From NCBI GenBank assembly GCA_022797375.1, contig JAAWKM010000001.1, positions 2,332-66,331 on the forward strand: a DNA stretch of 64,000 nucleotides, given 5' to 3'. The translations under genes were made by a program, and so were the position numbers. Under the pieces are notes generated by a model that searched no databases, had not been told where the DNA came from, and saw only the letters and a list, made by a program, of their open reading frames with translations. How positions within the stretch are numbered: position 1 is the stretch's first letter; every line of letters begins with the position of its first letter. The stretch is from Lachnospiraceae bacterium. Lineage in GTDB: Bacteria > Bacillota > Clostridia > Lachnospirales > Lachnospiraceae. Of this stretch, positions 1 to 64,000 are shown in pieces.

Positions 1-32
1 GAAATTATAGAAATTAAGATAACTATAGCATA

Positions 33-63
33 TAAAAAATAAACCACCAGAAAACTGGTGGTT
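33..63 (-). terminator. Rho-independent terminator downstream of the DUF1292 gene
   Basis: Perfect 9-bp stem aaccaccag/ctggtggtt (42-50/55-63), 4-nt loop, T-run on the minus strand (complement of 33-41). Confidence 0.7.
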
Positions 64-95
64 GAAAATATTTTGCAAGTTAATGTCTGGCTGGT

Positions 96-476
96 TTATT
101 TAATTCTGACACCAGGTACATAACTTCCAATATCATTAAGATATTCTTCATCATTATATAGTTCATTAGTAGCTTTATCAAAGTATTGTTCAAATGCAGA
201 AGCAACTGACTGTAATTCATCATCATCAGTAATCCCTTCAAATTCAGGATTGCCTTCTTCATCTTCTGAATATCTGAAAAGAATTAACTCATCTTCCGGG
301 ATTTCTTCATTTGGGTTTATAGGGAGTACAGCTACGTATTCCTTTTCAAGTTCTTCGATTTCCAAAGCAGCAATTATTTCTACGTCAAATTCGTCACTTG
401 TTTCTGGTGCAATGGTTACGATAACTGTTTCATCATCAGATTCATTAAAAAATAAATTTTTATTTTTGGTGTTCAT
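96..476 (-). CDS. DUF1292-family small acidic protein
   Basis: 126-aa highly acidic ORF; the segment IIAALEIEELEKEYVAVLPINP...ILFRYSEDEEGNPEFEGITDDDE matches the DUF1292 pattern; SD aaaggaa upstream. Confidence 0.7.
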   Translation of the reverse strand: MNTKNKNLFFNESDDETVIVTIAPETSDEFDVEIIAALEIEELEKEYVAVLPINPNEEIPEDELILFRYSEDEEGNPEFEGITDDDELQSVASAFEQYFDKATNELYNDEEYLNDIGSYVPGVRIK

Positions 477-641
477 ATAAATTCCTTTCTTAACATCTTA
501 AATGTAGATATCAGTTTGAGTAAAAAATAAACTATTTATAATATACCATCTACCAGGGCAGGTGTCAATTATGTAAAGAATTATTAGAAGAATATTTGGA
601 AATAAATGTAAAAATAGATTTTAGCTGCTTTTTATTTAGAG

Positions 642-1589
642 TCAGTTATCACTATCAGGCACTGGACTGCTGGAATTATTTGTATTTAACAGATGCTGGC
701 GGCCCTCATTATCCATTTCGTAGTTATCTTTATAGATAAGCTCAGACATTGTTACTAATGTAAATCCCTTTTCTTTAAGACCTGTAATAAGCTGTTCAAG
801 TGCCTGGGCTGTATATTTTGCTCCATTGTGGCAGAGAATTATAGAACCATTGCCAAGATGCTTGTGGTTTAAAACAGTATTTAATATGGAATCTGTTCCA
901 TAGTCTTTCCAGTCGAGGCTGTCCACATCCCATTGTATTGCATTATAGCCACATTCTTTAACTACATTTATAAGATTATCATTATAATCCCCATATGGAG
1001 GCCTGAAAACATGCATATCAGTACCTGTTAATTCCTTAACCTTCTCATGTACTTTCATAATCTCATCTTTACATTCACCAGCAGATAATGTTGACATTTG
1101 TTTATGGTTTTCACTATGGTTGCCAAGTTCATGGCCAGCTTTGGCAATAGCCTTTACATCATCAGGATAGGATTCTACCCATCCCCCAGTCATAAAAAAT
1201 GTTACATGCACATTATGCTTCTTTAAAATATCAAGTATTTTTTGTGTATCTTCATTCCCCCATGCAGCATCAAAGCTTAAAGCAACATTTTTCTTAGGTG
1301 TATCAACACAGTAAATTGGCAGTTCCTTATTTGATATCCTGTTACTGATAACTGATGTTACAGATTCTGTACCAGTGAGCTTTTCTCCATATGCAATAGC
1401 AATGCTCGCAAGGAGTATAACTGATAATACAACAAGCCCGCTTCTCATAAATGATGGAAAATTTGTATCTTTTTGTATATTAGAATTCTGGTTATCCTGG
1501 TCTCTCTTAGCCAGTGGTACTTTTTGTTTTGGAATATTCCCATCTTTTGCATGGTAAGTTTCATTCAGGAATTTTGAAAAATGTTTCAT
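642..1589 (-). CDS. Membrane-anchored polysaccharide deacetylase (NodB homology domain)
   Basis: VALSFDAAWGNEDT...VTFFMTGGWVE...GHELGNHSENH NodB motifs; N-terminal TM helix; SD aaggag. Confidence 0.85.
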   Translation of the reverse strand: MKHFSKFLNETYHAKDGNIPKQKVPLAKRDQDNQNSNIQKDTNFPSFMRSGLVVLSVILLASIAIAYGEKLTGTESVTSVISNRISNKELPIYCVDTPKKNVALSFDAAWGNEDTQKILDILKKHNVHVTFFMTGGWVESYPDDVKAIAKAGHELGNHSENHKQMSTLSAGECKDEIMKVHEKVKELTGTDMHVFRPPYGDYNDNLINVVKECGYNAIQWDVDSLDWKDYGTDSILNTVLNHKHLGNGSIILCHNGAKYTAQALEQLITGLKEKGFTLVTMSELIYKDNYEMDNEGRQHLLNTNNSSSPVPDSDN

Positions 1590-1777
1590 TTTGTTTTCTC
1601 CTTACTTATATCTAATGACACTTATTTTTGTAATAATATATGAAAATATAAGGGAAAAATGCACTTATTCTTAGACAAAGACACATATATAAGGTATAAT
1701 ATTTCCAGGCAGGATGGACAGGGTATGTCCTGGTGATGGAAATATATATTAAAAATAATTATATAATTGGAGGCTAT

Positions 1778-2551
1778 ATGACTGGATTAGAAAAATACTA
1801 CAATAAATTTTGTGAAGATAAAAGGCTGTTAAGGCGGCATGGACAGGTGGAATATATAACTTCCATGAAATATATACATGAATTTTTGGGAGAGAACAAG
1901 AACCAGAAAATAATTGATATAGGTGCTGGTACAGGCAGATATTCTGTCTGTCTTGCAAATGAAGGTTATAATGTTACTGCTGTTGAACTTGTCAAATATA
2001 ATTTAGGCATATTAAAATCTAAAAAAAGCAATGTAAAGGCTTTACAGGGCAATGCCCTTGATTTATCAAGATTTTGTGAGAACAGTTTTGATATAGCGAT
2101 AGTATTTGGGCCTATGTACCATCTTTTTACATTTGATGACAAAGTAAAAGTGTTAAACGAAGCAAAACGGGTTACGAAGCAGAATGGTTATATATTTGTT
2201 GCATATTGTATGAATGAATATAGTATAATTACATACGCTTTTAAGAAAAATTTTGCCAGACAGTGTATTGCAGATGGAAAGATTGACCAGAGTTTCCACT
2301 GTATATGTAGTGAAGATGACCTGTATGATTATGTCAGGCTTGAGGATATAGACAAAATTAATAATGCAGCAGGGTTAAAGCGCGTAAAAATAATAGCAGC
2401 AGACGGTCCAGCAGATTATATGCGCCAGGTTCTTGGAAGTATGGATGAAGAAACTTTCCAGATATTTATAGATTACCATTTAAGCACATGTGAAAGAAAA
2501 GATTTGCTTGGTGCAAGTGCACATACACTGGATATATTACAAAATATATAG
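1778..2551 (+). CDS. Class I SAM-dependent methyltransferase
   Basis: IIDIGAGTGRYS SAM-binding motif I; start moved to the ATG at 1778, preceded by ggagg. Confidence 0.8.
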   Translation: MTGLEKYYNKFCEDKRLLRRHGQVEYITSMKYIHEFLGENKNQKIIDIGAGTGRYSVCLANEGYNVTAVELVKYNLGILKSKKSNVKALQGNALDLSRFCENSFDIAIVFGPMYHLFTFDDKVKVLNEAKRVTKQNGYIFVAYCMNEYSIITYAFKKNFARQCIADGKIDQSFHCICSEDDLYDYVRLEDIDKINNAAGLKRVKIIAADGPADYMRQVLGSMDEETFQIFIDYHLSTCERKDLLGASAHTLDILQNI

Positions 2552-2751
2552 TATGGGATATAATAATGGCTGACAAGGAACCACTAAAGACACAAAGCAT
2601 TAAAACCATCATAGCTAATGCCTTTGTGTCCTGCCAGAAAGTGCATAGGCTTTCTGGCATAAAAACCATTAACAGCAGTCTGTGTTTTTATTTAAAATAC
2701 CAGATTAACATTGGGTTTTTAAATTTATATCCCTGTGTTAATTATTTTAAG

Positions 2752-3120
2752 TTAATTATGTTTTGAACAATATTCTTTTATTGCAGCAAAACTTTCAGCG
2801 CTTATAACGTGTTCTATCCTGCATGCATCTTCAGTTGCAACTTGCTCATCAACGCCAAGTGAAACAAGCCATTTAGAGATAAATTCATGTCTTTCATATA
2901 TCATAGAAGCAATGTTATTCCCTTCATCAGTAAGATATATAAATCCAGCGTCTGTAACAGTAATATATTTCTTTTCCTTAAGGTTTTTCATTGCTACACT
3001 TACACTTGATTTTTTAAACCCAAGTTCATTAGAGATATCAACTGAACGTACAACAGGAAGCTTCTTGCTTAAAACCAGTATTGTTTCAAGATAATTCTCA
3101 GCCGATTCATTTACTTTCAT
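2752..3120 (-). CDS. DtxR/MntR-family metal-dependent transcriptional regulator
   Basis: AENYLETILVL...VRSVDISNELGFKKSSVSVAMKNLKEKKYI winged-helix N-terminus typical of MntR/DtxR; start at the second ATG is likelier. Confidence 0.75.
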   Translation of the reverse strand: MKVNESAENYLETILVLSKKLPVVRSVDISNELGFKKSSVSVAMKNLKEKKYITVTDAGFIYLTDEGNNIASMIYERHEFISKWLVSLGVDEQVATEDACRIEHVISAESFAAIKEYCSKHN

Positions 3121-3250
3121 AGTACACCCCATCCAATAAAATTTTTAAGAACTTTCTATAATTAGCAGGGAATTTAAACTTCTAAAAACCTGCCTTTTAT
3201 TTATAATATAATAGCACAAATGAAAAATTAAGTAAAGCTGGTATGCAAGA

Positions 3251-3319
3251 CATGTCCATTTCATAAAAATCCCCATGCTGTGCTTTGCACGGCATGGGGA
3301 TTTTTATGAAACGGATGTG
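3251..3319. repeat. Long near-perfect palindrome (about 28-bp arms); right arm shared with 23255-23277
   Basis: catgtccatttcataaaaatccccatgc / gcatggggatttttatgaaacggatgtg; the 23-nt core gggatttttatgaaacgga(c/t)gtg recurs at 23255-23277. Confidence 0.6.
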
Positions 3320-3338
3320 AATTGCAGATAAAAATAAG

Positions 3339-3367
3339 TTGCGCCAGGGATATTTTTGGTTTATACT
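3339..3367 (+). promoter_or_regulatory. Candidate sigmaA promoter of the metF operon
   Basis: TTGCGC - 17 nt - TATACT, about 90 nt upstream of the metF ATG. Confidence 0.4.
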
Positions 3368-3455
3368 ATTATGAGCCAGAAATATAAGAGCAGTACAGGA
3401 AAGGATTTCTTCATTTTAAGTAAGACATACAATATGAAGAAAAGTGGAGGTATAT

Positions 3456-4328
3456 ATGAAAATTACAGAATTATTAAAAGACAACAAGGTTACACTATCT
3501 ATGGAAGTTTTTCCTCCTAAAACAACCACTGCATTTGAAAATGTTATAGAAGCAGTTAAAAAAATATCAGCGCTTAAGCCTGATTTTATAAGTGTTACAT
3601 ATGGGGCAGGCGGCGGTACAAGTGAACATACAATAAATATTGCAAAGGATATAAAGGATGCATATGGTGTAAGTTCTATGGCGCACCTAACATGTGTATC
3701 TTCTACAAAAGAAACTGTAGAGAACCAGTTAATAAAAATGAAAGAATCTGGAATTGAAAATGTGCTTGCATTAAGAGGTGATATACCTGGTGAAACTGAT
3801 TTTCCGCTTCCATGCCAGTTCCATTATGCGGCAGACCTTGTAAGTGAAATTAAACGCATAGCACCAGAAATGTGCATTGGAGGAGCTTGTTATCCAGAGG
3901 GGCATCCAGAGGCAGCCAATAAAGCGGAAGATATAAAGCATATTAAAGAAAAAGTTGAGGCAGGATGTGAATTCCTGACTTCACAGATGTTTTATGACAA
4001 TTCAATTTTCTATAATTATTTATACCGGCTACGAGAGGCAGGAATTATGGTTCCTGTTATAGCAGGAATTATGCCAGTTACTAAAAAGAGCCAGTTTGCC
4101 AAAAGTATACAGTTGTCAGGATGCTGTATGCCGGCAAAGTTTAAGGCAATAGTTGACTGGTTTGGCAGTGAGCCGTTAAAAATGCAACAGGCAGGGATTG
4201 CGTATGCGACAGGACAGATTATTGACCTTATTGCAAACGGGGTATACCATATCCATATTTATACAATGAATAATCCAGAGGTTGCAAAAGGCATTATGAA
4301 GAATTTATCAGAAATAATAGGGAAATAG
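3456..4328 (+). CDS. metF: 5,10-methylenetetrahydrofolate reductase
   Basis: SMEVFPPKT...FISVTYGAGGGT...LRGD motifs; ggagg SD before the ATG at 3456. Confidence 0.9.
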   Translation: MKITELLKDNKVTLSMEVFPPKTTTAFENVIEAVKKISALKPDFISVTYGAGGGTSEHTINIAKDIKDAYGVSSMAHLTCVSSTKETVENQLIKMKESGIENVLALRGDIPGETDFPLPCQFHYAADLVSEIKRIAPEMCIGGACYPEGHPEAANKAEDIKHIKEKVEAGCEFLTSQMFYDNSIFYNYLYRLREAGIMVPVIAGIMPVTKKSQFAKSIQLSGCCMPAKFKAIVDWFGSEPLKMQQAGIAYATGQIIDLIANGVYHIHIYTMNNPEVAKGIMKNLSEIIGK

Positions 4329-4344
4329 CAGAAGGATTTATAAT

Positions 4345-5463
4345 ATGAAGAAATTAATAAAGACTGCTGTTATGGCTGGTATTACGTGTTTATGTGTCTT
4401 TGCAATAACAGGTACAGAAAACAGCGTTATAAGTGTACAACAGGAAGGAAACAGAACCGTAAAAGCAGAAACAAGGCAATCTAAAAAAACTTATAAATAT
4501 AAACAGGATAAGAAAAAGACCAGCAAATTTAGCAGTATAAAAGCAGAGTGTAACAGCCTGGATATAGTTATAGACAAGTCTGGCAGCAGGGACTTTTATG
4601 TATCATATAACCTGGATTGTAAAAACAAAAGCAATCCTGTATCATATAAAGTAGAAGATGGTGTGCTTTATATTAAAGAAAAAAAACTGGAATGGCCATC
4701 TTCATATGTTTATATAAATAACCAGGATAAACTGGGCAAGAATGTAAATTATAAAAATTTTGTTAATAAAATTTATGTGCATATACCACCGGATACTAAT
4801 TTAAAGAATATTGGATTTGATACAGAAATGGGAGATTTATATATTAAAAATATTTCTGTGGAAGATGGAAAACTTAATACAGAAAGCGGGGATTTAGATA
4901 TAACCAGTTCTAAAATTTCAGGAAACTTTGATATAAAAACTGGAAGTGGTGATGTGGATATTGATAAATCTGATGTTAATAATATTTTAAAAATCAAAAC
5001 TGAAAGCGGGGATTTTGAATTTTATAATTCTGGCATAAACGGGCAGTTATATGTGAATACAGGCAGTGGGGATGTAAATATTGACAAATCTGTTATTAAT
5101 AAAATATTTAAAACCACAACAGAAAGCGGTGATGTAGAAGCTTATAATTCTAAGGTAAAAGGAAAGCTGGATATCCAGACATCAAGTGGTGATGTAGATA
5201 TTGCAAACCTGGATATTTCAGGAAATGCAGATATCCAGACATCAAGCGGTGATGTGGACATGGCGTTTAATAAAAAGAATATAGAAAAGCTTGGCGTTAC
5301 TATAGTTGCGAAAGATGGAGATATGTATATTAATAAGTCATATAAAGGGACAAAAAGAAAAAAAGGGGATGGTTATATTTATACAAGAAATGTAAACGGG
5401 AATAAAAATACAAAACCATTTCTTAATGTAATTGCCGGGTGGGGCGATATTGAACTGGACTAA
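4345..5463 (+). CDS. Secreted DUF4097-type beta-strand repeat (adhesin-like) protein
   Basis: Signal/TM N-terminus; about 8 repeats of (E/G)SGD(V/L/F)(D/E/N)I every roughly 20-40 aa. Confidence 0.7.
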   Translation: MKKLIKTAVMAGITCLCVFAITGTENSVISVQQEGNRTVKAETRQSKKTYKYKQDKKKTSKFSSIKAECNSLDIVIDKSGSRDFYVSYNLDCKNKSNPVSYKVEDGVLYIKEKKLEWPSSYVYINNQDKLGKNVNYKNFVNKIYVHIPPDTNLKNIGFDTEMGDLYIKNISVEDGKLNTESGDLDITSSKISGNFDIKTGSGDVDIDKSDVNNILKIKTESGDFEFYNSGINGQLYVNTGSGDVNIDKSVINKIFKTTTESGDVEAYNSKVKGKLDIQTSSGDVDIANLDISGNADIQTSSGDVDMAFNKKNIEKLGVTIVAKDGDMYINKSYKGTKRKKGDGYIYTRNVNGNKNTKPFLNVIAGWGDIELD

Positions 5464-5504
5464 TGGTAGTAATTTTAATTTAGAAAACTGGAGGAATAAA
5501 TTTT

Positions 5505-6785
5505 ATGGATGGAAAACGTATTGAAACAAAGTGCATACATGAGGGGTACAAGCCTGGCAATGGTGAACCAAGACAGGTTCCTATATACCAGAGCACCACA
5601 TTTAAGTATGATACAAGTGATGAGATGGGGCAGCTGTTTGACCTTGAGAAAGAAGGATATTTTTATACAAGGCTGCAGAACCCGACAAATGATGCCGTTG
5701 CGGCAAAGATTGCAGCATTAGAAGGCGGAGTAGCTGCTATGCTTACGTCTTCAGGACAGGCCGCCAATTTTATGGCTGTATTTAATATATGTGAAGCAGG
5801 AGACCATTTTATATCTTCATCTTCTATATATGGAGGAACATTTAACCTTTTTACAGTTACAATGAAGAAAATGGGCATTGAGTGCACAGTTATTGACCAG
5901 GAATTGCCAGAAGAAGAAATTGATAAATTATTTAAGCCAAATACAAAGGCTGTTTTTGGTGAAACTATTACAAATCCAACAGTAAATATATTTGATATAG
6001 AAAAATTTGCCAGGATTGCGCACAAACATGGTGTGCCACTTATTGTAGATAATACATTTGCAACGCCTGTAAACTGCCGCCCGTTTGAATGGGGAGCTGA
6101 TATAGTTACACATTCTACAACAAAATATATGGATGGCCATGCAGCAGGTGTTGGAGGCTGTATAGTTGATAGTGGTAATTTTGACTGGATGGCATATGCA
6201 GATAAATTTCCAGGCCTGACAACTCCTGATGAATCATACCATGGCATAACATATGCTACACGTTTTGGAAAAGGTGCATATATAACTAAAGCAACAGCGC
6301 AGCTTATGAGGGATTTAGGATGTATACAGTCACCACAGAATGCTTTTTACTTAAACCTGGGGCTTGAATCACTTCCTTTAAGGATGAAGCAGCATTGCAG
6401 CAGTGCACTGAAAGTAGCAGAGTATCTTGTTAAGCATGAAAAAGTTGCATGGGTAAAATACCCTGCACTCCCATCAGACAATTCATATAGTTTATTTAAA
6501 AAATATACGCCTGATGGTTCATGCGGGGTACTTTGTTTCGGTCTTAAAGGCGGAAGGGATATTTCAGTAAGTTTTATGGATAAGTTAAAACTTGCAAGCA
6601 TAGAAACACATGTAGCAGATTCAAGGACATGCCTGCTGCACCCTGCGAGCCATACACACAGGCAGATGACAGAGCAGCAGCTTATAGAAGCAGGGGTTGC
6701 CCCGGACCTTATAAGGTTTTCTGTAGGACTTGAAAATCCAGAAGATATTATTGCAGATTTAGAACAGGCACTGGAACAAATATAG
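5505..6785 (+). CDS. metY: O-acetylhomoserine sulfhydrylase (PLP-dependent Cys/Met metabolism family)
   Basis: 426 aa; SGQAA, HSTTKYMDGH (PLP lysine) and ...HPASHTHRQ motifs. Confidence 0.9.
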   Translation: MDGKRIETKCIHEGYKPGNGEPRQVPIYQSTTFKYDTSDEMGQLFDLEKEGYFYTRLQNPTNDAVAAKIAALEGGVAAMLTSSGQAANFMAVFNICEAGDHFISSSSIYGGTFNLFTVTMKKMGIECTVIDQELPEEEIDKLFKPNTKAVFGETITNPTVNIFDIEKFARIAHKHGVPLIVDNTFATPVNCRPFEWGADIVTHSTTKYMDGHAAGVGGCIVDSGNFDWMAYADKFPGLTTPDESYHGITYATRFGKGAYITKATAQLMRDLGCIQSPQNAFYLNLGLESLPLRMKQHCSSALKVAEYLVKHEKVAWVKYPALPSDNSYSLFKKYTPDGSCGVLCFGLKGGRDISVSFMDKLKLASIETHVADSRTCLLHPASHTHRQMTEQQLIEAGVAPDLIRFSVGLENPEDIIADLEQALEQI

Positions 6786-7049
6786 ATTACGTAAATATCC
6801 TTAGAGAAAATTATGGCTGTGATATAAAAGCATAAGATTTTTACAGGGTAGTGGTGTAAATGATACAAGAGATGCCACAACATAGCATTTATGCAACTAA
6901 TAGTTGCTTTTTTGCGCTTACCAGATTCTTTTATCTTCTTCTTATATGCTATATAATAGCAGTGAAGGAGTGATTAGTGTGAAAAATGATTCTAAGACAG
7001 CATTTTTCATTACTATTTGTGCCATGCAAAGCACGGCAGGGGGATTTTT

Positions 7050-7529
7050 ATGAACATAAATATTATATCAAGATATTTACAATTCCTGCGTAAAAGCCAT
7101 AATTATACACAAGAAGAATTAGCGGAAAAATTAGGCATATCAAGACAGGCAGTTTCAAAATGGGAAGCAGGAACAACTATTCCCGGCTTGGAGATTTTAC
7201 TGGAAATTTCCAAATTATATAATGTTACAATAAATGATATATTAGAGCCAGATATACAGCCAAAACGGATAACGGATTTTGAGCAGATATCTGCAATTCC
7301 AGAAAAGGAATTGCGGGAAATGCTAAAACTATTTGACATTGACATACTTGTTACAGCCTTAATGGGAGCTTCACCCGGAATTAACAGTTTGTGTGAGAAG
7401 CTTTTTCCAGATGTGGATTTTGAAATGACAAGAAATAACATTGGCAGGGTAAGAATTGAAACCGTTGAGGAAATGCAGAACCAGATTATTACTATGGTAA
7501 ATTTACAGCAAGCTGAAAGGAAAATATAG
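7050..7529 (+). CDS. XRE-family HTH regulator with FliG_C/MgtE_N-like C-terminal domain
   Basis: YTQEELAEKLGISRQAVSKWEAG HTH; C-terminal ILVTALMGASPGINSLCEKLF...IETVEEMQNQII resembles the FliG C-domain; SD aggggga. Confidence 0.75.
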   Translation: MNINIISRYLQFLRKSHNYTQEELAEKLGISRQAVSKWEAGTTIPGLEILLEISKLYNVTINDILEPDIQPKRITDFEQISAIPEKELREMLKLFDIDILVTALMGASPGINSLCEKLFPDVDFEMTRNNIGRVRIETVEEMQNQIITMVNLQQAERKI

Positions 7530-7693
7530 TATACAGAAAATTCATATGAATTCAAAAAGAATTTGTTGGAACTGTATAAGACATTGCACCCGGAAGATAT
7601 AAATGCAACAGAGGACACGCTGGATATTTTAACGACAGACAATAACAAATTGCTGTTGCTTTTTGAGGCACGATATCTTTATAATAGCGTAAC

Positions 7694-7734
7694 GGCGCAT
7701 GGAAACAATAAAATGTAAACCATGTGCCTTTTTT
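7694..7734 (+). terminator. Rho-independent terminator
   Basis: ggcgcatgg/ccatgtgcc 9-bp stem (one G-U), 17-nt loop, then tttttt. Confidence 0.5.
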
Positions 7735-8122
7735 GTGCCTAAAAGAAGGAACAATGGACGGCAACATCCAGACCAGAACCATATGGCGCTTAACTCTCTG
7801 TTTGCAAAAGAAAATTGATAAGACAACTTACCATTCAAACTAAGAAAAAGTAATGAAAAATAATGAATACATGCCTGACAGACTTCAGCAGGTTTTGCCG
7901 CTGGAAATATGTAACTGTTTGTGATAGAATAAATTCCAGCATTATAAGAAATCTGCATAGCATCCAATAATTAATTTATATATGTGTACAGTATGGATTA
8001 AAATTTATTTATAACAGGTGTGTGTCTGGAACTCTGATAACGGGACGGGCTTGTATATGGAAAATTCCAGATAGAAATTTAAATGGCAGACTGTATTTAA
8101 AGCTAAAGGGGGAGATGATTTA

Positions 8123-8848
8123 ATGAAGATTGCAGTTTGTGAGGACCAGGAAGAAGAGGCAGCCTGGTTATGTAATACAATACAAAGATGGGCAGCAGAC
8201 AACAGAATACAGGCGGAGGTTTTTTCATTTGGCAATGCATCTTCATTTCTGTTTTCATTAGAAGATAATATATATGATGCACTTTTCCTGGATATTAAAA
8301 TGCCTGGTGAAGATGGGGTTGCCTTGGCTAAAAGGCTTAGAAGAATGAAGGAAGATGTTTTTATTGTATTTGTGACAGGGGAAAAAGAATACATTATGGA
8401 AGGCTATGAGGTTGGGGCGGTAAATTACCTGGTTAAGCCTGTAGATATTGAAAAGATTTATTTATGTCTAAACAGAATCTATGAAAAGGCAGATTTGCAG
8501 GAACCATTTATAATAATTGATACAGGAGAGAAAACAGTAAAACTTTTGCAGAAAGAAATATATAAAATTGAGGTGTTTTCGCATAAATTAAATTATACAA
8601 CAGCAAAAGGGGAGTTTGAGGTATATTCTTCTTTAAAAGAAGCACAAAAAGAATTACAGGATAATTATTTTACTACATGCCACAGGGGTGTGCTTGTAAA
8701 TATTATGTATATAATTTCTATAGGAAAAAGCAGTCTGGTTATATCGGATGAAAAGACAGGTTTCCAGATGGAGGTACCTGTAAGCAGAAGGCTTTATAAC
8801 AAGGTAAATGAAGAATTTATAAGTTTCTATAAACAGGACAGGATATGA
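8123..8848 (+). CDS. LytTR-family response regulator (REC + LytTR DNA-binding domain)
   Basis: MKIAVCEDQ...ALFLDIKMPGEDG receiver; C-terminal ...CHRGVLVNIMYI... LytTR pattern. Confidence 0.85.
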   Translation: MKIAVCEDQEEEAAWLCNTIQRWAADNRIQAEVFSFGNASSFLFSLEDNIYDALFLDIKMPGEDGVALAKRLRRMKEDVFIVFVTGEKEYIMEGYEVGAVNYLVKPVDIEKIYLCLNRIYEKADLQEPFIIIDTGEKTVKLLQKEIYKIEVFSHKLNYTTAKGEFEVYSSLKEAQKELQDNYFTTCHRGVLVNIMYIISIGKSSLVISDEKTGFQMEVPVSRRLYNKVNEEFISFYKQDRI

Positions 8849-8920
8849 AATTTGGAATGTTTTATAATTTTATTCCAGAAAAAATAAAAAAATATTTGCA
8901 TATTAAAGCAGGAGGGGATT

Positions 8921-9649
8921 ATGGAATTTGCAGTTTTAATTTGCATAGTTATTGTATTAAGCATTGCTGTTGCAAGCATGTTAATTGTTAAAATATTTCT
9001 GCCAAAACATATTATAAAAGAACTGGAAAATTATGAGAATACTCTTGCTGGAAGACAGTTTGAAGAAATTAAAAACATATACCATGAAATGCGTGGATGG
9101 CGGCATGATTATAAAAACCATATGCAGGTGCTTAAAATTTATGTAGAAAACGGGCAGTGGGAGGAGTGTATTTCTTATATTTCACAGATTAATGAAGATT
9201 TAAATAGTGTTGATAATGTTATTAAAACTGGTAATGTAATGGCAGATGCCATTGTCAACAGCAAAGTTTCCCTGGCAAAGTCAAAGAATATAAAGCTTGA
9301 TGTAACAGCAAAAGTTCCTGGAGAACTGCCAGTTTCTGATGTGGAATTCTGCATACTTTTTGGCAACCTGATGGATAATGCAATAGAAGCATGTAATAAT
9401 ATTTTTTCGGAGGAACAAAGATTTATAAGAATATATATTGGGATATTTAAGAAGCAGTTTTATATTTCTGTAACTAATTCCACAAACCAGAAAAAAAGAC
9501 TGGAAAATTATTATTCAATAAAGGGTGAGGGACATGGTTTCGGACTGTACCGTATTGATAAAATTATTAAGGAAAGGCATGGTTATCTTAACCGTAAAGA
9601 TGAGCCAGGTGTTTTTTCAACAGAAATAATGCTGCCGTTTGTGCTTTAG
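8921..9649 (+). CDS. GHKL-type sensor histidine kinase (AgrC/HPK10-like, single TM)
   Basis: One N-terminal TM; RHDYKNHMQVL H-box; NLMDNAIEA and GHGFGLY ATPase motifs; directly follows the LytTR regulator. Confidence 0.8.
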   Translation: MEFAVLICIVIVLSIAVASMLIVKIFLPKHIIKELENYENTLAGRQFEEIKNIYHEMRGWRHDYKNHMQVLKIYVENGQWEECISYISQINEDLNSVDNVIKTGNVMADAIVNSKVSLAKSKNIKLDVTAKVPGELPVSDVEFCILFGNLMDNAIEACNNIFSEEQRFIRIYIGIFKKQFYISVTNSTNQKKRLENYYSIKGEGHGFGLYRIDKIIKERHGYLNRKDEPGVFSTEIMLPFVL

Positions 9650-9817
9650 GAAAAACCACTTGTGACAGACAGGGCATAAGGTAAATATTTTATGGTAATA
9701 TAATTGCAGGACATAAGTTCTGCAATTATTTTTGTTCTTTTATATAGTATTACATCCAGGCAAAATACATAAAATTTGGATGTCTGGATGCAACAAGACT
9801 GGACAGGAGGGGTAAAA

Positions 9818-11623
9818 ATGAAGAAAAAAACAAGCCAGGGGATTGCTGGGTATATGAAATATATATGGAAAGAAAAGAAAAGCATTTATTTTATGGGGCT
9901 TTTGTTTTTTCCTGCTTATATTCTGGCAAATTACCTGCAGGTTTACTTGCCTAAAATGGTAGTTATGGAGCTTGAGGAGAAGAGAAGTGTGTCTTATCTT
10001 GGAGTTTCACTGCTAATAGTTATATCATTGCTTTTGTTAAGCATTATTACCAGGGTTGTAATGCTGTCACGTATAAAATATTCTAACCGTGCTTTAAACC
10101 AGAAGATGCAAAATGAATACAGCCAGAAGTTAATGTATGTTGATTATGCCTGTCTGGAGAATAAGGAGTTTTTAGATTTAAAGAGCAAAGTAAAAGAAAC
10201 ACTTTTTAGTGGCAGTGTTGGTGACGAATGGGAACGTGCTAAAATCGCTGATTTTATGGAGACTCTTATTACACTTGCGGCTGTAACTGGAAATATGGTT
10301 TTATATGTATACTATCTATGCAAATTGTCATATGGAATGGTTATTATACTGGTAGTCATGCCATTTATAATGTATCTTGTCCAGAAGACAGTTATGAGAA
10401 ACGAAGAAAAAAATTCTGTTGGTGCAGCTGATGCCTGGCAGAAGCTGGACTATGTAACAAGGAAAACAGAAGATTTCAGCATGGCAAAGGATATAAGGCT
10501 GTACCAGATGGATGAATGGCTTTCAGGGCTTATAGGGCATTTCTGCAAGGAAAGGCTAAAATATAAAGCTAAAAGTTTATGGTCAAGAGGTACAGTTTCA
10601 GTTATGGCATCGGTTATATTTGGAATATATTATGCATGGCTTTTTGTATTTATATTACGTGGGCTGTGGAATGGAAGTGTAAGCGTTTCAGATGTCGTAT
10701 TTTACTCGGAAATGGGACCGGCGTTATACTTTTTGTTAAGTGAAGATTTTTTAAATAATATAAGAAGGCTGTTCCAGTTGTCTGTTGAATTTCTGCGTTT
10801 TAAGGAATTTATTGATTATGGGGAGAATACAAGGGAGAGAGGCATTCCTGTAAAAGAAGAACCTCCTGCTATATCACTTGAACATGTTTCATTTTCTTAT
10901 CCTGGTGCAAAGACAGAGGTTTTAAAAGATTTGGATTTAACTGTTAAAAAGGGTGAGAAAGTTGCAATAGTTGGTGTAAACGGAGCTGGTAAGACAACAT
11001 TAATGAAGTTAATATGCGGGCTTTTGCAGCCTGTAAGTGGCAGGATTTTATTAAATGGTAAGGATATGGCACAGATGGAACCTGAAGAGCGTTATTCCTG
11101 GTTTTCATGTGCATTCCAGGATATACAGTTCATGCCGCTTAGCATAAAAGAAAATATTTCAATGGTTAAAGATAATGCAGATAATTCAAGGGTATGGGAA
11201 TGTCTTAAACAAGCAGGAATTAAAGATGAAATAGGAAAACTGCCACTTAAATTAGATACACTTATGGAGAAAACGCTTAATAAAAATGCCGTGGATTTTT
11301 CAGGAGGACAGAAACAGAAACTTATACTTGCAAGGGCACTTTACCGTAATGCTGGTGTACTGGTGCTAGATGAACCAACAGCTGCCCTGGATGCCCTGGC
11401 AGAAAATGATATTTATGAGAAATATTCAAAGTTTGCAAAAGGCAAAACATCCTTTTTCGTATCACACCGGCTTTCAAGTACAAGGTTCTGTGACAGGATT
11501 TTACTGATAGATGGCGGAAAGATTGCTGAAGAGGGGACGCATGAGGAGCTTCTTGCAACAAACGGTTTATATTCAAAAATGTTTGAACTGCAGGGCAAAT
11601 ATTATAAGGAGGGTATAGAATAA
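9818..11623 (+). CDS. ABC transporter, fused permease/ATP-binding subunit (exporter type)
   Basis: N-terminal TM domain; Walker A GVNGAGKTT, signature FSGGQKQK, Walker B LVLDEPT. Confidence 0.9.
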   Translation: MKKKTSQGIAGYMKYIWKEKKSIYFMGLLFFPAYILANYLQVYLPKMVVMELEEKRSVSYLGVSLLIVISLLLLSIITRVVMLSRIKYSNRALNQKMQNEYSQKLMYVDYACLENKEFLDLKSKVKETLFSGSVGDEWERAKIADFMETLITLAAVTGNMVLYVYYLCKLSYGMVIILVVMPFIMYLVQKTVMRNEEKNSVGAADAWQKLDYVTRKTEDFSMAKDIRLYQMDEWLSGLIGHFCKERLKYKAKSLWSRGTVSVMASVIFGIYYAWLFVFILRGLWNGSVSVSDVVFYSEMGPALYFLLSEDFLNNIRRLFQLSVEFLRFKEFIDYGENTRERGIPVKEEPPAISLEHVSFSYPGAKTEVLKDLDLTVKKGEKVAIVGVNGAGKTTLMKLICGLLQPVSGRILLNGKDMAQMEPEERYSWFSCAFQDIQFMPLSIKENISMVKDNADNSRVWECLKQAGIKDEIGKLPLKLDTLMEKTLNKNAVDFSGGQKQKLILARALYRNAGVLVLDEPTAALDALAENDIYEKYSKFAKGKTSFFVSHRLSSTRFCDRILLIDGGKIAEEGTHEELLATNGLYSKMFELQGKYYKEGIE

Positions 11624-13500
11624 TGGCAGAAAAAAAACTGACAGTCAAAGAAATGTTAAAGATAAATATACGTGGAATTAATTTTATTTATAAACTTATT
11701 CCCTGGAATTATTTTCTGGGTTTTACATTAATTATAGTATGGGTTTTAATAGACTACTGGACGTATATTTTTCTTGCAATACTTGTTGATAATATAATAA
11801 ACGGGGCAGCAAGGGAGGTTTTAATTAGAAATGTAGTAATTCTTGTTGGCGGCCATATAACATTAGTTGTTTTGCATTGGATTTTAGCACATTACTATTA
11901 TTATTGTGGTTCAAATGTATGGGAACTGGCGAATGTGCAGCTTAACAGGAAAATTATGGACATGGATTATGAATATATGGAATCCAAAGCAATACAGAAC
12001 CTCCGCAGGGATATTGATTCAATGGCAAGGGATAATGCAGATGGAGGAGGACTTAACAAATTGTTCTGGAATGTCCTGCCTGTAATATCGTCTGGGGTTA
12101 ATATTTTGATAATGTTATTTTATACAATATACCTTGCCAGTAAGAGCAGTATAGTGTTTGCGGGAGAGCCTGCTAAGGCGGTATTAGTTGTATTTTTATT
12201 TATTGCAATTTTTGCATTGCTTATGGCTCTTGCTTTATATAAAAATAATTATGCACAAAAAAATATATACAAGAAAAATGAAGAAATGCTCCCATTATTC
12301 AGACAGATACATTTTTATACAGAAGAATATATTAGTACAGAAAAATGTGGGAAAATTATACGCATGTTCCAGCAGCAGAATTTATTGTCATATTATATAG
12401 AGAGCTTATTTAGTAAACTAAATGGTAAAGTTAATTCTATAGGGCGTCTGGATGAAACCAGGAATGCATGGTCTGGCATTATAGAAACTGTTTTTTCAGG
12501 GTTAATTTATTTTATACTGGGTGTAATGGTACTGAATAATGCTATATCTGTTGGCAGCGTGTGTTTGTATGCTGGATGTATAAGCAGGTTTTTATTTTAC
12601 TTTAGCAAATTTATAAAAGTATCTACGGAACTTGCAGGTAATACGAAATATGTAAAGATGTATTTTGATTTTCTGGATATACCAAATAAAAAATATAAAG
12701 GGACACTTCCAGTGGAAAAAAGGGATGATAATAAATTCGCAATAGAATTCCATAATGTTTCTTTCCGTTATCCAGGTTCATCAAAGTATGTGCTTAAGAA
12801 TTTTTCTATTAAGTTTAATATTGGTGAAAGGCTTGCAGTAGTTGGAAAGAATGGTTCAGGCAAGACAACATTTATTAAATTGTTATGCAGGCTGTATGAC
12901 CCAACAGAAGGTGAAATATTCTTAAATGGAATTGATATCAGGAAATATGATTATAAAGAATACCTTTCACTTTTTAGTGTGGTATTCCAGGATTTTAAAA
13001 TTCCTGCTTTGCCATTAGGACAGAATGTTGCAGCTTCGGTGGAATATGACAGGGAAAAAGCAGAAGATGCCCTTAGGCGGGCAGGGCTTTCATCCCTCTT
13101 GGAAAAACTGCCTGATGGGCTTGGCACACCAGTCTATAAAGATTTTGATAAAGACGGTGTGGATATTTCTGGCGGTGAGGCGCAGAAAGTTGCTATTGCA
13201 AGGGCACTTTACCATGATACGCCATTTGTAATACTTGATGAACCAACTGCTGCATTAGACCCGCTGGCAGAATATGAAATTTATTCAAGATTTGATGAAT
13301 TGGTTGGAACAAAAACTGCTGTATATATTTCACACCGTCTTTCAAGCTGCCAGTTCTGTAATGACATACTTGTGATTGATAATGGAAAGGCAGTGCAGAG
13401 AGGCAGCCATGGCAGCCTTATAAAAGAGAAAGAGGGGTTATATTATAAATTGTGGAATACACAGGCAAAATATTATAAAACGGGAAGTGAAGCAGTTTAA
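11623..13500 (+). CDS. ABC transporter, fused permease/ATP-binding subunit (heterodimer partner)
   Basis: GKNGSGKTT, ISGGEAQK, ILDEPT; start overlaps the upstream stop (TAATG). Confidence 0.9.
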   Translation: MAEKKLTVKEMLKINIRGINFIYKLIPWNYFLGFTLIIVWVLIDYWTYIFLAILVDNIINGAAREVLIRNVVILVGGHITLVVLHWILAHYYYYCGSNVWELANVQLNRKIMDMDYEYMESKAIQNLRRDIDSMARDNADGGGLNKLFWNVLPVISSGVNILIMLFYTIYLASKSSIVFAGEPAKAVLVVFLFIAIFALLMALALYKNNYAQKNIYKKNEEMLPLFRQIHFYTEEYISTEKCGKIIRMFQQQNLLSYYIESLFSKLNGKVNSIGRLDETRNAWSGIIETVFSGLIYFILGVMVLNNAISVGSVCLYAGCISRFLFYFSKFIKVSTELAGNTKYVKMYFDFLDIPNKKYKGTLPVEKRDDNKFAIEFHNVSFRYPGSSKYVLKNFSIKFNIGERLAVVGKNGSGKTTFIKLLCRLYDPTEGEIFLNGIDIRKYDYKEYLSLFSVVFQDFKIPALPLGQNVAASVEYDREKAEDALRRAGLSSLLEKLPDGLGTPVYKDFDKDGVDISGGEAQKVAIARALYHDTPFVILDEPTAALDPLAEYEIYSRFDELVGTKTAVYISHRLSSCQFCNDILVIDNGKAVQRGSHGSLIKEKEGLYYKLWNTQAKYYKTGSEAV

Positions 13501-13599
13501 GAAACATGGAACTTTATGTAATTTAAAAATATGCCATAGACATAAGGGTTTTAATTGATAGAAAGGTAAGAAAAATATTTCTGGACAAGGAGGAATTTT

Positions 13600-14349
13600 A
13601 TGGATTCAAAGGAAGCTGTACAAAATGCAAAAGAAAGTTTTGAGAAAATTTTATTAAATAAAAAATACAGTAGTATTATTAAAGATGACAAGCATCTGGA
13701 TTTACTTTTAAATATGCTGCCATTAGAGCAGTATAGTGAAGTGCTTGATATCGGTACAGGTGCTGGTTATCTGGCTTTTCCTGTTGCACAACAGAACAGG
13801 AATTGTAATGTTACAGGAATTGATATTACAGAAAAAGTAATTAAGCAGAACCAGGCTAAAGCAGAAAAGGAGCATATTGCAAATCTGCATTTCTGTTCTT
13901 TTGATGGGATAAATTATCCATTTGCAAATGAGAGCAAGGATATTATTACCTCACGCTATGCGTTCCACCATTTTCCAGATGTGGAAAGTGCAGTAAAACA
14001 AATTGCGGGAATTTTGCGTAAAAAGGGAAAAGTTCTTTTATCTGACCCAGTTAGAAATCCATCTGACAAAGACAGGATTATAGATAAATTTATGAAAGTA
14101 AAAGGAGATGGGCATATTGGTTTTTATACACAAGATGAAATTACCAGTTTATTTTTAAAGCATGGCATTTACCAGACAGATATAAAAATAACTTGTATGG
14201 AATTCCCATTTCCAGAAAAGCAGGAGTATAATACACTATTTAATTCATTAAATAATCAAGAAAAAGCAATGTATAGTATTTATTTGAAGGAAAATATTGT
14301 ATGGGTTGGGAATATAAATGTTGTTAATATATTGATGGAAAAAAGATAG
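13600..14349 (+). CDS. Class I SAM-dependent methyltransferase
   Basis: VLDIGTGAGYLA motif I; ...SRYAFHHF...; SD aaggagg. Confidence 0.8.
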   Translation: MDSKEAVQNAKESFEKILLNKKYSSIIKDDKHLDLLLNMLPLEQYSEVLDIGTGAGYLAFPVAQQNRNCNVTGIDITEKVIKQNQAKAEKEHIANLHFCSFDGINYPFANESKDIITSRYAFHHFPDVESAVKQIAGILRKKGKVLLSDPVRNPSDKDRIIDKFMKVKGDGHIGFYTQDEITSLFLKHGIYQTDIKITCMEFPFPEKQEYNTLFNSLNNQEKAMYSIYLKENIVWVGNINVVNILMEKR

Positions 14350-14462
14350 AAATGTGTATTATAAATTAAATATAAATGACATTATATTGACAATTTAGAG
14401 AACTATAATAAAGCCTGTATACTACTATAGTAGTTGCAAATAAACAGAAGGGAAGAAAGATT

Positions 14463-15434
14463 ATGAAAAACAGAAAAAAATATTTATTATTTACTTTGTT
14501 TACATTAGGCATTTTTGCAGCTGGTATTAACGGGCAGCCGGTAGAAAGGGATACTGCCAGTATTGCCAATGCAGCAGAAACAGGCTTTATTATTAATGAT
14601 GACGGAATATTAACAGGTTATAATGGAACAGATACCAGGGTTGTTATTCCAGATGAGGTAACAGGTATAAATGACTGGGTATTTTCAGGCCGTAAAAAAT
14701 TAACTTCTGTTATAATTCCAGATGGAGTAACAAGTATAGGTGACGGGGCATTTTCAGGCTGTAAAAAATTAACTTCCATTACAATTCCAGAAAAAACAAC
14801 GGTGCTAGGATATAATGTATTTAAGGGCTGTACGTCATTAAAAGAGATTAAGGTTAAAAAAGGTAATGAAAAATACCAGTCTGAAGATGGTGTCTTGTTT
14901 AAAAAGGTAAAATCTGGAACAGAGCTGGTAACATACCCTGCTGCTAAAAGCGGTAAGACATATAAAGTTCCTGCTAAAACAAGCAGTATAGCATCTGGTG
15001 CATTTGCAGACTGTGGGAAATTAACAGGGATTGTGCTTCCTGCCAGCTTAAAAAAGATAGAATATAAAAATGGTTCATTTTTTAGCTTTGCAGGTTTAAA
15101 GAATATAAAAATAAATATGAAAAAAGGCCAGACAATTAATATGTCTTTTGTTATTGATGAAGATAGTGAAGCAGGTCCTGCCATACCAACAATTACAGTA
15201 AAAAATAAAAATATTATTAATGCAAAAATGCCTTCAGACTGGAAAAATAAAAACAGCGGGGACATAGATTATATTGAAGCACGTACTTTCAAAGGGTCTG
15301 TTAAAGCTAAGAAAAAGGGGAAAGCAGAAATTATTGTAAAAAGGGAAGTTGCAGGCCAGAAACAAATTAATGATAAAGAATTTGTATTAGAAAATAAGGA
15401 ATTAAAAACAACAGTGGTGGTTAACGTAAAATAA
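14463..15434 (+). CDS. Secreted leucine-rich repeat (BspA/LRR_5-type) protein
   Basis: Signal peptide; repeated IPD(E/G)VT.I...AFSGCKKLTS(V/I) units. Confidence 0.8.
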   Translation: MKNRKKYLLFTLFTLGIFAAGINGQPVERDTASIANAAETGFIINDDGILTGYNGTDTRVVIPDEVTGINDWVFSGRKKLTSVIIPDGVTSIGDGAFSGCKKLTSITIPEKTTVLGYNVFKGCTSLKEIKVKKGNEKYQSEDGVLFKKVKSGTELVTYPAAKSGKTYKVPAKTSSIASGAFADCGKLTGIVLPASLKKIEYKNGSFFSFAGLKNIKINMKKGQTINMSFVIDEDSEAGPAIPTITVKNKNIINAKMPSDWKNKNSGDIDYIEARTFKGSVKAKKKGKAEIIVKREVAGQKQINDKEFVLENKELKTTVVVNVK

Positions 15435-15601
15435 AAATTTATTTCAGGGTATATTAAGACAGGAAAGGTGTGTTTGTGGCTTTTCCTGTTTTTGCTGCTT
15501 TAGAATAGATAAGAAAAATGATTGCATTTCCAATAATTATATTATACAATTACTAATAGATACTAGATTGTTTTGGTTATTTTGTAAAGGGAGTGGTTTG
15601 T

Positions 15602-16483
15602 ATGAGGAGGTTTATATTAAGAATTGCTGCCCTGCCAGTCTGTATGGCACTGTTTTTAAACGCTGGTGCACATATATCTGGTAATAGTGTAACAGAAAGC
15701 CATACAGCTTGTGCTATAAGCAGGGCAGATAATAACAGGATGGAAAATGCTGCTGGATTACCGCTTTTAGAGAATGCAAGTGTAGAAACAAGTGCAATGT
15801 GTTTTTGGGAATATAATAATAATACAGCAGAATGTTGCTGGCTGTTTGACAAGGATGGGGAACAGGAGATTGTTGATTATATTAATGGAATAAAACCTGG
15901 TGATGTAGTAAAAAGTGTAGATACAGATAAATTAAAAGGTAATATGTATGGTTTAGAAATTGGCAGCAAAGAAGGGGCATTTATAGGTTTTATATGGTAT
16001 GGAGGGTATATATTCCTTGATGATGGCAGGATTTATAAAGCAGATATTGATTTTGCCAGGATTAAGGATTACCAATGGCAGGAAAAAAATAAAATGCCAT
16101 TAACATTATTCCCTAATATACGTTGTATTGCCTTAAAAAATGGTAAATGGAATACAAAGTTTCTTGTGAAAAGCAAGAAAAACCAGCCACATGGCCTGGA
16201 AATTACAAGTGTAAAGATTAAAGGAACAAAACTGGAAGTTAAATTAAAAAATAAGAAAAAGAAAGAAAACTATTATAGTGAGTATTTTTCAGTCCAGGCA
16301 AAATTGGACGGCGTATGGTATGATATACCCGTAAAAGATGATATGGCTTTTAATGATATTGCCTATATAATAAAAGCTGGGGGCAAGGTAAAGAAATCAT
16401 ATGATTTAACTCCATACGGAAAACTGCCTTCTGGCAGGTACCGTATTGTTGCTGAAGGGGCATCAGCAGAATTTAACTTATAA
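15602..16483 (+). CDS. Hypothetical secreted protein
   Basis: Signal-like N-terminus MRRFILRIAALPVCMALF; no recognisable catalytic motif; SD agggag. Confidence 0.55.
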   Translation: MRRFILRIAALPVCMALFLNAGAHISGNSVTESHTACAISRADNNRMENAAGLPLLENASVETSAMCFWEYNNNTAECCWLFDKDGEQEIVDYINGIKPGDVVKSVDTDKLKGNMYGLEIGSKEGAFIGFIWYGGYIFLDDGRIYKADIDFARIKDYQWQEKNKMPLTLFPNIRCIALKNGKWNTKFLVKSKKNQPHGLEITSVKIKGTKLEVKLKNKKKKENYYSEYFSVQAKLDGVWYDIPVKDDMAFNDIAYIIKAGGKVKKSYDLTPYGKLPSGRYRIVAEGASAEFNL

Positions 16484-16602
16484 ATAATCTTATGCCGGGT
16501 GCCATAAAGCAGCAAGATGTTCTGCCAATGGACAGGCTATAGTATTTTATAATCAACATGCGGCACGCAGGCTGCATGATTAAACAGGAGGATTTATTCA
16601 GG

Positions 16603-17280
16603 ATGGAACAGTATAAACAGGAATTTATTACGTTTATGGCAGAAACTGGTGTATTAAAGTTTGGTGAATTTACATTAAAAAGTGGGCGTAAATCCCCGTT
16701 TTTTATGAACGCAGGCTTATATAATACAGGTACACAGCTTATAAGGCTTGGAAAGTATTATGCACAGGCAATACATGAACACTATGGTGATGGCTTTGAT
16801 GTATTGTTTGGGCCTGCATATAAAGGAATACCGCTTAGTGTTGCTACAGCTATGGCATACAGCACACTTTATAACAAAGATATAAGGTATTGTTCTAACC
16901 GTAAAGAAATTAAAGACCATGGGGACAAGGGCATTTTACTTGGAAGCAGCCTGAAAGATGGAGACAGGGTAGTTATTGTTGAGGATGTAACTACTTCTGG
17001 CAAATCTATTGAAGAGACATTTCCAATTATTAAAGCACAGGCAGATATAGAAATTAAAGGCCTGGTAGTTTCATTAAACCGCATGGAAAGAGGGCTTTCA
17101 ACAGATAAAACTGCTCTGGATGAAATACAGGAGAAATATGGTTTTCCTGTTAATGCTATTGTGTCTATGGATGATGTTATAGAGTGCCTTTATAATAAAG
17201 AGTGTGGCGGCAAGGTATTAATTGATGATAATATAAAAGAAGCTATTGATGAATATTATAAACAGTATGGTGTAAAATAA
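16603..17280 (+). CDS. pyrE: Orotate phosphoribosyltransferase
   Basis: FGEFTLKSGRKSPFFMN, GPAYKGIPL and PRPP motif VVIVEDVTTSGKS. Confidence 0.9.
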   Translation: MEQYKQEFITFMAETGVLKFGEFTLKSGRKSPFFMNAGLYNTGTQLIRLGKYYAQAIHEHYGDGFDVLFGPAYKGIPLSVATAMAYSTLYNKDIRYCSNRKEIKDHGDKGILLGSSLKDGDRVVIVEDVTTSGKSIEETFPIIKAQADIEIKGLVVSLNRMERGLSTDKTALDEIQEKYGFPVNAIVSMDDVIECLYNKECGGKVLIDDNIKEAIDEYYKQYGVK

Positions 17281-17302
17281 TTTGTAAAGGAAAAGGATAA
17301 TT

Positions 17303-17455
17303 ATGGGCGAAAAAATATATAAAACTATGAAGTCAGTTGGTGCTTTTAATATTGTTATGGGAATTCTTTTAATTGTAACCGGAATTTGTACAGGGATTCT
17401 GGTTATTACTAATGGTGCAAGGCTTCTTAAAGACAAGTCAGAAATTATATTCTGA
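17303..17455 (+). CDS. Small (50-aa) membrane protein, hypothetical
   Basis: Below the ORF-track cut-off. ATG at 17303 after aaaggaaaagga; encodes MGEKIYKTMKSVGAFNIVMGILLIVTGICTGILVITNGARLLKDKSEIIF, which includes a clear TM helix. Confidence 0.45.
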   Translation: MGEKIYKTMKSVGAFNIVMGILLIVTGICTGILVITNGARLLKDKSEIIF

Positions 17456-17472
17456 CAGAAGGGACATGCCTG

Positions 17473-18444
17473 GTGAAAGGAATAATTCTTGGGCTTTATA
17501 ATGGTTTCAGGTGTAGTGCAGGCAGTTGTAATTATACATGCTGTTCTGGCTGGCGGATTGTAGTATCTGATGAAGATTTTAAGCGTTTTGGAAATATCCA
17601 GGATAGAGTTTTAAGGGAAGATATATTGTCAAATATTTATAAAGCAGACGGGACCAGATATTTTTCTACAAAGAGTGGCGGAAAGTGCAGTATGCTTGAT
17701 AAAGACGGGCTTTGCAGGATACAGAGAAATGCGGGTGAGGAAATGCTTTGCAATACATGCCGCAAGTTTCCGAGACTTGCTGCAAAACATAACGGGCTGT
17801 TATGGATTTCTATGGCGGCTTCGTGTCCAGTAACAGCAGATTATATTGTAAATAAGGAAATAGAATTTTATAAACTTGGCAATAAAGGGGATATCTCTGC
17901 AATTAAGATGCAGGATATTCCTTTTATTGCAAGTGAAATGTGTAAATATAGAGAAATATTTGAAAGATATATAACAAGCAAAAGGACAGCACAGGATTAC
18001 ATATATATGTATAACTGTTTTATGGAAATTGCAGATGATATTCTGGGAACTATAATAAAATATAAAGAAATTGTTTATCTGGAAGGCAGTTTTGATTATT
18101 TTGAGAAAGAAAAAAGTGCAGCACAGATTGTTTTACAGTTTGAAGAATTTGATAGTTTTGTAAAAGAGAGATATAAAAATGCTTTTGCAAATTATTTAGA
18201 ATACAGGATATTTAGCAGATATCTTGAATTACCAGATGAAAAACAAGCTGAAAGGTTCTGCCAGGTTTATGGAGAACTGGAGCTGGTTTATATAATTGCT
18301 TTAAACCAGTATTTTACTATTCCAGGTGGCAGGGACAGTGTAGAGTTGGAAAAGATAATAAACTGGGTATACAGATTGTGTGCACATGGGCTTGGAACTG
18401 GAATGGAAGTCCATGAAATGTTCTGTAAGGGGCGGACTTGCTAA
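17473..18444 (+). CDS. FliB-like (flagellin lysine-N-methylase family) Cys-rich protein
   Basis: FRCSAGSCNYTCCSGWRIVV...GKCSMLDKDGLCRIQ...CNTCRKFPR Cys clusters typical of the FliB/YkgJ family; GTG start. Confidence 0.65.
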   Translation: MKGIILGLYNGFRCSAGSCNYTCCSGWRIVVSDEDFKRFGNIQDRVLREDILSNIYKADGTRYFSTKSGGKCSMLDKDGLCRIQRNAGEEMLCNTCRKFPRLAAKHNGLLWISMAASCPVTADYIVNKEIEFYKLGNKGDISAIKMQDIPFIASEMCKYREIFERYITSKRTAQDYIYMYNCFMEIADDILGTIIKYKEIVYLEGSFDYFEKEKSAAQIVLQFEEFDSFVKERYKNAFANYLEYRIFSRYLELPDEKQAERFCQVYGELELVYIIALNQYFTIPGGRDSVELEKIINWVYRLCAHGLGTGMEVHEMFCKGRTC

Positions 18445-18514
18445 AGTGAAGCCAGGTCATGTACCATATGTATGCAACAGGGTATCTGGATTGTTTTGGA
18501 AGATTGGGGGCTAT

Positions 18515-21016
18515 ATGGCTAAAGAGAATTTTATTGACAGGTTAAAACATGGGAAACTGGTTCTTGACGGGGCGACAGGTTCTAATTTACAGAAGCGCGG
18601 GATGCCTGCTGGTGTATGCCCTGAAGAATGGATTTTAGAAAATAAAGATGTGCTTAAGAATTTACAGATAGAATATATAAAGGCTGGTTCAGATGTGCTT
18701 TATGCACCAACATTTTCTGGAAACAGGATTAAACTTGCAGAATATGGGCTTGCGGATAATGCCAGGGACATTAATATGAGGCTTGTAGATATTTCAAAGG
18801 AAGCTGTCCGGGATGCAGATGCAGGCAGGGATATTTATATTGCTGGTGATATAACCATGACTGGAAAACAGGTATATCCTGCTGGAAATCTTATGTTTGA
18901 AGAACTTGTGGATATTTACAAAGAGCAGGTAATGTATCTTTATGAAGCAGGTGTGGATTTTATTGTTGTAGAAACAATGATGAGCCTGCAGGAATGCCGT
19001 GCTGCGGTTATTGCAGTTAAAGAAACATGTAACCTGCCAGTAATGGTTACTCTTACATTTAATGAAGACGGGCGTACATTGTATGGAACAGACCCAGGGA
19101 CAGCCGCACTTGTTTTAAATGCGCTTGGTGTGGATGCTGTTGGTGTAAACTGTTCAACTGGTCCTGGCAAAATGGTGCAGACCGTAAAGAAGATGGCAGA
19201 ATATGCAGATATCCCTGTCGCCGCAAAACCAAATGCAGGGCTTCCACAGCTTGATGCAGATGGGAATACAGTGTATGATTTAGAACCAGATGGTTTTGCA
19301 GAGGAGATGCTTGCACTTGTGGAGGCAGGCGCTGATATCCTTGGTGGCTGCTGTGGTACTACTCCGACGCATATACAGGCACTTTGTTCTTTATTGGAAG
19401 AGAAATCATTAAAAGACAATGTTTTATTTACAGCGCGTAAAGGAAATGTTAAAAGACGTGCACTTTCAACGGAAAGGAATGTGCTGGATATAGAGCTTGG
19501 TGGCAATTTCATTGTGGTAGGTGAAAGGATTAACCCTACTGGGAAAAAGGCATTACAGGCGGAACTCCGTGAGGGCTGTTTTGATATTGTTACAGAGATG
19601 GCAGAGTCACAAGAGGAACTTGGAGCATCAGTGCTTGATGTGAATATGGGCATGAATGGTATTGATGAAAAGGAAATGATGGTTAAGGCTGTTAATGAAC
19701 TTTCTATTGCCAGCAACCTTCCACTTTCTATTGATTCAAGCCATCCTGATGTTGTGGAAGAGGCATTACGTATTTATCCAGGCAGGGCGTTAATAAATTC
19801 AATATCACTTGAACCTGGAAAGTTTGAAAGGCTTCTTCCTGTTGCCAAAAAGTATGGTGCAATGTTTATACTCCTGCCATTGTCTGAAAAAGGGCTTCCA
19901 AAAGATATGGCTGAGAAGAACAGCATAATCCATAGAATAATTGATGAAGCCTTAAAACAGGGGCTTTCAAAGGATGATATTATTGTTGACGGGCTTGTTG
20001 CAACAGTTGGGGCAAATAGCAGGGCTGCAATTGAAACGCTTGAAACTATAAGGTATTGTAAGAATGAACTGGAAGTTGCAACTATATGCGGGCTTTCCAA
20101 TATATCGTTCGGGCTTCCAGAAAGAATGTTTGTAAACAGCAGCTTTATGTCAATAGCAATAAGCCAGGGGCTTACTATGGCAATAGCTAACCCGTCACAG
20201 GACCTTTTAATGCATTCTGTATTTGCGGCAGAGCTTCTTATGGATAAACCAGAAGCTGGGACAGGTTATATTGGCAGGGTTACACAACATAAGGTCTCTG
20301 TTGTAAATGGTGAGATAAATCCAGAAGCAGCGGTAGTTAAGGCAGGAAGCAGTGAAAATATTTTAAATGGAAATATTTTAAATGGCAACTTGTGCGATTT
20401 GCTTTTTGAAGCAGTTGTAAAAGGAAAGCAGAATAAAATAGAAGAACTTGTAAAAGATGTTCTTGAAAATGGAAGAGGGGCACAGGATATTATTGATGGA
20501 AGCCTTATTCCTGCAATAAACCATGTCGGGGAACTTTTTGACAAGCAGATATATTTCCTGCCACAGCTAATTTCAAGTGCAAAGACAATGGAAAAAGGAA
20601 TAGCAGTTTTAGAGCCCTTACTTGCAGAGAACAGAAGCAAAGAACCTCTGGGCACTATAGTTATAGCTACAGTGGAGCATGATATACATGATATTGGGAA
20701 AAACCTTGTTGCATTAATGCTTAGGAATTATGGATATAATGTTATTGACCTCGGGAAAGATGTGCCTGCAGAAAAGATTGTAGATGCAGCTATAGCAGCA
20801 AAAGCAGATATTATAGGGCTTTCAGCCCTTATGACAACTACAATGATGGAAATGAAGAAGGTAACAGGGCTTGTACATGAAAAATATCCTGGCTGCAAAG
20901 TTATAATTGGTGGTGCAGTTATTACACAAGGGTTTGCGGATGAAATAGGGGCTGATGGGTATTCAAAGGATGCGCAGGAAGCAGTTGTTCTTGTAGAAAG
21001 ACTGTTAAACAATTAA
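18515..21016 (+). CDS. metH: Methionine synthase, cobalamin-dependent (no C-terminal AdoMet-activation domain)
   Basis: Hcy S-methyltransferase N-domain (GGCCGTTP), pterin-binding domain, B12 motif DIHDIG...; start at MAKENF after ggggg. Confidence 0.9.
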   Translation: MAKENFIDRLKHGKLVLDGATGSNLQKRGMPAGVCPEEWILENKDVLKNLQIEYIKAGSDVLYAPTFSGNRIKLAEYGLADNARDINMRLVDISKEAVRDADAGRDIYIAGDITMTGKQVYPAGNLMFEELVDIYKEQVMYLYEAGVDFIVVETMMSLQECRAAVIAVKETCNLPVMVTLTFNEDGRTLYGTDPGTAALVLNALGVDAVGVNCSTGPGKMVQTVKKMAEYADIPVAAKPNAGLPQLDADGNTVYDLEPDGFAEEMLALVEAGADILGGCCGTTPTHIQALCSLLEEKSLKDNVLFTARKGNVKRRALSTERNVLDIELGGNFIVVGERINPTGKKALQAELREGCFDIVTEMAESQEELGASVLDVNMGMNGIDEKEMMVKAVNELSIASNLPLSIDSSHPDVVEEALRIYPGRALINSISLEPGKFERLLPVAKKYGAMFILLPLSEKGLPKDMAEKNSIIHRIIDEALKQGLSKDDIIVDGLVATVGANSRAAIETLETIRYCKNELEVATICGLSNISFGLPERMFVNSSFMSIAISQGLTMAIANPSQDLLMHSVFAAELLMDKPEAGTGYIGRVTQHKVSVVNGEINPEAAVVKAGSSENILNGNILNGNLCDLLFEAVVKGKQNKIEELVKDVLENGRGAQDIIDGSLIPAINHVGELFDKQIYFLPQLISSAKTMEKGIAVLEPLLAENRSKEPLGTIVIATVEHDIHDIGKNLVALMLRNYGYNVIDLGKDVPAEKIVDAAIAAKADIIGLSALMTTTMMEMKKVTGLVHEKYPGCKVIIGGAVITQGFADEIGADGYSKDAQEAVVLVERLLNN

Positions 21017-21050
21017 CAGAAATTTTACAGACGGGAAGAAAGGAAACGTG

Positions 21051-21989
21051 ATGGAGGATAAAGCAGACAAGGAAATTAAACCAGGTGTGGATATTATAAT
21101 TCCAGTATATAAACCAGGGCCAGGATTTAAAAATATATTAGGAAGGTTATTAAAGCAGACTGTACAGGTAAACCATATTTACCTGTTACAGACACTTGAT
21201 AATGGCAGCAGCTTAATGGAAGGTCTGGCAGAGGGTATTGTTTCAGTACATCCTGTATTAAAGAAAGAATTTGACCATGGTGCTACAAGGCGTCTTGGTG
21301 CGGGGCTTTCAGATGCGGAATTCATGTTGTTTATGACACAGGATGCCATCCCTAAAGATAACAGGCTTGTTGAAAAGCTGCTTGTGCCTATGGCGGATAA
21401 AAATATTGCTATTTCATATGGACGGCAGATGGCAGGGAAAGATGCAGATATTCTTGAGAAAATGACCAGGAATTATAATTACCCTAAAGAAAGTTCTGTT
21501 AAATCAAAAAATGATATGGACAAACTTGGTATAAAAACATATTTCTGTTCTGATGTATGTGCAATGTACAGGAAAAGTGTATATGAAGAACTCGGAGGCT
21601 TTGTAAAAAAGACAATTTTTAATGAAGATATGATAATGGCATCCAAGGTTATTAATGCAGGCTATAATATTGCATACTGTGCAGAGGCTAAAGTAATACA
21701 TTCACATTCCTATACATGTATACAGCAGTTTAAAAGAAATTTTGACCTTGGGGTATCACAGAAACAATACAGTGAAATATTTGGAAATATTTCATCTGAA
21801 AAAGAGGGTGCAGGCTATGCCGGAAAAATAATAAAAAGTTTAATTAAACGTGGTAAGGTATTTAAGGCATTTTATTTTATATTACAATGTGTATTTAAAC
21901 TTGCGGGCTATAAAACAGGCATGTATTATGATAAGCTTCCAGAAAAGTTTATATTAAAATGTACAATGAATAAAGGTTACTGGGATTAA
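21051..21989 (+). CDS. Family 2 glycosyltransferase (rhamnosyltransferase-like)
   Basis: DIIIPVYKPG N-terminus, ...TQDAIP...; typical GT2 layout. Confidence 0.7.
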   Translation: MEDKADKEIKPGVDIIIPVYKPGPGFKNILGRLLKQTVQVNHIYLLQTLDNGSSLMEGLAEGIVSVHPVLKKEFDHGATRRLGAGLSDAEFMLFMTQDAIPKDNRLVEKLLVPMADKNIAISYGRQMAGKDADILEKMTRNYNYPKESSVKSKNDMDKLGIKTYFCSDVCAMYRKSVYEELGGFVKKTIFNEDMIMASKVINAGYNIAYCAEAKVIHSHSYTCIQQFKRNFDLGVSQKQYSEIFGNISSEKEGAGYAGKIIKSLIKRGKVFKAFYFILQCVFKLAGYKTGMYYDKLPEKFILKCTMNKGYWD

Positions 21990-22008
21990 TCCTGGTAACC
22001 TTTAATTA

Positions 22009-23034
22009 TTATTTTGATTTTTCAATTGTGTGCTGCCGTGTCTGTCCTGTTGTGAGGTTATATGTAAAAAGCCTGTTCTGGTCAAATGTTTCATAGAATA
22101 AGTATTCAGAAGTAAGGTTGAGATAATTATAATCTCCTTCTGAAATAAGGCTCGTTTCCATTGTTGGAAGCTCCAGTTTGTATAAACCATTTTCTGTGCC
22201 ATTATCAACCTGGTAAAATATTGTTGTGCCGTCTTCTGATATATTATAAGTAGCAAGGCGCTTGTTTATAAGGGTTTCAACAGAAGAACCATCAAGTGAA
22301 ACACGGCATAAACTGTAGTCCTGTTCCATATCCATAAAGTACAGGTAACTTCCCTGCCTTGCAAGGTTTGTGCAGTTACCAGCATATATTACCTGTGAAC
22401 CTGAACCGCTTGTTCCAAGTGAGTGTATGTAATGGTCTTTATTCCAGCCAGTATAGTATATCTTGCCATTATGTAATGCATAAGGGGCAGCAGGTTCATT
22501 AAGAAGTTTCTTATTATCATTGCCATCTATTTTTACAGAGTAAAGTTCAAGACCTTTTTTCTGGTCATAGTGCTGGTAGAAAATATCATTTCCATAAAGG
22601 CATACCACCTGTGTAGGGTCATCATATAATCTTTTAATGCCATGTCCTGATGTATTAACCCTGAAAAGTCCTGTTGTGCTTATTGATAATAATGCATCAA
22701 CATCATTTTTTATCTGGTCATTTCGTCTTGTATAAAAAATGTAGCTTCCAGCTGAGTTTATATAGCTTGCCCTGTCATCAAGCAGTTTTTTTGCATTGGA
22801 AAGGTCGCTGTCCATGCAATAAAGTTTATTTTCATCATAAGGGTTTGCAAAATATATTTTACCCTCATTCTCACAGAAAAGCCCTCCATTTAGAAGATTT
22901 CCACTTGTATTCCCGGTAGTGCTTTCATCATCATAAAATTTTGTGCGGTTTCCTGCCACCATTGTATAAATAATAAAGGCAACAGCAGCAACAGCTATTA
23001 TGCCCATAAAAATGCGCTTAAATATTTTTTTCAT
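22009..23034 (-). CDS. Membrane-anchored DUF5050-like beta-propeller protein
   Basis: N-terminal TM; repeated ...G..IY(F/Y).. blades (KIYFANPYD, YIFYTRRND, DIFYQHYD, KIYYTGWN, YLYFMD, TIFYQVDN). Confidence 0.6.
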   Translation of the reverse strand: MKKIFKRIFMGIIAVAAVAFIIYTMVAGNRTKFYDDESTTGNTSGNLLNGGLFCENEGKIYFANPYDENKLYCMDSDLSNAKKLLDDRASYINSAGSYIFYTRRNDQIKNDVDALLSISTTGLFRVNTSGHGIKRLYDDPTQVVCLYGNDIFYQHYDQKKGLELYSVKIDGNDNKKLLNEPAAPYALHNGKIYYTGWNKDHYIHSLGTSGSGSQVIYAGNCTNLARQGSYLYFMDMEQDYSLCRVSLDGSSVETLINKRLATYNISEDGTTIFYQVDNGTENGLYKLELPTMETSLISEGDYNYLNLTSEYLFYETFDQNRLFTYNLTTGQTRQHTIEKSK

Positions 23035-23211
23035 AATGCCAGTACCTTCCTTTATATAACTTAAATTTTATAAATAACCTGATTTAAGTATAACATATTT
23101 TATGTAAATGTGCACAAATTTCTTTTATTTTTTTAAGAATTTTTTAATAAAATCCCAAAGTACGGGAACCAGCACCTCCAAAGTGCACCTGTCATGGAAT
23201 AATAACAGCCT

Positions 23212-23277
23212 GGACGCAGAAACCCTGCGTCCGTTTCCCAGCACAGAATAACTGGGATTTTTATGAAACGGACGTGG
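23212..23277. repeat. Palindromic element related to 3251-3319, with two overlapping alternative hairpins
   Basis: ggacgcag...ctgcgtcc overlaps cgtccgtttc...gaaacggacg; shares gggatttttatgaaacggacgtg with 3297-3319. Confidence 0.5.
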
Positions 23278-23407
23278 TAAATTTTTAGAAAATACTTGAA
23301 ACAACAAATACATTGTGGTATACTGTACAAGTACGTTGTTTTGTATTTTATACATACAGTGGTATTTTTAACTATATATTGGTTACACTGGAATGGAGGA
23401 TATTTTT

Positions 23408-23656
23408 ATGATTAAGATGATTCATGGCATTATGTTAATTGTATACATTATTGTATCTGTTGCATTAGCTGTTATTGTACTTATGCAGGAAGGCAAGCAG
23501 GCAGGCCTGACAGGGGCAATTAGTGGTGCTGCTGAAACTTACTGGGGTAAGAACAAGGGACGTTCAATGGAAGGCGGGCTTGTACTTGCAACTAGAATTC
23601 TTGCAGCAGTATTTATCGTGCTTTCATTGTTATTAAATCTTAGTATTTTTTCATAA
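23408..23656 (+). CDS. secG: Preprotein translocase subunit SecG
   Basis: 82 aa, two TM helices, VLMQEGKQAGL signature; SD tggagga. Confidence 0.85.
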   Translation: MIKMIHGIMLIVYIIVSVALAVIVLMQEGKQAGLTGAISGAAETYWGKNKGRSMEGGLVLATRILAAVFIVLSLLLNLSIFS

Positions 23657-23892
23657 ACATTATAGCTTTTTATATTAGCTTTTGCAATATAAAAGGTATT
23701 TGTAATGGTGCGGAAGGTAACAGTCCAGTCTTCTATGAAAATGCGGGGATTTTTGGCTTGCCTTTCGTCAAAAATATGAGTTTTACAGTGCTATTTTGTA
23801 TATTTTTTATGCAAAATGTATAACCAGTGCTGGAAGTACTGTTATGTTACTATTAAGCCATAAGGCTGGATAGTAACTACGAAAGCTTAGTG

Positions 23893-23926
23893 GTGCAGCG
23901 TATGGATATTACGTTGCACTTTTTTT
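23893..23926 (+). terminator. Rho-independent terminator about 235 nt downstream of secG
   Basis: gtgcagcgta/tacgttgcac 10-bp stem (one G-U), 7-nt loop, ttttttt. Confidence 0.65.
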
Positions 23927-24065
23927 ACTATTATAGAGAAAACTGTACTGCCTGGGATAAATATAACAACGGACAGGAATCCAGTTATATTGCTGCTTTG
24001 CAGCATTTTTGCAGAAGCAGGTGCTTATGTAAAATATAAAAATGGAAAACGGGGGAGGAATGGAT

Positions 24066-26804
24066 ATGACAAGAGAAGAACTGGATAGTAAAAAAAGGCT
24101 TATTCTGGAGTTCGCTGCATCAAAGACATACAGGCCTATGACTGTTAAAGAAATGGGTGTTGTACTGCAGGTTCCTTCTAAGCAGAAAAAAGATTTGCGT
24201 AAGGTAATTGAAGAACTTTCCGGGGAAGGGAAATTGCAAGTTAATTCCAAAGGCAGGATTAAGCTTATGCCTGATAATATTAAAACTGGAAAGTATATGG
24301 GTACACAGAGGGATTTTGGATTTGTCAGGATTGAAGGTGAAGAAGAAGATATTTATATTGCAGGGGGACATGCTAAAGGTGCAGTTGATGGTGATACAGT
24401 AAGGGTTGCCATTGAAGAAAAAAAGAATGGCAAGAAACGTGAAGGTACTGTAACTGAAATTGTAGAAAGAGGCAATGGTGTAATTGTAGGTACTTATTCT
24501 AAAAGTAAAAACTTTGGTTTTGTAATTGCGGATAACCAGAAGTTTGGAAAGGACATTTATATTCCAAAAGCTTGTGGCAGAGGGGCAATTACAGGACATA
24601 AAGTAGTTGTTGAAATTACAGATTATGGCAGTGGCAGCAGAAACCCTGAAGGACGCGTTATAGAAATTATAGGACATATCAATGACCCTGGCGTTGATAT
24701 AAAATCCATTATTAAGGCTTATGGGCTTCCAGAAGCATACCCGGAAGCTGTAATGGAGCAGGTGGAGAAGACAGAGGACACAGTTAGTGAAGCAGAGAAA
24801 GAAGGCAGGGCTGACTACAGGGATTTACAGACAGTTACAATAGATGGCGAAGATGCGAAAGACCTTGATGATGCAATTACATTGTCAAAAGAGGGAGATA
24901 TTTATAAGCTTGGAGTCCATATAGCTGATGTAAGTTATTATGTTAAGGAGAATTCACCTCTTGATAAAGAAGCATTAAAACGTGGCACAAGTGTTTATCT
25001 TGTGGACAGGGTTATCCCTATGCTTCCCCATAAACTTTCTAATGGTATATGTTCACTTAACCAGGGGGAGGACAGGCTTGCGCTTTCATGTGTTATGGAT
25101 ATAAACCAGTCTGGAGAGATTATAAGCCATAAGATAGAAGAGAGTGTTATTAATGTAGACAGAAGGATGTCATATACCAGTGTAAATAAAATAATTGAGC
25201 TGGAGGATAAGGAAGAACAGGAGAAATATAGGGAATTTATCCCTATGTTTGCCCTTATGTATGAAGTTGCTGCTATTTTAAGGAAAAGAAGGTTTAAACG
25301 GGGTTCGGTTGATTTTGATTTTCCTGAAAGTAAAATTATACTTGATGAAAAGGGGAAGCCATTAGAAATTAAAGAGTATGAAAGGAATAATGCCCACAGG
25401 ATTATAGAGGAATTTATGCTTGCTGCCAACCAGACGGTTGCAGAGGAATATTTCTGGCAGGAACTTCCTTTTGTATACCGTGTGCATGATACACCTGACA
25501 GTGAAAAAATATTGCAGCTTGGCATTTTTGTAAATAATTTTGGCTATACATTAAAAACAGGGGCAAATGATGAAATACATCCAAAGGAAATACAGAAACT
25601 TTTAAATAATGTGAAAGGAAAACCAGAAGAAGCATTAATCAGTAAGCTTGCTCTCCGTTCAATGAGGCAGGCAAAGTATGCTACAAACTGCGGCGGGCAT
25701 TTCGGTCTGGCAATGAAATATTATTGTCACTTTACTTCACCAATAAGGCGTTATCCTGATTTACAGATACACCGTATTATTAAGGAAAATATTCATGGAA
25801 GGCTTGAGGACAGCAGAATCAGCCATTATAATAAAATACTTCCAGAAGTAGCAGAAGCATCAAGTATGCTTGAGAGGCGCGCAGATGATTCAGAACGTGA
25901 AGTTGAGAAGCTTAAAAAAGCTGAGTATATGGAACAGTTTATTGGTGAGAGCTTTGAGGGAATGATTTCTGGTGTTACATCATGGGGCATGTATGTAGAA
26001 CTTCCTAATACTGTTGAAGGAATGGTTAAAGTTGCTGATATACCAGGGGATTACTATTTCTTTGATGAAGAACATTACAGTATGACAGGAGAGCATACAG
26101 GAAGGACGTATAAGCTTGGTGATAAAATAAAGGTTACAGTTTCTGCTGTTGACAGGGTTATTAAAACAATTGATTTTATAATTGCAGAAGAGGACGAAGA
26201 GGGCAGGGAAACAGCCAGGCTGGATAAGAAGAAGATAAAGAAAGCCAAAAAAGATAACAGGCAAAAGGATAAAAAGACAGATGGGACTGCTTCTAAAGAA
26301 TTAAAGAATAAAGAACTTAAAAATAAAAAACCAGAAAATAAAGAAATAGCTAAACAGGAGATAAAATTAAAAGAAAAAGAAAAGAAGCTTATTCCATTGT
26401 TTGCACCTGTAAGGGAAAAGAAGCTTAGACGTACAGCAGGTACCAGAAAAAAGAAAAAGCAGGAAAAAAGGCTGGGAGGAATTTTTGTAAGCCCACTTGA
26501 CAGGCGTATGAGAATGATTGTAAAGAAAAAGCCGGTTATAAATGTTCCTGTTTCACCAAAGCGTGTTGTAAGAATTAATACAGGGGATGTTATTAAAAAT
26601 GTTGCAAAGACGGGTATAAGCAAAAGCGGTATAAGAAAACCTGTAAAAGCTTCAAAAATAAAGAGGGGCAGTAAGGCAGCAGTTTACAAGACAGGCGGTA
26701 AGCGTCTGCATTCTGCAGGAAAACAGGCGGTACAAAACAGAGTACTTGTAAAAAGAAGACGCATAATAACTGCAAAGAAGCGTAAAGGTTCTAATAATAA
26801 TTAG
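24066..26804 (+). CDS. rnr: Ribonuclease R with a long Lys-rich C-terminal tail
   Basis: RNB domain (DGEDAKDLDDAI, ...HFGL...YCHFTSPIRRYPD), S1 domain, then a roughly 200-aa K/R-rich tail. Confidence 0.9.
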   Translation: MTREELDSKKRLILEFAASKTYRPMTVKEMGVVLQVPSKQKKDLRKVIEELSGEGKLQVNSKGRIKLMPDNIKTGKYMGTQRDFGFVRIEGEEEDIYIAGGHAKGAVDGDTVRVAIEEKKNGKKREGTVTEIVERGNGVIVGTYSKSKNFGFVIADNQKFGKDIYIPKACGRGAITGHKVVVEITDYGSGSRNPEGRVIEIIGHINDPGVDIKSIIKAYGLPEAYPEAVMEQVEKTEDTVSEAEKEGRADYRDLQTVTIDGEDAKDLDDAITLSKEGDIYKLGVHIADVSYYVKENSPLDKEALKRGTSVYLVDRVIPMLPHKLSNGICSLNQGEDRLALSCVMDINQSGEIISHKIEESVINVDRRMSYTSVNKIIELEDKEEQEKYREFIPMFALMYEVAAILRKRRFKRGSVDFDFPESKIILDEKGKPLEIKEYERNNAHRIIEEFMLAANQTVAEEYFWQELPFVYRVHDTPDSEKILQLGIFVNNFGYTLKTGANDEIHPKEIQKLLNNVKGKPEEALISKLALRSMRQAKYATNCGGHFGLAMKYYCHFTSPIRRYPDLQIHRIIKENIHGRLEDSRISHYNKILPEVAEASSMLERRADDSEREVEKLKKAEYMEQFIGESFEGMISGVTSWGMYVELPNTVEGMVKVADIPGDYYFFDEEHYSMTGEHTGRTYKLGDKIKVTVSAVDRVIKTIDFIIAEEDEEGRETARLDKKKIKKAKKDNRQKDKKTDGTASKELKNKELKNKKPENKEIAKQEIKLKEKEKKLIPLFAPVREKKLRRTAGTRKKKKQEKRLGGIFVSPLDRRMRMIVKKKPVINVPVSPKRVVRINTGDVIKNVAKTGISKSGIRKPVKASKIKRGSKAAVYKTGGKRLHSAGKQAVQNRVLVKRRRIITAKKRKGSNNN

Positions 26805-26833
26805 TATATTGAAAGGATATGGTTATTTGTAAT

Positions 26834-27301
26834 ATGGCAAAGAAAACTACTAAATTAGTAGCAGGCAATAAAAAGGCATTCCATGAATATTTTATTGAAG
26901 AAAAGTATGAAGCTGGAATATCACTTGCTGGTACAGAAGTAAAGTCGCTCCGTATGGGCAAATGCAGTATTAAAGAGGCTTTTGTACGTCTGTACAGAGG
27001 TGAAATATATGTTTATAATATGCATATAAGTCCATATGAGAAAGGGAATATTTTTAATAAAGACCCCATAAGGACAAGAAAGCTCCTTCTGCACCGTCAT
27101 GAGATACGTAAAATTGAAGGCCAGATAGCACAGAAGGGTTATACAATGGTCCCACTAAATGTATATTTCAAAGGAAGCCTTGTAAAAGTTGAAATTGGTC
27201 TTGCAAAGGGTAAGAAACTTTATGATAAGAGACAGGATATTGCTAAAAAAGACCAGCGCAGGGAGGCAGAAAGGAAGTTTAAGGTACAAAATCTTTATTG
27301 A
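26834..27301 (+). CDS. smpB: SsrA-binding protein SmpB
   Basis: [29 protein letters not shown]... canonical SmpB N-terminus. Confidence 0.9.
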
Positions 27302-27483
27302 ATCCAGCGTAATAATCCAGCCTTCCATAATTAAGCTGTGCCTGTTGGATTTATTTTTTGACAAATATCCAGATATGTGTTATAGTATAAAAATGTATTA
27401 ATTGTATATATTTATAATAAGTATTCCCGTACCATGTCCAGATATGTATTGCGGGACATGGTACGGGGTTAAATAGTAAACAA

Positions 27484-27824
27484 GGGGTTGTACTGGTTTC
27501 GACGGGTCTTTTGAAGATGGAGAAGCTGTCCGTAGCGGGCACTACGTTAAAAGTCCAACTAAAATATAAACGCTGAAGACAATTTAGCATTAGCTGCCTA
27601 AGCGCAGCTCACTGGCCTCCGCTTTCCGCGGCGGGGATAACCAGTGTCACCCCAGCGGAACACTCTGTTGCTAAAGCTTTGAAGCAGCAGAAAATTCATG
27701 AAGCTACTAAAGGGTAAAGCCTGCTAGTGGGCGTTACCTGGAGGGAATGTCTAAACACTTGCTATGACAGTAGAAGTACATTGGATCTGGGTCCGGACAG
27801 GGGTTCGACTCCCCTCAGCTCCAC
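27484..27824 (+). ncRNA. ssrA: tmRNA (SsrA)
   Basis: 5' ggggttgtactggtttcgacggg; tag reading frame ending AEDNLALAA-TAA (27572-27601); 3' T-arm ggggttcgactcccc; acceptor GGGGUUG/CAGCUCC with G3-U; directly follows smpB. Confidence 0.9.
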
Positions 27825-27832
27825 TTTTAAAA

Positions 27833-27863
27833 AGCCTGTAAATGCCATATTTACAGGCTTTTG
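27833..27863 (+). terminator. tmRNA terminator
   Basis: agcctgtaaat/atttacaggct 11-bp stem, 5-nt loop, tttt. Confidence 0.8.
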
Positions 27864-28045
27864 TTATCTGGCATTGTCTATAAAAATACCATTTCAGACC
27901 GTCATAGACCGTTATAATTGGGGTCAAAAAAATAATTAAAAATAAACATGTAAAAGGCTATATTTTGTTATTAATAAATGCAACTTTTGAAAATACATAT
28001 TAGATATAGATAAAAAATTTAGTTAATTTTGGAGGACAGTATTAA

Positions 28046-28258
28046 GTGAAATTATTAAGCAGACATGAAAAAACAATAGTGGTATTATTTATAATTGCTA
28101 CTTTTTTATTAATAGTATCTCTTTTACCAGGAGGATATGAAGAAGCAACAAACATATTACAAGGATTGGCAACAGGAGTAATAAGTGGTATTGTATTATT
28201 ATTTATTAATGGTATAAAAAGCAAGGAGTATAGACAATTAACTGAAATTATTGTCTGA
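28046..28258 (+). CDS. Small 2-TM membrane protein, hypothetical
   Basis: 70-aa ORF, GTG start 12 nt after ggagg; two hydrophobic helices; only plus-strand ORF at the island edge. Confidence 0.4.
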   Translation: MKLLSRHEKTIVVLFIIATFLLIVSLLPGGYEEATNILQGLATGVISGIVLLFINGIKSKEYRQLTEIIV

Positions 28259-29890
28259 GTTCATCACAAGTGTTTTGGTTGCATCAAGCCCGTTTTCAAA
28301 CATACTGGTGAAGTTGTCCAGTTTCTTGTCATTTGCTGCGGACTGGCGTTTTATGTAACTGAAACTTGTAGCCATTGATTTTGCATTTTCCAGTATTTTT
28401 GCTGTACTGCTGCTTAGGGAATTGCCAGTTAATGTGTCTGAAAATGTTACATCAATGTTTTCAACGGGACTGAAATCAAATGATACACTGGCAAGCCTCA
28501 TTTTAACCAGGCTGCTGTCATATCTTGCTCTTATATAATTGCCCAATGCAAAATACTGGTAATAATCCCTGTAATCTGCTATTGACAGCAGGTTTCCCAT
28601 TTTTATTGTAATGGTGTATTGTAACTGGCAGGCTTTGGCAAGCTCTTCTTTGGCAAGGTCTATAAGTTCCTCAATACGGGCCATTAACTGTGAATCATCA
28701 AGCCCGTCAGATATAAAGTTATTGTTGTTGTATACTTGTTCACGTTTAAATGAAAGGAGTTCATTATACAGGGTCTTTCCAAGGTAATTTTCAAGGTTAC
28801 AGGCAGCATTTATTTCATTAAGTCTTTTGTCTATGGCTTCTATCCTGTCATTATCTTTATCCACATATCCCTGGTACTCGTTAATGACACTTTCTATATA
28901 ATTTTTGAAATATATGTACTTTTTAAGGAGTGCATCATAAACTGTTTCAGAAGATTTAGTACCGTTTGTATTTATGGCATAATAAAATGCGTAATTATGG
29001 CTGCTGGCAATATCATTATTAAGGCTGTATATTATAACTGTGCATTTTTCATAGGCATCTGCCCATGATGAAAGCTGTGTTATTGGATACTTAATTAAGC
29101 GTGGATAAACATAGTTAAAACTGTTTGATACGTCATGTGATAGAAGGCTTGTTGCAATCTGTTTTGTTATGCCATTTATTGTAATAACTTCGCCTTTTTT
29201 ACAGCCTTTTATTACAGTGTCCCCGCTTAAATCCAGGTAATTAACCATAAGAAGCGGGTCTAAGGAATTAGACAGCCTGAAATCACCATCAGTTAATATT
29301 TCTATTTCAATTAACTGTGGCATTACAGAGCCTGTTTCATCTGAGTCATTGTATATGGTAAAAGAGTTACCAGATGACAGACGTGCTTCATAGGATTGTA
29401 AAAGTGAATAACCAAAAGGTGCATCACATGTAACTGTAAGCTCTGCACCATATGTACAGCCTCCATAATTAATCCATTCCAAATCAATTTTTGAATTATA
29501 GAAGATGCTTTCATACCCGTTTTGTAAGAAGCGGAGGTATTTATACCCGTCTTTCCTGCAGAGCCACCTCATGTAATAGGCTTTTTCATAAGGACTGGCA
29601 GGGAGCACTTCCTGTGGCAGCCTTTCCAGGTTAATCCTTGCTACCTGGAAAGAAAAGGAAAGCTGTTCCTCATAATGTGAACCATGGAAATTCCATTTAT
29701 GGCTGTTTACAGCCTTGGAACTGTTGAACGTAATTTTACCACCAGAAGAAACCACGCCTTCTCTTGATGGTGAGTTAAAATCCACTATAGCTAAGTTTAC
29801 ATCACTGGCTTTCACACCATTAAATTCAAAATCTGTAGCAATCACTTTGGATACCTCCTTCCTGTTTTTGTGGCTTGTTACTGGTTGCAT
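28238..29890 (-). CDS. Distal tail protein (Dit-like N-terminus) fused to a Tal/minor-structural-protein-like C-terminal segment
   Basis: N-terminus FEFNGVKASDVNLAIVDFNSP... resembles siphophage Dit; C-terminal part LYNELLSFKREQVYNNNNF...YTITIKMGNLL...FALGNYIRARYD resembles the conserved Tal N-domain segment. Confidence 0.55.
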   Translation of the reverse strand: MQPVTSHKNRKEVSKVIATDFEFNGVKASDVNLAIVDFNSPSREGVVSSGGKITFNSSKAVNSHKWNFHGSHYEEQLSFSFQVARINLERLPQEVLPASPYEKAYYMRWLCRKDGYKYLRFLQNGYESIFYNSKIDLEWINYGGCTYGAELTVTCDAPFGYSLLQSYEARLSSGNSFTIYNDSDETGSVMPQLIEIEILTDGDFRLSNSLDPLLMVNYLDLSGDTVIKGCKKGEVITINGITKQIATSLLSHDVSNSFNYVYPRLIKYPITQLSSWADAYEKCTVIIYSLNNDIASSHNYAFYYAINTNGTKSSETVYDALLKKYIYFKNYIESVINEYQGYVDKDNDRIEAIDKRLNEINAACNLENYLGKTLYNELLSFKREQVYNNNNFISDGLDDSQLMARIEELIDLAKEELAKACQLQYTITIKMGNLLSIADYRDYYQYFALGNYIRARYDSSLVKMRLASVSFDFSPVENIDVTFSDTLTGNSLSSSTAKILENAKSMATSFSYIKRQSAANDKKLDNFTSMFENGLDATKTLVMNSDNNFS

Positions 29891-30192
29891 CAGTGTTTTA
29901 TAAACATGTATTTAATCTTGTGTATAAATTTAAAAATGCCAGGCTTTAAAAACTTTAACTGCCTGGCATATAATTCTTCATAATTTTTCTTTGTTCTTTC
30001 TAATTCCTGCCTTAAATCCTGGTACTGCATTTTTTCATATTCAAGTTCTTTTATAAGGACGGAAATTTTTTCATCATATGTACTTTTTATATCATTTGTA
30101 CTGTTGTTTCCTGCTTTTGTAAAAATATCTAATTTCTGTTGCAGGGCTTTCACTTCACTGGAAAGCATTTCTATTTTCTGGTTCTTAGTCAT
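29890..30192 (-). CDS. Hypothetical coiled-coil phage protein
   Basis: 100-aa ORF, heptad-rich; SD gaggt; stop overlaps the next start. Confidence 0.5.
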   Translation of the reverse strand: MTKNQKIEMLSSEVKALQQKLDIFTKAGNNSTNDIKSTYDEKISVLIKELEYEKMQYQDLRQELERTKKNYEELYARQLKFLKPGIFKFIHKIKYMFIKH

Positions 30193-30221
30193 TGCTGTTT
30201 ACCTCGTTTTAAATTGTAGCA

Positions 30222-30263
30222 TAGAAAAAGAGCAGGAGAGTAACTAGATGGGTTTCTTCCTGC
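30222..30263 (-). terminator. Weak candidate terminator ending the SecB-like operon transcript
   Basis: 7-bp stem (30232-30238/30257-30263) with an 18-nt loop, followed on the minus strand by tctttttct. Confidence 0.3.
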
Positions 30264-30561
30264 CCCCGGATTAGATATCATTGACTTTATATAAGGTAAA
30301 GTGTTCTCTTTTATGTATTTGTTATTTAAAAACCTAACCAAAAATTTCCTCTTTCTTATTTAGAAATTTTACCATATAAGCTTTTTTCCTGACTGGGATA
30401 AAACATATTTTTTATAGGCTGGTTAAATACCAGCTTTCATCAATTATAAATCCTGCCATATTAAATCCTCTAATGGTTGTTTGTTAGATAAAAAACAGAA
30501 GAGAACCTATGGTATTCCAAATATTTGGCTTTGTGGCAGTATTAAATATTTGTTATTAAAA

Positions 30562-30978
30562 CTATTTATTCTCCATCATTTTACTAATATTGAATACAGG
30601 TAAAACTACACATTCTACACCAGGCTGCGCTGTTAAAAGAGAAGCTTCGCTTCTTAAATATGGCATTAAAATAGCAGGTGCATTTTTAGTAATTAAGGCA
30701 TCTTTTAAATCATCTGATATGTCTTTATCTATAATGGTAAAGAAACCCGTTAAACTAATTTCAAAAAGATACTCTTCAGGTTTATTTCCAGTTAAAATTA
30801 AAGTAACCCTGTAAATTTCTGTATCTTGTTTTTGTGCAATATTAGACTGTAGTTTTAATTCAAGTTCATTATCTGAAGAAATTCCTAACCTTTTAAATTC
30901 AATGTTATCAAACATAATTTTATCTAAATGTAATATGCTTTGTATAGTTTGATTATTTTCCATATTGATACCCATCAT
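30562..30978 (-). CDS. SecB-like chaperone
   Basis: Alignable by eye to E. coli SecB over its full length: LHLDKIMFDNIEFKR ~ FQIQRIYTKDISFEA; EIYRVTLILTGN ~ DVYEVVLRVTVTA; NAPAILMPYLRSEASLLTAQPGVECVVLPVFNISKMM ~ [37 protein letters not shown]. Confidence 0.85.
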   Translation of the reverse strand: MMGINMENNQTIQSILHLDKIMFDNIEFKRLGISSDNELELKLQSNIAQKQDTEIYRVTLILTGNKPEEYLFEISLTGFFTIIDKDISDDLKDALITKNAPAILMPYLRSEASLLTAQPGVECVVLPVFNISKMMENK

Positions 30979-31629
30979 TTATGCGGCAACATTAATTGTA
31001 TCTCCGCTTCTCCATTCTTCTAATAATTCATGTTTTTGTAATATAACTGTTTTTTCATCTTGAGGCAAATATTTCTTATCTAAACCACATATTAATTTAG
31101 ATGGTTGTTTTAATTGATATTTAAAAGAGCAGTTACATATATCAATAAAACTTTCGATTTTTAAATAATTTGTCAGCATTTCATTTACCATTATATCTTT
31201 TTTTGTATCATTAAAGTGTTTTGTATTAAAAAATTCATTATCAAAATTTTGAACAAAGGTTTCTATTTCTTTAGTTAGTATCTTAAAGCAAGCATATTTC
31301 TCTGGCAACAGAGAAATATCCAAATAATCAATTGAGTGTTTGGTTACTATATCTAAAGATATTTCTTCACCAGATATTACTTTCCAGTATTCTTTTTTAT
31401 CTGTAAAGGTATTTCTCATAGGTATTTTCCCATGTAATAAATTATATACATCTAAAGATGATACATTTGTAACAATATAATTAAATTCATAAATATCTGT
31501 ACATAGTGCAACATAATACTGGAAGTTATCTTTGCATAAAAAGAAAATAGGAATATCATTATAGTCTACTAATACTTGTTCTAAATATAAATTATTATTT
31601 TCAATACAAAAGCATAATTCTTTACCCAT
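30979..31629 (-). CDS. Hypothetical protein, middle gene of the SecB-like operon (putative antitoxin position)
   Basis: 216 aa; ggagg SD lies in the end of the upstream gene; its stop abuts the SecB-like start; no family recognised. Confidence 0.6.
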   Translation of the reverse strand: MGKELCFCIENNNLYLEQVLVDYNDIPIFFLCKDNFQYYVALCTDIYEFNYIVTNVSSLDVYNLLHGKIPMRNTFTDKKEYWKVISGEEISLDIVTKHSIDYLDISLLPEKYACFKILTKEIETFVQNFDNEFFNTKHFNDTKKDIMVNEMLTNYLKIESFIDICNCSFKYQLKQPSKLICGLDKKYLPQDEKTVILQKHELLEEWRSGDTINVAA

Positions 31630-31633
31630 GGTA

Positions 31634-32083
31634 TTATTCCTCCATTAATTCAAAACCACTAACATCAGCATCACTGTAAAGCCACCAGCATACATGTTGC
31701 TTTTCTATTTTTGTTTCTTGTGGACCACCTGCTCTATGGACATATCCCACAGCCATTTTTTTATTAGGGTTAGGAAACTTCATCTTTTGTTCTATTATTT
31801 CCTTTTTCAGAAAAGTTGATACACCATAATAATGAGGATCTTTGATTAAGTCTTCTTTGTTGACTCCTCTAGGACATTTAGGTTTTTTGCCTAACTCAAA
31901 GTATGATTTAAAATCCTCTAATGTAATCTTACTATTATCATCCATTTTCCGTTCTACAGCTCTATATGTTAGTATTTTTTCATAATCAACCTTTGTCGTA
32001 TCTGGTAATTCTATTTCCTTATTTAGTAATTTATTTCTTAAAATAATAGGAAATTTCATGTATAATTCTTCTGATAACTGCAT
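31634..32083 (-). CDS. Hypothetical protein, first gene of the SecB-like operon (putative toxin position)
   Basis: 149 aa; 4-nt gap to the next gene; no family recognised; start uncertain (ATG 32083 or 32059). Confidence 0.55.
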   Translation of the reverse strand: MQLSEELYMKFPIILRNKLLNKEIELPDTTKVDYEKILTYRAVERKMDDNSKITLEDFKSYFELGKKPKCPRGVNKEDLIKDPHYYGVSTFLKKEIIEQKMKFPNPNKKMAVGYVHRAGGPQETKIEKQHVCWWLYSDADVSGFELMEE

Positions 32084-32130
32084 TTATCAATATCCAGCTT
32101 TCTGTATCTTGTTGTTTTTATTTATAATGA

Positions 32131-32159
32131 ATATTAAAAAAAATTTTATGTTTTGTAAA
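32131..32159 (-). promoter_or_regulatory. Candidate sigmaA promoter of the SecB-like operon
   Basis: On the minus strand TTTACA - 17 nt - TAATAT. The region is AT-rich, so specificity is limited. Confidence 0.35.
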
Positions 32160-32386
32160 ACTTATTTTAACACAAAATAATTCCAAATACCAGATTTAAT
32201 TTTAATATTTATGATAAAGCTACAAAGGTTAATATTTTATGGGGTTAATCCATTATAATCCTTTGGTTTTAATTCTATATTTCTTTTATATTTTTAAAAG
32301 TTTACATACATTAAGCATATATCTTCCTTCATTAACAGATACATACAGGGCTGTTTCCAGCCCTGCAAAATATCTGCCTTACCAGC

Positions 32387-35300
32387 TTAATACTTCATAT
32401 GTGCATAATTATTCCCTGTAACTTTTCCAAGCACAACATCTGTCATAAAGTTCCTGAATTTGTTGTCATGCTGTATTTCTTTTTTCAGGCTTTCCAGGTC
32501 ATGTATGTTACTGCCGTCAATATTAAATACCATGCTGCCCATGCTTATACTGTTGTCATTGTTAATGGCTGTGTTATATGAAGGTGTCTTCAATGCTGCT
32601 GGTACTATGTCTGTAGTTCTGGTTAATTCTGGAAGCTTTGTGATTAAGTCTTTAAACATTTCTGTCTGTTCCAGATTTAATATTGCTTCGCCTTTCTGTA
32701 CAACACACCAGCCATCATCACCTGTTCTGCCTGGTACTGTCTTTAGTATTTCAGCAATACCACCTTCTGAATAGCCAATGCTTTTTAAATCATCTGCTGC
32801 TATCTGCCGCCATCCGTCCTGTGCAGTGCTTACGCCAAGTATTTTTGCAAGGGTTTCAGCATGTCCTGCATCTGTAAGTATTTTATTTGTTTTTGAGTAA
32901 ATATAGCTGTTTAACGGGTCATACCTGAGTGCCATTGTTTCAGAACCTTCTGGTGTCCTTAAATTACTGTTGATAAAGTTTATAGCCTTTGTTTTCATGC
33001 CATTAGTGCCATTGTCTGCACTTTCCATTTGGTTCTGTACATAGTTACCCATTGCAGCACTTCCCTGGATTTGGTGTACTTCTGTAGTATGTTTGTTCCA
33101 TCCAAGCTGTGATGCAAGTCCTTCTGCAATGGTATTCCTGAACTCTGCATAAATACCGCCATTATAATTATAGCCCTTTAATGCCTTCACTGTATTTTCG
33201 GAAGTCCAGTCCCCTGTGTCGATGTCCAGAAGCTCTGCAAGTACAGTAAGATAACTGTCATCAAGGACTTTGCCTGTGTTTTCAAGCAGCATAAGGCTTA
33301 AACCGTCTTTGTATACGCGTTTGCTCCAGTCATTGCCAGCCTGGTCACTGCCATATGCTTTCTGCCCTTTGCTTTCCACCAGTTTTTTGATTTTATCCAG
33401 TATTGTATTGCTGCCGTTATCCCATGTATTTTCTGTGGCAGGGTCTGTTATATCTGGTTTGTCATTTGGGATAGTTTCATATTTTTCTGGCTGGTAATCC
33501 TTTGTATTTTTTATTGCTTCTTCTATATCTGTTGTAAAATTGTGTGTGTTTAACCAGAGAAGCATCTGTTGTGTATTTACTGAAAGAAATGTGAGGGCAC
33601 TGCCTATGGCGTCATAGTTCCCGGTTATCGCCTTATATATGCTGTCTGCTATTGTTGCTGTTTCAGATGTCTTGTCTGCTATTGTGCTGTAACTGCCTGA
33701 AAGAGTGGAAGAGTCCAGTGCCTCTGAAAGTGTTATCCCCCACATGTCTGCAATCTCATTAAGTGTGTTATTTACAACACTTGTACTTGCTGGCATTGCC
33801 TTTATTACTTTTTCAACAAGCCATTCCATGTCTGCAAGCTGCCTGTCAATGAAATTTTCAAATTCTACAAGCATGTTATCAAGGATTTCTTCCTGGTCAC
33901 TTATATACTTTTCATATTCTGTTTCTTCAAGGTCTTTTTCAGCATCATTTAACTGTACTGTAAGTTTCTGCATTTTTGCCCTTGCTTCTTCAGTCATGTT
34001 ACCCTTTAATGCGGCAATCTGTTTCTTTATGGAAGCAATGTCTGCTGTCTTGTCCGCAATTTTATTCTGGTAGTCACGTAAATTTTTCTCTGCCTGCAAA
34101 GTTTTCTTATATTTGTCCACCAGTTTTTCCATTGCTTCTTTCTGTTTTTCGTATCCTTCACTGCAAAGTTCCTTTATGGCTTCCATTTCCTCATAACAGC
34201 CTTCAATGTAGCTTCTCTGTTGTTTAACGAGTTCATCACGGCGTTCATAGTAATCATTGAAAGACATGCTGTTTGTCCCTGAAATGTAATCTTTGTCAAG
34301 TTGTCTAAGCTGTTCCTGTATTATCTGGCTCTGGGTAATCCCATCTGTAGCTTTAAACGCATGTAGTGCAAGAGTGGAAGAGCCTTCCCTGGTGATTAAC
34401 CCTGTTTCATTGTCAAACATGTCCTTATAGGAAAGGATTTTCTCATAAAAATCTGCTTCTTCATCTAAATTGTCAATGACACCCCTGCCAAGGTCTTCAA
34501 GCTCACGTTTTGCTTCACGTATTTTTTGCGTGTTTCCAGTTATTGACTCATTTGTATTTTGTATTGCTTCATCAACAGAATAGATAATGTTACGCATTTC
34601 ATACCATTGGTCACTGCCAATACCAACATTTTTGAAATTTTCTTCAAGCCCTGTTTTCTCCTGCTTTAACATTTCCAGATGTTCTTTTTCAGATTTTACA
34701 GTTTCCTCATACATTTCTGCTGTGATAAAGCCGTTTTTTGCTTCCACAAGTGATACCTGGTGGTTAATAAAACTGGTCTTTCTGTCAATTTCATCAAGTT
34801 TCTTCTGGTATTCTGTGGCAATATTATCCATCTGTGTCTTTGCGCTTTCATTTGCTGTGCTCTGGATTCCGGCTTCAAGCCTTGCCATTTCAGTAATGTC
34901 ACCCTTAAGCTTTGCAATCTGGTATAAATATTTATATTCTTGTATTTCATTTTCAAGGGCTTTGTGCCCAAATTCATTTTTCTCTTTTGCAGATGCAGCC
35001 ACTTTAGCTTGTGTGTTTGCAAGTGTGGCACTGGCATTGTGTTCATCTGCATAATTTTGCAAAATCTGTGTATCCAGGGAAAGAAGTTCCTGCTGCTTTT
35101 CAATTTGGAGCTGTTTCTTTAGTGCTGCATTCCCTTCTGCTTTTGCAATGTTTATCTGTTCTTTATAAGATTTTTTTGTGTATTTTATTTGCTCTTTTAA
35201 TGAAGCTTCCTTATCCTTTGCAGTTTTGCCACTTTCTGCTTCAACAGAATATAAAGATACATAACTGTCATATTCGTCTTGTAAATTTTGGTGCTGCTGT

Positions 35301-38300
35301 ATTTCAATGTCAAGAAGTGCTTTTTTCTTCTCTGCTTTAAGCTGTGCAGCTTTTACAGAGTCTTTTTCAAGCTGTGCAATCTTTATCTGCTGGTTGTAGG
35401 ATATCTTAGTCCATTTCACAGACTTTTCAAGGTATTGGTTTTTACCGCTTGCTTTTGTCTTGTTTTCTGCCTGTGCATTAAGTTTTTCAATACGTGCATC
35501 TGCATCATCAATACGGTTCTGGTGCTGCTGTTCCTTTAATTCCCTGGTCTGTGTCTTTGTTTCCTGTCTTGACTTTTTAGCTTTCTGGGATTTTTCATAA
35601 TAATCCTTGTATTTCTCAATTTTGTCTGCTGTTTTTTCTCCATACTGTCTTACCAGTTCCTTGTGGCTGCCCTTAACCTGCCCGTTGTGTACTAATTCCT
35701 TAAGCTTTTCGTCAAGCTTTACACTCCCTGCCTTTGTAGCATAGGTCTTTTCTGCCTTTGCATACATCTTTTCCAGCTTTTTGCTTAATTTTATCTGCTG
35801 TCCGAGGTTTGTATTCCTTTTTTCTAAGGTGCTGTTGCTAATGGCCTGCTCTTTTACAGCTTTTTTATTTTTTACAGCTTTGTTCTTTGCTTTTATGGCA
35901 GCCTGGTACTTTGTATAATTGTTACCATATTTTTTGATTTTCTTTGTTTTGGATTTGCCATAAGTTTTAGCAAGTTGTTTACGGCTTCCATTAATCTGTC
36001 CGTTGCGTACCTGTTTTTTCAGTCTTGCAGATAATTTTACATTGTCCGCCTTTTTCTTATATCTTTTAGCTTTTTTCCTGCTGCTCTTTATCTGGTTTGT
36101 GTATTTTTTAAGATATTTGCCAGATTTGCCATTATTTATGTCAAGTTCCTGCTGTAAGGATTTCTTTTTATTTACAGCTTCTTTTTTCTTATCTCTGGCA
36201 GATTCATATTTTGAAAGGCTTTCTTTATAGCTTTCAATCAATCCTGCTTTCTTTTCACCGTATTTCTGTACAAGTTCATTATGGCCGCTCTTAACCTTGC
36301 CTTTGCGTACCTGGTTTTTAAGCTTTGAAGAAAGTTTGTTCTGGTTTGCTTCCTTCCAGTATTTCCTAACCTTTTTACCAAGGTTTGCAATAAGGCTGCC
36401 TGTTTCATTAATCTGGTCTTTAAGTACTCTGTTGCTTTTCTTTACAGCAAAAATATTTTCAAGCTTTGCCTTAAGAAAATCTATTTTATTTGTTGTTACA
36501 TCAATGGCACGCTGGAGCCAGTCAATTTCCTGTTTTGTTTCCCTGGTTTTGGAAGAAGAGCCTTTATCCTTGCCGCTGCCATTGCTGTTCTTGCCTGCGT
36601 AACCTGGACCCTTCGGGGAAATGCTGGCAGATACATTTCCGAGGTCTGCAAGTATGCCGTTTATTTCATTTGTAGCATTTGATTTCAGTACAGGGTCATC
36701 ATTTTTGATATTTACCAGGTCTTTACCACTAATATTGCCATTAAGGAACTGGTTTACAAGGTCTTGCCCGGGGGCTTGTGGGATTTTAAACCCAGCTTTT
36801 GCATTTCTGTAAGTTTCCAATGCTTTTGCACTAAGCCCAAGCCCTTTGACAAAGGCAATAAGGTTATCCAGGTCAGCCTGTGTATCTAGTGCATTGCCGT
36901 TAGCCCACAGTTTATTCAGTGCATAAAGCTGTAATGCCTTTGTAGTGCCGTCAAGTGCACCCTGTTCATTAATGAGTTCTGCAATTTCTGCACCTGTCAT
37001 GTTGGTGAAATCCTGTGTCGCCACCCATGCTTCTGCCTTTTTCCTGGCTAGTGCTTCCATTACAACCTGGTCTGCATTTACAATGCCCATTTCCTCTAAC
37101 ATGGATATGGCAGCGTCTTTATTGCTGTCATTAAGCTTTTCAAGGAAATAGTTGCTGTTTACATATGCCGTTGCAAGATTGTCAGCTGCTTTCTGGCATT
37201 CGTCCATTGAAGATGAACCATCACCAAGGATATTGACAAACTTCTGGTATTCCTTGCGGCATTTCTTTACTTCTTCTGGCATACTGGCAAGGGTATCAGC
37301 ACCAATGCCCTGTGTTTTTGTCTTTTTATCACTTAAGTTGTCTTTCTTTGTTGCAAGTATGTCTGAGATGGAAGATATGCCTTCACGCATTGAAGCTAAC
37401 ATGCTGGTGAAATCTGTATCTTTCAGTTTGTAAATTTCTTTAACTGCTTCCTCTGCTGTAAGCCCTGTCTTTTCAAGGAGGGTATTATAATTTTCAACAG
37501 ATTTGAGTGTTTCAGGTGTAAGCGTGCCAGTGTTTGAAAGTTCTAACAGGTCTGGTACAAGGTTTTTGTAATCATCACCTGTTGCATTTTTAAGTTCCTT
37601 CCAGGCTTCGGAGAAGGAAACTATGGCTGCTTCTTTTGACTTTTGCTTTGTTTCCTCAATTTTTTCTTGCAGTTCTTCAAAAGTAATACCACCAATGTTT
37701 TCGATTTTGTAAGCAATACCTAAATCGTCTGGTGCAAGTTTACTTATATTGTATTGTCCAAACAGTTCAACTAATTGATTATAATTTTCATTCTGGACAA
37801 GTCCAAGTTCCTGTGCTTTATCAATTAACTGGTCTGTTTCAAGCTTATATTTTCCAGCATAACCTTCCAAAAAGGCATAGGCTTCATTTTTGTCTTCATC
37901 ATTTGAGGCATCTGGATTATATCCTTTTATTTCATTAGTACCTTCAAATTTATCTAAAGCCTCTTTTAGTTTTTCCTTTTCTTTGCCATCAGATTTTAAA
38001 CTGTATTCCAGTTCCCATGTACCAACAATTTCCTGCATTTCAGGGTACAGGTTTTCAAGATATGTTTTAACATTTTCATCATCTGGTGCAATTTTACTTA
38101 ATTCTTCTGATAAAACAGAAGCATAATTTTCACCTGCCTTCTGGATTTCTTTATTACTGCCATCAAGTTTTGCTTTCTGGTATGATTCCATTGCATTGTT
38201 AATGTTTTCAAATATATTGTCATACCCTTTTTGGCTTCCAGACCTGCTTAGTATTTTTTCATTTAAAACATATCCATCATACAGTTCACTGTACTTATCA

Positions 38301-39310
38301 AGCTTGTCTTTGCTTTCATTGATTTCATCAGTGAGCATTTTAGCAAAATTGTCACTTCCAAAATCATAATCTGATGCTATTTTCTGGATTTTTAACAGTT
38401 TTTCATAAATATTATCCATGCCACCAGATAACTCAATAGCCAGAGGGGCAATACCATTGCCGCCTGCATATTCATTTCCTGTACCAATAGTGCCATACTG
38501 GGAAATGGCTTTTTCAAACTTCTTGTACTCCTCCATGTTGCGGTTAGCAGCTGATATCAGGTTTAATACAATGGGTTCTTCCATTTCAGCCACCATTCTG
38601 TCCATATTATTGGAATAACCACTGAAAGTATTAGATAAATTTTGCCAGAAACCATTCTGTCCATTAAATGTATTTACACTTTCCTGGTATTTTTTTCCGC
38701 TTAATATATCAAGTGCATCTGCCTGGTCATTTATCGCAGATGTGACAGCCTGTATTGTTTCTGTTTCAGTACCATATTTGCCAATAAGTTCATCCTGTAT
38801 GCCCATTAAACTTCTACGGGATTCTGTTACATCACTGATGGAAGAGGAGGAATCATTAATTGTATCCTGCAATTCCTGGATTTTTGTTTTATAACTTTCA
38901 ATGTCTGACTTTGTATCGCTGAATGATGTACCAGTTTCTTTTGCACTTTCCCTTATGCTTTCAGATGCAGTTGCGAATTCATGTATTCCAGAGATTAATT
39001 TTGTTATCCCCCATGCAAAGAGCATATTCCCAGCCAGTGCCAGCCCTTTGAGTGCTATGGTCGCAGCTTTAGAAGAAGCAGTCATGTTATTTTGTACATT
39101 TATTAATCCTTCAATAGAAGCTTTACCTCTGTTTAATCCAGTAAAATATGCTTTTGTATTTTCATCTGTGTTTGCTATAATCTTATTGAAAGTTTCTTGA
39201 TTTGTACATCCATGTTTTACAGCATTATTCCAATTACGTAAGATTTGTATATGCTCATTTGTAACAGTATTTTTATTTGATGAAAATACTGAACTAATCC
39301 CACCAAACAA
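32387..39310 (-). CDS. Giant tail tape-measure-like protein (2307 aa)
   Basis: N-terminal hydrophobic segment LKGLALAGNMLFAWGITKLISG, more than 1500 aa of coiled coil with internal repeats, C-terminal TMP-like GDDGWCVVQKGEAILN motif. Annotated start is TTG. The frame stays open upstream to 39439 without an ATG. Confidence 0.8.
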   Translation of the reverse strand: MFGGISSVFSSNKNTVTNEHIQILRNWNNAVKHGCTNQETFNKIIANTDENTKAYFTGLNRGKASIEGLINVQNNMTASSKAATIALKGLALAGNMLFAWGITKLISGIHEFATASESIRESAKETGTSFSDTKSDIESYKTKIQELQDTINDSSSSISDVTESRRSLMGIQDELIGKYGTETETIQAVTSAINDQADALDILSGKKYQESVNTFNGQNGFWQNLSNTFSGYSNNMDRMVAEMEEPIVLNLISAANRNMEEYKKFEKAISQYGTIGTGNEYAGGNGIAPLAIELSGGMDNIYEKLLKIQKIASDYDFGSDNFAKMLTDEINESKDKLDKYSELYDGYVLNEKILSRSGSQKGYDNIFENINNAMESYQKAKLDGSNKEIQKAGENYASVLSEELSKIAPDDENVKTYLENLYPEMQEIVGTWELEYSLKSDGKEKEKLKEALDKFEGTNEIKGYNPDASNDEDKNEAYAFLEGYAGKYKLETDQLIDKAQELGLVQNENYNQLVELFGQYNISKLAPDDLGIAYKIENIGGITFEELQEKIEETKQKSKEAAIVSFSEAWKELKNATGDDYKNLVPDLLELSNTGTLTPETLKSVENYNTLLEKTGLTAEEAVKEIYKLKDTDFTSMLASMREGISSISDILATKKDNLSDKKTKTQGIGADTLASMPEEVKKCRKEYQKFVNILGDGSSSMDECQKAADNLATAYVNSNYFLEKLNDSNKDAAISMLEEMGIVNADQVVMEALARKKAEAWVATQDFTNMTGAEIAELINEQGALDGTTKALQLYALNKLWANGNALDTQADLDNLIAFVKGLGLSAKALETYRNAKAGFKIPQAPGQDLVNQFLNGNISGKDLVNIKNDDPVLKSNATNEINGILADLGNVSASISPKGPGYAGKNSNGSGKDKGSSSKTRETKQEIDWLQRAIDVTTNKIDFLKAKLENIFAVKKSNRVLKDQINETGSLIANLGKKVRKYWKEANQNKLSSKLKNQVRKGKVKSGHNELVQKYGEKKAGLIESYKESLSKYESARDKKKEAVNKKKSLQQELDINNGKSGKYLKKYTNQIKSSRKKAKRYKKKADNVKLSARLKKQVRNGQINGSRKQLAKTYGKSKTKKIKKYGNNYTKYQAAIKAKNKAVKNKKAVKEQAISNSTLEKRNTNLGQQIKLSKKLEKMYAKAEKTYATKAGSVKLDEKLKELVHNGQVKGSHKELVRQYGEKTADKIEKYKDYYEKSQKAKKSRQETKTQTRELKEQQHQNRIDDADARIEKLNAQAENKTKASGKNQYLEKSVKWTKISYNQQIKIAQLEKDSVKAAQLKAEKKKALLDIEIQQHQNLQDEYDSYVSLYSVEAESGKTAKDKEASLKEQIKYTKKSYKEQINIAKAEGNAALKKQLQIEKQQELLSLDTQILQNYADEHNASATLANTQAKVAASAKEKNEFGHKALENEIQEYKYLYQIAKLKGDITEMARLEAGIQSTANESAKTQMDNIATEYQKKLDEIDRKTSFINHQVSLVEAKNGFITAEMYEETVKSEKEHLEMLKQEKTGLEENFKNVGIGSDQWYEMRNIIYSVDEAIQNTNESITGNTQKIREAKRELEDLGRGVIDNLDEEADFYEKILSYKDMFDNETGLITREGSSTLALHAFKATDGITQSQIIQEQLRQLDKDYISGTNSMSFNDYYERRDELVKQQRSYIEGCYEEMEAIKELCSEGYEKQKEAMEKLVDKYKKTLQAEKNLRDYQNKIADKTADIASIKKQIAALKGNMTEEARAKMQKLTVQLNDAEKDLEETEYEKYISDQEEILDNMLVEFENFIDRQLADMEWLVEKVIKAMPASTSVVNNTLNEIADMWGITLSEALDSSTLSGSYSTIADKTSETATIADSIYKAITGNYDAIGSALTFLSVNTQQMLLWLNTHNFTTDIEEAIKNTKDYQPEKYETIPNDKPDITDPATENTWDNGSNTILDKIKKLVESKGQKAYGSDQAGNDWSKRVYKDGLSLMLLENTGKVLDDSYLTVLAELLDIDTGDWTSENTVKALKGYNYNGGIYAEFRNTIAEGLASQLGWNKHTTEVHQIQGSAAMGNYVQNQMESADNGTNGMKTKAINFINSNLRTPEGSETMALRYDPLNSYIYSKTNKILTDAGHAETLAKILGVSTAQDGWRQIAADDLKSIGYSEGGIAEILKTVPGRTGDDGWCVVQKGEAILNLEQTEMFKDLITKLPELTRTTDIVPAALKTPSYNTAINNDNSISMGSMVFNIDGSNIHDLESLKKEIQHDNKFRNFMTDVVLGKVTGNNYAHMKY
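35540..36480 (-). repeat. Three tandem repeats of about 300-320 nt (about 100-105 aa) inside the giant tail gene
   Basis: Protein repeats ...KLSSKLKNQVRKGKVKSGHNELVQKYGEKKA..., ...KLSARLKKQVRNGQINGSRKQLAKTYGKSKT..., ...KLDEKLKELVHNGQVKGSHKELVRQYGEKTA...; DNA motif c(g/t)ttg(c/t)gtac at about 35683, 36002 and 36303. Confidence 0.8.
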
Positions 39311-39499
39311 ACCATTTTGAGAATACCCTTTTTGCCAATTAGTTTTATATGTATTTAAATCTTTATTAAATAATGCTAATGATTGTCTAGTATCATCAAC
39401 AGAATTTTTGACTATTTTAAATATCGGACTATATTTAGATGCTTAGGGACATCAATCAGCATTAGTAAAAACACTGAAAATTAAATAGATAATATAAAT

Positions 39500-39528
39500 T
39501 TGTCTGTTTATCTGTTATATGGTACAAT
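39500..39528 (+). promoter_or_regulatory. SigmaA-type promoter of zinc-ribbon gene 1
   Basis: TTGTCT - 17 nt - TACAAT with an extended -10 TG (tggTACAAT), 40 nt upstream of the ATG. Confidence 0.55.
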
Positions 39529-39567
39529 AATATCTAAGCTATTATAAAACTAAGGAGGTATAAGAAT

Positions 39568-40116
39568 ATGTCTATAATTAAATGTCCTGAATGTGGAAGA
39601 GATATTTCAAATAAAGCAACTATATGTCCAGCATGTGGTTATCCAATAGCAAAAGAAAAGATAGAAATAAATACTGAACCTTCGCCTTCTGGAATGAATG
39701 TATGTCCAACATGCGGGAAATTTTTTTTAGGTAAAGAAACATGTCCGTCTTGTAAATCAAAAATGATAAATTGTCATTGTACAGAAGACGAGTGGACTAC
39801 TATGTTATTGAATGATACTCTTAAATCATGGGAAAGACAAATACGTGAAAAATATGTTTTAAAAAGCAATCATTTTAACAAAGATTTATATAATGCGCAA
39901 TTGGAATATGAACAATCAGAGGATGACTGTTATAAAGAAATGATGAAAAATAATTTAAAATCATCAAAACTAACAATATATTGTCCATATTGTAATTCAT
40001 TAAACACGTCAAAAATATCAACTACTTCAAAAGTTGTTAATGTAGCTGTCTTTGGTATTTTTGGAACTAAAAGGCATAAACAGTGGCATTGTAACGAATG
40101 TGGCAGCGATTTTTAA
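39568..40116 (+). CDS. Multi-zinc-ribbon protein (moron, copy 1)
   Basis: CPECG...CPACG, CPTCG...CPSC, CPYCNS...KQWHCNECGSDF; strong SD aaggagg; opposite strand to the phage late genes. Confidence 0.8.
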   Translation: MSIIKCPECGRDISNKATICPACGYPIAKEKIEINTEPSPSGMNVCPTCGKFFLGKETCPSCKSKMINCHCTEDEWTTMLLNDTLKSWERQIREKYVLKSNHFNKDLYNAQLEYEQSEDDCYKEMMKNNLKSSKLTIYCPYCNSLNTSKISTTSKVVNVAVFGIFGTKRHKQWHCNECGSDF

Positions 40117-40178
40117 CTTATATAACACCACTTTCTTTTATTAGAATTTTAATCTGTGTATTATTTACATACACAAAT

Positions 40179-40212
40179 AAGGGCAGGAGGGTGGCTGCCT
40201 GTCCTTATTTCT
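40179..40212 (+). terminator. Terminator of zinc-ribbon gene 1
   Basis: aagggcagg/cctgtcctt 9-bp stem (one G-U), 10-nt loop, then atttct. Confidence 0.55.
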
Positions 40213-40879
40213 ATATATAATGCCTGGTAATTTTTATAACATTGTCTGGCATGTCTGTAATTGACTGCTTCCTCTGCTGTAAGCCATGTCTTTTCAAGGA
40301 GGGTATTATAATTTTCAACAGATTTGAGTGTTTCAGGTGTAAGCGTGCCTGCATTTGAAAGTTCTAACAGGTCTGGTACAAGGTTTTTGTAGTCATCATC
40401 TGAGGAGGAACCATTAATTGTATCCTGTAATTCCTGGATTTTTGTTTTATAACTTTCAATGTCTGGCTTTGTGCCGCTGAATGATGTACTAGTTTCTTTT
40501 GCACTTTCCCTTATGCTTTCAGATGCAGTTGTGAATTCATGTATTCCAGAGATTAATTTTGTTATCCCCCATGCAAAGAGCATATTCCCAGCCAGCGCCA
40601 GCCCTTTGAGTGCTAGCCCCGAAGCTTTAGAGGTTCTTGTCATATTATTAAGGGCAACTGTATTCCCATTAGCCTGTTCCACCATAACATGTGCAGCTTC
40701 AGACGCATTGAGCATAGTCCTGTTAAATGCAGTCTGTGAGGTTACACATGCGTCTATCTGTGCATTATATGCCCTTATTGCATTTATATCGGCATCAGAT
40801 AGTATATTCTGCCTTGTAAAAAATTCTTTAATATTCCCGAAGTTTGTCCCTAATGTGGTATTTCCATCGAAGTCGGTTA

Positions 40880-40908
40880 TTGTTTTAAATATCGTACTAT
40901 GATATACT
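40880..40908 (+). promoter_or_regulatory. SigmaA-type promoter of zinc-ribbon gene 2
   Basis: TTGTTT - 17 nt - TATACT, 50 nt upstream of the ATG. Confidence 0.45.
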
Positions 40909-40957
40909 GAAATAAACATTATTAGGATATATTTATTTTAGTTGGAGGAAAATACTT

Positions 40958-41275
40958 ATGGGAATATTTTTAACAAGAAAAAATACACTCAGATGTCCTG
41001 AATGTGGTGGATATGCTGATAAAAATGCTGCTTCTACAAAAAATAGGAATTATATGTGTCCTATATGCAACTGCAAACTTGTGACAGAAGATGAATACCG
41101 GTTATACAGACACCCGTCTGCCAAACCCACAGTGGAATGTCCTTACTGCCATTCCACAGACACTAAGAAAATTTCTGGTGCATCAAAGGCAGGCAGCATA
41201 GCAGTGTTTGGTGTCTTTGCTTTGTCTAAAGCCAGCAAACAGTGGCATTGCAACAAATGCGGCAGTGATTTTTAA
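40958..41275 (+). CDS. Zinc-ribbon protein (moron, copy 2)
   Basis: CPECGG...CPICNC, then CPYCHSTDTKKISGASKAGSIAVFGVFALSKASKQWHCNKCGSDF, homologous to the C-terminus of copy 1; SD ggagg. Confidence 0.8.
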   Translation: MGIFLTRKNTLRCPECGGYADKNAASTKNRNYMCPICNCKLVTEDEYRLYRHPSAKPTVECPYCHSTDTKKISGASKAGSIAVFGVFALSKASKQWHCNKCGSDF

Positions 41276-41307
41276 CTTATATAACACCACTTCCTTTTAT
41301 TAGAATT

Positions 41308-41819
41308 TTAATATGTGTATGTAAATAATGCTTGGTACTTCTTATAACATTGTCTGGCATGTCTGTAATTGACTGCTTCCTCTTTGAGTGTTTCAGTTAT
41401 AAGCGTGCCTGCATTTGAAAGTTTTAACAGGCCTGGTACAAGGTTTTTGTAGTCATTATCTGTTACATTTTTAAGTTCCTTCCAGGCTTCGGAGAAGGAA
41501 AGGAGTGTATCATTAATATCTTTTGATTTTTCTTTTAATGAATTATGGATATTGCTAATTATTATATCTGCAATTTCATCTGCTGTTTCTACAAAATCAT
41601 ATGGACTATGCCAGACCAGTTAACCATGTCTGAATTAACTGCATCATATATTTCAGAGGCAGAAAGTGCTTTTATAACTTTGGATTTTACTTCATTGCTA
41701 ACCATTTCATCACCCAGTTTAGCCTTGAGTACATTTTCAGATGTCTGGTATCCTTCAAGGTTAAAACTAGGGGATATAGCAAATTCTTTTTGTATTTTAC
41801 CATCTTCAATCCCCAGCAC
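41308..41819 (-). pseudogene. Frameshifted paralogue of a mid-section of the giant tail gene (fragment 3)
   Basis: 41391-41512 is roughly 93% identical by eye to 37501-37622 (SFSEAWKELKN..DYKNLVP). It has the same EEAV/NYRHARQCYK junction as fragment 2. The reading frame breaks at about 41589. Confidence 0.7.
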
Positions 41820-41994
41820 GTTACATAAATCAGAAATAAAATACTATATTTTTGCAATGAAGCATACACAATTTGTGTCCTGCTAATATAGATGTTGTTG
41901 TACCCATCTATATAAAAATTGCATTTAGTTACCAGAAAATCTCATTAATTAACAAGTCTTAATTTCATAATTGTCTCCATTTCTTTCGCTTCGC

Positions 41995-42817
41995 TCAAGG
42001 CACAAACAAGACATGAAAAAACTTGTTGTGCCTCCCCTCCACTTTGTTTATAATAATATTAGGAATAGCAATACACTACAGAGCACGGAGAGGTGAGTGG
42101 CCAATTTATTTCGACCCCATATAATTTGTATGTGCCATCATCCTTTTAAGCACAAACAAGTGGGACTTTGAGCTCGGACTCTTATCATTGGTAATAAACC
42201 ATGTTTATCCAGTCACAGGATGACAGTCAATGTTGCTATTCCTTTTTATTTTTAAGGTGGTGATATTTATGATGAAGTTAAAATACTCCATCTGCTGTGG
42301 ACTTGATGTCCACAAAAACATTATCGTTGTAACCATCGTAACTACCAATAAAGACGGAATATCCGAGTATAATCAAAAATCTTTTTCTACCATCAACTCT
42401 GATATTCAAAAGTTTCATGACTGGCGTGTCAAGAATAACTGCTTTCATGTTTGTATGGAATGCATCGGAAAATACTGGATTCCTATTTTTAATTATCTTA
42501 AAAATGACATTGGGGTTTGCCTTACACACCCCAAATATGTCAAAGCCATCAAAGGCAGGAAAACCGACAAAAAGGATTCCAAATGGATTGCTGGCCTCTA
42601 CGAGTTTGACCTCGTCAGGTGTTCCTTTATCCCACCGAAAGATTTCCGACAACTCCGTGAGATTGCAAAGAAATCTTTTAGTCCAACTGATTATGAGGAA
42701 TTGGTGGAATCTCGTAATCATATGGAACGTGTTATTTTAAATGAAATTAACGCTATAGCATTTCTTGCAGCCCAAGGTTATGATATATCAAGTTTAGTTA
42801 AATGCAACAATAATTAA
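41995..42817 (+). mobile_element. Truncated IS110-family element: N-terminal DEDD transposase domain only, plus upstream non-coding leader
   Basis: From the ATG at 42269: GLDVHK...MECIGKYWIPIFNYL...THPKYVKAIKGRKTDKKDSKWIAGLYEFDLVRCSFIPPKDFRQLREI matches the IS110 N-domain. Similarity ends at about 42670 and the C-terminal Tnp domain is absent. Confidence 0.75.
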
Positions 42818-43114
42818 ACCTCAATCAAATCGAACATAGATTCTGAAAAGGGCTATTTTAAGACCCTTTATTTAAGTAAGTCTCAAAATCCACTTTATTT
42901 TTCACTCTTATACCTCCAGTATTTGATTTTAATATTTTCATGAAAATAAAATACTCACCAGATAAGATTGTTTCTAATCTTATTTGGCAGGTGTGTTGCT
43001 TTGTATATATTTAAATTGTAATAGTGGTTATTTGGCGGGAGAGTATAAACTATAAAAAGAGCAAAAAAATAATATCAAATTTTCTCGCCCTTTCAATTAT
43101 ATAATTTTAAGTTA

Positions 43115-43300
43115 TTAATGTTTTAATGCTGCAACTTGTTCATCTCTATACGAATTTATTCGTATCAAACGTTTTTCTCTTAAACTTTTTCTTTTATCTT
43201 TATCTTTTCGGTTGTTAATATAAATATCTTTAATCGTCTTGTTCTTTTGGCTAAAATTAACGTTCTGGTTTTCTTTTGTTAAATTGTTATTAGATGACAT
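43115..43300 (-). CDS. Small (61-aa) highly basic protein, hypothetical
   Basis: ATG at 43300 preceded by a strong SD (aagggagg); MSSNNNLTKENQ...RKDKDKRKSLREKRLIRINSYRDEQVAALKH. Confidence 0.6.
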   Translation of the reverse strand: MSSNNNLTKENQNVNFSQKNKTIKDIYINNRKDKDKRKSLREKRLIRINSYRDEQVAALKH

Positions 43301-43311
43301 AACTACCTCCC

Positions 43312-44730
43312 TTATTTTGTGATATGTGTTAATAATGATAATTGATAATTTGGTGGAATGCAACAAATTAATTTAAATATATTTAAATTTGTGTTAACTG
43401 GATATGTCGTATCACCAATTAATACAATTATAGTATTATCCTTTAAAAATAATTCCGTATACCATAAATAATGAGGTAAATTTTTATTTATTAAATCAAT
43501 TATATCTTGTTTTATATATTCCTCAAACTTCAAATCTGGATTTAAAAGTGACCTCAAATATGATTTCAAATCTACATTATCAATTATAATATTACGTTTA
43601 CGTGAAATAAAACTTTGTGGTATATCTAGGTTTTCAATTTCTTCATCTACAAAGCCATCATATTCTTCTGCTGTTAAATATACTCTGCCATGAGTAGCAC
43701 ATATCAAATATGTGGTTTCATTATTATTAGGAAATAATTGTCTATTAGAAACCATTCCTATAAAACTATCTTCTCCATTAGCCTTTTTTAAAAATGCCCC
43801 AGAATCATCATAAATAATATAATGTCTTCTATTTTTAGTATGACCAATTATGAGGACAACATGTTTCGCTTTATAAGCAATAACTGGTAATCCACTTTCA
43901 ATATACGAATCTACTATATTAGTTATATGATTTAATGATTCATTGTATGGAATTCCTTCTTCTTTATGTTTTGTATGTTTCATTCTTTTATCCTTAATTT
44001 TCTTTTTTAAGTGATAATCAACAGGACTTCCATTAGAGCGGAATATTTCCAACATTTCTTTAGCTGTGAGTCCTTTACTTGGTAATGGACTATATTTCAT
44101 ATATTCTTGAATATCACTTACTTTTATCAGTTTATGATTATATTTTATATTTGTGTATGTAGAAAACATAATAATATCTGCCTGAGCGCATGTTGTAACT
44201 ACTGAATCTTGAGAATAAAATGAAAAAGTTTTTATTTGAATTTTATAAGAAAAAATATGTACTATTTTTTCACAAGTCATTATATAACTATCTTCTTTAT
44301 ATTTTAAAATGCTCCAATTAGGTACAACAAAAGATAACATTAAATTAAAATCTGGTACAGGTCTTAAAGTAATATATCCTAAATAGCTTTGCGTTAATAT
44401 ATCATTATTTATATCATTATTTAAATTGAGTTCTTTACTAAAAAAATGTACTCTCATAACTTTATTATTATTACAATATGAAGTATGAGCATAATGTATA
44501 GAAAATATTTCTTTCCAAATTGCTTCTGTATATTCATTTTCTATTAATATATACATACAATCATTTATAATTAATCTAATTTTAGATAATATATAATCAT
44601 TATATAATTCAAATTGTATATTACGTTCAAATTCATCTGTTAATAAAAGAATATCATTTAAATTAAAATTATCACAGATTTTTTTACATAAATATTCATC
44701 CGAATATTTATGTATAGATTCTTTAATCAT
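43312..44730 (-). CDS. Papain-fold (C39-like) cysteine peptidase-domain protein with unknown N- and C-terminal domains
   Basis: YSQDSVVTTCAQADIIMF (Cys codon 44188-44190), ESGLPVIAYKAKHVVLIIGH (His codon 43861-43863), YIIYDDSG: Q..C / H / D order and spacing as in C39-type peptidases. The ATGATTAA overlap with the upstream stop suggests translational coupling. Confidence 0.6.
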   Translation of the reverse strand: MIKESIHKYSDEYLCKKICDNFNLNDILLLTDEFERNIQFELYNDYILSKIRLIINDCMYILIENEYTEAIWKEIFSIHYAHTSYCNNNKVMRVHFFSKELNLNNDINNDILTQSYLGYITLRPVPDFNLMLSFVVPNWSILKYKEDSYIMTCEKIVHIFSYKIQIKTFSFYSQDSVVTTCAQADIIMFSTYTNIKYNHKLIKVSDIQEYMKYSPLPSKGLTAKEMLEIFRSNGSPVDYHLKKKIKDKRMKHTKHKEEGIPYNESLNHITNIVDSYIESGLPVIAYKAKHVVLIIGHTKNRRHYIIYDDSGAFLKKANGEDSFIGMVSNRQLFPNNNETTYLICATHGRVYLTAEEYDGFVDEEIENLDIPQSFISRKRNIIIDNVDLKSYLRSLLNPDLKFEEYIKQDIIDLINKNLPHYLWYTELFLKDNTIIVLIGDTTYPVNTNLNIFKLICCIPPNYQLSLLTHITK

Positions 44731-45049
44731 TTGTTTTTTCCTCTTTTTCAATTTTTAGGTTTAAATCTAATGTAATTTTTGTAATCATAAAAAGTGAAAT
44801 AAGTATCAAAATAGCCCCACTACTAATTTCTAGTTGTTGAACTTTTATATCTTTAATTTTAATTAATCCTACACGTAAATCATCATCTATAAAAATATAT
44901 AATAAAACTCCTACTATTAATGTAAAAAAAGAAATAATATATTGAATAAAAGTCAATTTTAACTGGTGTTTAAATATTTTTCCAAGATTTTTTACTTTAT
45001 GTGTATTTCTAATATAAAGATTAGATGTAGCTTTTTCATCTTCATGCAT
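44723..45049 (-). CDS. Small 2-TM membrane protein, hypothetical
   Basis: 108 aa; strong SD aggagg; two hydrophobic helices (FIQYIISFFTLIVGVLLYIFI, SGAILILISLFMITKI). Confidence 0.65.
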   Translation of the reverse strand: MHEDEKATSNLYIRNTHKVKNLGKIFKHQLKLTFIQYIISFFTLIVGVLLYIFIDDDLRVGLIKIKDIKVQQLEISSGAILILISLFMITKITLDLNLKIEKEEKTND

Positions 45050-45146
45050 TTTTTATCCTCCTAGTAAAATTATGAAATAATAAACTCAATTCTACTTATT
45101 TAATTCAAACATAGTTTCTACTCTTATATTTCTTTCATTGGTAATT

Positions 45147-45175
45147 ATCATAGTACATATAATACAAAAAGTCAA
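45147..45175 (-). promoter_or_regulatory. SigmaA-type promoter of the membrane-protein/peptidase/basic-peptide module
   Basis: Minus strand TTGACT (45175-45170) - 17 nt - TATGAT (45152-45147), about 95 nt upstream of the ATG at 45049. Confidence 0.5.
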
Positions 45176-45379
45176 GTAAAAAGTAAAAAAAATTAACAAT
45201 TTTGCATAATGTTAGAAATAAATTTATAAAATATTTTTAGGTTGTATTAAAAGTATAAAATAAAATATTATAATTATTATATATTTTTTATTTATTATTA
45301 TAATATTAAAATTTAACATTTTAAATTAAGTGTAAAAATAAAAATATTCTTGTTTCTAAATAATATTATTTTCTATGTT

Positions 45380-45858
45380 TCTTCCACTACAGCTAGGAGA
45401 AAATCTTCCATTACTTATATTATTGCCTTCTTACCAACTCTGGCAACGAGAGCCCTAATATGATACAGAAGCAGGAGATAAGATTCCTGCTGGTAATATA
45501 CTGCTGTATCCCAGCCTAGTCCCGAATGTATATTCTTCCACCAGCGTTTCATCTAAGTGGCTGTAGCCATTTCATTACAGTGAGGGTTCATCATTATACA
45601 AATGGGTATAATGAGAGGCTTCCCTGCGGATTTCTTTTAGTGCCACAATTTATAGTGGCAGGCACAAGATTCCCCGTCCTTGTATTATCCCAAGGTGCGT
45701 ATTCACGCCATATCGGCTTCCGCAGCAAATGGGCCACGGATTTTATTTACTGCCATGTATTTCATGGCAGGCATAGAACAGTCCTTATCTTTGCCATAAG
45801 GATTAAAAACTATGCTGTCGGCATATTATATAAACAAGAGGGAAAACATTTTATCCCT
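45380..45858 (-). ncRNA. Candidate group I intron-like structured RNA at the 3' end of the TP901-type tape-measure gene
   Basis: Minus-strand order. P1: exon GUCGGU (45864-45859) pairs with GCCGAC (45822-45817) and ends in a U-G. P-like UUGCUGCGGAAG (45728-45717). Q-like AAAUCCGCAGGGAAG (45633-45619). R-like CAUUCGGGACUAGG (45528-45515). S-like CUCCUAGCUG (45399-45390), giving a P7 with a bulged A. At least 6 local hairpins. No credible ORF. Confidence 0.5.
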
Positions 45859-47907
45859 ACCGACGTTTTTAATACCAGCAAACAGCCCGGCACCTAAACC
45901 GAGTGTGCCAGCTGAACCTAATACATTTGTAAGTTCTGTAATGCCTTGTACAAAACTGTTTAATAAATTAACACCTGTTTTAAGCCCGTCTGAGGTTATA
46001 ATAGAATTAACAAAACCTGTCCAGCTGTTAGAAAGGGCATTAAGGCTTCCAGTCAAATTTGTAGAACTTTTATTGGCTTCTTCAAGTGCAGACCCTGCAC
46101 CTTCTGAATAATCAGACAGCATTTTATCAAACATTTCCATATTCTCCAGGAGTGCTGTTAATTTTGCTGCCTGGTATTCGTTGCCTGCCACGTTAGTTAA
46201 AATTTCTGCCCTTAAAGGGTTATCTTCGTCAAGTTTGTTAAATGTTACTGCCAAATCCCTTAATATAGCTACAGGGTTTCTTAATTTTTCTGCCCCGTTG
46301 ACAACTTCAGTCATTGAAGCATTTGCTTTTTCTAATGTATCTGGTATTTTATTTGAAGTTATGTTCTGTAAATTAATTAATATGGATTTTATGCTGTTGC
46401 CTGTTTCTGGACCTCCAGATTTAGTAACAGCTTCCATGGTTCCAATCATTGCTGACAAATCTTCAATAGCAACATTATAACTTGAAGCTGCAATACTAGC
46501 TTCATTCATTGCTGTTGCCATATCTTCAAGTGTAATACCGTTTCTGTTACTTATAGAATTTTGTCCATTAAGTACAGCATTAATTTTTTCCGCAGCACCA
46601 TTAAATTTATATGCAGCATTTGTCGCAATTACATATTTATCAGCAATTTCCTGTGACATGTCACCCGCAGACTGTGCAAGTAATGACTGCTCTGCCATTG
46701 CTTCACCTTTTTTGCCATAAAATCCAGACTGTGACATGCTTTTAACACCAGATAAATAATCATTTGCAGTCCTGCCATAACTGCTTGCAGTATTATAAGC
46801 AGACATGCCAAGTTCTCTTAACTCTTCTGCTGTTATGTCTGATGTCTTGCTTATTTCCGTAAGTGTGTTGTCAAGTTCTTTAATTTCAGATATAGCACTC
46901 CTTGTTTTGGAAACAAGCATCATTACAGCAGAATTTACAGAGAACCATGATGCAAGGCTTTTTGCCGCTTGTGACATCTGTTCTTTAAATGGAATTCCAA
47001 GCTTGTTAAGGCTGGGCATTGCATTTTCTGATTTTTTAAAATCATCAGCAATGTTGTTAAACTGGGTTTTTGTCATTTGTGTATTTAAATCACGCAAGCT
47101 GTTAATATATGCCTTGTTATTGGCAATAGTTTCACTAGTTGCAGCGGAATTTTTCTGGTTCCATGCTTCAATTTCGTTTGCCTTATTTAGACGCTGCTGT
47201 GTAGTTGCAAGTCCTTTCACAGCTGCCTGGAGTTTTGCATATTCATTAGAAGACTCTGCAAGTTCTTTTTGTAATTTATCATTTAGTGATATGATTTCCT
47301 GGTAGTCATTTTTATCAAATGGCTGGTTCATTCTTTGTTCCAGGGCTGAAAATGATTTTTCTGTATTTCTTAATTTGGTATTAATTTCATCCTGTGACAG
47401 TCCAAGGCTTCTGAAATTACCAGCCAGTTTTGCAATCTGGGTGGAATAGTCGTTTTTAATCCCACCATTTGTAAGTGATAATATTCTGTCTATTAATTCA
47501 TTTTCATATGTCACTGTTGTATGGTGTAGTCCCTTGGAATTTGTCCATTTGCTTACCAGTTTGTCCATCTCTGCATTAAACTGGCTGGAAGTGGAAGGGT
47601 CTATTTTAAAGTATTTTCCAATTGATTTTGAACTGGCATTGTCTATTGCCTTCTGTGCATTATCAGAAATTATTTTTCCAATCTGTTGTCCAGATTTGGA
47701 GGCCTGTGCCATAGTATTGTTCCCTAAAACAAGGTTTAAATCTATACCCGCTTTTGACAGCTGTTCCTTTAAACTTTTAATTGCCGTCCTGTCTAAATTT
47801 AATTTCTGGATATGTACTGATAAATCATTAATCTTTGACAGTTGCTCCTGTATATCTTTGGCATCAATGACTGCCTGTAATAGTACCTGGAGATCTGAAT
47901 TTTCCAT
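45826..47907 (-). CDS. Tail tape-measure protein, TP901-family core type (693 aa as read through)
   Basis: ...ELRELGMSAYNTASSYGRTANDYLSGVKSMSQSGFYGKKGEAMAEQSLLAQSAGD... core region; C-terminal hydrophobic GTLGLGAGLFAGI. The last 11 codons (45826-45858) lie inside the intron-like RNA. Confidence 0.8.
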   Translation of the reverse strand: MENSDLQVLLQAVIDAKDIQEQLSKINDLSVHIQKLNLDRTAIKSLKEQLSKAGIDLNLVLGNNTMAQASKSGQQIGKIISDNAQKAIDNASSKSIGKYFKIDPSTSSQFNAEMDKLVSKWTNSKGLHHTTVTYENELIDRILSLTNGGIKNDYSTQIAKLAGNFRSLGLSQDEINTKLRNTEKSFSALEQRMNQPFDKNDYQEIISLNDKLQKELAESSNEYAKLQAAVKGLATTQQRLNKANEIEAWNQKNSAATSETIANNKAYINSLRDLNTQMTKTQFNNIADDFKKSENAMPSLNKLGIPFKEQMSQAAKSLASWFSVNSAVMMLVSKTRSAISEIKELDNTLTEISKTSDITAEELRELGMSAYNTASSYGRTANDYLSGVKSMSQSGFYGKKGEAMAEQSLLAQSAGDMSQEIADKYVIATNAAYKFNGAAEKINAVLNGQNSISNRNGITLEDMATAMNEASIAASSYNVAIEDLSAMIGTMEAVTKSGGPETGNSIKSILINLQNITSNKIPDTLEKANASMTEVVNGAEKLRNPVAILRDLAVTFNKLDEDNPLRAEILTNVAGNEYQAAKLTALLENMEMFDKMLSDYSEGAGSALEEANKSSTNLTGSLNALSNSWTGFVNSIITSDGLKTGVNLLNSFVQGITELTNVLGSAGTLGLGAGLFAGIKNVGRDKMFSLLFI

Positions 47908-47937
47908 TAGTTAAAGCCCCTTTCATATAATTAATTC

Positions 47938-47970
47938 TAAATAAAAACAACCCCCTGGAAGGAGTTGTTT
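47938..47970 (-). terminator. Intrinsic terminator-like hairpin between the 113-aa gene and the tape-measure gene
   Basis: aaacaacccc/ggagttgttt (9 of 10 bp), 6-nt loop, T-rich run on the minus strand. Confidence 0.45.
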
Positions 47971-48100
47971 CTGGTATAATATTGCATAGTAATATTTATA
48001 AGGATGTGTTTATAAAAATATTTTCTTCTATTAATTTGTGTATTTACCTGGTTTTTAATCCATATTTTCCAGAATTGTATGGATTTTAATTATTTAAAGC

Positions 48101-48442
48101 TTACATATCCACTGTATCCAGTGTTTCCACCTGTGCTTTTACAACAATTTTCTTTAAATCCTTAATATCAAGCGTAAATATATACTGTATAATTTCAAAA
48201 ATCCTTGTTTCATCTGTTTCAAGTTTGTCTGCAAGTTCATGGACAATAGCAGAAACAAGTTCCTGCCCTTCAAGTTTCCCACATTCATGTGTGACATGTG
48301 ATATAAAATTTACGTAACTTAATGCCTCTGATGTAGTTTTTGTAAACAGTGGGAGAGTATTAGCGGCAATCTGCACCAGTTCCCTTTTAGCTGTTTTCAT
48401 ATTTTTCCTGTATATGAAATATTTTTTAATTTTTCCAAACAT
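48101..48442 (-). CDS. Hypothetical phage protein (tail assembly chaperone position)
   Basis: 113 aa, SD aaggag, immediately upstream of the tape-measure gene. Confidence 0.5.
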   Translation of the reverse strand: MFGKIKKYFIYRKNMKTAKRELVQIAANTLPLFTKTTSEALSYVNFISHVTHECGKLEGQELVSAIVHELADKLETDETRIFEIIQYIFTLDIKDLKKIVVKAQVETLDTVDM

Positions 48443-48717
48443 AAAAATTCTCCTTATTTTATAGTGAAGTTCCAGCAGTAACCATCTGTTTCCATTTTAA
48501 AAAAGTTGCTGTATGGGTCATGTTTTACATGATTAACTTGCTTTTATATCTTCTTTAAAAATTTTCCCTGCATTTTTTGGCATATTGTATTGTTTCCTTC
48601 CCATTCAAGTAGTCCTTGGCCAGTTATATTGCTTTCTATTATATCATTAGTTTATTAAAGTTAAGTCCAGAGTCCTGTACAGTTTTTCAAAATCTTTTTT
48701 ATGGCTGTTTACCAGTG

Positions 48718-49071
48718 TTACACTGACTCCTTTGTGTAAATAATCCTTATAGGTATACTGTCATTGCCAGATATACCAACAGATACTGGTGCATTAATCC
48801 CATATAAACCACTGAAGGATTCACCTGCTTTTAATATGAATGCTGGTGAATCCCCTATATACAGGCTGGCATCTTCATCACCGTCATTGGAAATTAACAT
48901 TAAATCACATATTTTTCCGTTTATCTGGTATGGGCTGTTTTCAGGGGATAAATCCAGTGGGAGAGTAACAGCAGTTTTTTCTTTCTCTGAACCATTAACA
49001 CTTGCAATTTTTTGCAGCTCGTTGTCTGCTGTCTGTATGTTTACTGAAATAGCTGGCACCTCCTTTATCAA
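48718..49071 (-). CDS. Hypothetical phage protein
   Basis: 117-aa ORF. The only upstream start is a TTG without an SD. An aaggagg lies inside the first codons, so the true start is uncertain. Confidence 0.4.
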   Translation of the reverse strand: MIKEVPAISVNIQTADNELQKIASVNGSEKEKTAVTLPLDLSPENSPYQINGKICDLMLISNDGDEDASLYIGDSPAFILKAGESFSGLYGINAPVSVGISGNDSIPIRIIYTKESV

Positions 49072-49085
49072 AGAAATATATTATG

Positions 49086-52000
49086 TTATGCAGCATTTAA
49101 AAGTTTATTTAATTTAGCTTCCATATCAGAAAAACGGGCTTCAAGTTCCTGTATTTTCTTTTCCTGTGCTTTCTGGATATTTTCCAGTTCTTCATTTTTC
49201 TTATAAAGTATCTGGCAGTATCTTGTTAAATCAGAAATAAACTCTTCATAGCGCAAACCATAAGTGTATTCACCATGTATTTCTTCATGTACCATTTTTG
49301 TCCTGGTCTGTGTATTCCCATTTTCATCTGTGTATTCTTCTTCAATCTGTACTTCTTTGGTTTTTGGTGATTTTATAAAACCAGCATGGTCTTTTATATT
49401 AAGTTCTTTTAAAAGTTTTTCTACATCTTGTGCAATAAAGCCGTGGTGCGGTCTGCCGCTTTCACCGTTAATCCGTTTGAAAATACATGCCAGAAGCCCA
49501 TTTATAAATTTAGTAAGGGTTTCATCAGACATATATGTATCGTAGCCACTTTCATGACCAAGATATGAAATCTCTTTTTTTTCACTACGGTCGGAAGTTG
49601 AAATACTTCCGTTCGTTGCATAAAACTGCTTCCATCTGTCATTTGCAGTGCCTATTGTTCCCTTATTATTTCCATATGGTGATATAGCGACATTGTCTGT
49701 AGTTTCCATAAATTGAATTTGACATCTCGTGATATTATTAAATTTAAAGAATATATAACTGCTGCCAAATTCAAATGACAATCTCTCACCACCTGAATAA
49801 GTACCAGATGAGTATACATGTGTTACATATAAACTATTGAACCCATAACCTGCCTTTCCTAATGATTGCAAACCATTAGTAGTTGGTCTGAAACGGGCCC
49901 CGGAACTATTTAAACTTTCAAAAATAAAATAGCCTCCAGTATGTCCTACCGTTACAGTTGAACTGGCATTAATTTCAACTCCCTTGCTTGCATATATATT
50001 GAGATGGTCATCTGTATCCTCATAAAAATGTACATAATCACCATCACCAAAATTTAATTTCATGCCATAATTGCCACTGTTTTTTAACCTTAAATTTCCA
50101 TTGACTGTAACATTAGTGGCAGTAAGTGTTGTAAGTGCAGAAGAACCTCCTGCTGAAAAACTGTTTGCTGATACTGTGCCTGGAAAACTGCTGTTGCCAC
50201 TTTCATTTAATAATGTTAAATCCTTGTCAATCCCGTTAGTGTTAGAGTTAATCTTAGTGTTTGTAATATAATAAAGATGAATGGCACCCTGGTAATATCC
50301 AATACAGAATACACCATTATTGCTGTTCATCTTAGCAAGTATATTGTAGCCACTTGCAGCTGCTGTTGAATTAATTATGACATTTGTGCCTTTTGCACCA
50401 TTCAGGTGGGTTGAAGTAGTTATAGCTGTTGCAATGCTTCCAGTTAAATCAAGGGCTACGGCATATATCCTGTCAATATAGGCATTTGCAAAATACCAGC
50501 TGCTAGTTCCCAGGGCACTGTGCCCGCTTCCTCTGGTTCCGCTCTGGTATGGGATTAGGCCAGCAAGTGTAGTCCTTACCCAGTCACCACTGCCTGTTGC
50601 ACCATTAACACTCATTCCCCAGTAACTATTTGCAAAAACTTGCGCCATAAAAACATTTTTATTTACAGACTGTAAAGTATATCCGTTCCATACAGCCAAA
50701 TATGTAAAACCACTATAGGCTAATGCTGCCGTACTGTAATTGAAAGCTATGGTATTACCATTTCCAGCATCTCGCATTCTCTCACTTATGTAAATTCTGC
50801 CTCCAAATGGTACAGTTGTCCCTCCTGGATTAGATGTTACCTGGGTATTAGGGAATGTTATTGTAATATATGGATTATAAGTATTACTAACAAATTTAAC
50901 ATCTATTCTCCCATATGCTTCGTTTTTCTGCATATAGAAATCCCATGTAGATGTTGCAGATTTTACATAGGTTATTCCGTTATCATTATAACCACCATAT
51001 CTAAAACAACTGCTCATTCCTGGGTCGGTTCCATTTACAGATTGAAAACAGATATTTAAAAATATGTTATCCCATTGACGGCCGCCAATTATTACAAAAA
51101 CTGGATAATTCACATAAGTGCCTGTAATTTTAATGGTCATAAACTTAACCCATCCAGCAGTACCATTAGTGCCAGGTTCTAAAGCTGCATAGTAATGTCC
51201 TTTATTTATAATAGCTCCAGAAGTTACTTCTATACCATTTGTTAAAGTAGCTTTTGCTGCTAAAATATTAGCATAATTTGTACTGTTACTTACAGCCGCA
51301 CCTCTGGCAAAAATATATTGCTCTATAGGAGTAGCAGCTACGCCATCAGTCTTGCCATCACGGTAATTAAACCACGCATTACCTTGTGTATTTCCATTTC
51401 CTGGAATGATAAAGTTATATTCGTTCATATGTTCTGGATTTCGTGGCATAGTATAAGAAGTAAAATTTTTTTCATCTAAGATTACTCTTTCTCCATACCA
51501 TTCGCCATTAATCATTTTATTCCAGATTAAGTCTTTAGCTTTATCATTTTCACCAGCTGGCACAGCTAGCATTCTTGTATATATGTATAATCCATATTTA
51601 TCTCCGTCAGCAGTTCCATATGCTGGATTACCATTTTTGTGTTTTAAAACTAAGATGTTAATCCATTTTTCCCACGAGTTGGTTGCATAATCCAAGTTTG
51701 CTGTATATAAACCCCCACGTGTTTTTTTAAACCAATCCTTAAAATCCAATATAGATGATATAGTTCCAGAAGCAGGAAGACCCATAATACCGCCAGTTTG
51801 TGCAGTTTCTGGCATTAAAGCTTCTTGTAAAAAGCTTGATAGATTATGTTCTGTTACAAATTCTATCCAATCAGAAAATGTACCATCCTGGTTTGCGGCT
51901 CTCATATAAGCCGTAATGGGCATGCCATTTCCAAGACATAACTGTGCTCCCATTGTACCATTATCCCAGCCAGTATTAATTATAAAGCCATCTTTTTCAG

Positions 52001-52529
52001 GCCTGCCTTCTGTCATTGAAACTGTAGCTAACATATAGGTTATTCTATTCTGGTATTGTATTTTAGAAAAATCAATATTACAGGATGCAGGTCTTTCCTT
52101 GAAATTGTTAATTATGCCCAGGCTGTTATCAGATGTCCCATGCAATGGCAATGCGCCTACATCTTCATATGTAAGGGCTTCTAATGCTTTTGTAACTGCC
52201 TGGTTTTCCACAAGGTTAGGGCTGGTGGAAGAGAGTTCTTTGTCTATTGTTATATTGCAGTAGTCATTATCATCTGTGATATATACAATAGTACCAGGGC
52301 TGATTTCTCCCTTTATATTTTTTTCTTCATATTCTTTTTGTGTACCTATAAAAATATTTTCTGTATAATCCAGGTCATTCCAGTGTGAAACACCATCACC
52401 TATTTTATATTTCCCATATTTGTCTTTGGTATAGGCTAACTGCCCTGCCAGAAGGACAGGGTTGTTGGCTTTGTAATTTTCTTCTGTGTCATAACACTGT
52501 TTGATTTTCACATTAATCTTGTTTTCCAT
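49086..52529 (-). CDS. Tail fibre protein with C-terminal S74-type intramolecular chaperone domain
   Basis: N-terminal ...NPVLLAGQLAYTKDKYGKYKIGDGVSHWNDLDY fibre motif; C-terminal SDRSEKKEI...HGFIAQDVEKLL...YGLRYEEFI plus a coiled coil. Confidence 0.8.
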   Translation of the reverse strand: MENKINVKIKQCYDTEENYKANNPVLLAGQLAYTKDKYGKYKIGDGVSHWNDLDYTENIFIGTQKEYEEKNIKGEISPGTIVYITDDNDYCNITIDKELSSTSPNLVENQAVTKALEALTYEDVGALPLHGTSDNSLGIINNFKERPASCNIDFSKIQYQNRITYMLATVSMTEGRPEKDGFIINTGWDNGTMGAQLCLGNGMPITAYMRAANQDGTFSDWIEFVTEHNLSSFLQEALMPETAQTGGIMGLPASGTISSILDFKDWFKKTRGGLYTANLDYATNSWEKWINILVLKHKNGNPAYGTADGDKYGLYIYTRMLAVPAGENDKAKDLIWNKMINGEWYGERVILDEKNFTSYTMPRNPEHMNEYNFIIPGNGNTQGNAWFNYRDGKTDGVAATPIEQYIFARGAAVSNSTNYANILAAKATLTNGIEVTSGAIINKGHYYAALEPGTNGTAGWVKFMTIKITGTYVNYPVFVIIGGRQWDNIFLNICFQSVNGTDPGMSSCFRYGGYNDNGITYVKSATSTWDFYMQKNEAYGRIDVKFVSNTYNPYITITFPNTQVTSNPGGTTVPFGGRIYISERMRDAGNGNTIAFNYSTAALAYSGFTYLAVWNGYTLQSVNKNVFMAQVFANSYWGMSVNGATGSGDWVRTTLAGLIPYQSGTRGSGHSALGTSSWYFANAYIDRIYAVALDLTGSIATAITTSTHLNGAKGTNVIINSTAAASGYNILAKMNSNNGVFCIGYYQGAIHLYYITNTKINSNTNGIDKDLTLLNESGNSSFPGTVSANSFSAGGSSALTTLTATNVTVNGNLRLKNSGNYGMKLNFGDGDYVHFYEDTDDHLNIYASKGVEINASSTVTVGHTGGYFIFESLNSSGARFRPTTNGLQSLGKAGYGFNSLYVTHVYSSGTYSGGERLSFEFGSSYIFFKFNNITRCQIQFMETTDNVAISPYGNNKGTIGTANDRWKQFYATNGSISTSDRSEKKEISYLGHESGYDTYMSDETLTKFINGLLACIFKRINGESGRPHHGFIAQDVEKLLKELNIKDHAGFIKSPKTKEVQIEEEYTDENGNTQTRTKMVHEEIHGEYTYGLRYEEFISDLTRYCQILYKKNEELENIQKAQEKKIQELEARFSDMEAKLNKLLNAA

Positions 52530-52596
52530 TTTCCCGTTTTACCTCCATTCTGGCAAACAGCAGCCTTCTGTATAAAGCAATGTTTTTATGTGGTTA

Positions 52597-53556
52597 TTAG
52601 ACAGATGAACCTCCGTCAAGTATAAGGGTACAGTCTGGGTCATCTGTAAGTTTTGAAGTTTTTAAACGAACTACAGAAGCAGATATTTTATGGTTTTCAC
52701 TTATCATTATCTGGATTTCCTCTGCCCCAGCTTCAGGTTCATAATCATTTACAAGTGTTCTGACATCAAGATATAAAACGGTATTGTCTGAATTTGCAAT
52801 GGTAAGGGCAATATAGGTTGAAGGTACAGATACATCTGTGCCATCATATGTACCAGCATCAATATCTTCCTGTGTAATTTTAAGCAGTTCTGCTTTTGAA
52901 ACCACCATATCTTTTAGAAGTGAAATTGTTCCAAGCAGCCTGTCCGGGACTTCTGTTTCTGTAATGTTGCCGTTACCATCATCTTTTTTCTCAGTTTTTG
53001 TTCCCTGATAGAATTTATATTGTTTTGCATAACCTGCATCAGATGTATCTTCAACTATGGTAAGTTTACCTGCATTTGAAACGTCTGTAACCCTGTCAGC
53101 CAGTTCTTTATCACTTAGTGTAATTACATCATTAACGGCTTCTACTTTTATAGAACCTGCACCTTTTACAGAAATGAAATCTGTAGAACTTCCAGATTTA
53201 TTGCCAATTTGTATTTTTGCATATGCATCTTGTGCTAGTGTGCTATTTGCTTCATCATCTGGTACGGCAGGGACAGGGATTGCAGAAATGTTATATTCAC
53301 CATTTTCAATTAACTGTTCTGTTTCTTCTGGTGTGAGGGCTGCAGGTCTTAAATCTTTTAGCTGTGAAACACCATCGCCAAAATATATTTTCTGCTGTGG
53401 GATAGTGGAAGCTATACCATCATCATTAGTAAGAGCCTTTGTATAATAATCAATGTATGCTTCACCTTTTAACAGGACAAGAGTGGAAATTTCCCTGTTT
53501 GTGGTGATGTCATTCCTTAACAGTATTCTTGTTTTTAGTGTATTTGTATCTGCCAT
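52597..53556 (-). CDS. Tail fibre-associated protein sharing the N-terminal fibre motif
   Basis: RILLRNDITTNREISTLVLLKGEAYID...KIYFGDGVSQLKDL resembles the N-terminus of the 1147-aa fibre. Confidence 0.5.
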   Translation of the reverse strand: MADTNTLKTRILLRNDITTNREISTLVLLKGEAYIDYYTKALTNDDGIASTIPQQKIYFGDGVSQLKDLRPAALTPEETEQLIENGEYNISAIPVPAVPDDEANSTLAQDAYAKIQIGNKSGSSTDFISVKGAGSIKVEAVNDVITLSDKELADRVTDVSNAGKLTIVEDTSDAGYAKQYKFYQGTKTEKKDDGNGNITETEVPDRLLGTISLLKDMVVSKAELLKITQEDIDAGTYDGTDVSVPSTYIALTIANSDNTVLYLDVRTLVNDYEPEAGAEEIQIMISENHKISASVVRLKTSKLTDDPDCTLILDGGSSV

Positions 53557-53580
53557 TTAGTTCTCCTTTAATAAAAAATT

Positions 53581-54285
53581 TTATTTACTTTTGTTTAGCT
53601 GTTTTATCATTTTTATTCCAACAACCTTACCACTTTGATTATCAAAATTATTATTTTTCTTATATTTTGCAACGGCAGCCATAGTTTTCTGCCCATATAT
53701 GCCATCAGCAGCAACCTCTAACTTTTTCTGTACCCACCTTATATATTTTTCTTTTGATTCTGGTGTTACTTTTGCCAGTGGTTTAGAAGAAGGAGAAAGT
53801 TCCTGTTTAAATTTTTTCCATAGTGTTTCATCTGGCGGAAGCCAGCCTTTCCAGCCAGGGCATTGTTTATGGCAGACATCATAATGCCTTAATATATTGC
53901 TTTCAGGTATATTGTATTTTTTCATAAGTTTTTTTACAAGCGCAACAGTCTGGTTAAATGTTTTTTCCGTAATTTCTCCGTTTACTGAGCACATTTCAAT
54001 GCCAATTGAATTTTTATTTGTTACTATGCCCCAGTATTCTGCCTTTCCGCTGCTGTAATCTTTCCCACAGTGCCATGCATATGCTTTCTGTGGGTTTACA
54101 CACATATAAATACCATCATTACCAGAAAAATAATCAGCAGATGCACCACGGTTTACAGATTTAAAATAATCTGTGTTTGCTTTGGCAGTATCAGTATGGT
54201 TGCCAGTATAATGTAAAAGTATATAAAACTTCTTATACTTTCCCAGGGTACGGTTTATTGTTGTTAAATTTTTATGTATTGCCAT
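53581..54285 (-). CDS. Endolysin: N-acetylmuramoyl-L-alanine amidase (Amidase_2/PGRP) with a PG_binding_1 domain
   Basis: ILLHYTGN...; ...IGIEMC...; ...ILRHYDVCHKQCPG; C-terminal IRWVQKKLEVAADGIYGQKTMAAVAKYKK. Confidence 0.85.
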   Translation of the reverse strand: MAIHKNLTTINRTLGKYKKFYILLHYTGNHTDTAKANTDYFKSVNRGASADYFSGNDGIYMCVNPQKAYAWHCGKDYSSGKAEYWGIVTNKNSIGIEMCSVNGEITEKTFNQTVALVKKLMKKYNIPESNILRHYDVCHKQCPGWKGWLPPDETLWKKFKQELSPSSKPLAKVTPESKEKYIRWVQKKLEVAADGIYGQKTMAAVAKYKKNNNFDNQSGKVVGIKMIKQLNKSK

Positions 54286-54301
54286 AATTCCACACCTGCT
54301 T

Positions 54302-54829
54302 TCATTTAATTTCTTTCAGTTCCCTCATAACTGGTTCAACAATGGTATGGATATACCCATCACCGCCACGTTTTTCATAATCCCCAAATAAATCCCAGAA
54401 AGCATCTTTTTCAAGTTCTGTCCAGCCACCAGAATTTTTATATCTGTTGTAATATCTTATTAAGCTGCCTTTTAATTCTTTAAGTTTTGTTTCATTTTCT
54501 TTTTCCTGCATATACTCTAAAGTTTTTGCAATGTTGTTTACGGTTTCTGTAAGGTTTGCCAGGTCGTTTTTAATTATTTCATCATGTCTTATTGACTGGT
54601 GTACATCTTCTGTGTGTGTTTTCTGTAATTCTTCAAGATGCTGTACTGTTTTAACAAGCAGTAGGTGTTCCTTTTTTTTCTTTCTTGCCCATTTTGTTTC
54701 AATGCCGAGTTTCTCAATTAAAAGCCATTCAAGAAGGCTTGTAACAGATTTTACACCAGAAAGTATGATACATATGCTTATTACCAGTGCTGCATAATCT
54801 ATTTTAAGTGCTTCTGTAACTGCTTCCAT
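54302..54829 (-). CDS. Membrane-anchored coiled-coil protein in the lysis cassette, hypothetical
   Basis: Start at MEAVTEAL after aagagga; one TM helix (YAALVISICIILSGV) followed by a charged helical region. Confidence 0.5.
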   Translation of the reverse strand: MEAVTEALKIDYAALVISICIILSGVKSVTSLLEWLLIEKLGIETKWARKKKKEHLLLVKTVQHLEELQKTHTEDVHQSIRHDEIIKNDLANLTETVNNIAKTLEYMQEKENETKLKELKGSLIRYYNRYKNSGGWTELEKDAFWDLFGDYEKRGGDGYIHTIVEPVMRELKEIK

Positions 54830-54848
54830 ACATATGACACCATCCTCT

Positions 54849-55121
54849 TTATTTTTTAGGTTCTGTATATGAAAGTGCATTGTAACTGTCACTTATGCCT
54901 GCTGTAGTAGGGTCATTAACTGCATTCCATAAACTTATGACAGCCAGCCCGGACACATATGGATTACTGGCAGCATTAATAATAATTCCACCTAACATTT
55001 TCCAGCTTGTAATGTCTTGCATTGTAAGCCCTGCATATGCAAGGACTGGCGCAAGGATTGCTAAAATTACCTGTATAATAAATACAGGGTTTTTAAACCT
55101 GACTTTTAAATTTAATTTCAT
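54849..55121 (-). CDS. Holin (phi LC3 / holin_4_1 family)
   Basis: MKLNLKVRFKNPVFIIQVILAILAPVLAYAGL...DITSW...NPYV...WNAVNDPTTAGISDS, a family-typical sequence. Confidence 0.85.
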   Translation of the reverse strand: MKLNLKVRFKNPVFIIQVILAILAPVLAYAGLTMQDITSWKMLGGIIINAASNPYVSGLAVISLWNAVNDPTTAGISDSYNALSYTEPKK

Positions 55122-55134
55122 AAAATTCCCCCTG

Positions 55135-55320
55135 TTACTTATAGAATTTACAGTCTTTATTCTGGCTGTCATTCGCTACATATTTTTCTTTATCAGGGCA
55201 GTAGTGCTGGAAACAGCAGAGCTGCCCTGTTTCATCTGTACTTTCACTGGCACGCAGTTTACAAAGGAGCATGGTTTTCCCACTGCGTTTTACAAATTTT
55301 TCATAACAGTTGCCACACAT
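55135..55320 (-). CDS. Small Cys-rich protein, hypothetical
   Basis: 61 aa, 7 Cys (CGNC...LLC...CCFQHYC...C); SD gagg; start overlaps the upstream stop (TAATG). Confidence 0.45.
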   Translation of the reverse strand: MCGNCYEKFVKRSGKTMLLCKLRASESTDETGQLCCFQHYCPDKEKYVANDSQNKDCKFYK

Positions 55321-55424
55321 TATACTGCCTCATGTACTTGGCGTTTAAAACCAGGTTTTCCTGTATTTTTTGTTTCTTTGGAATGCTTTATTTCTTTCGC
55401 ATCCAGGTTTTCTTTTTTTGCCAT
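55320..55424 (-). CDS. Very small (34-aa) basic ORF, hypothetical
   Basis: Below the ORF-track cut-off. ggaggtaataATG at 55424; MAKKENLDAKEIKHSKETKNTGKPGFKRQVHEAV; coupled to the next gene. Confidence 0.3.
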   Translation of the reverse strand: MAKKENLDAKEIKHSKETKNTGKPGFKRQVHEAV

Positions 55425-55482
55425 TATTACCTCCAGTTAAAGAGGGAATGGCATCTGGTATACCATTCCCTGCATATTAATT

Positions 55483-56487
55483 TCAGGCTACTACTACTTT
55501 TATAACATCTTTAATCCCGTCATAGTCAATGTTTATTAATGTACTTCCTGCGGCAACACCAGTTATTATGCCATCTGCAACAGTTGCAACAGCAGGGTCA
55601 TCTGTTGTAATGGTACATTCGCTGGCAGAAATACCTATATTGCTGTATAAACCACCTTTTATCCCGGTTACTGAAATTTCTTTTGTATCATTTGGGGCGA
55701 GGTTTACAACTGCAGGGGTTGCAGCAATTTCAGAAACCTTTATTGCTGACTCTTCAGATGGAATTTCTGTTATATAGCCATAAACAAGCCCATCAGCGCA
55801 TGTAATGCCAGGGACAGCGAGTGCATCACCATCAAGTTTTGTTGTAGCAGAACCACCTGATTCAAGTGTTATGTCAAATGTACCTGAAAGCTGGAATGAT
55901 GGTATGTCAATCTGTAATTCACCAATCTTGCCCTTCTGGTTATTGTGTCTGTCTGCTGTAAGAACCAGTTCACCAATCATAGGTGAAGTTTCAGCGTCAA
56001 TGGTAACCCTTTTTACATTTGTATTGTACTGGTATGTAGCGTTTATGGTACAATCTTCACTTCCAACTAATATAGTGCTGCCTGTTGGTGTAATTTCAGC
56101 AGTTGAGCCGTCTGTTTTTTCTATAAAAACTTTGCCAACAGGGACTTTTTTAAGGATACCAACACCTTTTGTAAGGGTAACGCATTCAGCAACCGAATAT
56201 ACATCTTTAAGCCCTTCAACAATAGGTGTGCCTAAGTTTGCAGCAATATATGAAAGTTTCCATTCCGCCATTTCAATGGAAGGTGAAACTTTTCTTCCAT
56301 ATTTATATTTGTAAAGTGTTTTGTTACTTTTGCCGCCAGTAATTTCAGCATCTTCCATGGACACGGCAATGGAAGTGTTAAGTGAAGTGTTACCTGTAAA
56401 TGCAAGCTGACCGTTATGTAAAAAGGCTACATCTGCGGTAGATACTAAAAAGTCTTTTGATTTTTCTGTGTAAATATTTTTTGACAT
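55483..56487 (-). CDS. Major tail (tube) protein with a C-terminal Big_2 Ig-like domain
   Basis: 334 aa; strong SD aggagg; C-terminal ...VTGIKGG...TTDDPAVATVADGIITGVAAGSTLINI... Big_2 pattern. A capsid-decoration role is not excluded. Confidence 0.6.
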   Translation of the reverse strand: MSKNIYTEKSKDFLVSTADVAFLHNGQLAFTGNTSLNTSIAVSMEDAEITGGKSNKTLYKYKYGRKVSPSIEMAEWKLSYIAANLGTPIVEGLKDVYSVAECVTLTKGVGILKKVPVGKVFIEKTDGSTAEITPTGSTILVGSEDCTINATYQYNTNVKRVTIDAETSPMIGELVLTADRHNNQKGKIGELQIDIPSFQLSGTFDITLESGGSATTKLDGDALAVPGITCADGLVYGYITEIPSEESAIKVSEIAATPAVVNLAPNDTKEISVTGIKGGLYSNIGISASECTITTDDPAVATVADGIITGVAAGSTLINIDYDGIKDVIKVVVA

Positions 56488-56534
56488 ATTTTACCTCCTA
56501 AAAATAAATAATTAATAAAAAAAGGAACAAAACA

Positions 56535-57392
56535 TTAACCAATTTTGTTCCGTACTGCTTCTTCATCTGCTATAAGGCTGCTGTCCACGCCACTGGTTTC
56601 AATACTTGTCATCCAGTGGGAGAGTGGTTCCTTGAAAGTAACCAGGCCGCTCATTTGTCCTGAGCGGCAAGCATTATATTCATCATGTTTGTTAATCCGT
56701 TTTATATACCGCCAGAACTTCCTTACTGGCAGTCTTGAAACATATCCGCCTGTTACTTTAAGGGCAACTGCCAGTGAGTCTATGTAATCTTCAATATCTG
56801 CTTTGTCTTTGTTTTTGTTAGCTTCAAATTCCCTTGCCTTTTCCAGTGCATTTACAGTATCAATGTTCATAAATTCATCAGTGTTAAAATCTATGTCATT
56901 CTGTAAGATTATTATTTTACGTAAATCATCAAAAACTTCACTGGTTATTAAAAAGCCGTTTATTGTAAAATCAAGGGCAGAAGGGCTGTATTCTATCTTT
57001 GCGCCGTTCCCACATGCTAGTTCCAGCATTTTTATGGCAAAGTCATAGTAGAGTGGCAGGAATGGCATGTTGTAATTTTGTGCCAGTTGTATGTTACGGC
57101 AGGCATATTTAAGGAAATCCAGATATTCCATTTTAATAATTTCTTTTTCGTGGAATATGGCATTTTTGCGTACTGTAAAGGCTGGCTGGTACTGTTGGAA
57201 TGACAGTATGTCCTTCATCTGTATGGGGTATAATGTTATATTACTGTTATATACAACCCCTTTATTAAAAATTATAAAAGGTTTTAATGTATCTTTGTTA
57301 ATTTCCACATCTGCCACCATTATTGTAATTAGAAATTTTATATTTAAGGCATTTGCCATAATACTTGCTGTCAGGGCAGTATATTGTAACAT
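56535..57392 (-). CDS. Hypothetical phage structural-module protein
   Basis: 285-aa ORF. Start uncertain: the ATGs at 57392, 57359 and 57320 all lack a good SD. Confidence 0.5.
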   Translation of the reverse strand: MLQYTALTASIMANALNIKFLITIMVADVEINKDTLKPFIIFNKGVVYNSNITLYPIQMKDILSFQQYQPAFTVRKNAIFHEKEIIKMEYLDFLKYACRNIQLAQNYNMPFLPLYYDFAIKMLELACGNGAKIEYSPSALDFTINGFLITSEVFDDLRKIIILQNDIDFNTDEFMNIDTVNALEKAREFEANKNKDKADIEDYIDSLAVALKVTGGYVSRLPVRKFWRYIKRINKHDEYNACRSGQMSGLVTFKEPLSHWMTSIETSGVDSSLIADEEAVRNKIG

Positions 57393-57762
57393 GCCCTTTT
57401 GGAGCAGGCATTATATCACCAATGCCAGGAAATGTGTCTGCACCGTTTAAAACCCTGTCTGTTATGTCACATAATACATCAATGCGGTTGGCATATACAT
57501 CTGTAAAGTACCCCATCTCTTTTATCTGTTTTACAGATGGTGATGTCCAGTCTGTAATGCGAACAAGGTTTTTTGAAGTAAAAATGCAGACATACAGGTT
57601 AAAATCCATGAACATGTTCCTGTCAACTGTATCAATATCAGTTTCTACGGATACAAAAGTTTTCTCATCATCTGTTATGCCAGATACAAAATTATAATCA
57701 AAAACTTGTCCCTGTTCTTTATATTCAATGCCATTAAAAGTCCATCTGCCACCAAGAAGCAC
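57298..57762 (-). CDS. Hypothetical phage structural-module protein (start unresolved)
   Basis: The listed start is GTG. The same frame is open for 44 further codons up to 57894 with no canonical start. ggaggtgatATG at 57893 lies in another frame. Confidence 0.45.
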   Translation of the reverse strand: MLLGGRWTFNGIEYKEQGQVFDYNFVSGITDDEKTFVSVETDIDTVDRNMFMDFNLYVCIFTSKNLVRITDWTSPSVKQIKEMGYFTDVYANRIDVLCDITDRVLNGADTFPGIGDIMPAPKGHVTIYCPDSKYYGKCLKYKISNYNNGGRCGN

Positions 57763-58137
57763 ATCAGTAACATTAAGCTCTTTACATTGTGGCGGCTCTG
57801 GGTCTAACAGCTTTATAAAGTTTTCATTTCCAAGCAGGAGGTTAATGATTTTACTTTTGTAGATTGCAGAGTAATAAAGATTTGGAATAGCATATCACCT
57901 CCATAATTTACCCCATTATGTATATTTCTATATTTGTTTTTTGCAACTGTTACAATCATGTGCAAACCCTGCCGTCTATTATACAACACATATAAAACTG
58001 TCCCGTGGGTTTTACCGGATTTTATTAATTTAATTTTAAACTTTATAAATAAAGAGGTCTGAAAGATAAATTTTAAATCCTGAATATTAAATTTTAAACT
58101 TTTATCCATCATATCCGTCTGCCAGCACAGGATAAGC

Positions 58138-58770
58138 CTAAAAACTAATGTCAATAAATGAAGTTGAATTAGAAAGTACTAACTGGCTGTCTATATTGCT
58201 CCTGAAACCGTCAATTTCTGCTTCCAGTTCTGTAATCTTGTCATAAAGGACAAGTGGGTCAATTAACTCAAATTCGTTTTTGGTACGGTATGGTTTTTCA
58301 ACTGCCTCCTGGTCTTCTTTAGAAAGCTGTTTTGAAGATTCCCTGCCAACAAGTGCAGAGATAAGTTCATATATCTTGTTGTCTACTTTCTTGTTTTCTT
58401 TGTTTACAGCAGCTGTAGCATCTGCATATTGTCGTTTCATTTCATCAAGAAGTTCTTCCTCATATTGGATTGAAATTTTACGCTCAATGCCTTCAGCACG
58501 TGTCATTACCTGTCCATTGACTGTAATTATTGTTTCTGCATTTGATTTCACAATGGCAGACTTTAATTCATTGCGGTTTGTAATTAAGTCTTTGGCTGAC
58601 TGATAAGAAGCTTTTGCTTTTTTATTAAATTCTTCCCTGGAAACAGTCCCCACTTTGTCTGAAGATTTCCTGGCTGCATCTGCAAATTTTGAATTTGCTA
58701 TTGCCTTATGGATTTTTGTGTCATATAATTTCAGCTCATTAAGAGCCTCTGTGATACTTATTGTCCTCAT
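58138..58770 (-). CDS. Hypothetical coiled-coil phage protein
   Basis: 210 aa, SD aaagga, helical and charged throughout. Confidence 0.5.
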   Translation of the reverse strand: MRTISITEALNELKLYDTKIHKAIANSKFADAARKSSDKVGTVSREEFNKKAKASYQSAKDLITNRNELKSAIVKSNAETIITVNGQVMTRAEGIERKISIQYEEELLDEMKRQYADATAAVNKENKKVDNKIYELISALVGRESSKQLSKEDQEAVEKPYRTKNEFELIDPLVLYDKITELEAEIDGFRSNIDSQLVLSNSTSFIDISF

Positions 58771-58839
58771 TGTAATCTGTTCCTTTCTGGATAGTAATAT
58801 ATCCTATAGTTATATCTGGTATAGTTTTGTTTCATATAA

Positions 58840-59112
58840 TTATTCCGGCTTTATTTTATGGCTTGGTGTAAACCTTATATAAACCGTCTTTGGTATTTTT
58901 ACAGTCTGTCCATTTTTTATGTCATTTCCTGTATATGGCTTCCTGTAACATGTCCTGAAACTGCCAAGACCCTCAATCTTTACATTATGTCCTTCTTTGA
59001 TTTCATTTCCAATAATTTTGATGGAATTATTGATTATATATTCTATTTTGACCTTTTCAATGCTTTTACTGGTGTTTTCCCATATTTTGTTAATAAGTTC
59101 AGATTTTACCAT
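58840..59112 (-). CDS. HU/IHF-family DNA-binding protein (SPbeta YonN-like position)
   Basis: 90 aa; ...VKIEGLGSFRTCYRKPYTGNDIKNGQTVKIPKTVYIRFTPS... HU fold signature; directly downstream of the YonO-like gene. Confidence 0.8.
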   Translation of the reverse strand: MVKSELINKIWENTSKSIEKVKIEYIINNSIKIIGNEIKEGHNVKIEGLGSFRTCYRKPYTGNDIKNGQTVKIPKTVYIRFTPSHKIKPE

Positions 59113-59198
59113 AATTTACACCTCTTTTTGTTTTTTTATTTGTATCCTAAAGCATCCTTATCACCAGTGTAAAATTTCCCCGGTACTATCGGGAAAAT

Positions 59199-62045
59199 TT
59201 AAGACCCTGGAAACTGCCAGGGGGAACTTTTTTTAGAAAAACGGCAGTTATATATGCAGATTTCACCTTTTTCATCTTCGGTTAAAAAGTTTTTTATTTT
59301 ATCATAATGGTTTAGTATTTCTGTAAGCAGGTCGTTTTTATAATTAAACAGGATATAAAATAGTAAATTTTTTATTGAAGGATTTTTACCATTGTCCAGG
59401 TTCCATAAAAGGCGGTACATTGTATGGCTGTTAATTTTTAACTTGTTAATCCCATACAGCAGGTTTTCTTTTGACTGTTGTATATAATTGTATTTTTCTT
59501 CAATGGATAAAAACTGGCTGCCTGAAACTATTCTGTTATATCTGGCTGTTTTTTCTGCCATATCTATAATTTTACAGACCTGTTTTTTATTTACCCTGTT
59601 TTTGTCATAATCATCAGGTTTGAAAATATCTGACAGTGGGAGAAAAGAATTTCCTTTAGATTTACCAGAGCGTTTTTGTCCAATACAGGTATGCAGGTAA
59701 TCCATGGATGTGTAATATTTCTGGTAGTCCTTTTTATCATCATTTTTATAATTTTTGGTATCTGCAATAAATCCTAAAAAATATGGCATCTTTTTTCTGC
59801 CATATGGGGCAGAAAGGACAGCCTTATATTTTTCACGTATTTTTTTTAATTCACTTGTAGTGTCAACAGGATATTCCTTTTTTGCTTTATCAATTTCAAT
59901 ATTGCTCATAACATCAAGCTGGCATACATCATAATAAATTTCTTTTATATATCCATACTGTTCTTCAGCAGACTGTCCAGATTTATATACTATATCCCAT
60001 AATAGCGAATTAAGTTCCTGTGATAAATTTACAATTTCACCAATTTTGTTGTTACTTGTTTTGTCATCTAAATCTGCTAAGTCATCAGGGGTATAGTATC
60101 TTTTGGATTTAGGAGGGTTTGTATTTCGTGTTGGCACTTTGAAAATATGGTAATTTTTCTTTGCAGCATTAATAAGCATGCTGTTATTGGTAATTAACAT
60201 ACTATCACTGTCGAAATCTGCACCTGAAAGTCTTTCTAGTATGTTTTCGTTAATACTGTTAATACAAATTATATTTGGAGTAAGATTGAAATATTTATCA
60301 ATTATTCCGCATTCTGTATTCCGGCTTACCAGTATATTTCCTATTGTAACGTGCGGGCTGCGGCTTCCAAGGATATCAGTCCCATAGGGATACCTTGTAT
60401 TGTGCACTGTACCAGGCTGGAGTACAGTAATGCCATTAAATTTTCCTATGGATTGCAGCAGCATTTCATAAGGATTGCCAAACAAAGTTGCATATGTACC
60501 ATCAAGCAGTATATGTCCCTTTTTCATATTTTTTAAATATGAACGGCATAAATTCTTTTTGAAATCGTAATAAATCCGTGTCTGCTCAAATCTACAGTCA
60601 TAATTTAATAATTTATATATTATTTCATTTTTATTTTTCATAATATTGTCAGTACAGGTTTCGTTGCTATTATTAATTTTTAAATGGTATCTCATAACAT
60701 CAGCATCAGTATTAATTAAATTTACATATTCAAGCCCGTCCTGGACTAACTGCCAGACTTCATCCTGTGAAAGCTGTAATGTATTTAAAAGCTGGTAATG
60801 TGCCTGTACCATACGCCCATCAAAATAGTGAGTATTTTTATCATATTTTACAATACCAAAAAATGGATAAATATTTTCTAGCCATGTTTTTAAATCCCCG
60901 AATTTATAAAATTTAATGCTTGATGGGGTAGTTATAAGCTTAATATCATCTATACTGGTAGCAGATGTAATCCCGTTAAGCTGTGATATGGCAGTTATAT
61001 TATTATCTTTAAAAAATTTCTGTATATTTGTATTAAAACAGCAGGATTTAAAGAATTTATTTCTTAACAATAACATTCCTTTTGTACTGTATCTGTCCAT
61101 TAGTGAAATATCTATAAGGGACTGTCCGTCCCATATGGAATTGGATATTTCCAGTTCTTTTTCTTTTGTGTCCAGCCATCCATTATCTCCTAAATCTGTG
61201 CATACAGCTTTTTCATGGAATGTACTTGTCCAGTCGTCGATAACAAGTATGTTTTCTGGTTTTATATCAAGTGTGTCTGTAATACTGCTAGTTGAGAGTG
61301 ATATGTATGCTTCAAATGCTGCAATATCAAGGCTGTCACCTGTTTTTATATCCAGCCCGCATTGTTCAGACTTATGCATATATGGATAAAGCCTTTCATC
61401 AATAAACAGACATTTACCCACCCTTGCAGAACCACTGGAACGTTTAAATCTGCAATAATTTGTACTGTTACAGATAAACCCGTTATTATAGCACCATTTC
61501 CTTAGCTCTTTTGAGGTTTTAACTGTTTTTATTGTTTTTGATATAGTATATATATAAACCATATTTTCATCATTATATTCACAGGAAAAATATGGCGGAA
61601 GGAGATAAGAAGGTACAGGGTTATAAAAAGGTTCATTAACTTTTATTGCAGCTAGGATTTCATTTCCGTTATTATCAAAGTCTGAAGCATATCCGCCAGC
61701 CAGTGCGTAATCTTCAATATTGTAACCATTACGTACATATACATTATGCTTTATCTGGTTAAATTCTTTTAAAGCATATTTAAATGTAACATTTATTATT
61801 TTTGAAGAATACTCCTTTCCTTTATATATAAAAGACAATGAATCCTTTTTGCCATATATGCTGCTGGCACCTTTACGTAGTTCAATTAAGTCCAGACTGT
61901 AATCAAAACTGCTAATATATTTTCTTAAATGCTTTGTTTCATCTTTATGGGCTAATTTATAACCACAAGGGCTGTTTTTAATATAATTGTTAGATATATA
62001 TAAATCTTTTGCATCAATAGAAGGTATATATAAATTATTTCCCAT
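59199..62045 (-). CDS. YonO-like single-subunit (two-barrel, RdRP-related) RNA polymerase
   Basis: 948 aa. Metal-binding loop SGADFDSDSM (DFDSD encoded at 60204-60218) resembles the beta-prime NADFDGDQM motif. Upstream GSRSPHVTIGNILV resembles the RdRP/YonO R.P..H.G motif. An HU-like gene lies adjacent, as in SPbeta yonO-yonN. Confidence 0.65.
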   Translation of the reverse strand: MGNNLYIPSIDAKDLYISNNYIKNSPCGYKLAHKDETKHLRKYISSFDYSLDLIELRKGASSIYGKKDSLSFIYKGKEYSSKIINVTFKYALKEFNQIKHNVYVRNGYNIEDYALAGGYASDFDNNGNEILAAIKVNEPFYNPVPSYLLPPYFSCEYNDENMVYIYTISKTIKTVKTSKELRKWCYNNGFICNSTNYCRFKRSSGSARVGKCLFIDERLYPYMHKSEQCGLDIKTGDSLDIAAFEAYISLSTSSITDTLDIKPENILVIDDWTSTFHEKAVCTDLGDNGWLDTKEKELEISNSIWDGQSLIDISLMDRYSTKGMLLLRNKFFKSCCFNTNIQKFFKDNNITAISQLNGITSATSIDDIKLITTPSSIKFYKFGDLKTWLENIYPFFGIVKYDKNTHYFDGRMVQAHYQLLNTLQLSQDEVWQLVQDGLEYVNLINTDADVMRYHLKINNSNETCTDNIMKNKNEIIYKLLNYDCRFEQTRIYYDFKKNLCRSYLKNMKKGHILLDGTYATLFGNPYEMLLQSIGKFNGITVLQPGTVHNTRYPYGTDILGSRSPHVTIGNILVSRNTECGIIDKYFNLTPNIICINSINENILERLSGADFDSDSMLITNNSMLINAAKKNYHIFKVPTRNTNPPKSKRYYTPDDLADLDDKTSNNKIGEIVNLSQELNSLLWDIVYKSGQSAEEQYGYIKEIYYDVCQLDVMSNIEIDKAKKEYPVDTTSELKKIREKYKAVLSAPYGRKKMPYFLGFIADTKNYKNDDKKDYQKYYTSMDYLHTCIGQKRSGKSKGNSFLPLSDIFKPDDYDKNRVNKKQVCKIIDMAEKTARYNRIVSGSQFLSIEEKYNYIQQSKENLLYGINKLKINSHTMYRLLWNLDNGKNPSIKNLLFYILFNYKNDLLTEILNHYDKIKNFLTEDEKGEICIYNCRFSKKSSPWQFPGS

Positions 62046-63867
62046 CTTGCTGTCCCTCCATTATACGGTATCCATATTTCTCCATATTTTTCATTACTTT
62101 TTTTAAACTTTCTTTTATATTAAATATAACGGTCTCTTTATCAAAATCTGATAAAATTGTTTTTTCATAAGTTATGTGTGGGATATCTTTGCCAATATAT
62201 GTCTGGTCAGTTTTTATTACAAGGTTTTTCCCATAATCAAAAAATAATTCTGCTTTCCAGAAACTGTTTTTACAGTTATTTATTTTTGAAACCAGGTTAA
62301 TTATAAAATTATGGGATTCTATAAATCCATCAATTTCATTTTTACATTCTTCTTCAATATTTGTATAACTGTCTTCGTCTGGATTTAAAAGCCTGTTATA
62401 AATATATCCGCCATAAAGCCATAGATTAATATATATACCAGGCTTTTGCTGGGCATGTCCGTTTTCTTTATATATTGTATCCAGCTTGCATCTCATGTCT
62501 TTATAATTTTCTATAATGGATACTAATGCATGGTAATCTTCACTGCCAGTAAATTCTTCTAGGAACTTTTTGTCTTTTATTTCCTTTATTTTTAGCTGTA
62601 TTATATTAGATACATATTTTATATCCAGGGTTTCCATAAAATAACCATCAAGTACAGGTTCAAAATTATCACCATATATTTTTGCAAGTACAGTATAAAA
62701 ATTATTTTTCACTCTTATTTTATACTGGTTTCCTTCAAAAGCAGCTAAAACATTTTCATATTTAAGAAGGTGCTGTTTATATCTGGCAGTTTTTCTAAAT
62801 ATATTTTCTAGTTCATTCATTTCACTTTTTGGAATGGATATTTCGCTGGCATCATATACATTTTTACTGAAAACAATCCTGGGGTAACCTGGATGTTTAC
62901 AGCGTCTGTAAAAACCATTAAAAACAATATGCGGGGTTTTAATGTCCAGCCTTATGCCGGCTTCATATGTCCTTCCATGTAAATGTACCAGGTCAAAGTG
63001 TATATTTTCATCATATGGCAGGTTCAGGGAGTGGTTAATATCCTGTATTACTTTTTTGTTTATTATGTTTAAAACATCATTTTTCAGACAGGAAACACAA
63101 TGTATTTTTTTAATGATGCCATAACATGACAGCATATCTTCATAATCCATTACTGCAATGGTACTAAGTATTTCTTCCTTTGTGCCATTATTTCTTATGG
63201 TCTGCCAGAACCAGTCCAGCTGTTCAATCCTGTATTTATAATTAAGTATTTTCTGTCTTGACAGTCTATGTTTTATTTTTGCAACTGTATTAGCATATAA
63301 ATCTTTCTTTACGTATGTTTTGGAATAGCATTTTCCGTCATGGTACAAATATGTAAACACTGGTATATCATTTTTATCTGTTTTATACATATATTCTTTT
63401 ATATTAACTTCAACGACATCATTACCAAGGCTGTCCCATATACAGAAATAATCATTGCCGGTTTTCCTGTTGGAAAAAAATATTTCAAAATAAATTGTTT
63501 GTCCAGATGTTGTATATACCGTAATATCTGGCTGGTAATCTCCAAATTTTGTAATCCATTTTTTCCCAATATCTACTGAACTGGTTTCAAACAGTTGTCC
63601 ATCAATATAAAATTTATTCCCAGTCCCAAACAGCCAGTTCTTATAGAAAAAGTGCACCTGGCTTTCTTTGGTACATTTCTCTGTTTTGTGGCAATAGCAG
63701 GGCTGTTCCTTGTTATTGTCTAAAATCCAGGGCCTGACAGCAGCACCACAACAGGGACAAAAGTAATTCTTATTTTTATCCGCTTTTTTTACATGTATAA
63801 GATTTGCAAATTCATCATTACCATCATATGCAACTACCAGTTGTGGCAGATATTTAAATACATCCAT
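62035..63867 (-). CDS. Hypothetical protein with a CoiA-like Cys/His N-terminus
   Basis: 610 aa; YFCPCCGAAVRPW...CYCHK...ESQVHFFYKNWL resembles the CoiA-like nuclease-family N-terminus; the rest is unassigned; SD aaggagg. Confidence 0.45.
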   Translation of the reverse strand: MDVFKYLPQLVVAYDGNDEFANLIHVKKADKNKNYFCPCCGAAVRPWILDNNKEQPCYCHKTEKCTKESQVHFFYKNWLFGTGNKFYIDGQLFETSSVDIGKKWITKFGDYQPDITVYTTSGQTIYFEIFFSNRKTGNDYFCIWDSLGNDVVEVNIKEYMYKTDKNDIPVFTYLYHDGKCYSKTYVKKDLYANTVAKIKHRLSRQKILNYKYRIEQLDWFWQTIRNNGTKEEILSTIAVMDYEDMLSCYGIIKKIHCVSCLKNDVLNIINKKVIQDINHSLNLPYDENIHFDLVHLHGRTYEAGIRLDIKTPHIVFNGFYRRCKHPGYPRIVFSKNVYDASEISIPKSEMNELENIFRKTARYKQHLLKYENVLAAFEGNQYKIRVKNNFYTVLAKIYGDNFEPVLDGYFMETLDIKYVSNIIQLKIKEIKDKKFLEEFTGSEDYHALVSIIENYKDMRCKLDTIYKENGHAQQKPGIYINLWLYGGYIYNRLLNPDEDSYTNIEEECKNEIDGFIESHNFIINLVSKINNCKNSFWKAELFFDYGKNLVIKTDQTYIGKDIPHITYEKTILSDFDKETVIFNIKESLKKVMKNMEKYGYRIMEGQQDGK

Positions 63868-64000
63868 ATTTTCCTCCTTGTTTAATACAATAATTTTTAC
63901 TGTTACCAGTATTCTTTTTATATAACCATGACTTTATGCCTAAGCCATTCATAACCAGGGCATAAGCTATAGCAGGGTGTCTGTTTGCATATGTTACAAA
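63854..64000 (-). CDS. 3' end of an ORF truncated by the window edge
   Basis: Open frame from 64000 to the TAA at 63854-63856, overlapping the next start by 14 nt; 48 aa visible, no assignment. Confidence 0.3.
   Translation of the reverse strand, partial: FVTYANRHPAIAYALVMNGLGIKSWLYKKNTGNSKNYCIKQGGKYGCI

Follow-up and report, generated by a model that had tools for sequence, protein, structure and literature searches.

Toxin-antitoxin-chaperone (TAC) systems have been proven to sense phages, whose structural proteins are read out by a SecB-like chaperone. To our knowledge, only four toxin-antitoxin (TA) cores have been described with a SecB-like chaperone, namely HigBA, MqsRA, HicAB, and CmdTA, and almost all of the work on TACs that we are aware of concerns Proteobacteria and Mycobacterium. 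Two antitoxins of this group carry proven ClpXP degrons at their C-termini: CmdA ends in LAA/AA (PMC11618068), and Mycobacterium tuberculosis HigA1 ends in VA (bioRxiv 10.1101/2024.02.24.581848). A tail-less form of the antitoxin is chaperone-independent according to Bordes et al. (2016), as cited in the same preprint. A further point of reference is the Escherichia coli system PD-T4-10, which was isolated as an anti-T4 system; its second, larger protein is toxic, and its small first protein, which cannot be deleted, neutralizes it (PMC9519451).

The DNA analyzed here, a stretch of 64,000 nt from the genome of a gut Lachnospiraceae bacterium (hereafter, the window), contains three genes, termed A, B, and C, which judging by sequence comparison probably represent an undescribed family of chaperone-controlled phage-defense switches. 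In an earlier note on this DNA, the trio had been described as a moron-like operon ending in a SecB-like chaperone gene and as a candidate TAC, a description that every available comparison supports. With somewhat more confidence than doubt, we propose that the three genes form a TAC cassette of an autonomous, horizontally mobile kind, which a prophage carries in its tail region as a moron.

Genomic contexts of the cassette

The features of the locus are collected in Table 1. The co-directional arrangement of the trio, its coordinates, and its gaps of 4 and 0 nt had been read from the sequence beforehand, and the list of open reading frames (ORFs) agrees with them exactly. The A-B-C block had also been called more AT-rich than the flanking genes, which is borne out by a measured dip in GC content: it is 0.23–0.33 across positions 30400–32400, versus 0.36–0.44 in the giant upstream ORF and 0.32–0.40 in the downstream tail gene. 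An AT-rich non-coding spacer is present downstream of the block and is 369 nt long. This spacer contains no significant RNA structure and no terminator, and neither the cassette nor the spacer contains a known Rfam family. A promoter of its own had likewise been proposed for the trio; the TTTACA-17-TAATAT site indeed exists, but we give it no evidential weight, since promoter-like sites are not more common in the AT-rich stretch (24 sites) than in shuffled sequences (17.9 ± 4.8). The hairpin that follows the upstream ORF has a poor T tract, and it would insulate the cassette from tail-gene transcription.

Table 1. Coordinates of the A-B-C cassette and its borders in the window.
Feature	Position	Strand	Description
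Gene A, 149 aa	31634..32083	-	ORF; small conserved alpha/beta protein, candidate effector (toxin)
Gene B, 216 aa	30979..31629	-	ORF; N-domain and tail
B residues 1-135, beta-rich N-domain (B-N)	31225..31629	-	Folded; candidate A-binding antitoxin domain
B residues 136-216 and stop, C-terminal tail	30979..31224	-	Predicted disordered; candidate chaperone-addiction (ChAD) element, ClpXP-type Ala-Ala degron
Gene C, 138 aa	30562..30978	-	ORF; SecB-like chaperone, TAC (CmdC-like) type
AT-rich non-coding spacer, 369 nt	30193..30561	-	Separates C from the following tail-region ORF
Promoter-like TTTACA-17-TAATAT	32131..32159	-	Upstream of A; 9/12 matches; weak
Terminator-like G+C-rich hairpin	32344..32367	-	Just 3' of the stop of the 2307-aa ORF; 10-bp stem, 6 G-C pairs

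The giant gene upstream of the trio had been identified as the tape-measure gene. This assignment finds no support in the searches: its 2307-aa product has no match in Pfam or PHROGs, and the tape-measure families are matched by the ORF 47907..45826 instead. On the downstream side, a tail gene of the phage encodes a 550-aa product (DUF6558, 4.6e-33). The window also encodes the host tmRNA gene, the tag of which (AEDNLALAA) ends in LAA; under the TAC reading as a whole, which we favor by a little, the cassette would be a moron within the tail region of a prophage located beside this gene. The Shine-Dalgarno sequence of B in the window is much stronger than that of A (-9.3 vs -3.5 kcal/mol); this difference was considered as a clue to stoichiometry and dropped, as it is not significant across 19 loci (p = 0.26).

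The A-B-C gene order is kept in 28 of the 33 genome loci that bear an A homolog, and these copies occupy chromosomal, prophage, and defense-island contexts. Some of them are located in polysaccharide and phospholipid gene clusters, one lies behind the tape measure of another prophage, where it adjoins a TIR gene, and several adjoin TIR, Bil-like, and HATPase genes; many others stand among housekeeping genes with no other defense genes close by. The cassette is frequent among the gut Lachnospiraceae of humans and animals, and its range extends to Treponema and Desulfovibrio. Co-occurrence of the trio outside this phage had been named in the earlier note as a check on the TAC reading, and the unrelated contexts found here remove the objection that its proteins might be conserved tail components. 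Judging from these comparisons, the trio is a mobile cassette and not tail hardware. Relatives of A and B were found neither in IMG/VR (alignment scans) nor in INPHARED (tblastn). A search of INPHARED with the cassette DNA, which addressed the same slot in related prophages, was empty, as was a scan of IMG/VR with the tail protein of the window; tblastn comparison of the tail-region proteins of the window with all retrieved loci gave no match, and plasmids searched by tblastn with a distant member of the A family gave none either.

Protein families of the cassette

Protein C is, on sequence grounds, a SecB-like protein that is nearest to CmdC. It scores 27.7 bits against the Pfam SecB model (cut-off 26) and matches the PADLOC model of CmdC, PD-T4-9_C, at 1.7e-15 and 1.2e-10. 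The profile of the C family aligns to the SecB crystal structures 1FX3, 1QYN, and 5JTL over positions 3-130 (E ~0.02), consistent with the full-length resemblance to SecB noted previously; a single-sequence search of the PDB with C gave nothing, and SecB was reached by the family profile only. C is not the housekeeping SecB, because it scores only about 30.1 bits against the NCBIfam housekeeping secB equivalog, the cut-off of which is 102.8; other models score lower. Among PHROGs, it matches only families of unknown function.

The A family comprises 234 clusters at 50% identity; at least 204 homologs of A share 60–91% identity with it, and none of these has a Pfam domain. The window protein itself has no direct match in Pfam, PADLOC, PHROGs, or NCBIfam, and profiles of the family produced chance matches only among PDB sequences. 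Two residues, R41 and S89, are invariant across the family, and D57, F58, S60, E63, Y86, G113, G120, and H130 are near-invariant. With its invariant Arg and Ser, A looks enzymatic. The AF2 model of A (pLDDT 89.5) has no Foldseek match at E < 0.01 in the PDB or BFVD, and for this reason we do not name A an ART. The best matches are proteins of the ART superfamily, but they are non-significant (E 0.45–5.6, TM 0.41–0.42), and matches in the viral library, BFVD, are also weak. A may have an NAD-dependent or ADP-ribosyltransferase-like activity, an idea first raised by an ART-like spacing that the earlier note itself distrusted.

Protein B had been divided into a folded domain and a C-terminal extension with a segment flagged for possible chaperone addiction, and this division agrees with the predicted structure: pLDDT is ~90 over residues 31-130 of B-N and 42–56 over the tail that includes the flagged segment (residues 136-216). 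B-N is conserved across homologs; its conserved columns are mostly hydrophobic and include no conserved polar, catalytic-looking residues. No direct match to window B was found among Pfam, PADLOC, PHROG, or NCBIfam models, the B-N profile gave chance matches only among PDB sequences, and the B model has no Foldseek match in the PDB at E < 0.01. Mean pairwise distance is 0.46 for A, 0.57 for B-N, and 0.81 for the B tail. Divergence of the tail is coupled to that of C (partial Mantel r(tail,C|A) = 0.41, p = 0.0005), a value from which shared phylogeny is only partly removed; the corresponding coupling between tail and A is not significant (r(tail,A|C) = 0.03). Window B ends in INVAA, and full-length B homologs terminate in AA in 88 out of 95 cases (93%) and in AV in 6 out of 95; this conserved Ala-Ala terminus had escaped the earlier note. 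As modeled, B looks like a chaperone-addicted antitoxin. In addition, tail-less copies of B-N without A or C occur on phage-like and integrative elements, and standalone B-N genes are usually followed by a small gene.

A and B were earlier considered unplaceable in known families. However, A and B-N can tentatively be placed, by a transitive sequence link, as remote relatives of PD-T4-10A and of the N-domain of PD-T4-10B (DUF6575-like), respectively. Nine out of 98 distant members of the A family match the PADLOC model PD-T4-10_A (best E 6.5e-4), and these matches are co-linear and cover profile positions 90-145 of 148. The B profile matches the N-termini of the second genes that stand beside distant A homologs (7e-18 to 6e-9); the proteins encoded by these second genes match PD-T4-10_B over positions 7-142 of 353 (8e-8 to 1.7e-6) and match DUF6575 below threshold. 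In some relatives, B-N is fused to a PLD-like domain (locus L043) or to a PDC-M63B-like domain (locus L040).

Polarity and role of the cassette

The assignment of A as the toxin and B as the antitoxin seems to us a little better than even, and it is favored by the asymmetry of gene decay and by the degron-bearing tail on B. In two loci (L041 and L042), A is destroyed and B and C are intact, and a locus with intact A but destroyed B or C was not seen, so that this asymmetry rests on two loci. We also count the polar invariant residues of A, the hydrophobic columns of B-N, and the higher conservation of A as favoring A in the role of the toxin, and the tail-less B-N copies lacking A and C as favoring B in the role of the antitoxin; the effector-like fusions of B-N would fit B as an effector carrier. 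The same polarity had been adopted in the earlier note, and it is challenged by the one homologous pair for which experimental data exist, in which PD-T4-10A is the antitoxin.

We infer the following mechanism, including the identity of the toxic partner, the binding of the tail by C, the dependence on ClpXP, the phage trigger, and the activity of A. A would be a small enzyme-like effector that is kept inactive by the folded B-N, whereas the disordered tail of ~80 residues would make B dependent on C, which presumably covers the tail and masks its C-terminal Ala-Ala degron. The agent that titrates C and thereby exposes the tail would, on the model of CmdTAC and HigBAC, be a structural protein of the infecting phage that is abundant and folds slowly; the exposed B would be degraded by ClpXP, and the released A would stop growth. 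The infection would then be aborted, and the host population of the resident prophage would be protected.

The opposite polarity, in which, as in PD-T4-10, B would be a toxin acting via B-N, A a dedicated and possibly enzymatic antitoxin, and C a chaperone stabilizing or holding the toxin by its tail, so that the toxin and not the antitoxin would be chaperone-addicted, appears unlikely. It is suggested by the matches of the A family to PD-T4-10_A and of the partner B-N domains to PD-T4-10_B, since B is the toxic and A the neutralizing protein of that system, and, in two-gene relatives, by the fusion of B-N to effector-like domains, among them a PLD-like one; moreover, the small gene 3' of standalone B-N could be an alternative antitoxin. 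However, it is B that bears the degron and the disordered tail and that has the SecB partner, and exposure of the tail would destroy B, which points to the design of a labile antitoxin and not to release of a toxin. Window B also lacks the C-terminal part of PD-T4-10B (~210 residues), where toxicity may reside, no catalytic-looking polar residues are conserved in B-N, and, with A as the antitoxin, its loss beside intact B and C in L041 and L042 would be expected to kill the cell. A PanA/MqsA antitoxin gene adjacent to a standalone B-N gene (locus L050) was considered as evidence that B-N is a toxin and set aside, because the upstream 91-aa gene, which is MqsR-like by eye, would already provide the partner of this antitoxin.

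The same TAC cassette might instead be selected for a general stress response or for the addiction or stabilization of mobile DNA, including the prophage, the roles in which TA and TAC modules, such as the TAC of M. tuberculosis, were first described. The many copies located among housekeeping genes without other defense genes nearby, as well as the lack of a complete system in PADLOC, would agree with such a role, which we nevertheless judge to be distinctly improbable: CmdTAC, HigBAC, and MqsRAC, i.e., all TACs that have been tested with phages so far, defend; the relative PD-T4-10 was itself obtained as an anti-T4 system; and several copies of the cassette adjoin TIR, Bil-like, and HATPase genes or occupy a prophage moron slot. 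Finally, the position of the trio between large tail-region genes might suggest tail, assembly, or chaperone accessories of the prophage, e.g., an assembly chaperone of the SecB type together with two proteins associated with the tail, a very remote prospect that is effectively refuted by the presence of the trio in non-phage chromosomal contexts of many genera, its distinct base composition, the absence of PHROG families for A and B (with only PHROGs of unknown function for C), and the failure to find A and B relatives in IMG/VR or INPHARED.

The reading of the trio as a defensive TAC cassette, if true, would add a fifth TA core to TACs. No complete system is called by PADLOC at this locus, where only C is recognized, as a CmdC component; since the PADLOC models recognize only the chaperone, PADLOC-type annotation would miss the complete system here. 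The cassette is also relevant to PD-T4-10, an E. coli defense system that has been validated but is mechanistically blank. Attachments to the C-terminus of B-N vary between a disordered tail (putatively guarded by SecB), a PLD-like domain, and others, and together with the two invariant residues of A (Arg and Ser), this variability suggests that the shared A/B-N pair is a modular switch. It is conceivable, though we hold it with more doubt than belief, that A and B-N constitute an ancient portable switch that has been wired in opposite ways: in two-gene systems of the PD-T4-10 type, the protein with B-N would bear the effector and A would restrain it; in the widespread TAC form of Firmicutes, B would have been reduced to B-N and a degron-tipped tail guarded by SecB, and would be the labile antitoxin of an enzymatically active A with a new or highly divergent ART-like fold; and tail-less B-N would have been captured by phages and integrative elements as chaperone-independent decoys that disarm the system. 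The polarity of PD-T4-10 set against the TAC-style degron tail makes a concrete, testable puzzle, and the role of phage-borne tail-less B-N genes as anti-TAC factors is a testable idea.

Comparison with described systems

Housekeeping SecB and C belong to a common fold family and can be aligned co-linearly over their full length. However, the former is an export chaperone of Proteobacteria encoded in the yibN-grxC-secB-gpsA context, whereas C is encoded by a Firmicute within a TA-like operon. Among proteins of known fold, A recurrently, if non-significantly, matches ART-fold toxins and RNA 2'-phosphotransferases (KptA/Tpt1, IcmQ, R-S-E clade). The order of structural elements in A fits the ART superfamily, with the Arg of TYRAV located on core strand one and the Ser of GVSTF on core strand two; in comparison with the ART triad (R/H, S/Y, E/Q), A has no conserved Glu, and the near-invariant H130 is found at that strand position.

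PD-T4-10 (E. coli ECOR65, Abi; Vassallo 2022) shares with the A-B-C cassette its gene order and a small first protein (~148 aa), and the N-terminal ~140 residues of PD-T4-10B are homologous to B-N via distant family members. Nevertheless, it is a chaperone-free system of two genes, whereas a SecB-like third gene is conserved here. PD-T4-10B has ~210 further residues (positions 143-353) that have no counterpart in window B, which instead carries a disordered, AA-terminated tail. The polarity of PD-T4-10, with A as the antitoxin and B as the toxin, is the reverse of that suggested here by the TAC architecture.

The classical TACs, which include HigBA1-SecB(TA) of M. tuberculosis (Rv1955-57), HigBAC and MqsRAC of E. 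coli, and HicAB-SecB, have a SecB-like third gene, as observed here, and a TA core with chaperone-free relatives of two genes, as is likely here too. Their antitoxins carry a C-terminal disordered ChAD and a ClpXP-type aliphatic dipeptide, and the same is predicted for B; by sequence or prediction, the cassette combines a SecB-like last gene, a candidate ChAD, and a ClpXP-type C-terminal dipeptide. Standalone B-N copies lack the ChAD-like tail, and two-gene relatives carry other domains in its place. The A and B families are unrelated to HigB/HigA, MqsR/MqsA, and HicA/HicB, and B has no HTH DNA-binding domain.

CmdTAC (PD-T4-9, E. coli ECOR22; Vassallo 2022, 2024; Mets 2024) has the same order of toxin, antitoxin, and SecB-like chaperone, and is also an accessory of prophages and P2-like elements. 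A canonical CmdTAC-like locus found among the retrieved loci (L053) looks quite unlike the A-B-C cassette. The PD-T4-9_A model, which represents CmdT, matches neither window A nor any of 98 family members, and the triad of the ADP-ribosyltransferase toxin CmdT is H-Y-[E/D/Q], whereas A has the conserved R41 and S89 in place of its His and Tyr. CmdA consists of two short helices where B has a beta-rich domain of 135 aa; however, each protein has a C-terminal extension that is disordered (in B, by prediction) and terminates in Ala-Ala.

The three-gene cassette and its prophage setting

The cassette genes A, B and C are separated by 4 nt (A-B) and 0 nt (B-C), and the three ORFs and their spacing proposed in the earlier note are exact on the minus strand. 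The AT-rich block that it described is borne out by the GC profile, with values of 0.23-0.33 across 30400-32400 vs about 0.32-0.44 in the large ORFs on either side. The sequence of its candidate promoter is present; however, such sites are no more frequent than in shuffled sequence (24 sites vs 17.9 +/- 4.8). Neither an Rfam family nor a significant RNA fold was found in the cassette or the spacer.

Coordinates of the cassette and surrounding features in the window
Feature	Coordinates	Strand	Remarks
Gene A	32083..31634	minus	ORF, 149 aa
Gene B	31629..30979	minus	ORF, 216 aa
Gene C	30978..30562	minus	ORF, 138 aa
G+C-rich hairpin	32367..32344	minus	3' of the stop of the upstream 2307-aa ORF
AT-rich spacer			369 nt, downstream of C
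100-aa ORF	29890-30192		Between the spacer and the DUF6558 tail gene
Last prophage tail gene	28238-29890		
2307-aa ORF	32387-39310		Upstream of the cassette
693-aa ORF	47907..45826		PhageMin_Tail, phrog_4211; 6.5 kb upstream of the 2307-aa ORF
1147-aa ORF	52529..49086		Tail-fibre-like; still further upstream
RNase R	24042-26804		Host gene
SmpB	26819-27301		Host gene
tmRNA (ssrA)	27484..27824/27826		Host gene; tag AEDNLALAA
Rfam "permuted tmRNA" match	27400-27601		Overlaps tmRNA; barely reaches threshold

The cassette sits inside a prophage tail region. The 550-aa protein downstream is a phage tail protein (DUF6558, 4.6e-33), and ORFs upstream match tail-fibre, tape-measure and virion families. 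The 2307-aa ORF, which had been taken for a giant tape-measure gene, matches no Pfam or PHROG family; the tape-measure match belongs to the separate 693-aa ORF. Together with the tail-fibre-like ORF, this makes for an unusual tail-module layout. Lysine-rich segments are repeated three times in the 2307-aa protein, as judged by eye, and TRF detects no DNA tandem repeat in its gene. The 100-aa coiled-coil ORF has weak coiled-coil and tape-measure-like matches only, and its stop and the DUF6558 gene's start overlap. The last prophage tail gene lies directly right of the host genes for RNase R, SmpB and tmRNA, and therefore the prophage adjoins ssrA, a classic attachment site, beside or into which it appears to have integrated.

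Conservation and mobility of the trio

Clustered at 90% identity, homologues number at least 204 for A and at least 295 for B, all of them unnamed. With one genome scanned per species, 33 loci carry an A homologue, and 26 of these have a complete A-B-C trio in the same order and with tight spacing. Two loci are cut by contig ends, two are entirely decayed, one is a two-gene variant, and in the remaining two A is destroyed and B intact, with C intact in one (L041) and present up to the contig end in the other (L042). The hosts are chiefly Lachnospiraceae (Blautia, Acetatifactor, Roseburia and others), joined by Oscillospiraceae, one Treponema and one Desulfovibrio. Recurrence outside the phage, raised as a check in the earlier note, is found in non-phage contexts of many hosts; one copy lies within a polysaccharide-synthesis cluster and another is flanked by phospholipid-synthesis and dehydrogenase genes. 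These unrelated contexts rule out a role of the trio as a tail-structural component and fit a selfish or defence cassette. The three-gene cassette is real, conserved and mobile.

Among distant trios, one (L045/L046:1342-7287) directly follows the tape-measure gene of another phage and adjoins a TIR_2 protein, one (L059:52-7609) adjoins HATPase_c_3 and a Bil-like ThiF/Multi_ubiq/BubE ubiquitination set, and one (L061:4001-8438) adjoins a TIR protein. These surroundings resemble defence islands.

Predicted functions of the proteins and proposed kinship to PD-T4-10

Protein C is a predicted SecB-like chaperone of the toxin-antitoxin-chaperone (TAC) type, as the earlier note had proposed from its SecB likeness. 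It exceeds the Pfam SecB gathering score over residues 38-134 (27.7 vs 26 bits) and is recognized at 1.7e-15 by the PADLOC model for CmdC, the CmdTAC (PD-T4-9) chaperone, whereas its score for the housekeeping secB equivalog is far below the cut-off (30 vs 102.8 bits). A profile of 25 C homologues searched against the whole PDB gave three matches only, all SecB (1FX3, 1QYN and 5JTL), aligned over positions 3-130.

The AF2 model of B combines a beta-rich N-domain (mean pLDDT about 90 over residues 31-130) with a region of pLDDT 42-56 from about residue 140 to the C-terminus. Alignments split likewise into a conserved N-domain (B-N, residues 1-135) and a hypervariable tail (residues 136-216), with mean pairwise distances of 0.57 and 0.81, respectively. 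Full-length B homologues end in Ala-Ala in 88 of 95 cases and in Ala-Val in six; this conserved end, alongside the LAA end of the host tmRNA tag, is newly described here. The C-terminal Ala-Ala of CmdA is a ClpXP degron, and its replacement by Asp-Asp stops degradation (PMC11618068); the Val-Ala end of Mtb HigA1 plays that role too (bioRxiv 10.1101/2024.02.24.581848). Chaperone-addiction elements (ChADs) are disordered C-terminal stretches, about 100 residues long, in which aromatics are spaced, and a TA that loses its ChAD becomes chaperone-independent (bioRxiv 10.1101/2024.02.24.581848). The tail of the window's B has aromatics at positions 139, 155, 161, 169, 171, 187 and 206. Across 28 complete loci, with shared ancestry incompletely removed, tail divergence follows C divergence when A is controlled (partial r 0.41, p 0.0005) or B-N is controlled (partial r 0.18, p 0.0015) and not that of A (0.03, not significant), and B-N divergence follows A (0.57). 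This is the pattern that tail-C contact plus B-N-A contact would give.

For A, 1.84 billion representatives searched with a profile yielded 234 clusters. Over 98 of these, with identities as low as about 25%, R41 and S89 never vary and D57, F58, S60, E63, Y86, G113, G120 and H130 hardly do, a pattern that looks catalytic. In the confident AF2 model (pLDDT 89.5), the first core strand ("TYRAV") bears R41, the second ("GVSTF") bears S89, and H130 opens a later strand, a modeled placement compatible with R-S-type ADP-ribosyltransferase topology. Foldseek with this model gave no significant match; its recurring ART-superfamily matches (IcmQ, four KptA/Tpt1 entries, viral PARP and WWE proteins) are weak (E 0.45-5.6, TM at most 0.42), and sequence profiles found no solved relative. 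An ADP-ribosyltransferase activity of A stays a lead.

PADLOC PD-T4-10_A is matched by 9 of 98 A-family members (best E 6.5e-4), and any other PADLOC family by at most one. These alignments run co-linearly along the 148 positions of the model (e.g., residues 89-142 with positions 90-145). Beside distant A homologues, the second gene begins in every case with a B-N-like domain, which the window's B profile matches at 2.5e-38 to 6e-9; three of these proteins match positions 7-142 of the 353 in PD-T4-10_B (8e-8 to 1.7e-6) and, below threshold, Pfam DUF6575. What follows B-N varies: in L047 and L061 a tail of roughly 85 aa and then a SecB-like third gene, in L045 and L059 a similar three-gene layout with SecB likeness of the third protein unconfirmed, and in L040 a PDC-M63B-like region. 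A two-gene relative without SecB (L043:4001-7186) encodes an A-like protein of 152 aa and a 709-aa protein with an N-terminal B-N and a PLD-like/PDC-S05-like C-terminal region, followed by a PDC-S05-like 212-aa protein. The constancy of A and B-N beside varying attachments indicates that the two have long formed a conserved pair, and the cassette is a predicted chaperone-equipped relative of PD-T4-10, a link made here for the first time. PD-T4-10, from E. coli ECOR65, is an abortive-infection TA system that has been validated against T4 and whose mechanism is not known (PMC9519451).

Polarity of the pair and comparison with known systems

We somewhat favor A as the toxin and B as the antitoxin. 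For PD-T4-10, toxicity belongs to the second protein, which is neutralized by the small first protein, itself impossible to delete (PMC9519451); this argues for A as antitoxin. Such a reversed polarity, with B as toxin, matches that experiment; nevertheless, we consider it unlikely in the cassette. The labile-looking features (disordered tail, Ala-Ala degron, SecB partner) sit on B, and exposure of tail and degron, which would remove B, is sensible only with B as the inhibitor. The window's B is also without roughly 210 C-terminal residues of PD-T4-10B, and conserved B-N columns are hydrophobic (L20, P27, C32, Y39, Y51, M71 and P109; D45 is the sole polar one), whereas those of A are polar. 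Moreover, A is lost with B and C kept in two loci and the converse occurs in none, and phage-like and integrative elements carry B-N genes that have no full tail and stand by themselves.

These tail-less copies on mobile elements, also new here (134-166 aa; L005-L009, L048, L049 and L052), retain only 10-25 residues from the start of the tail and have neither A nor C within 4-6 kb. Those in L005-L009 share 58-68% identity with each other and 62-64% with the window's B. They occur in phage-like replication modules (DNA pol III alpha, ERCC4, ExoX-like), an integrase/excisionase element and a prophage. They fit captured chaperone-independent antitoxins, candidate anti-TAC decoys, and are not easily reconciled with a toxin left unguarded. 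A called gene adjoining one of them (L008:1207-2634) contains seven in-frame stop codons under table 11, suggesting either a mis-call or, in a phage, reassigned stop codons. In L050:4697-6408 and L051, an operon has a standalone B-N as its third gene, after a 91-aa protein, MqsR-like by eye alone, and a 334-aa MqsA-Zn-ribbon/HTH/Panacea (PanA) antitoxin, thus in the slot of the SecB chaperone in MqsRAC.

With A as the probable toxin, the polarity puzzle between PD-T4-10 and the cassette, first raised here, could be accommodated as follows, and all mechanistic steps beyond the cassette architecture are ones that we infer. Mutual restraint via an A:B-N interface would suit both data sets; toxicity would come from the extra C-terminal domain of B in PD-T4-10-type proteins and from A in the cassette.

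A locus resembling canonical CmdTAC lies on a faecal phage fragment (L053, MT837118.1, 3855-5235): its toxin ("ITGYHGTS...GAGVYFF") is ART-like, its antitoxin has 81 aa and an LVA end, and its SecB-like protein (130 aa) shares 38% identity with the window's C. This toxin ("GYHGT...GVYFF") and short antitoxin are quite unlike those of the cassette. No description of this combination of TAC and PD-T4-10 core was found in the literature searched. The interpretation of the earlier note, a moron-like operon and candidate TAC module, is upheld in its main lines. The cassette would be a TAC system by function and architecture. CmdTAC is nearest to it by chaperone, yet CmdT and CmdA are distinct from A and B, respectively; PD-T4-10 is nearest by TA core, yet the cassette lacks two of its three defining features. 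The best explanation of the cassette is a new TAC family with a PD-T4-10-like core, which this prophage carries as a moron.
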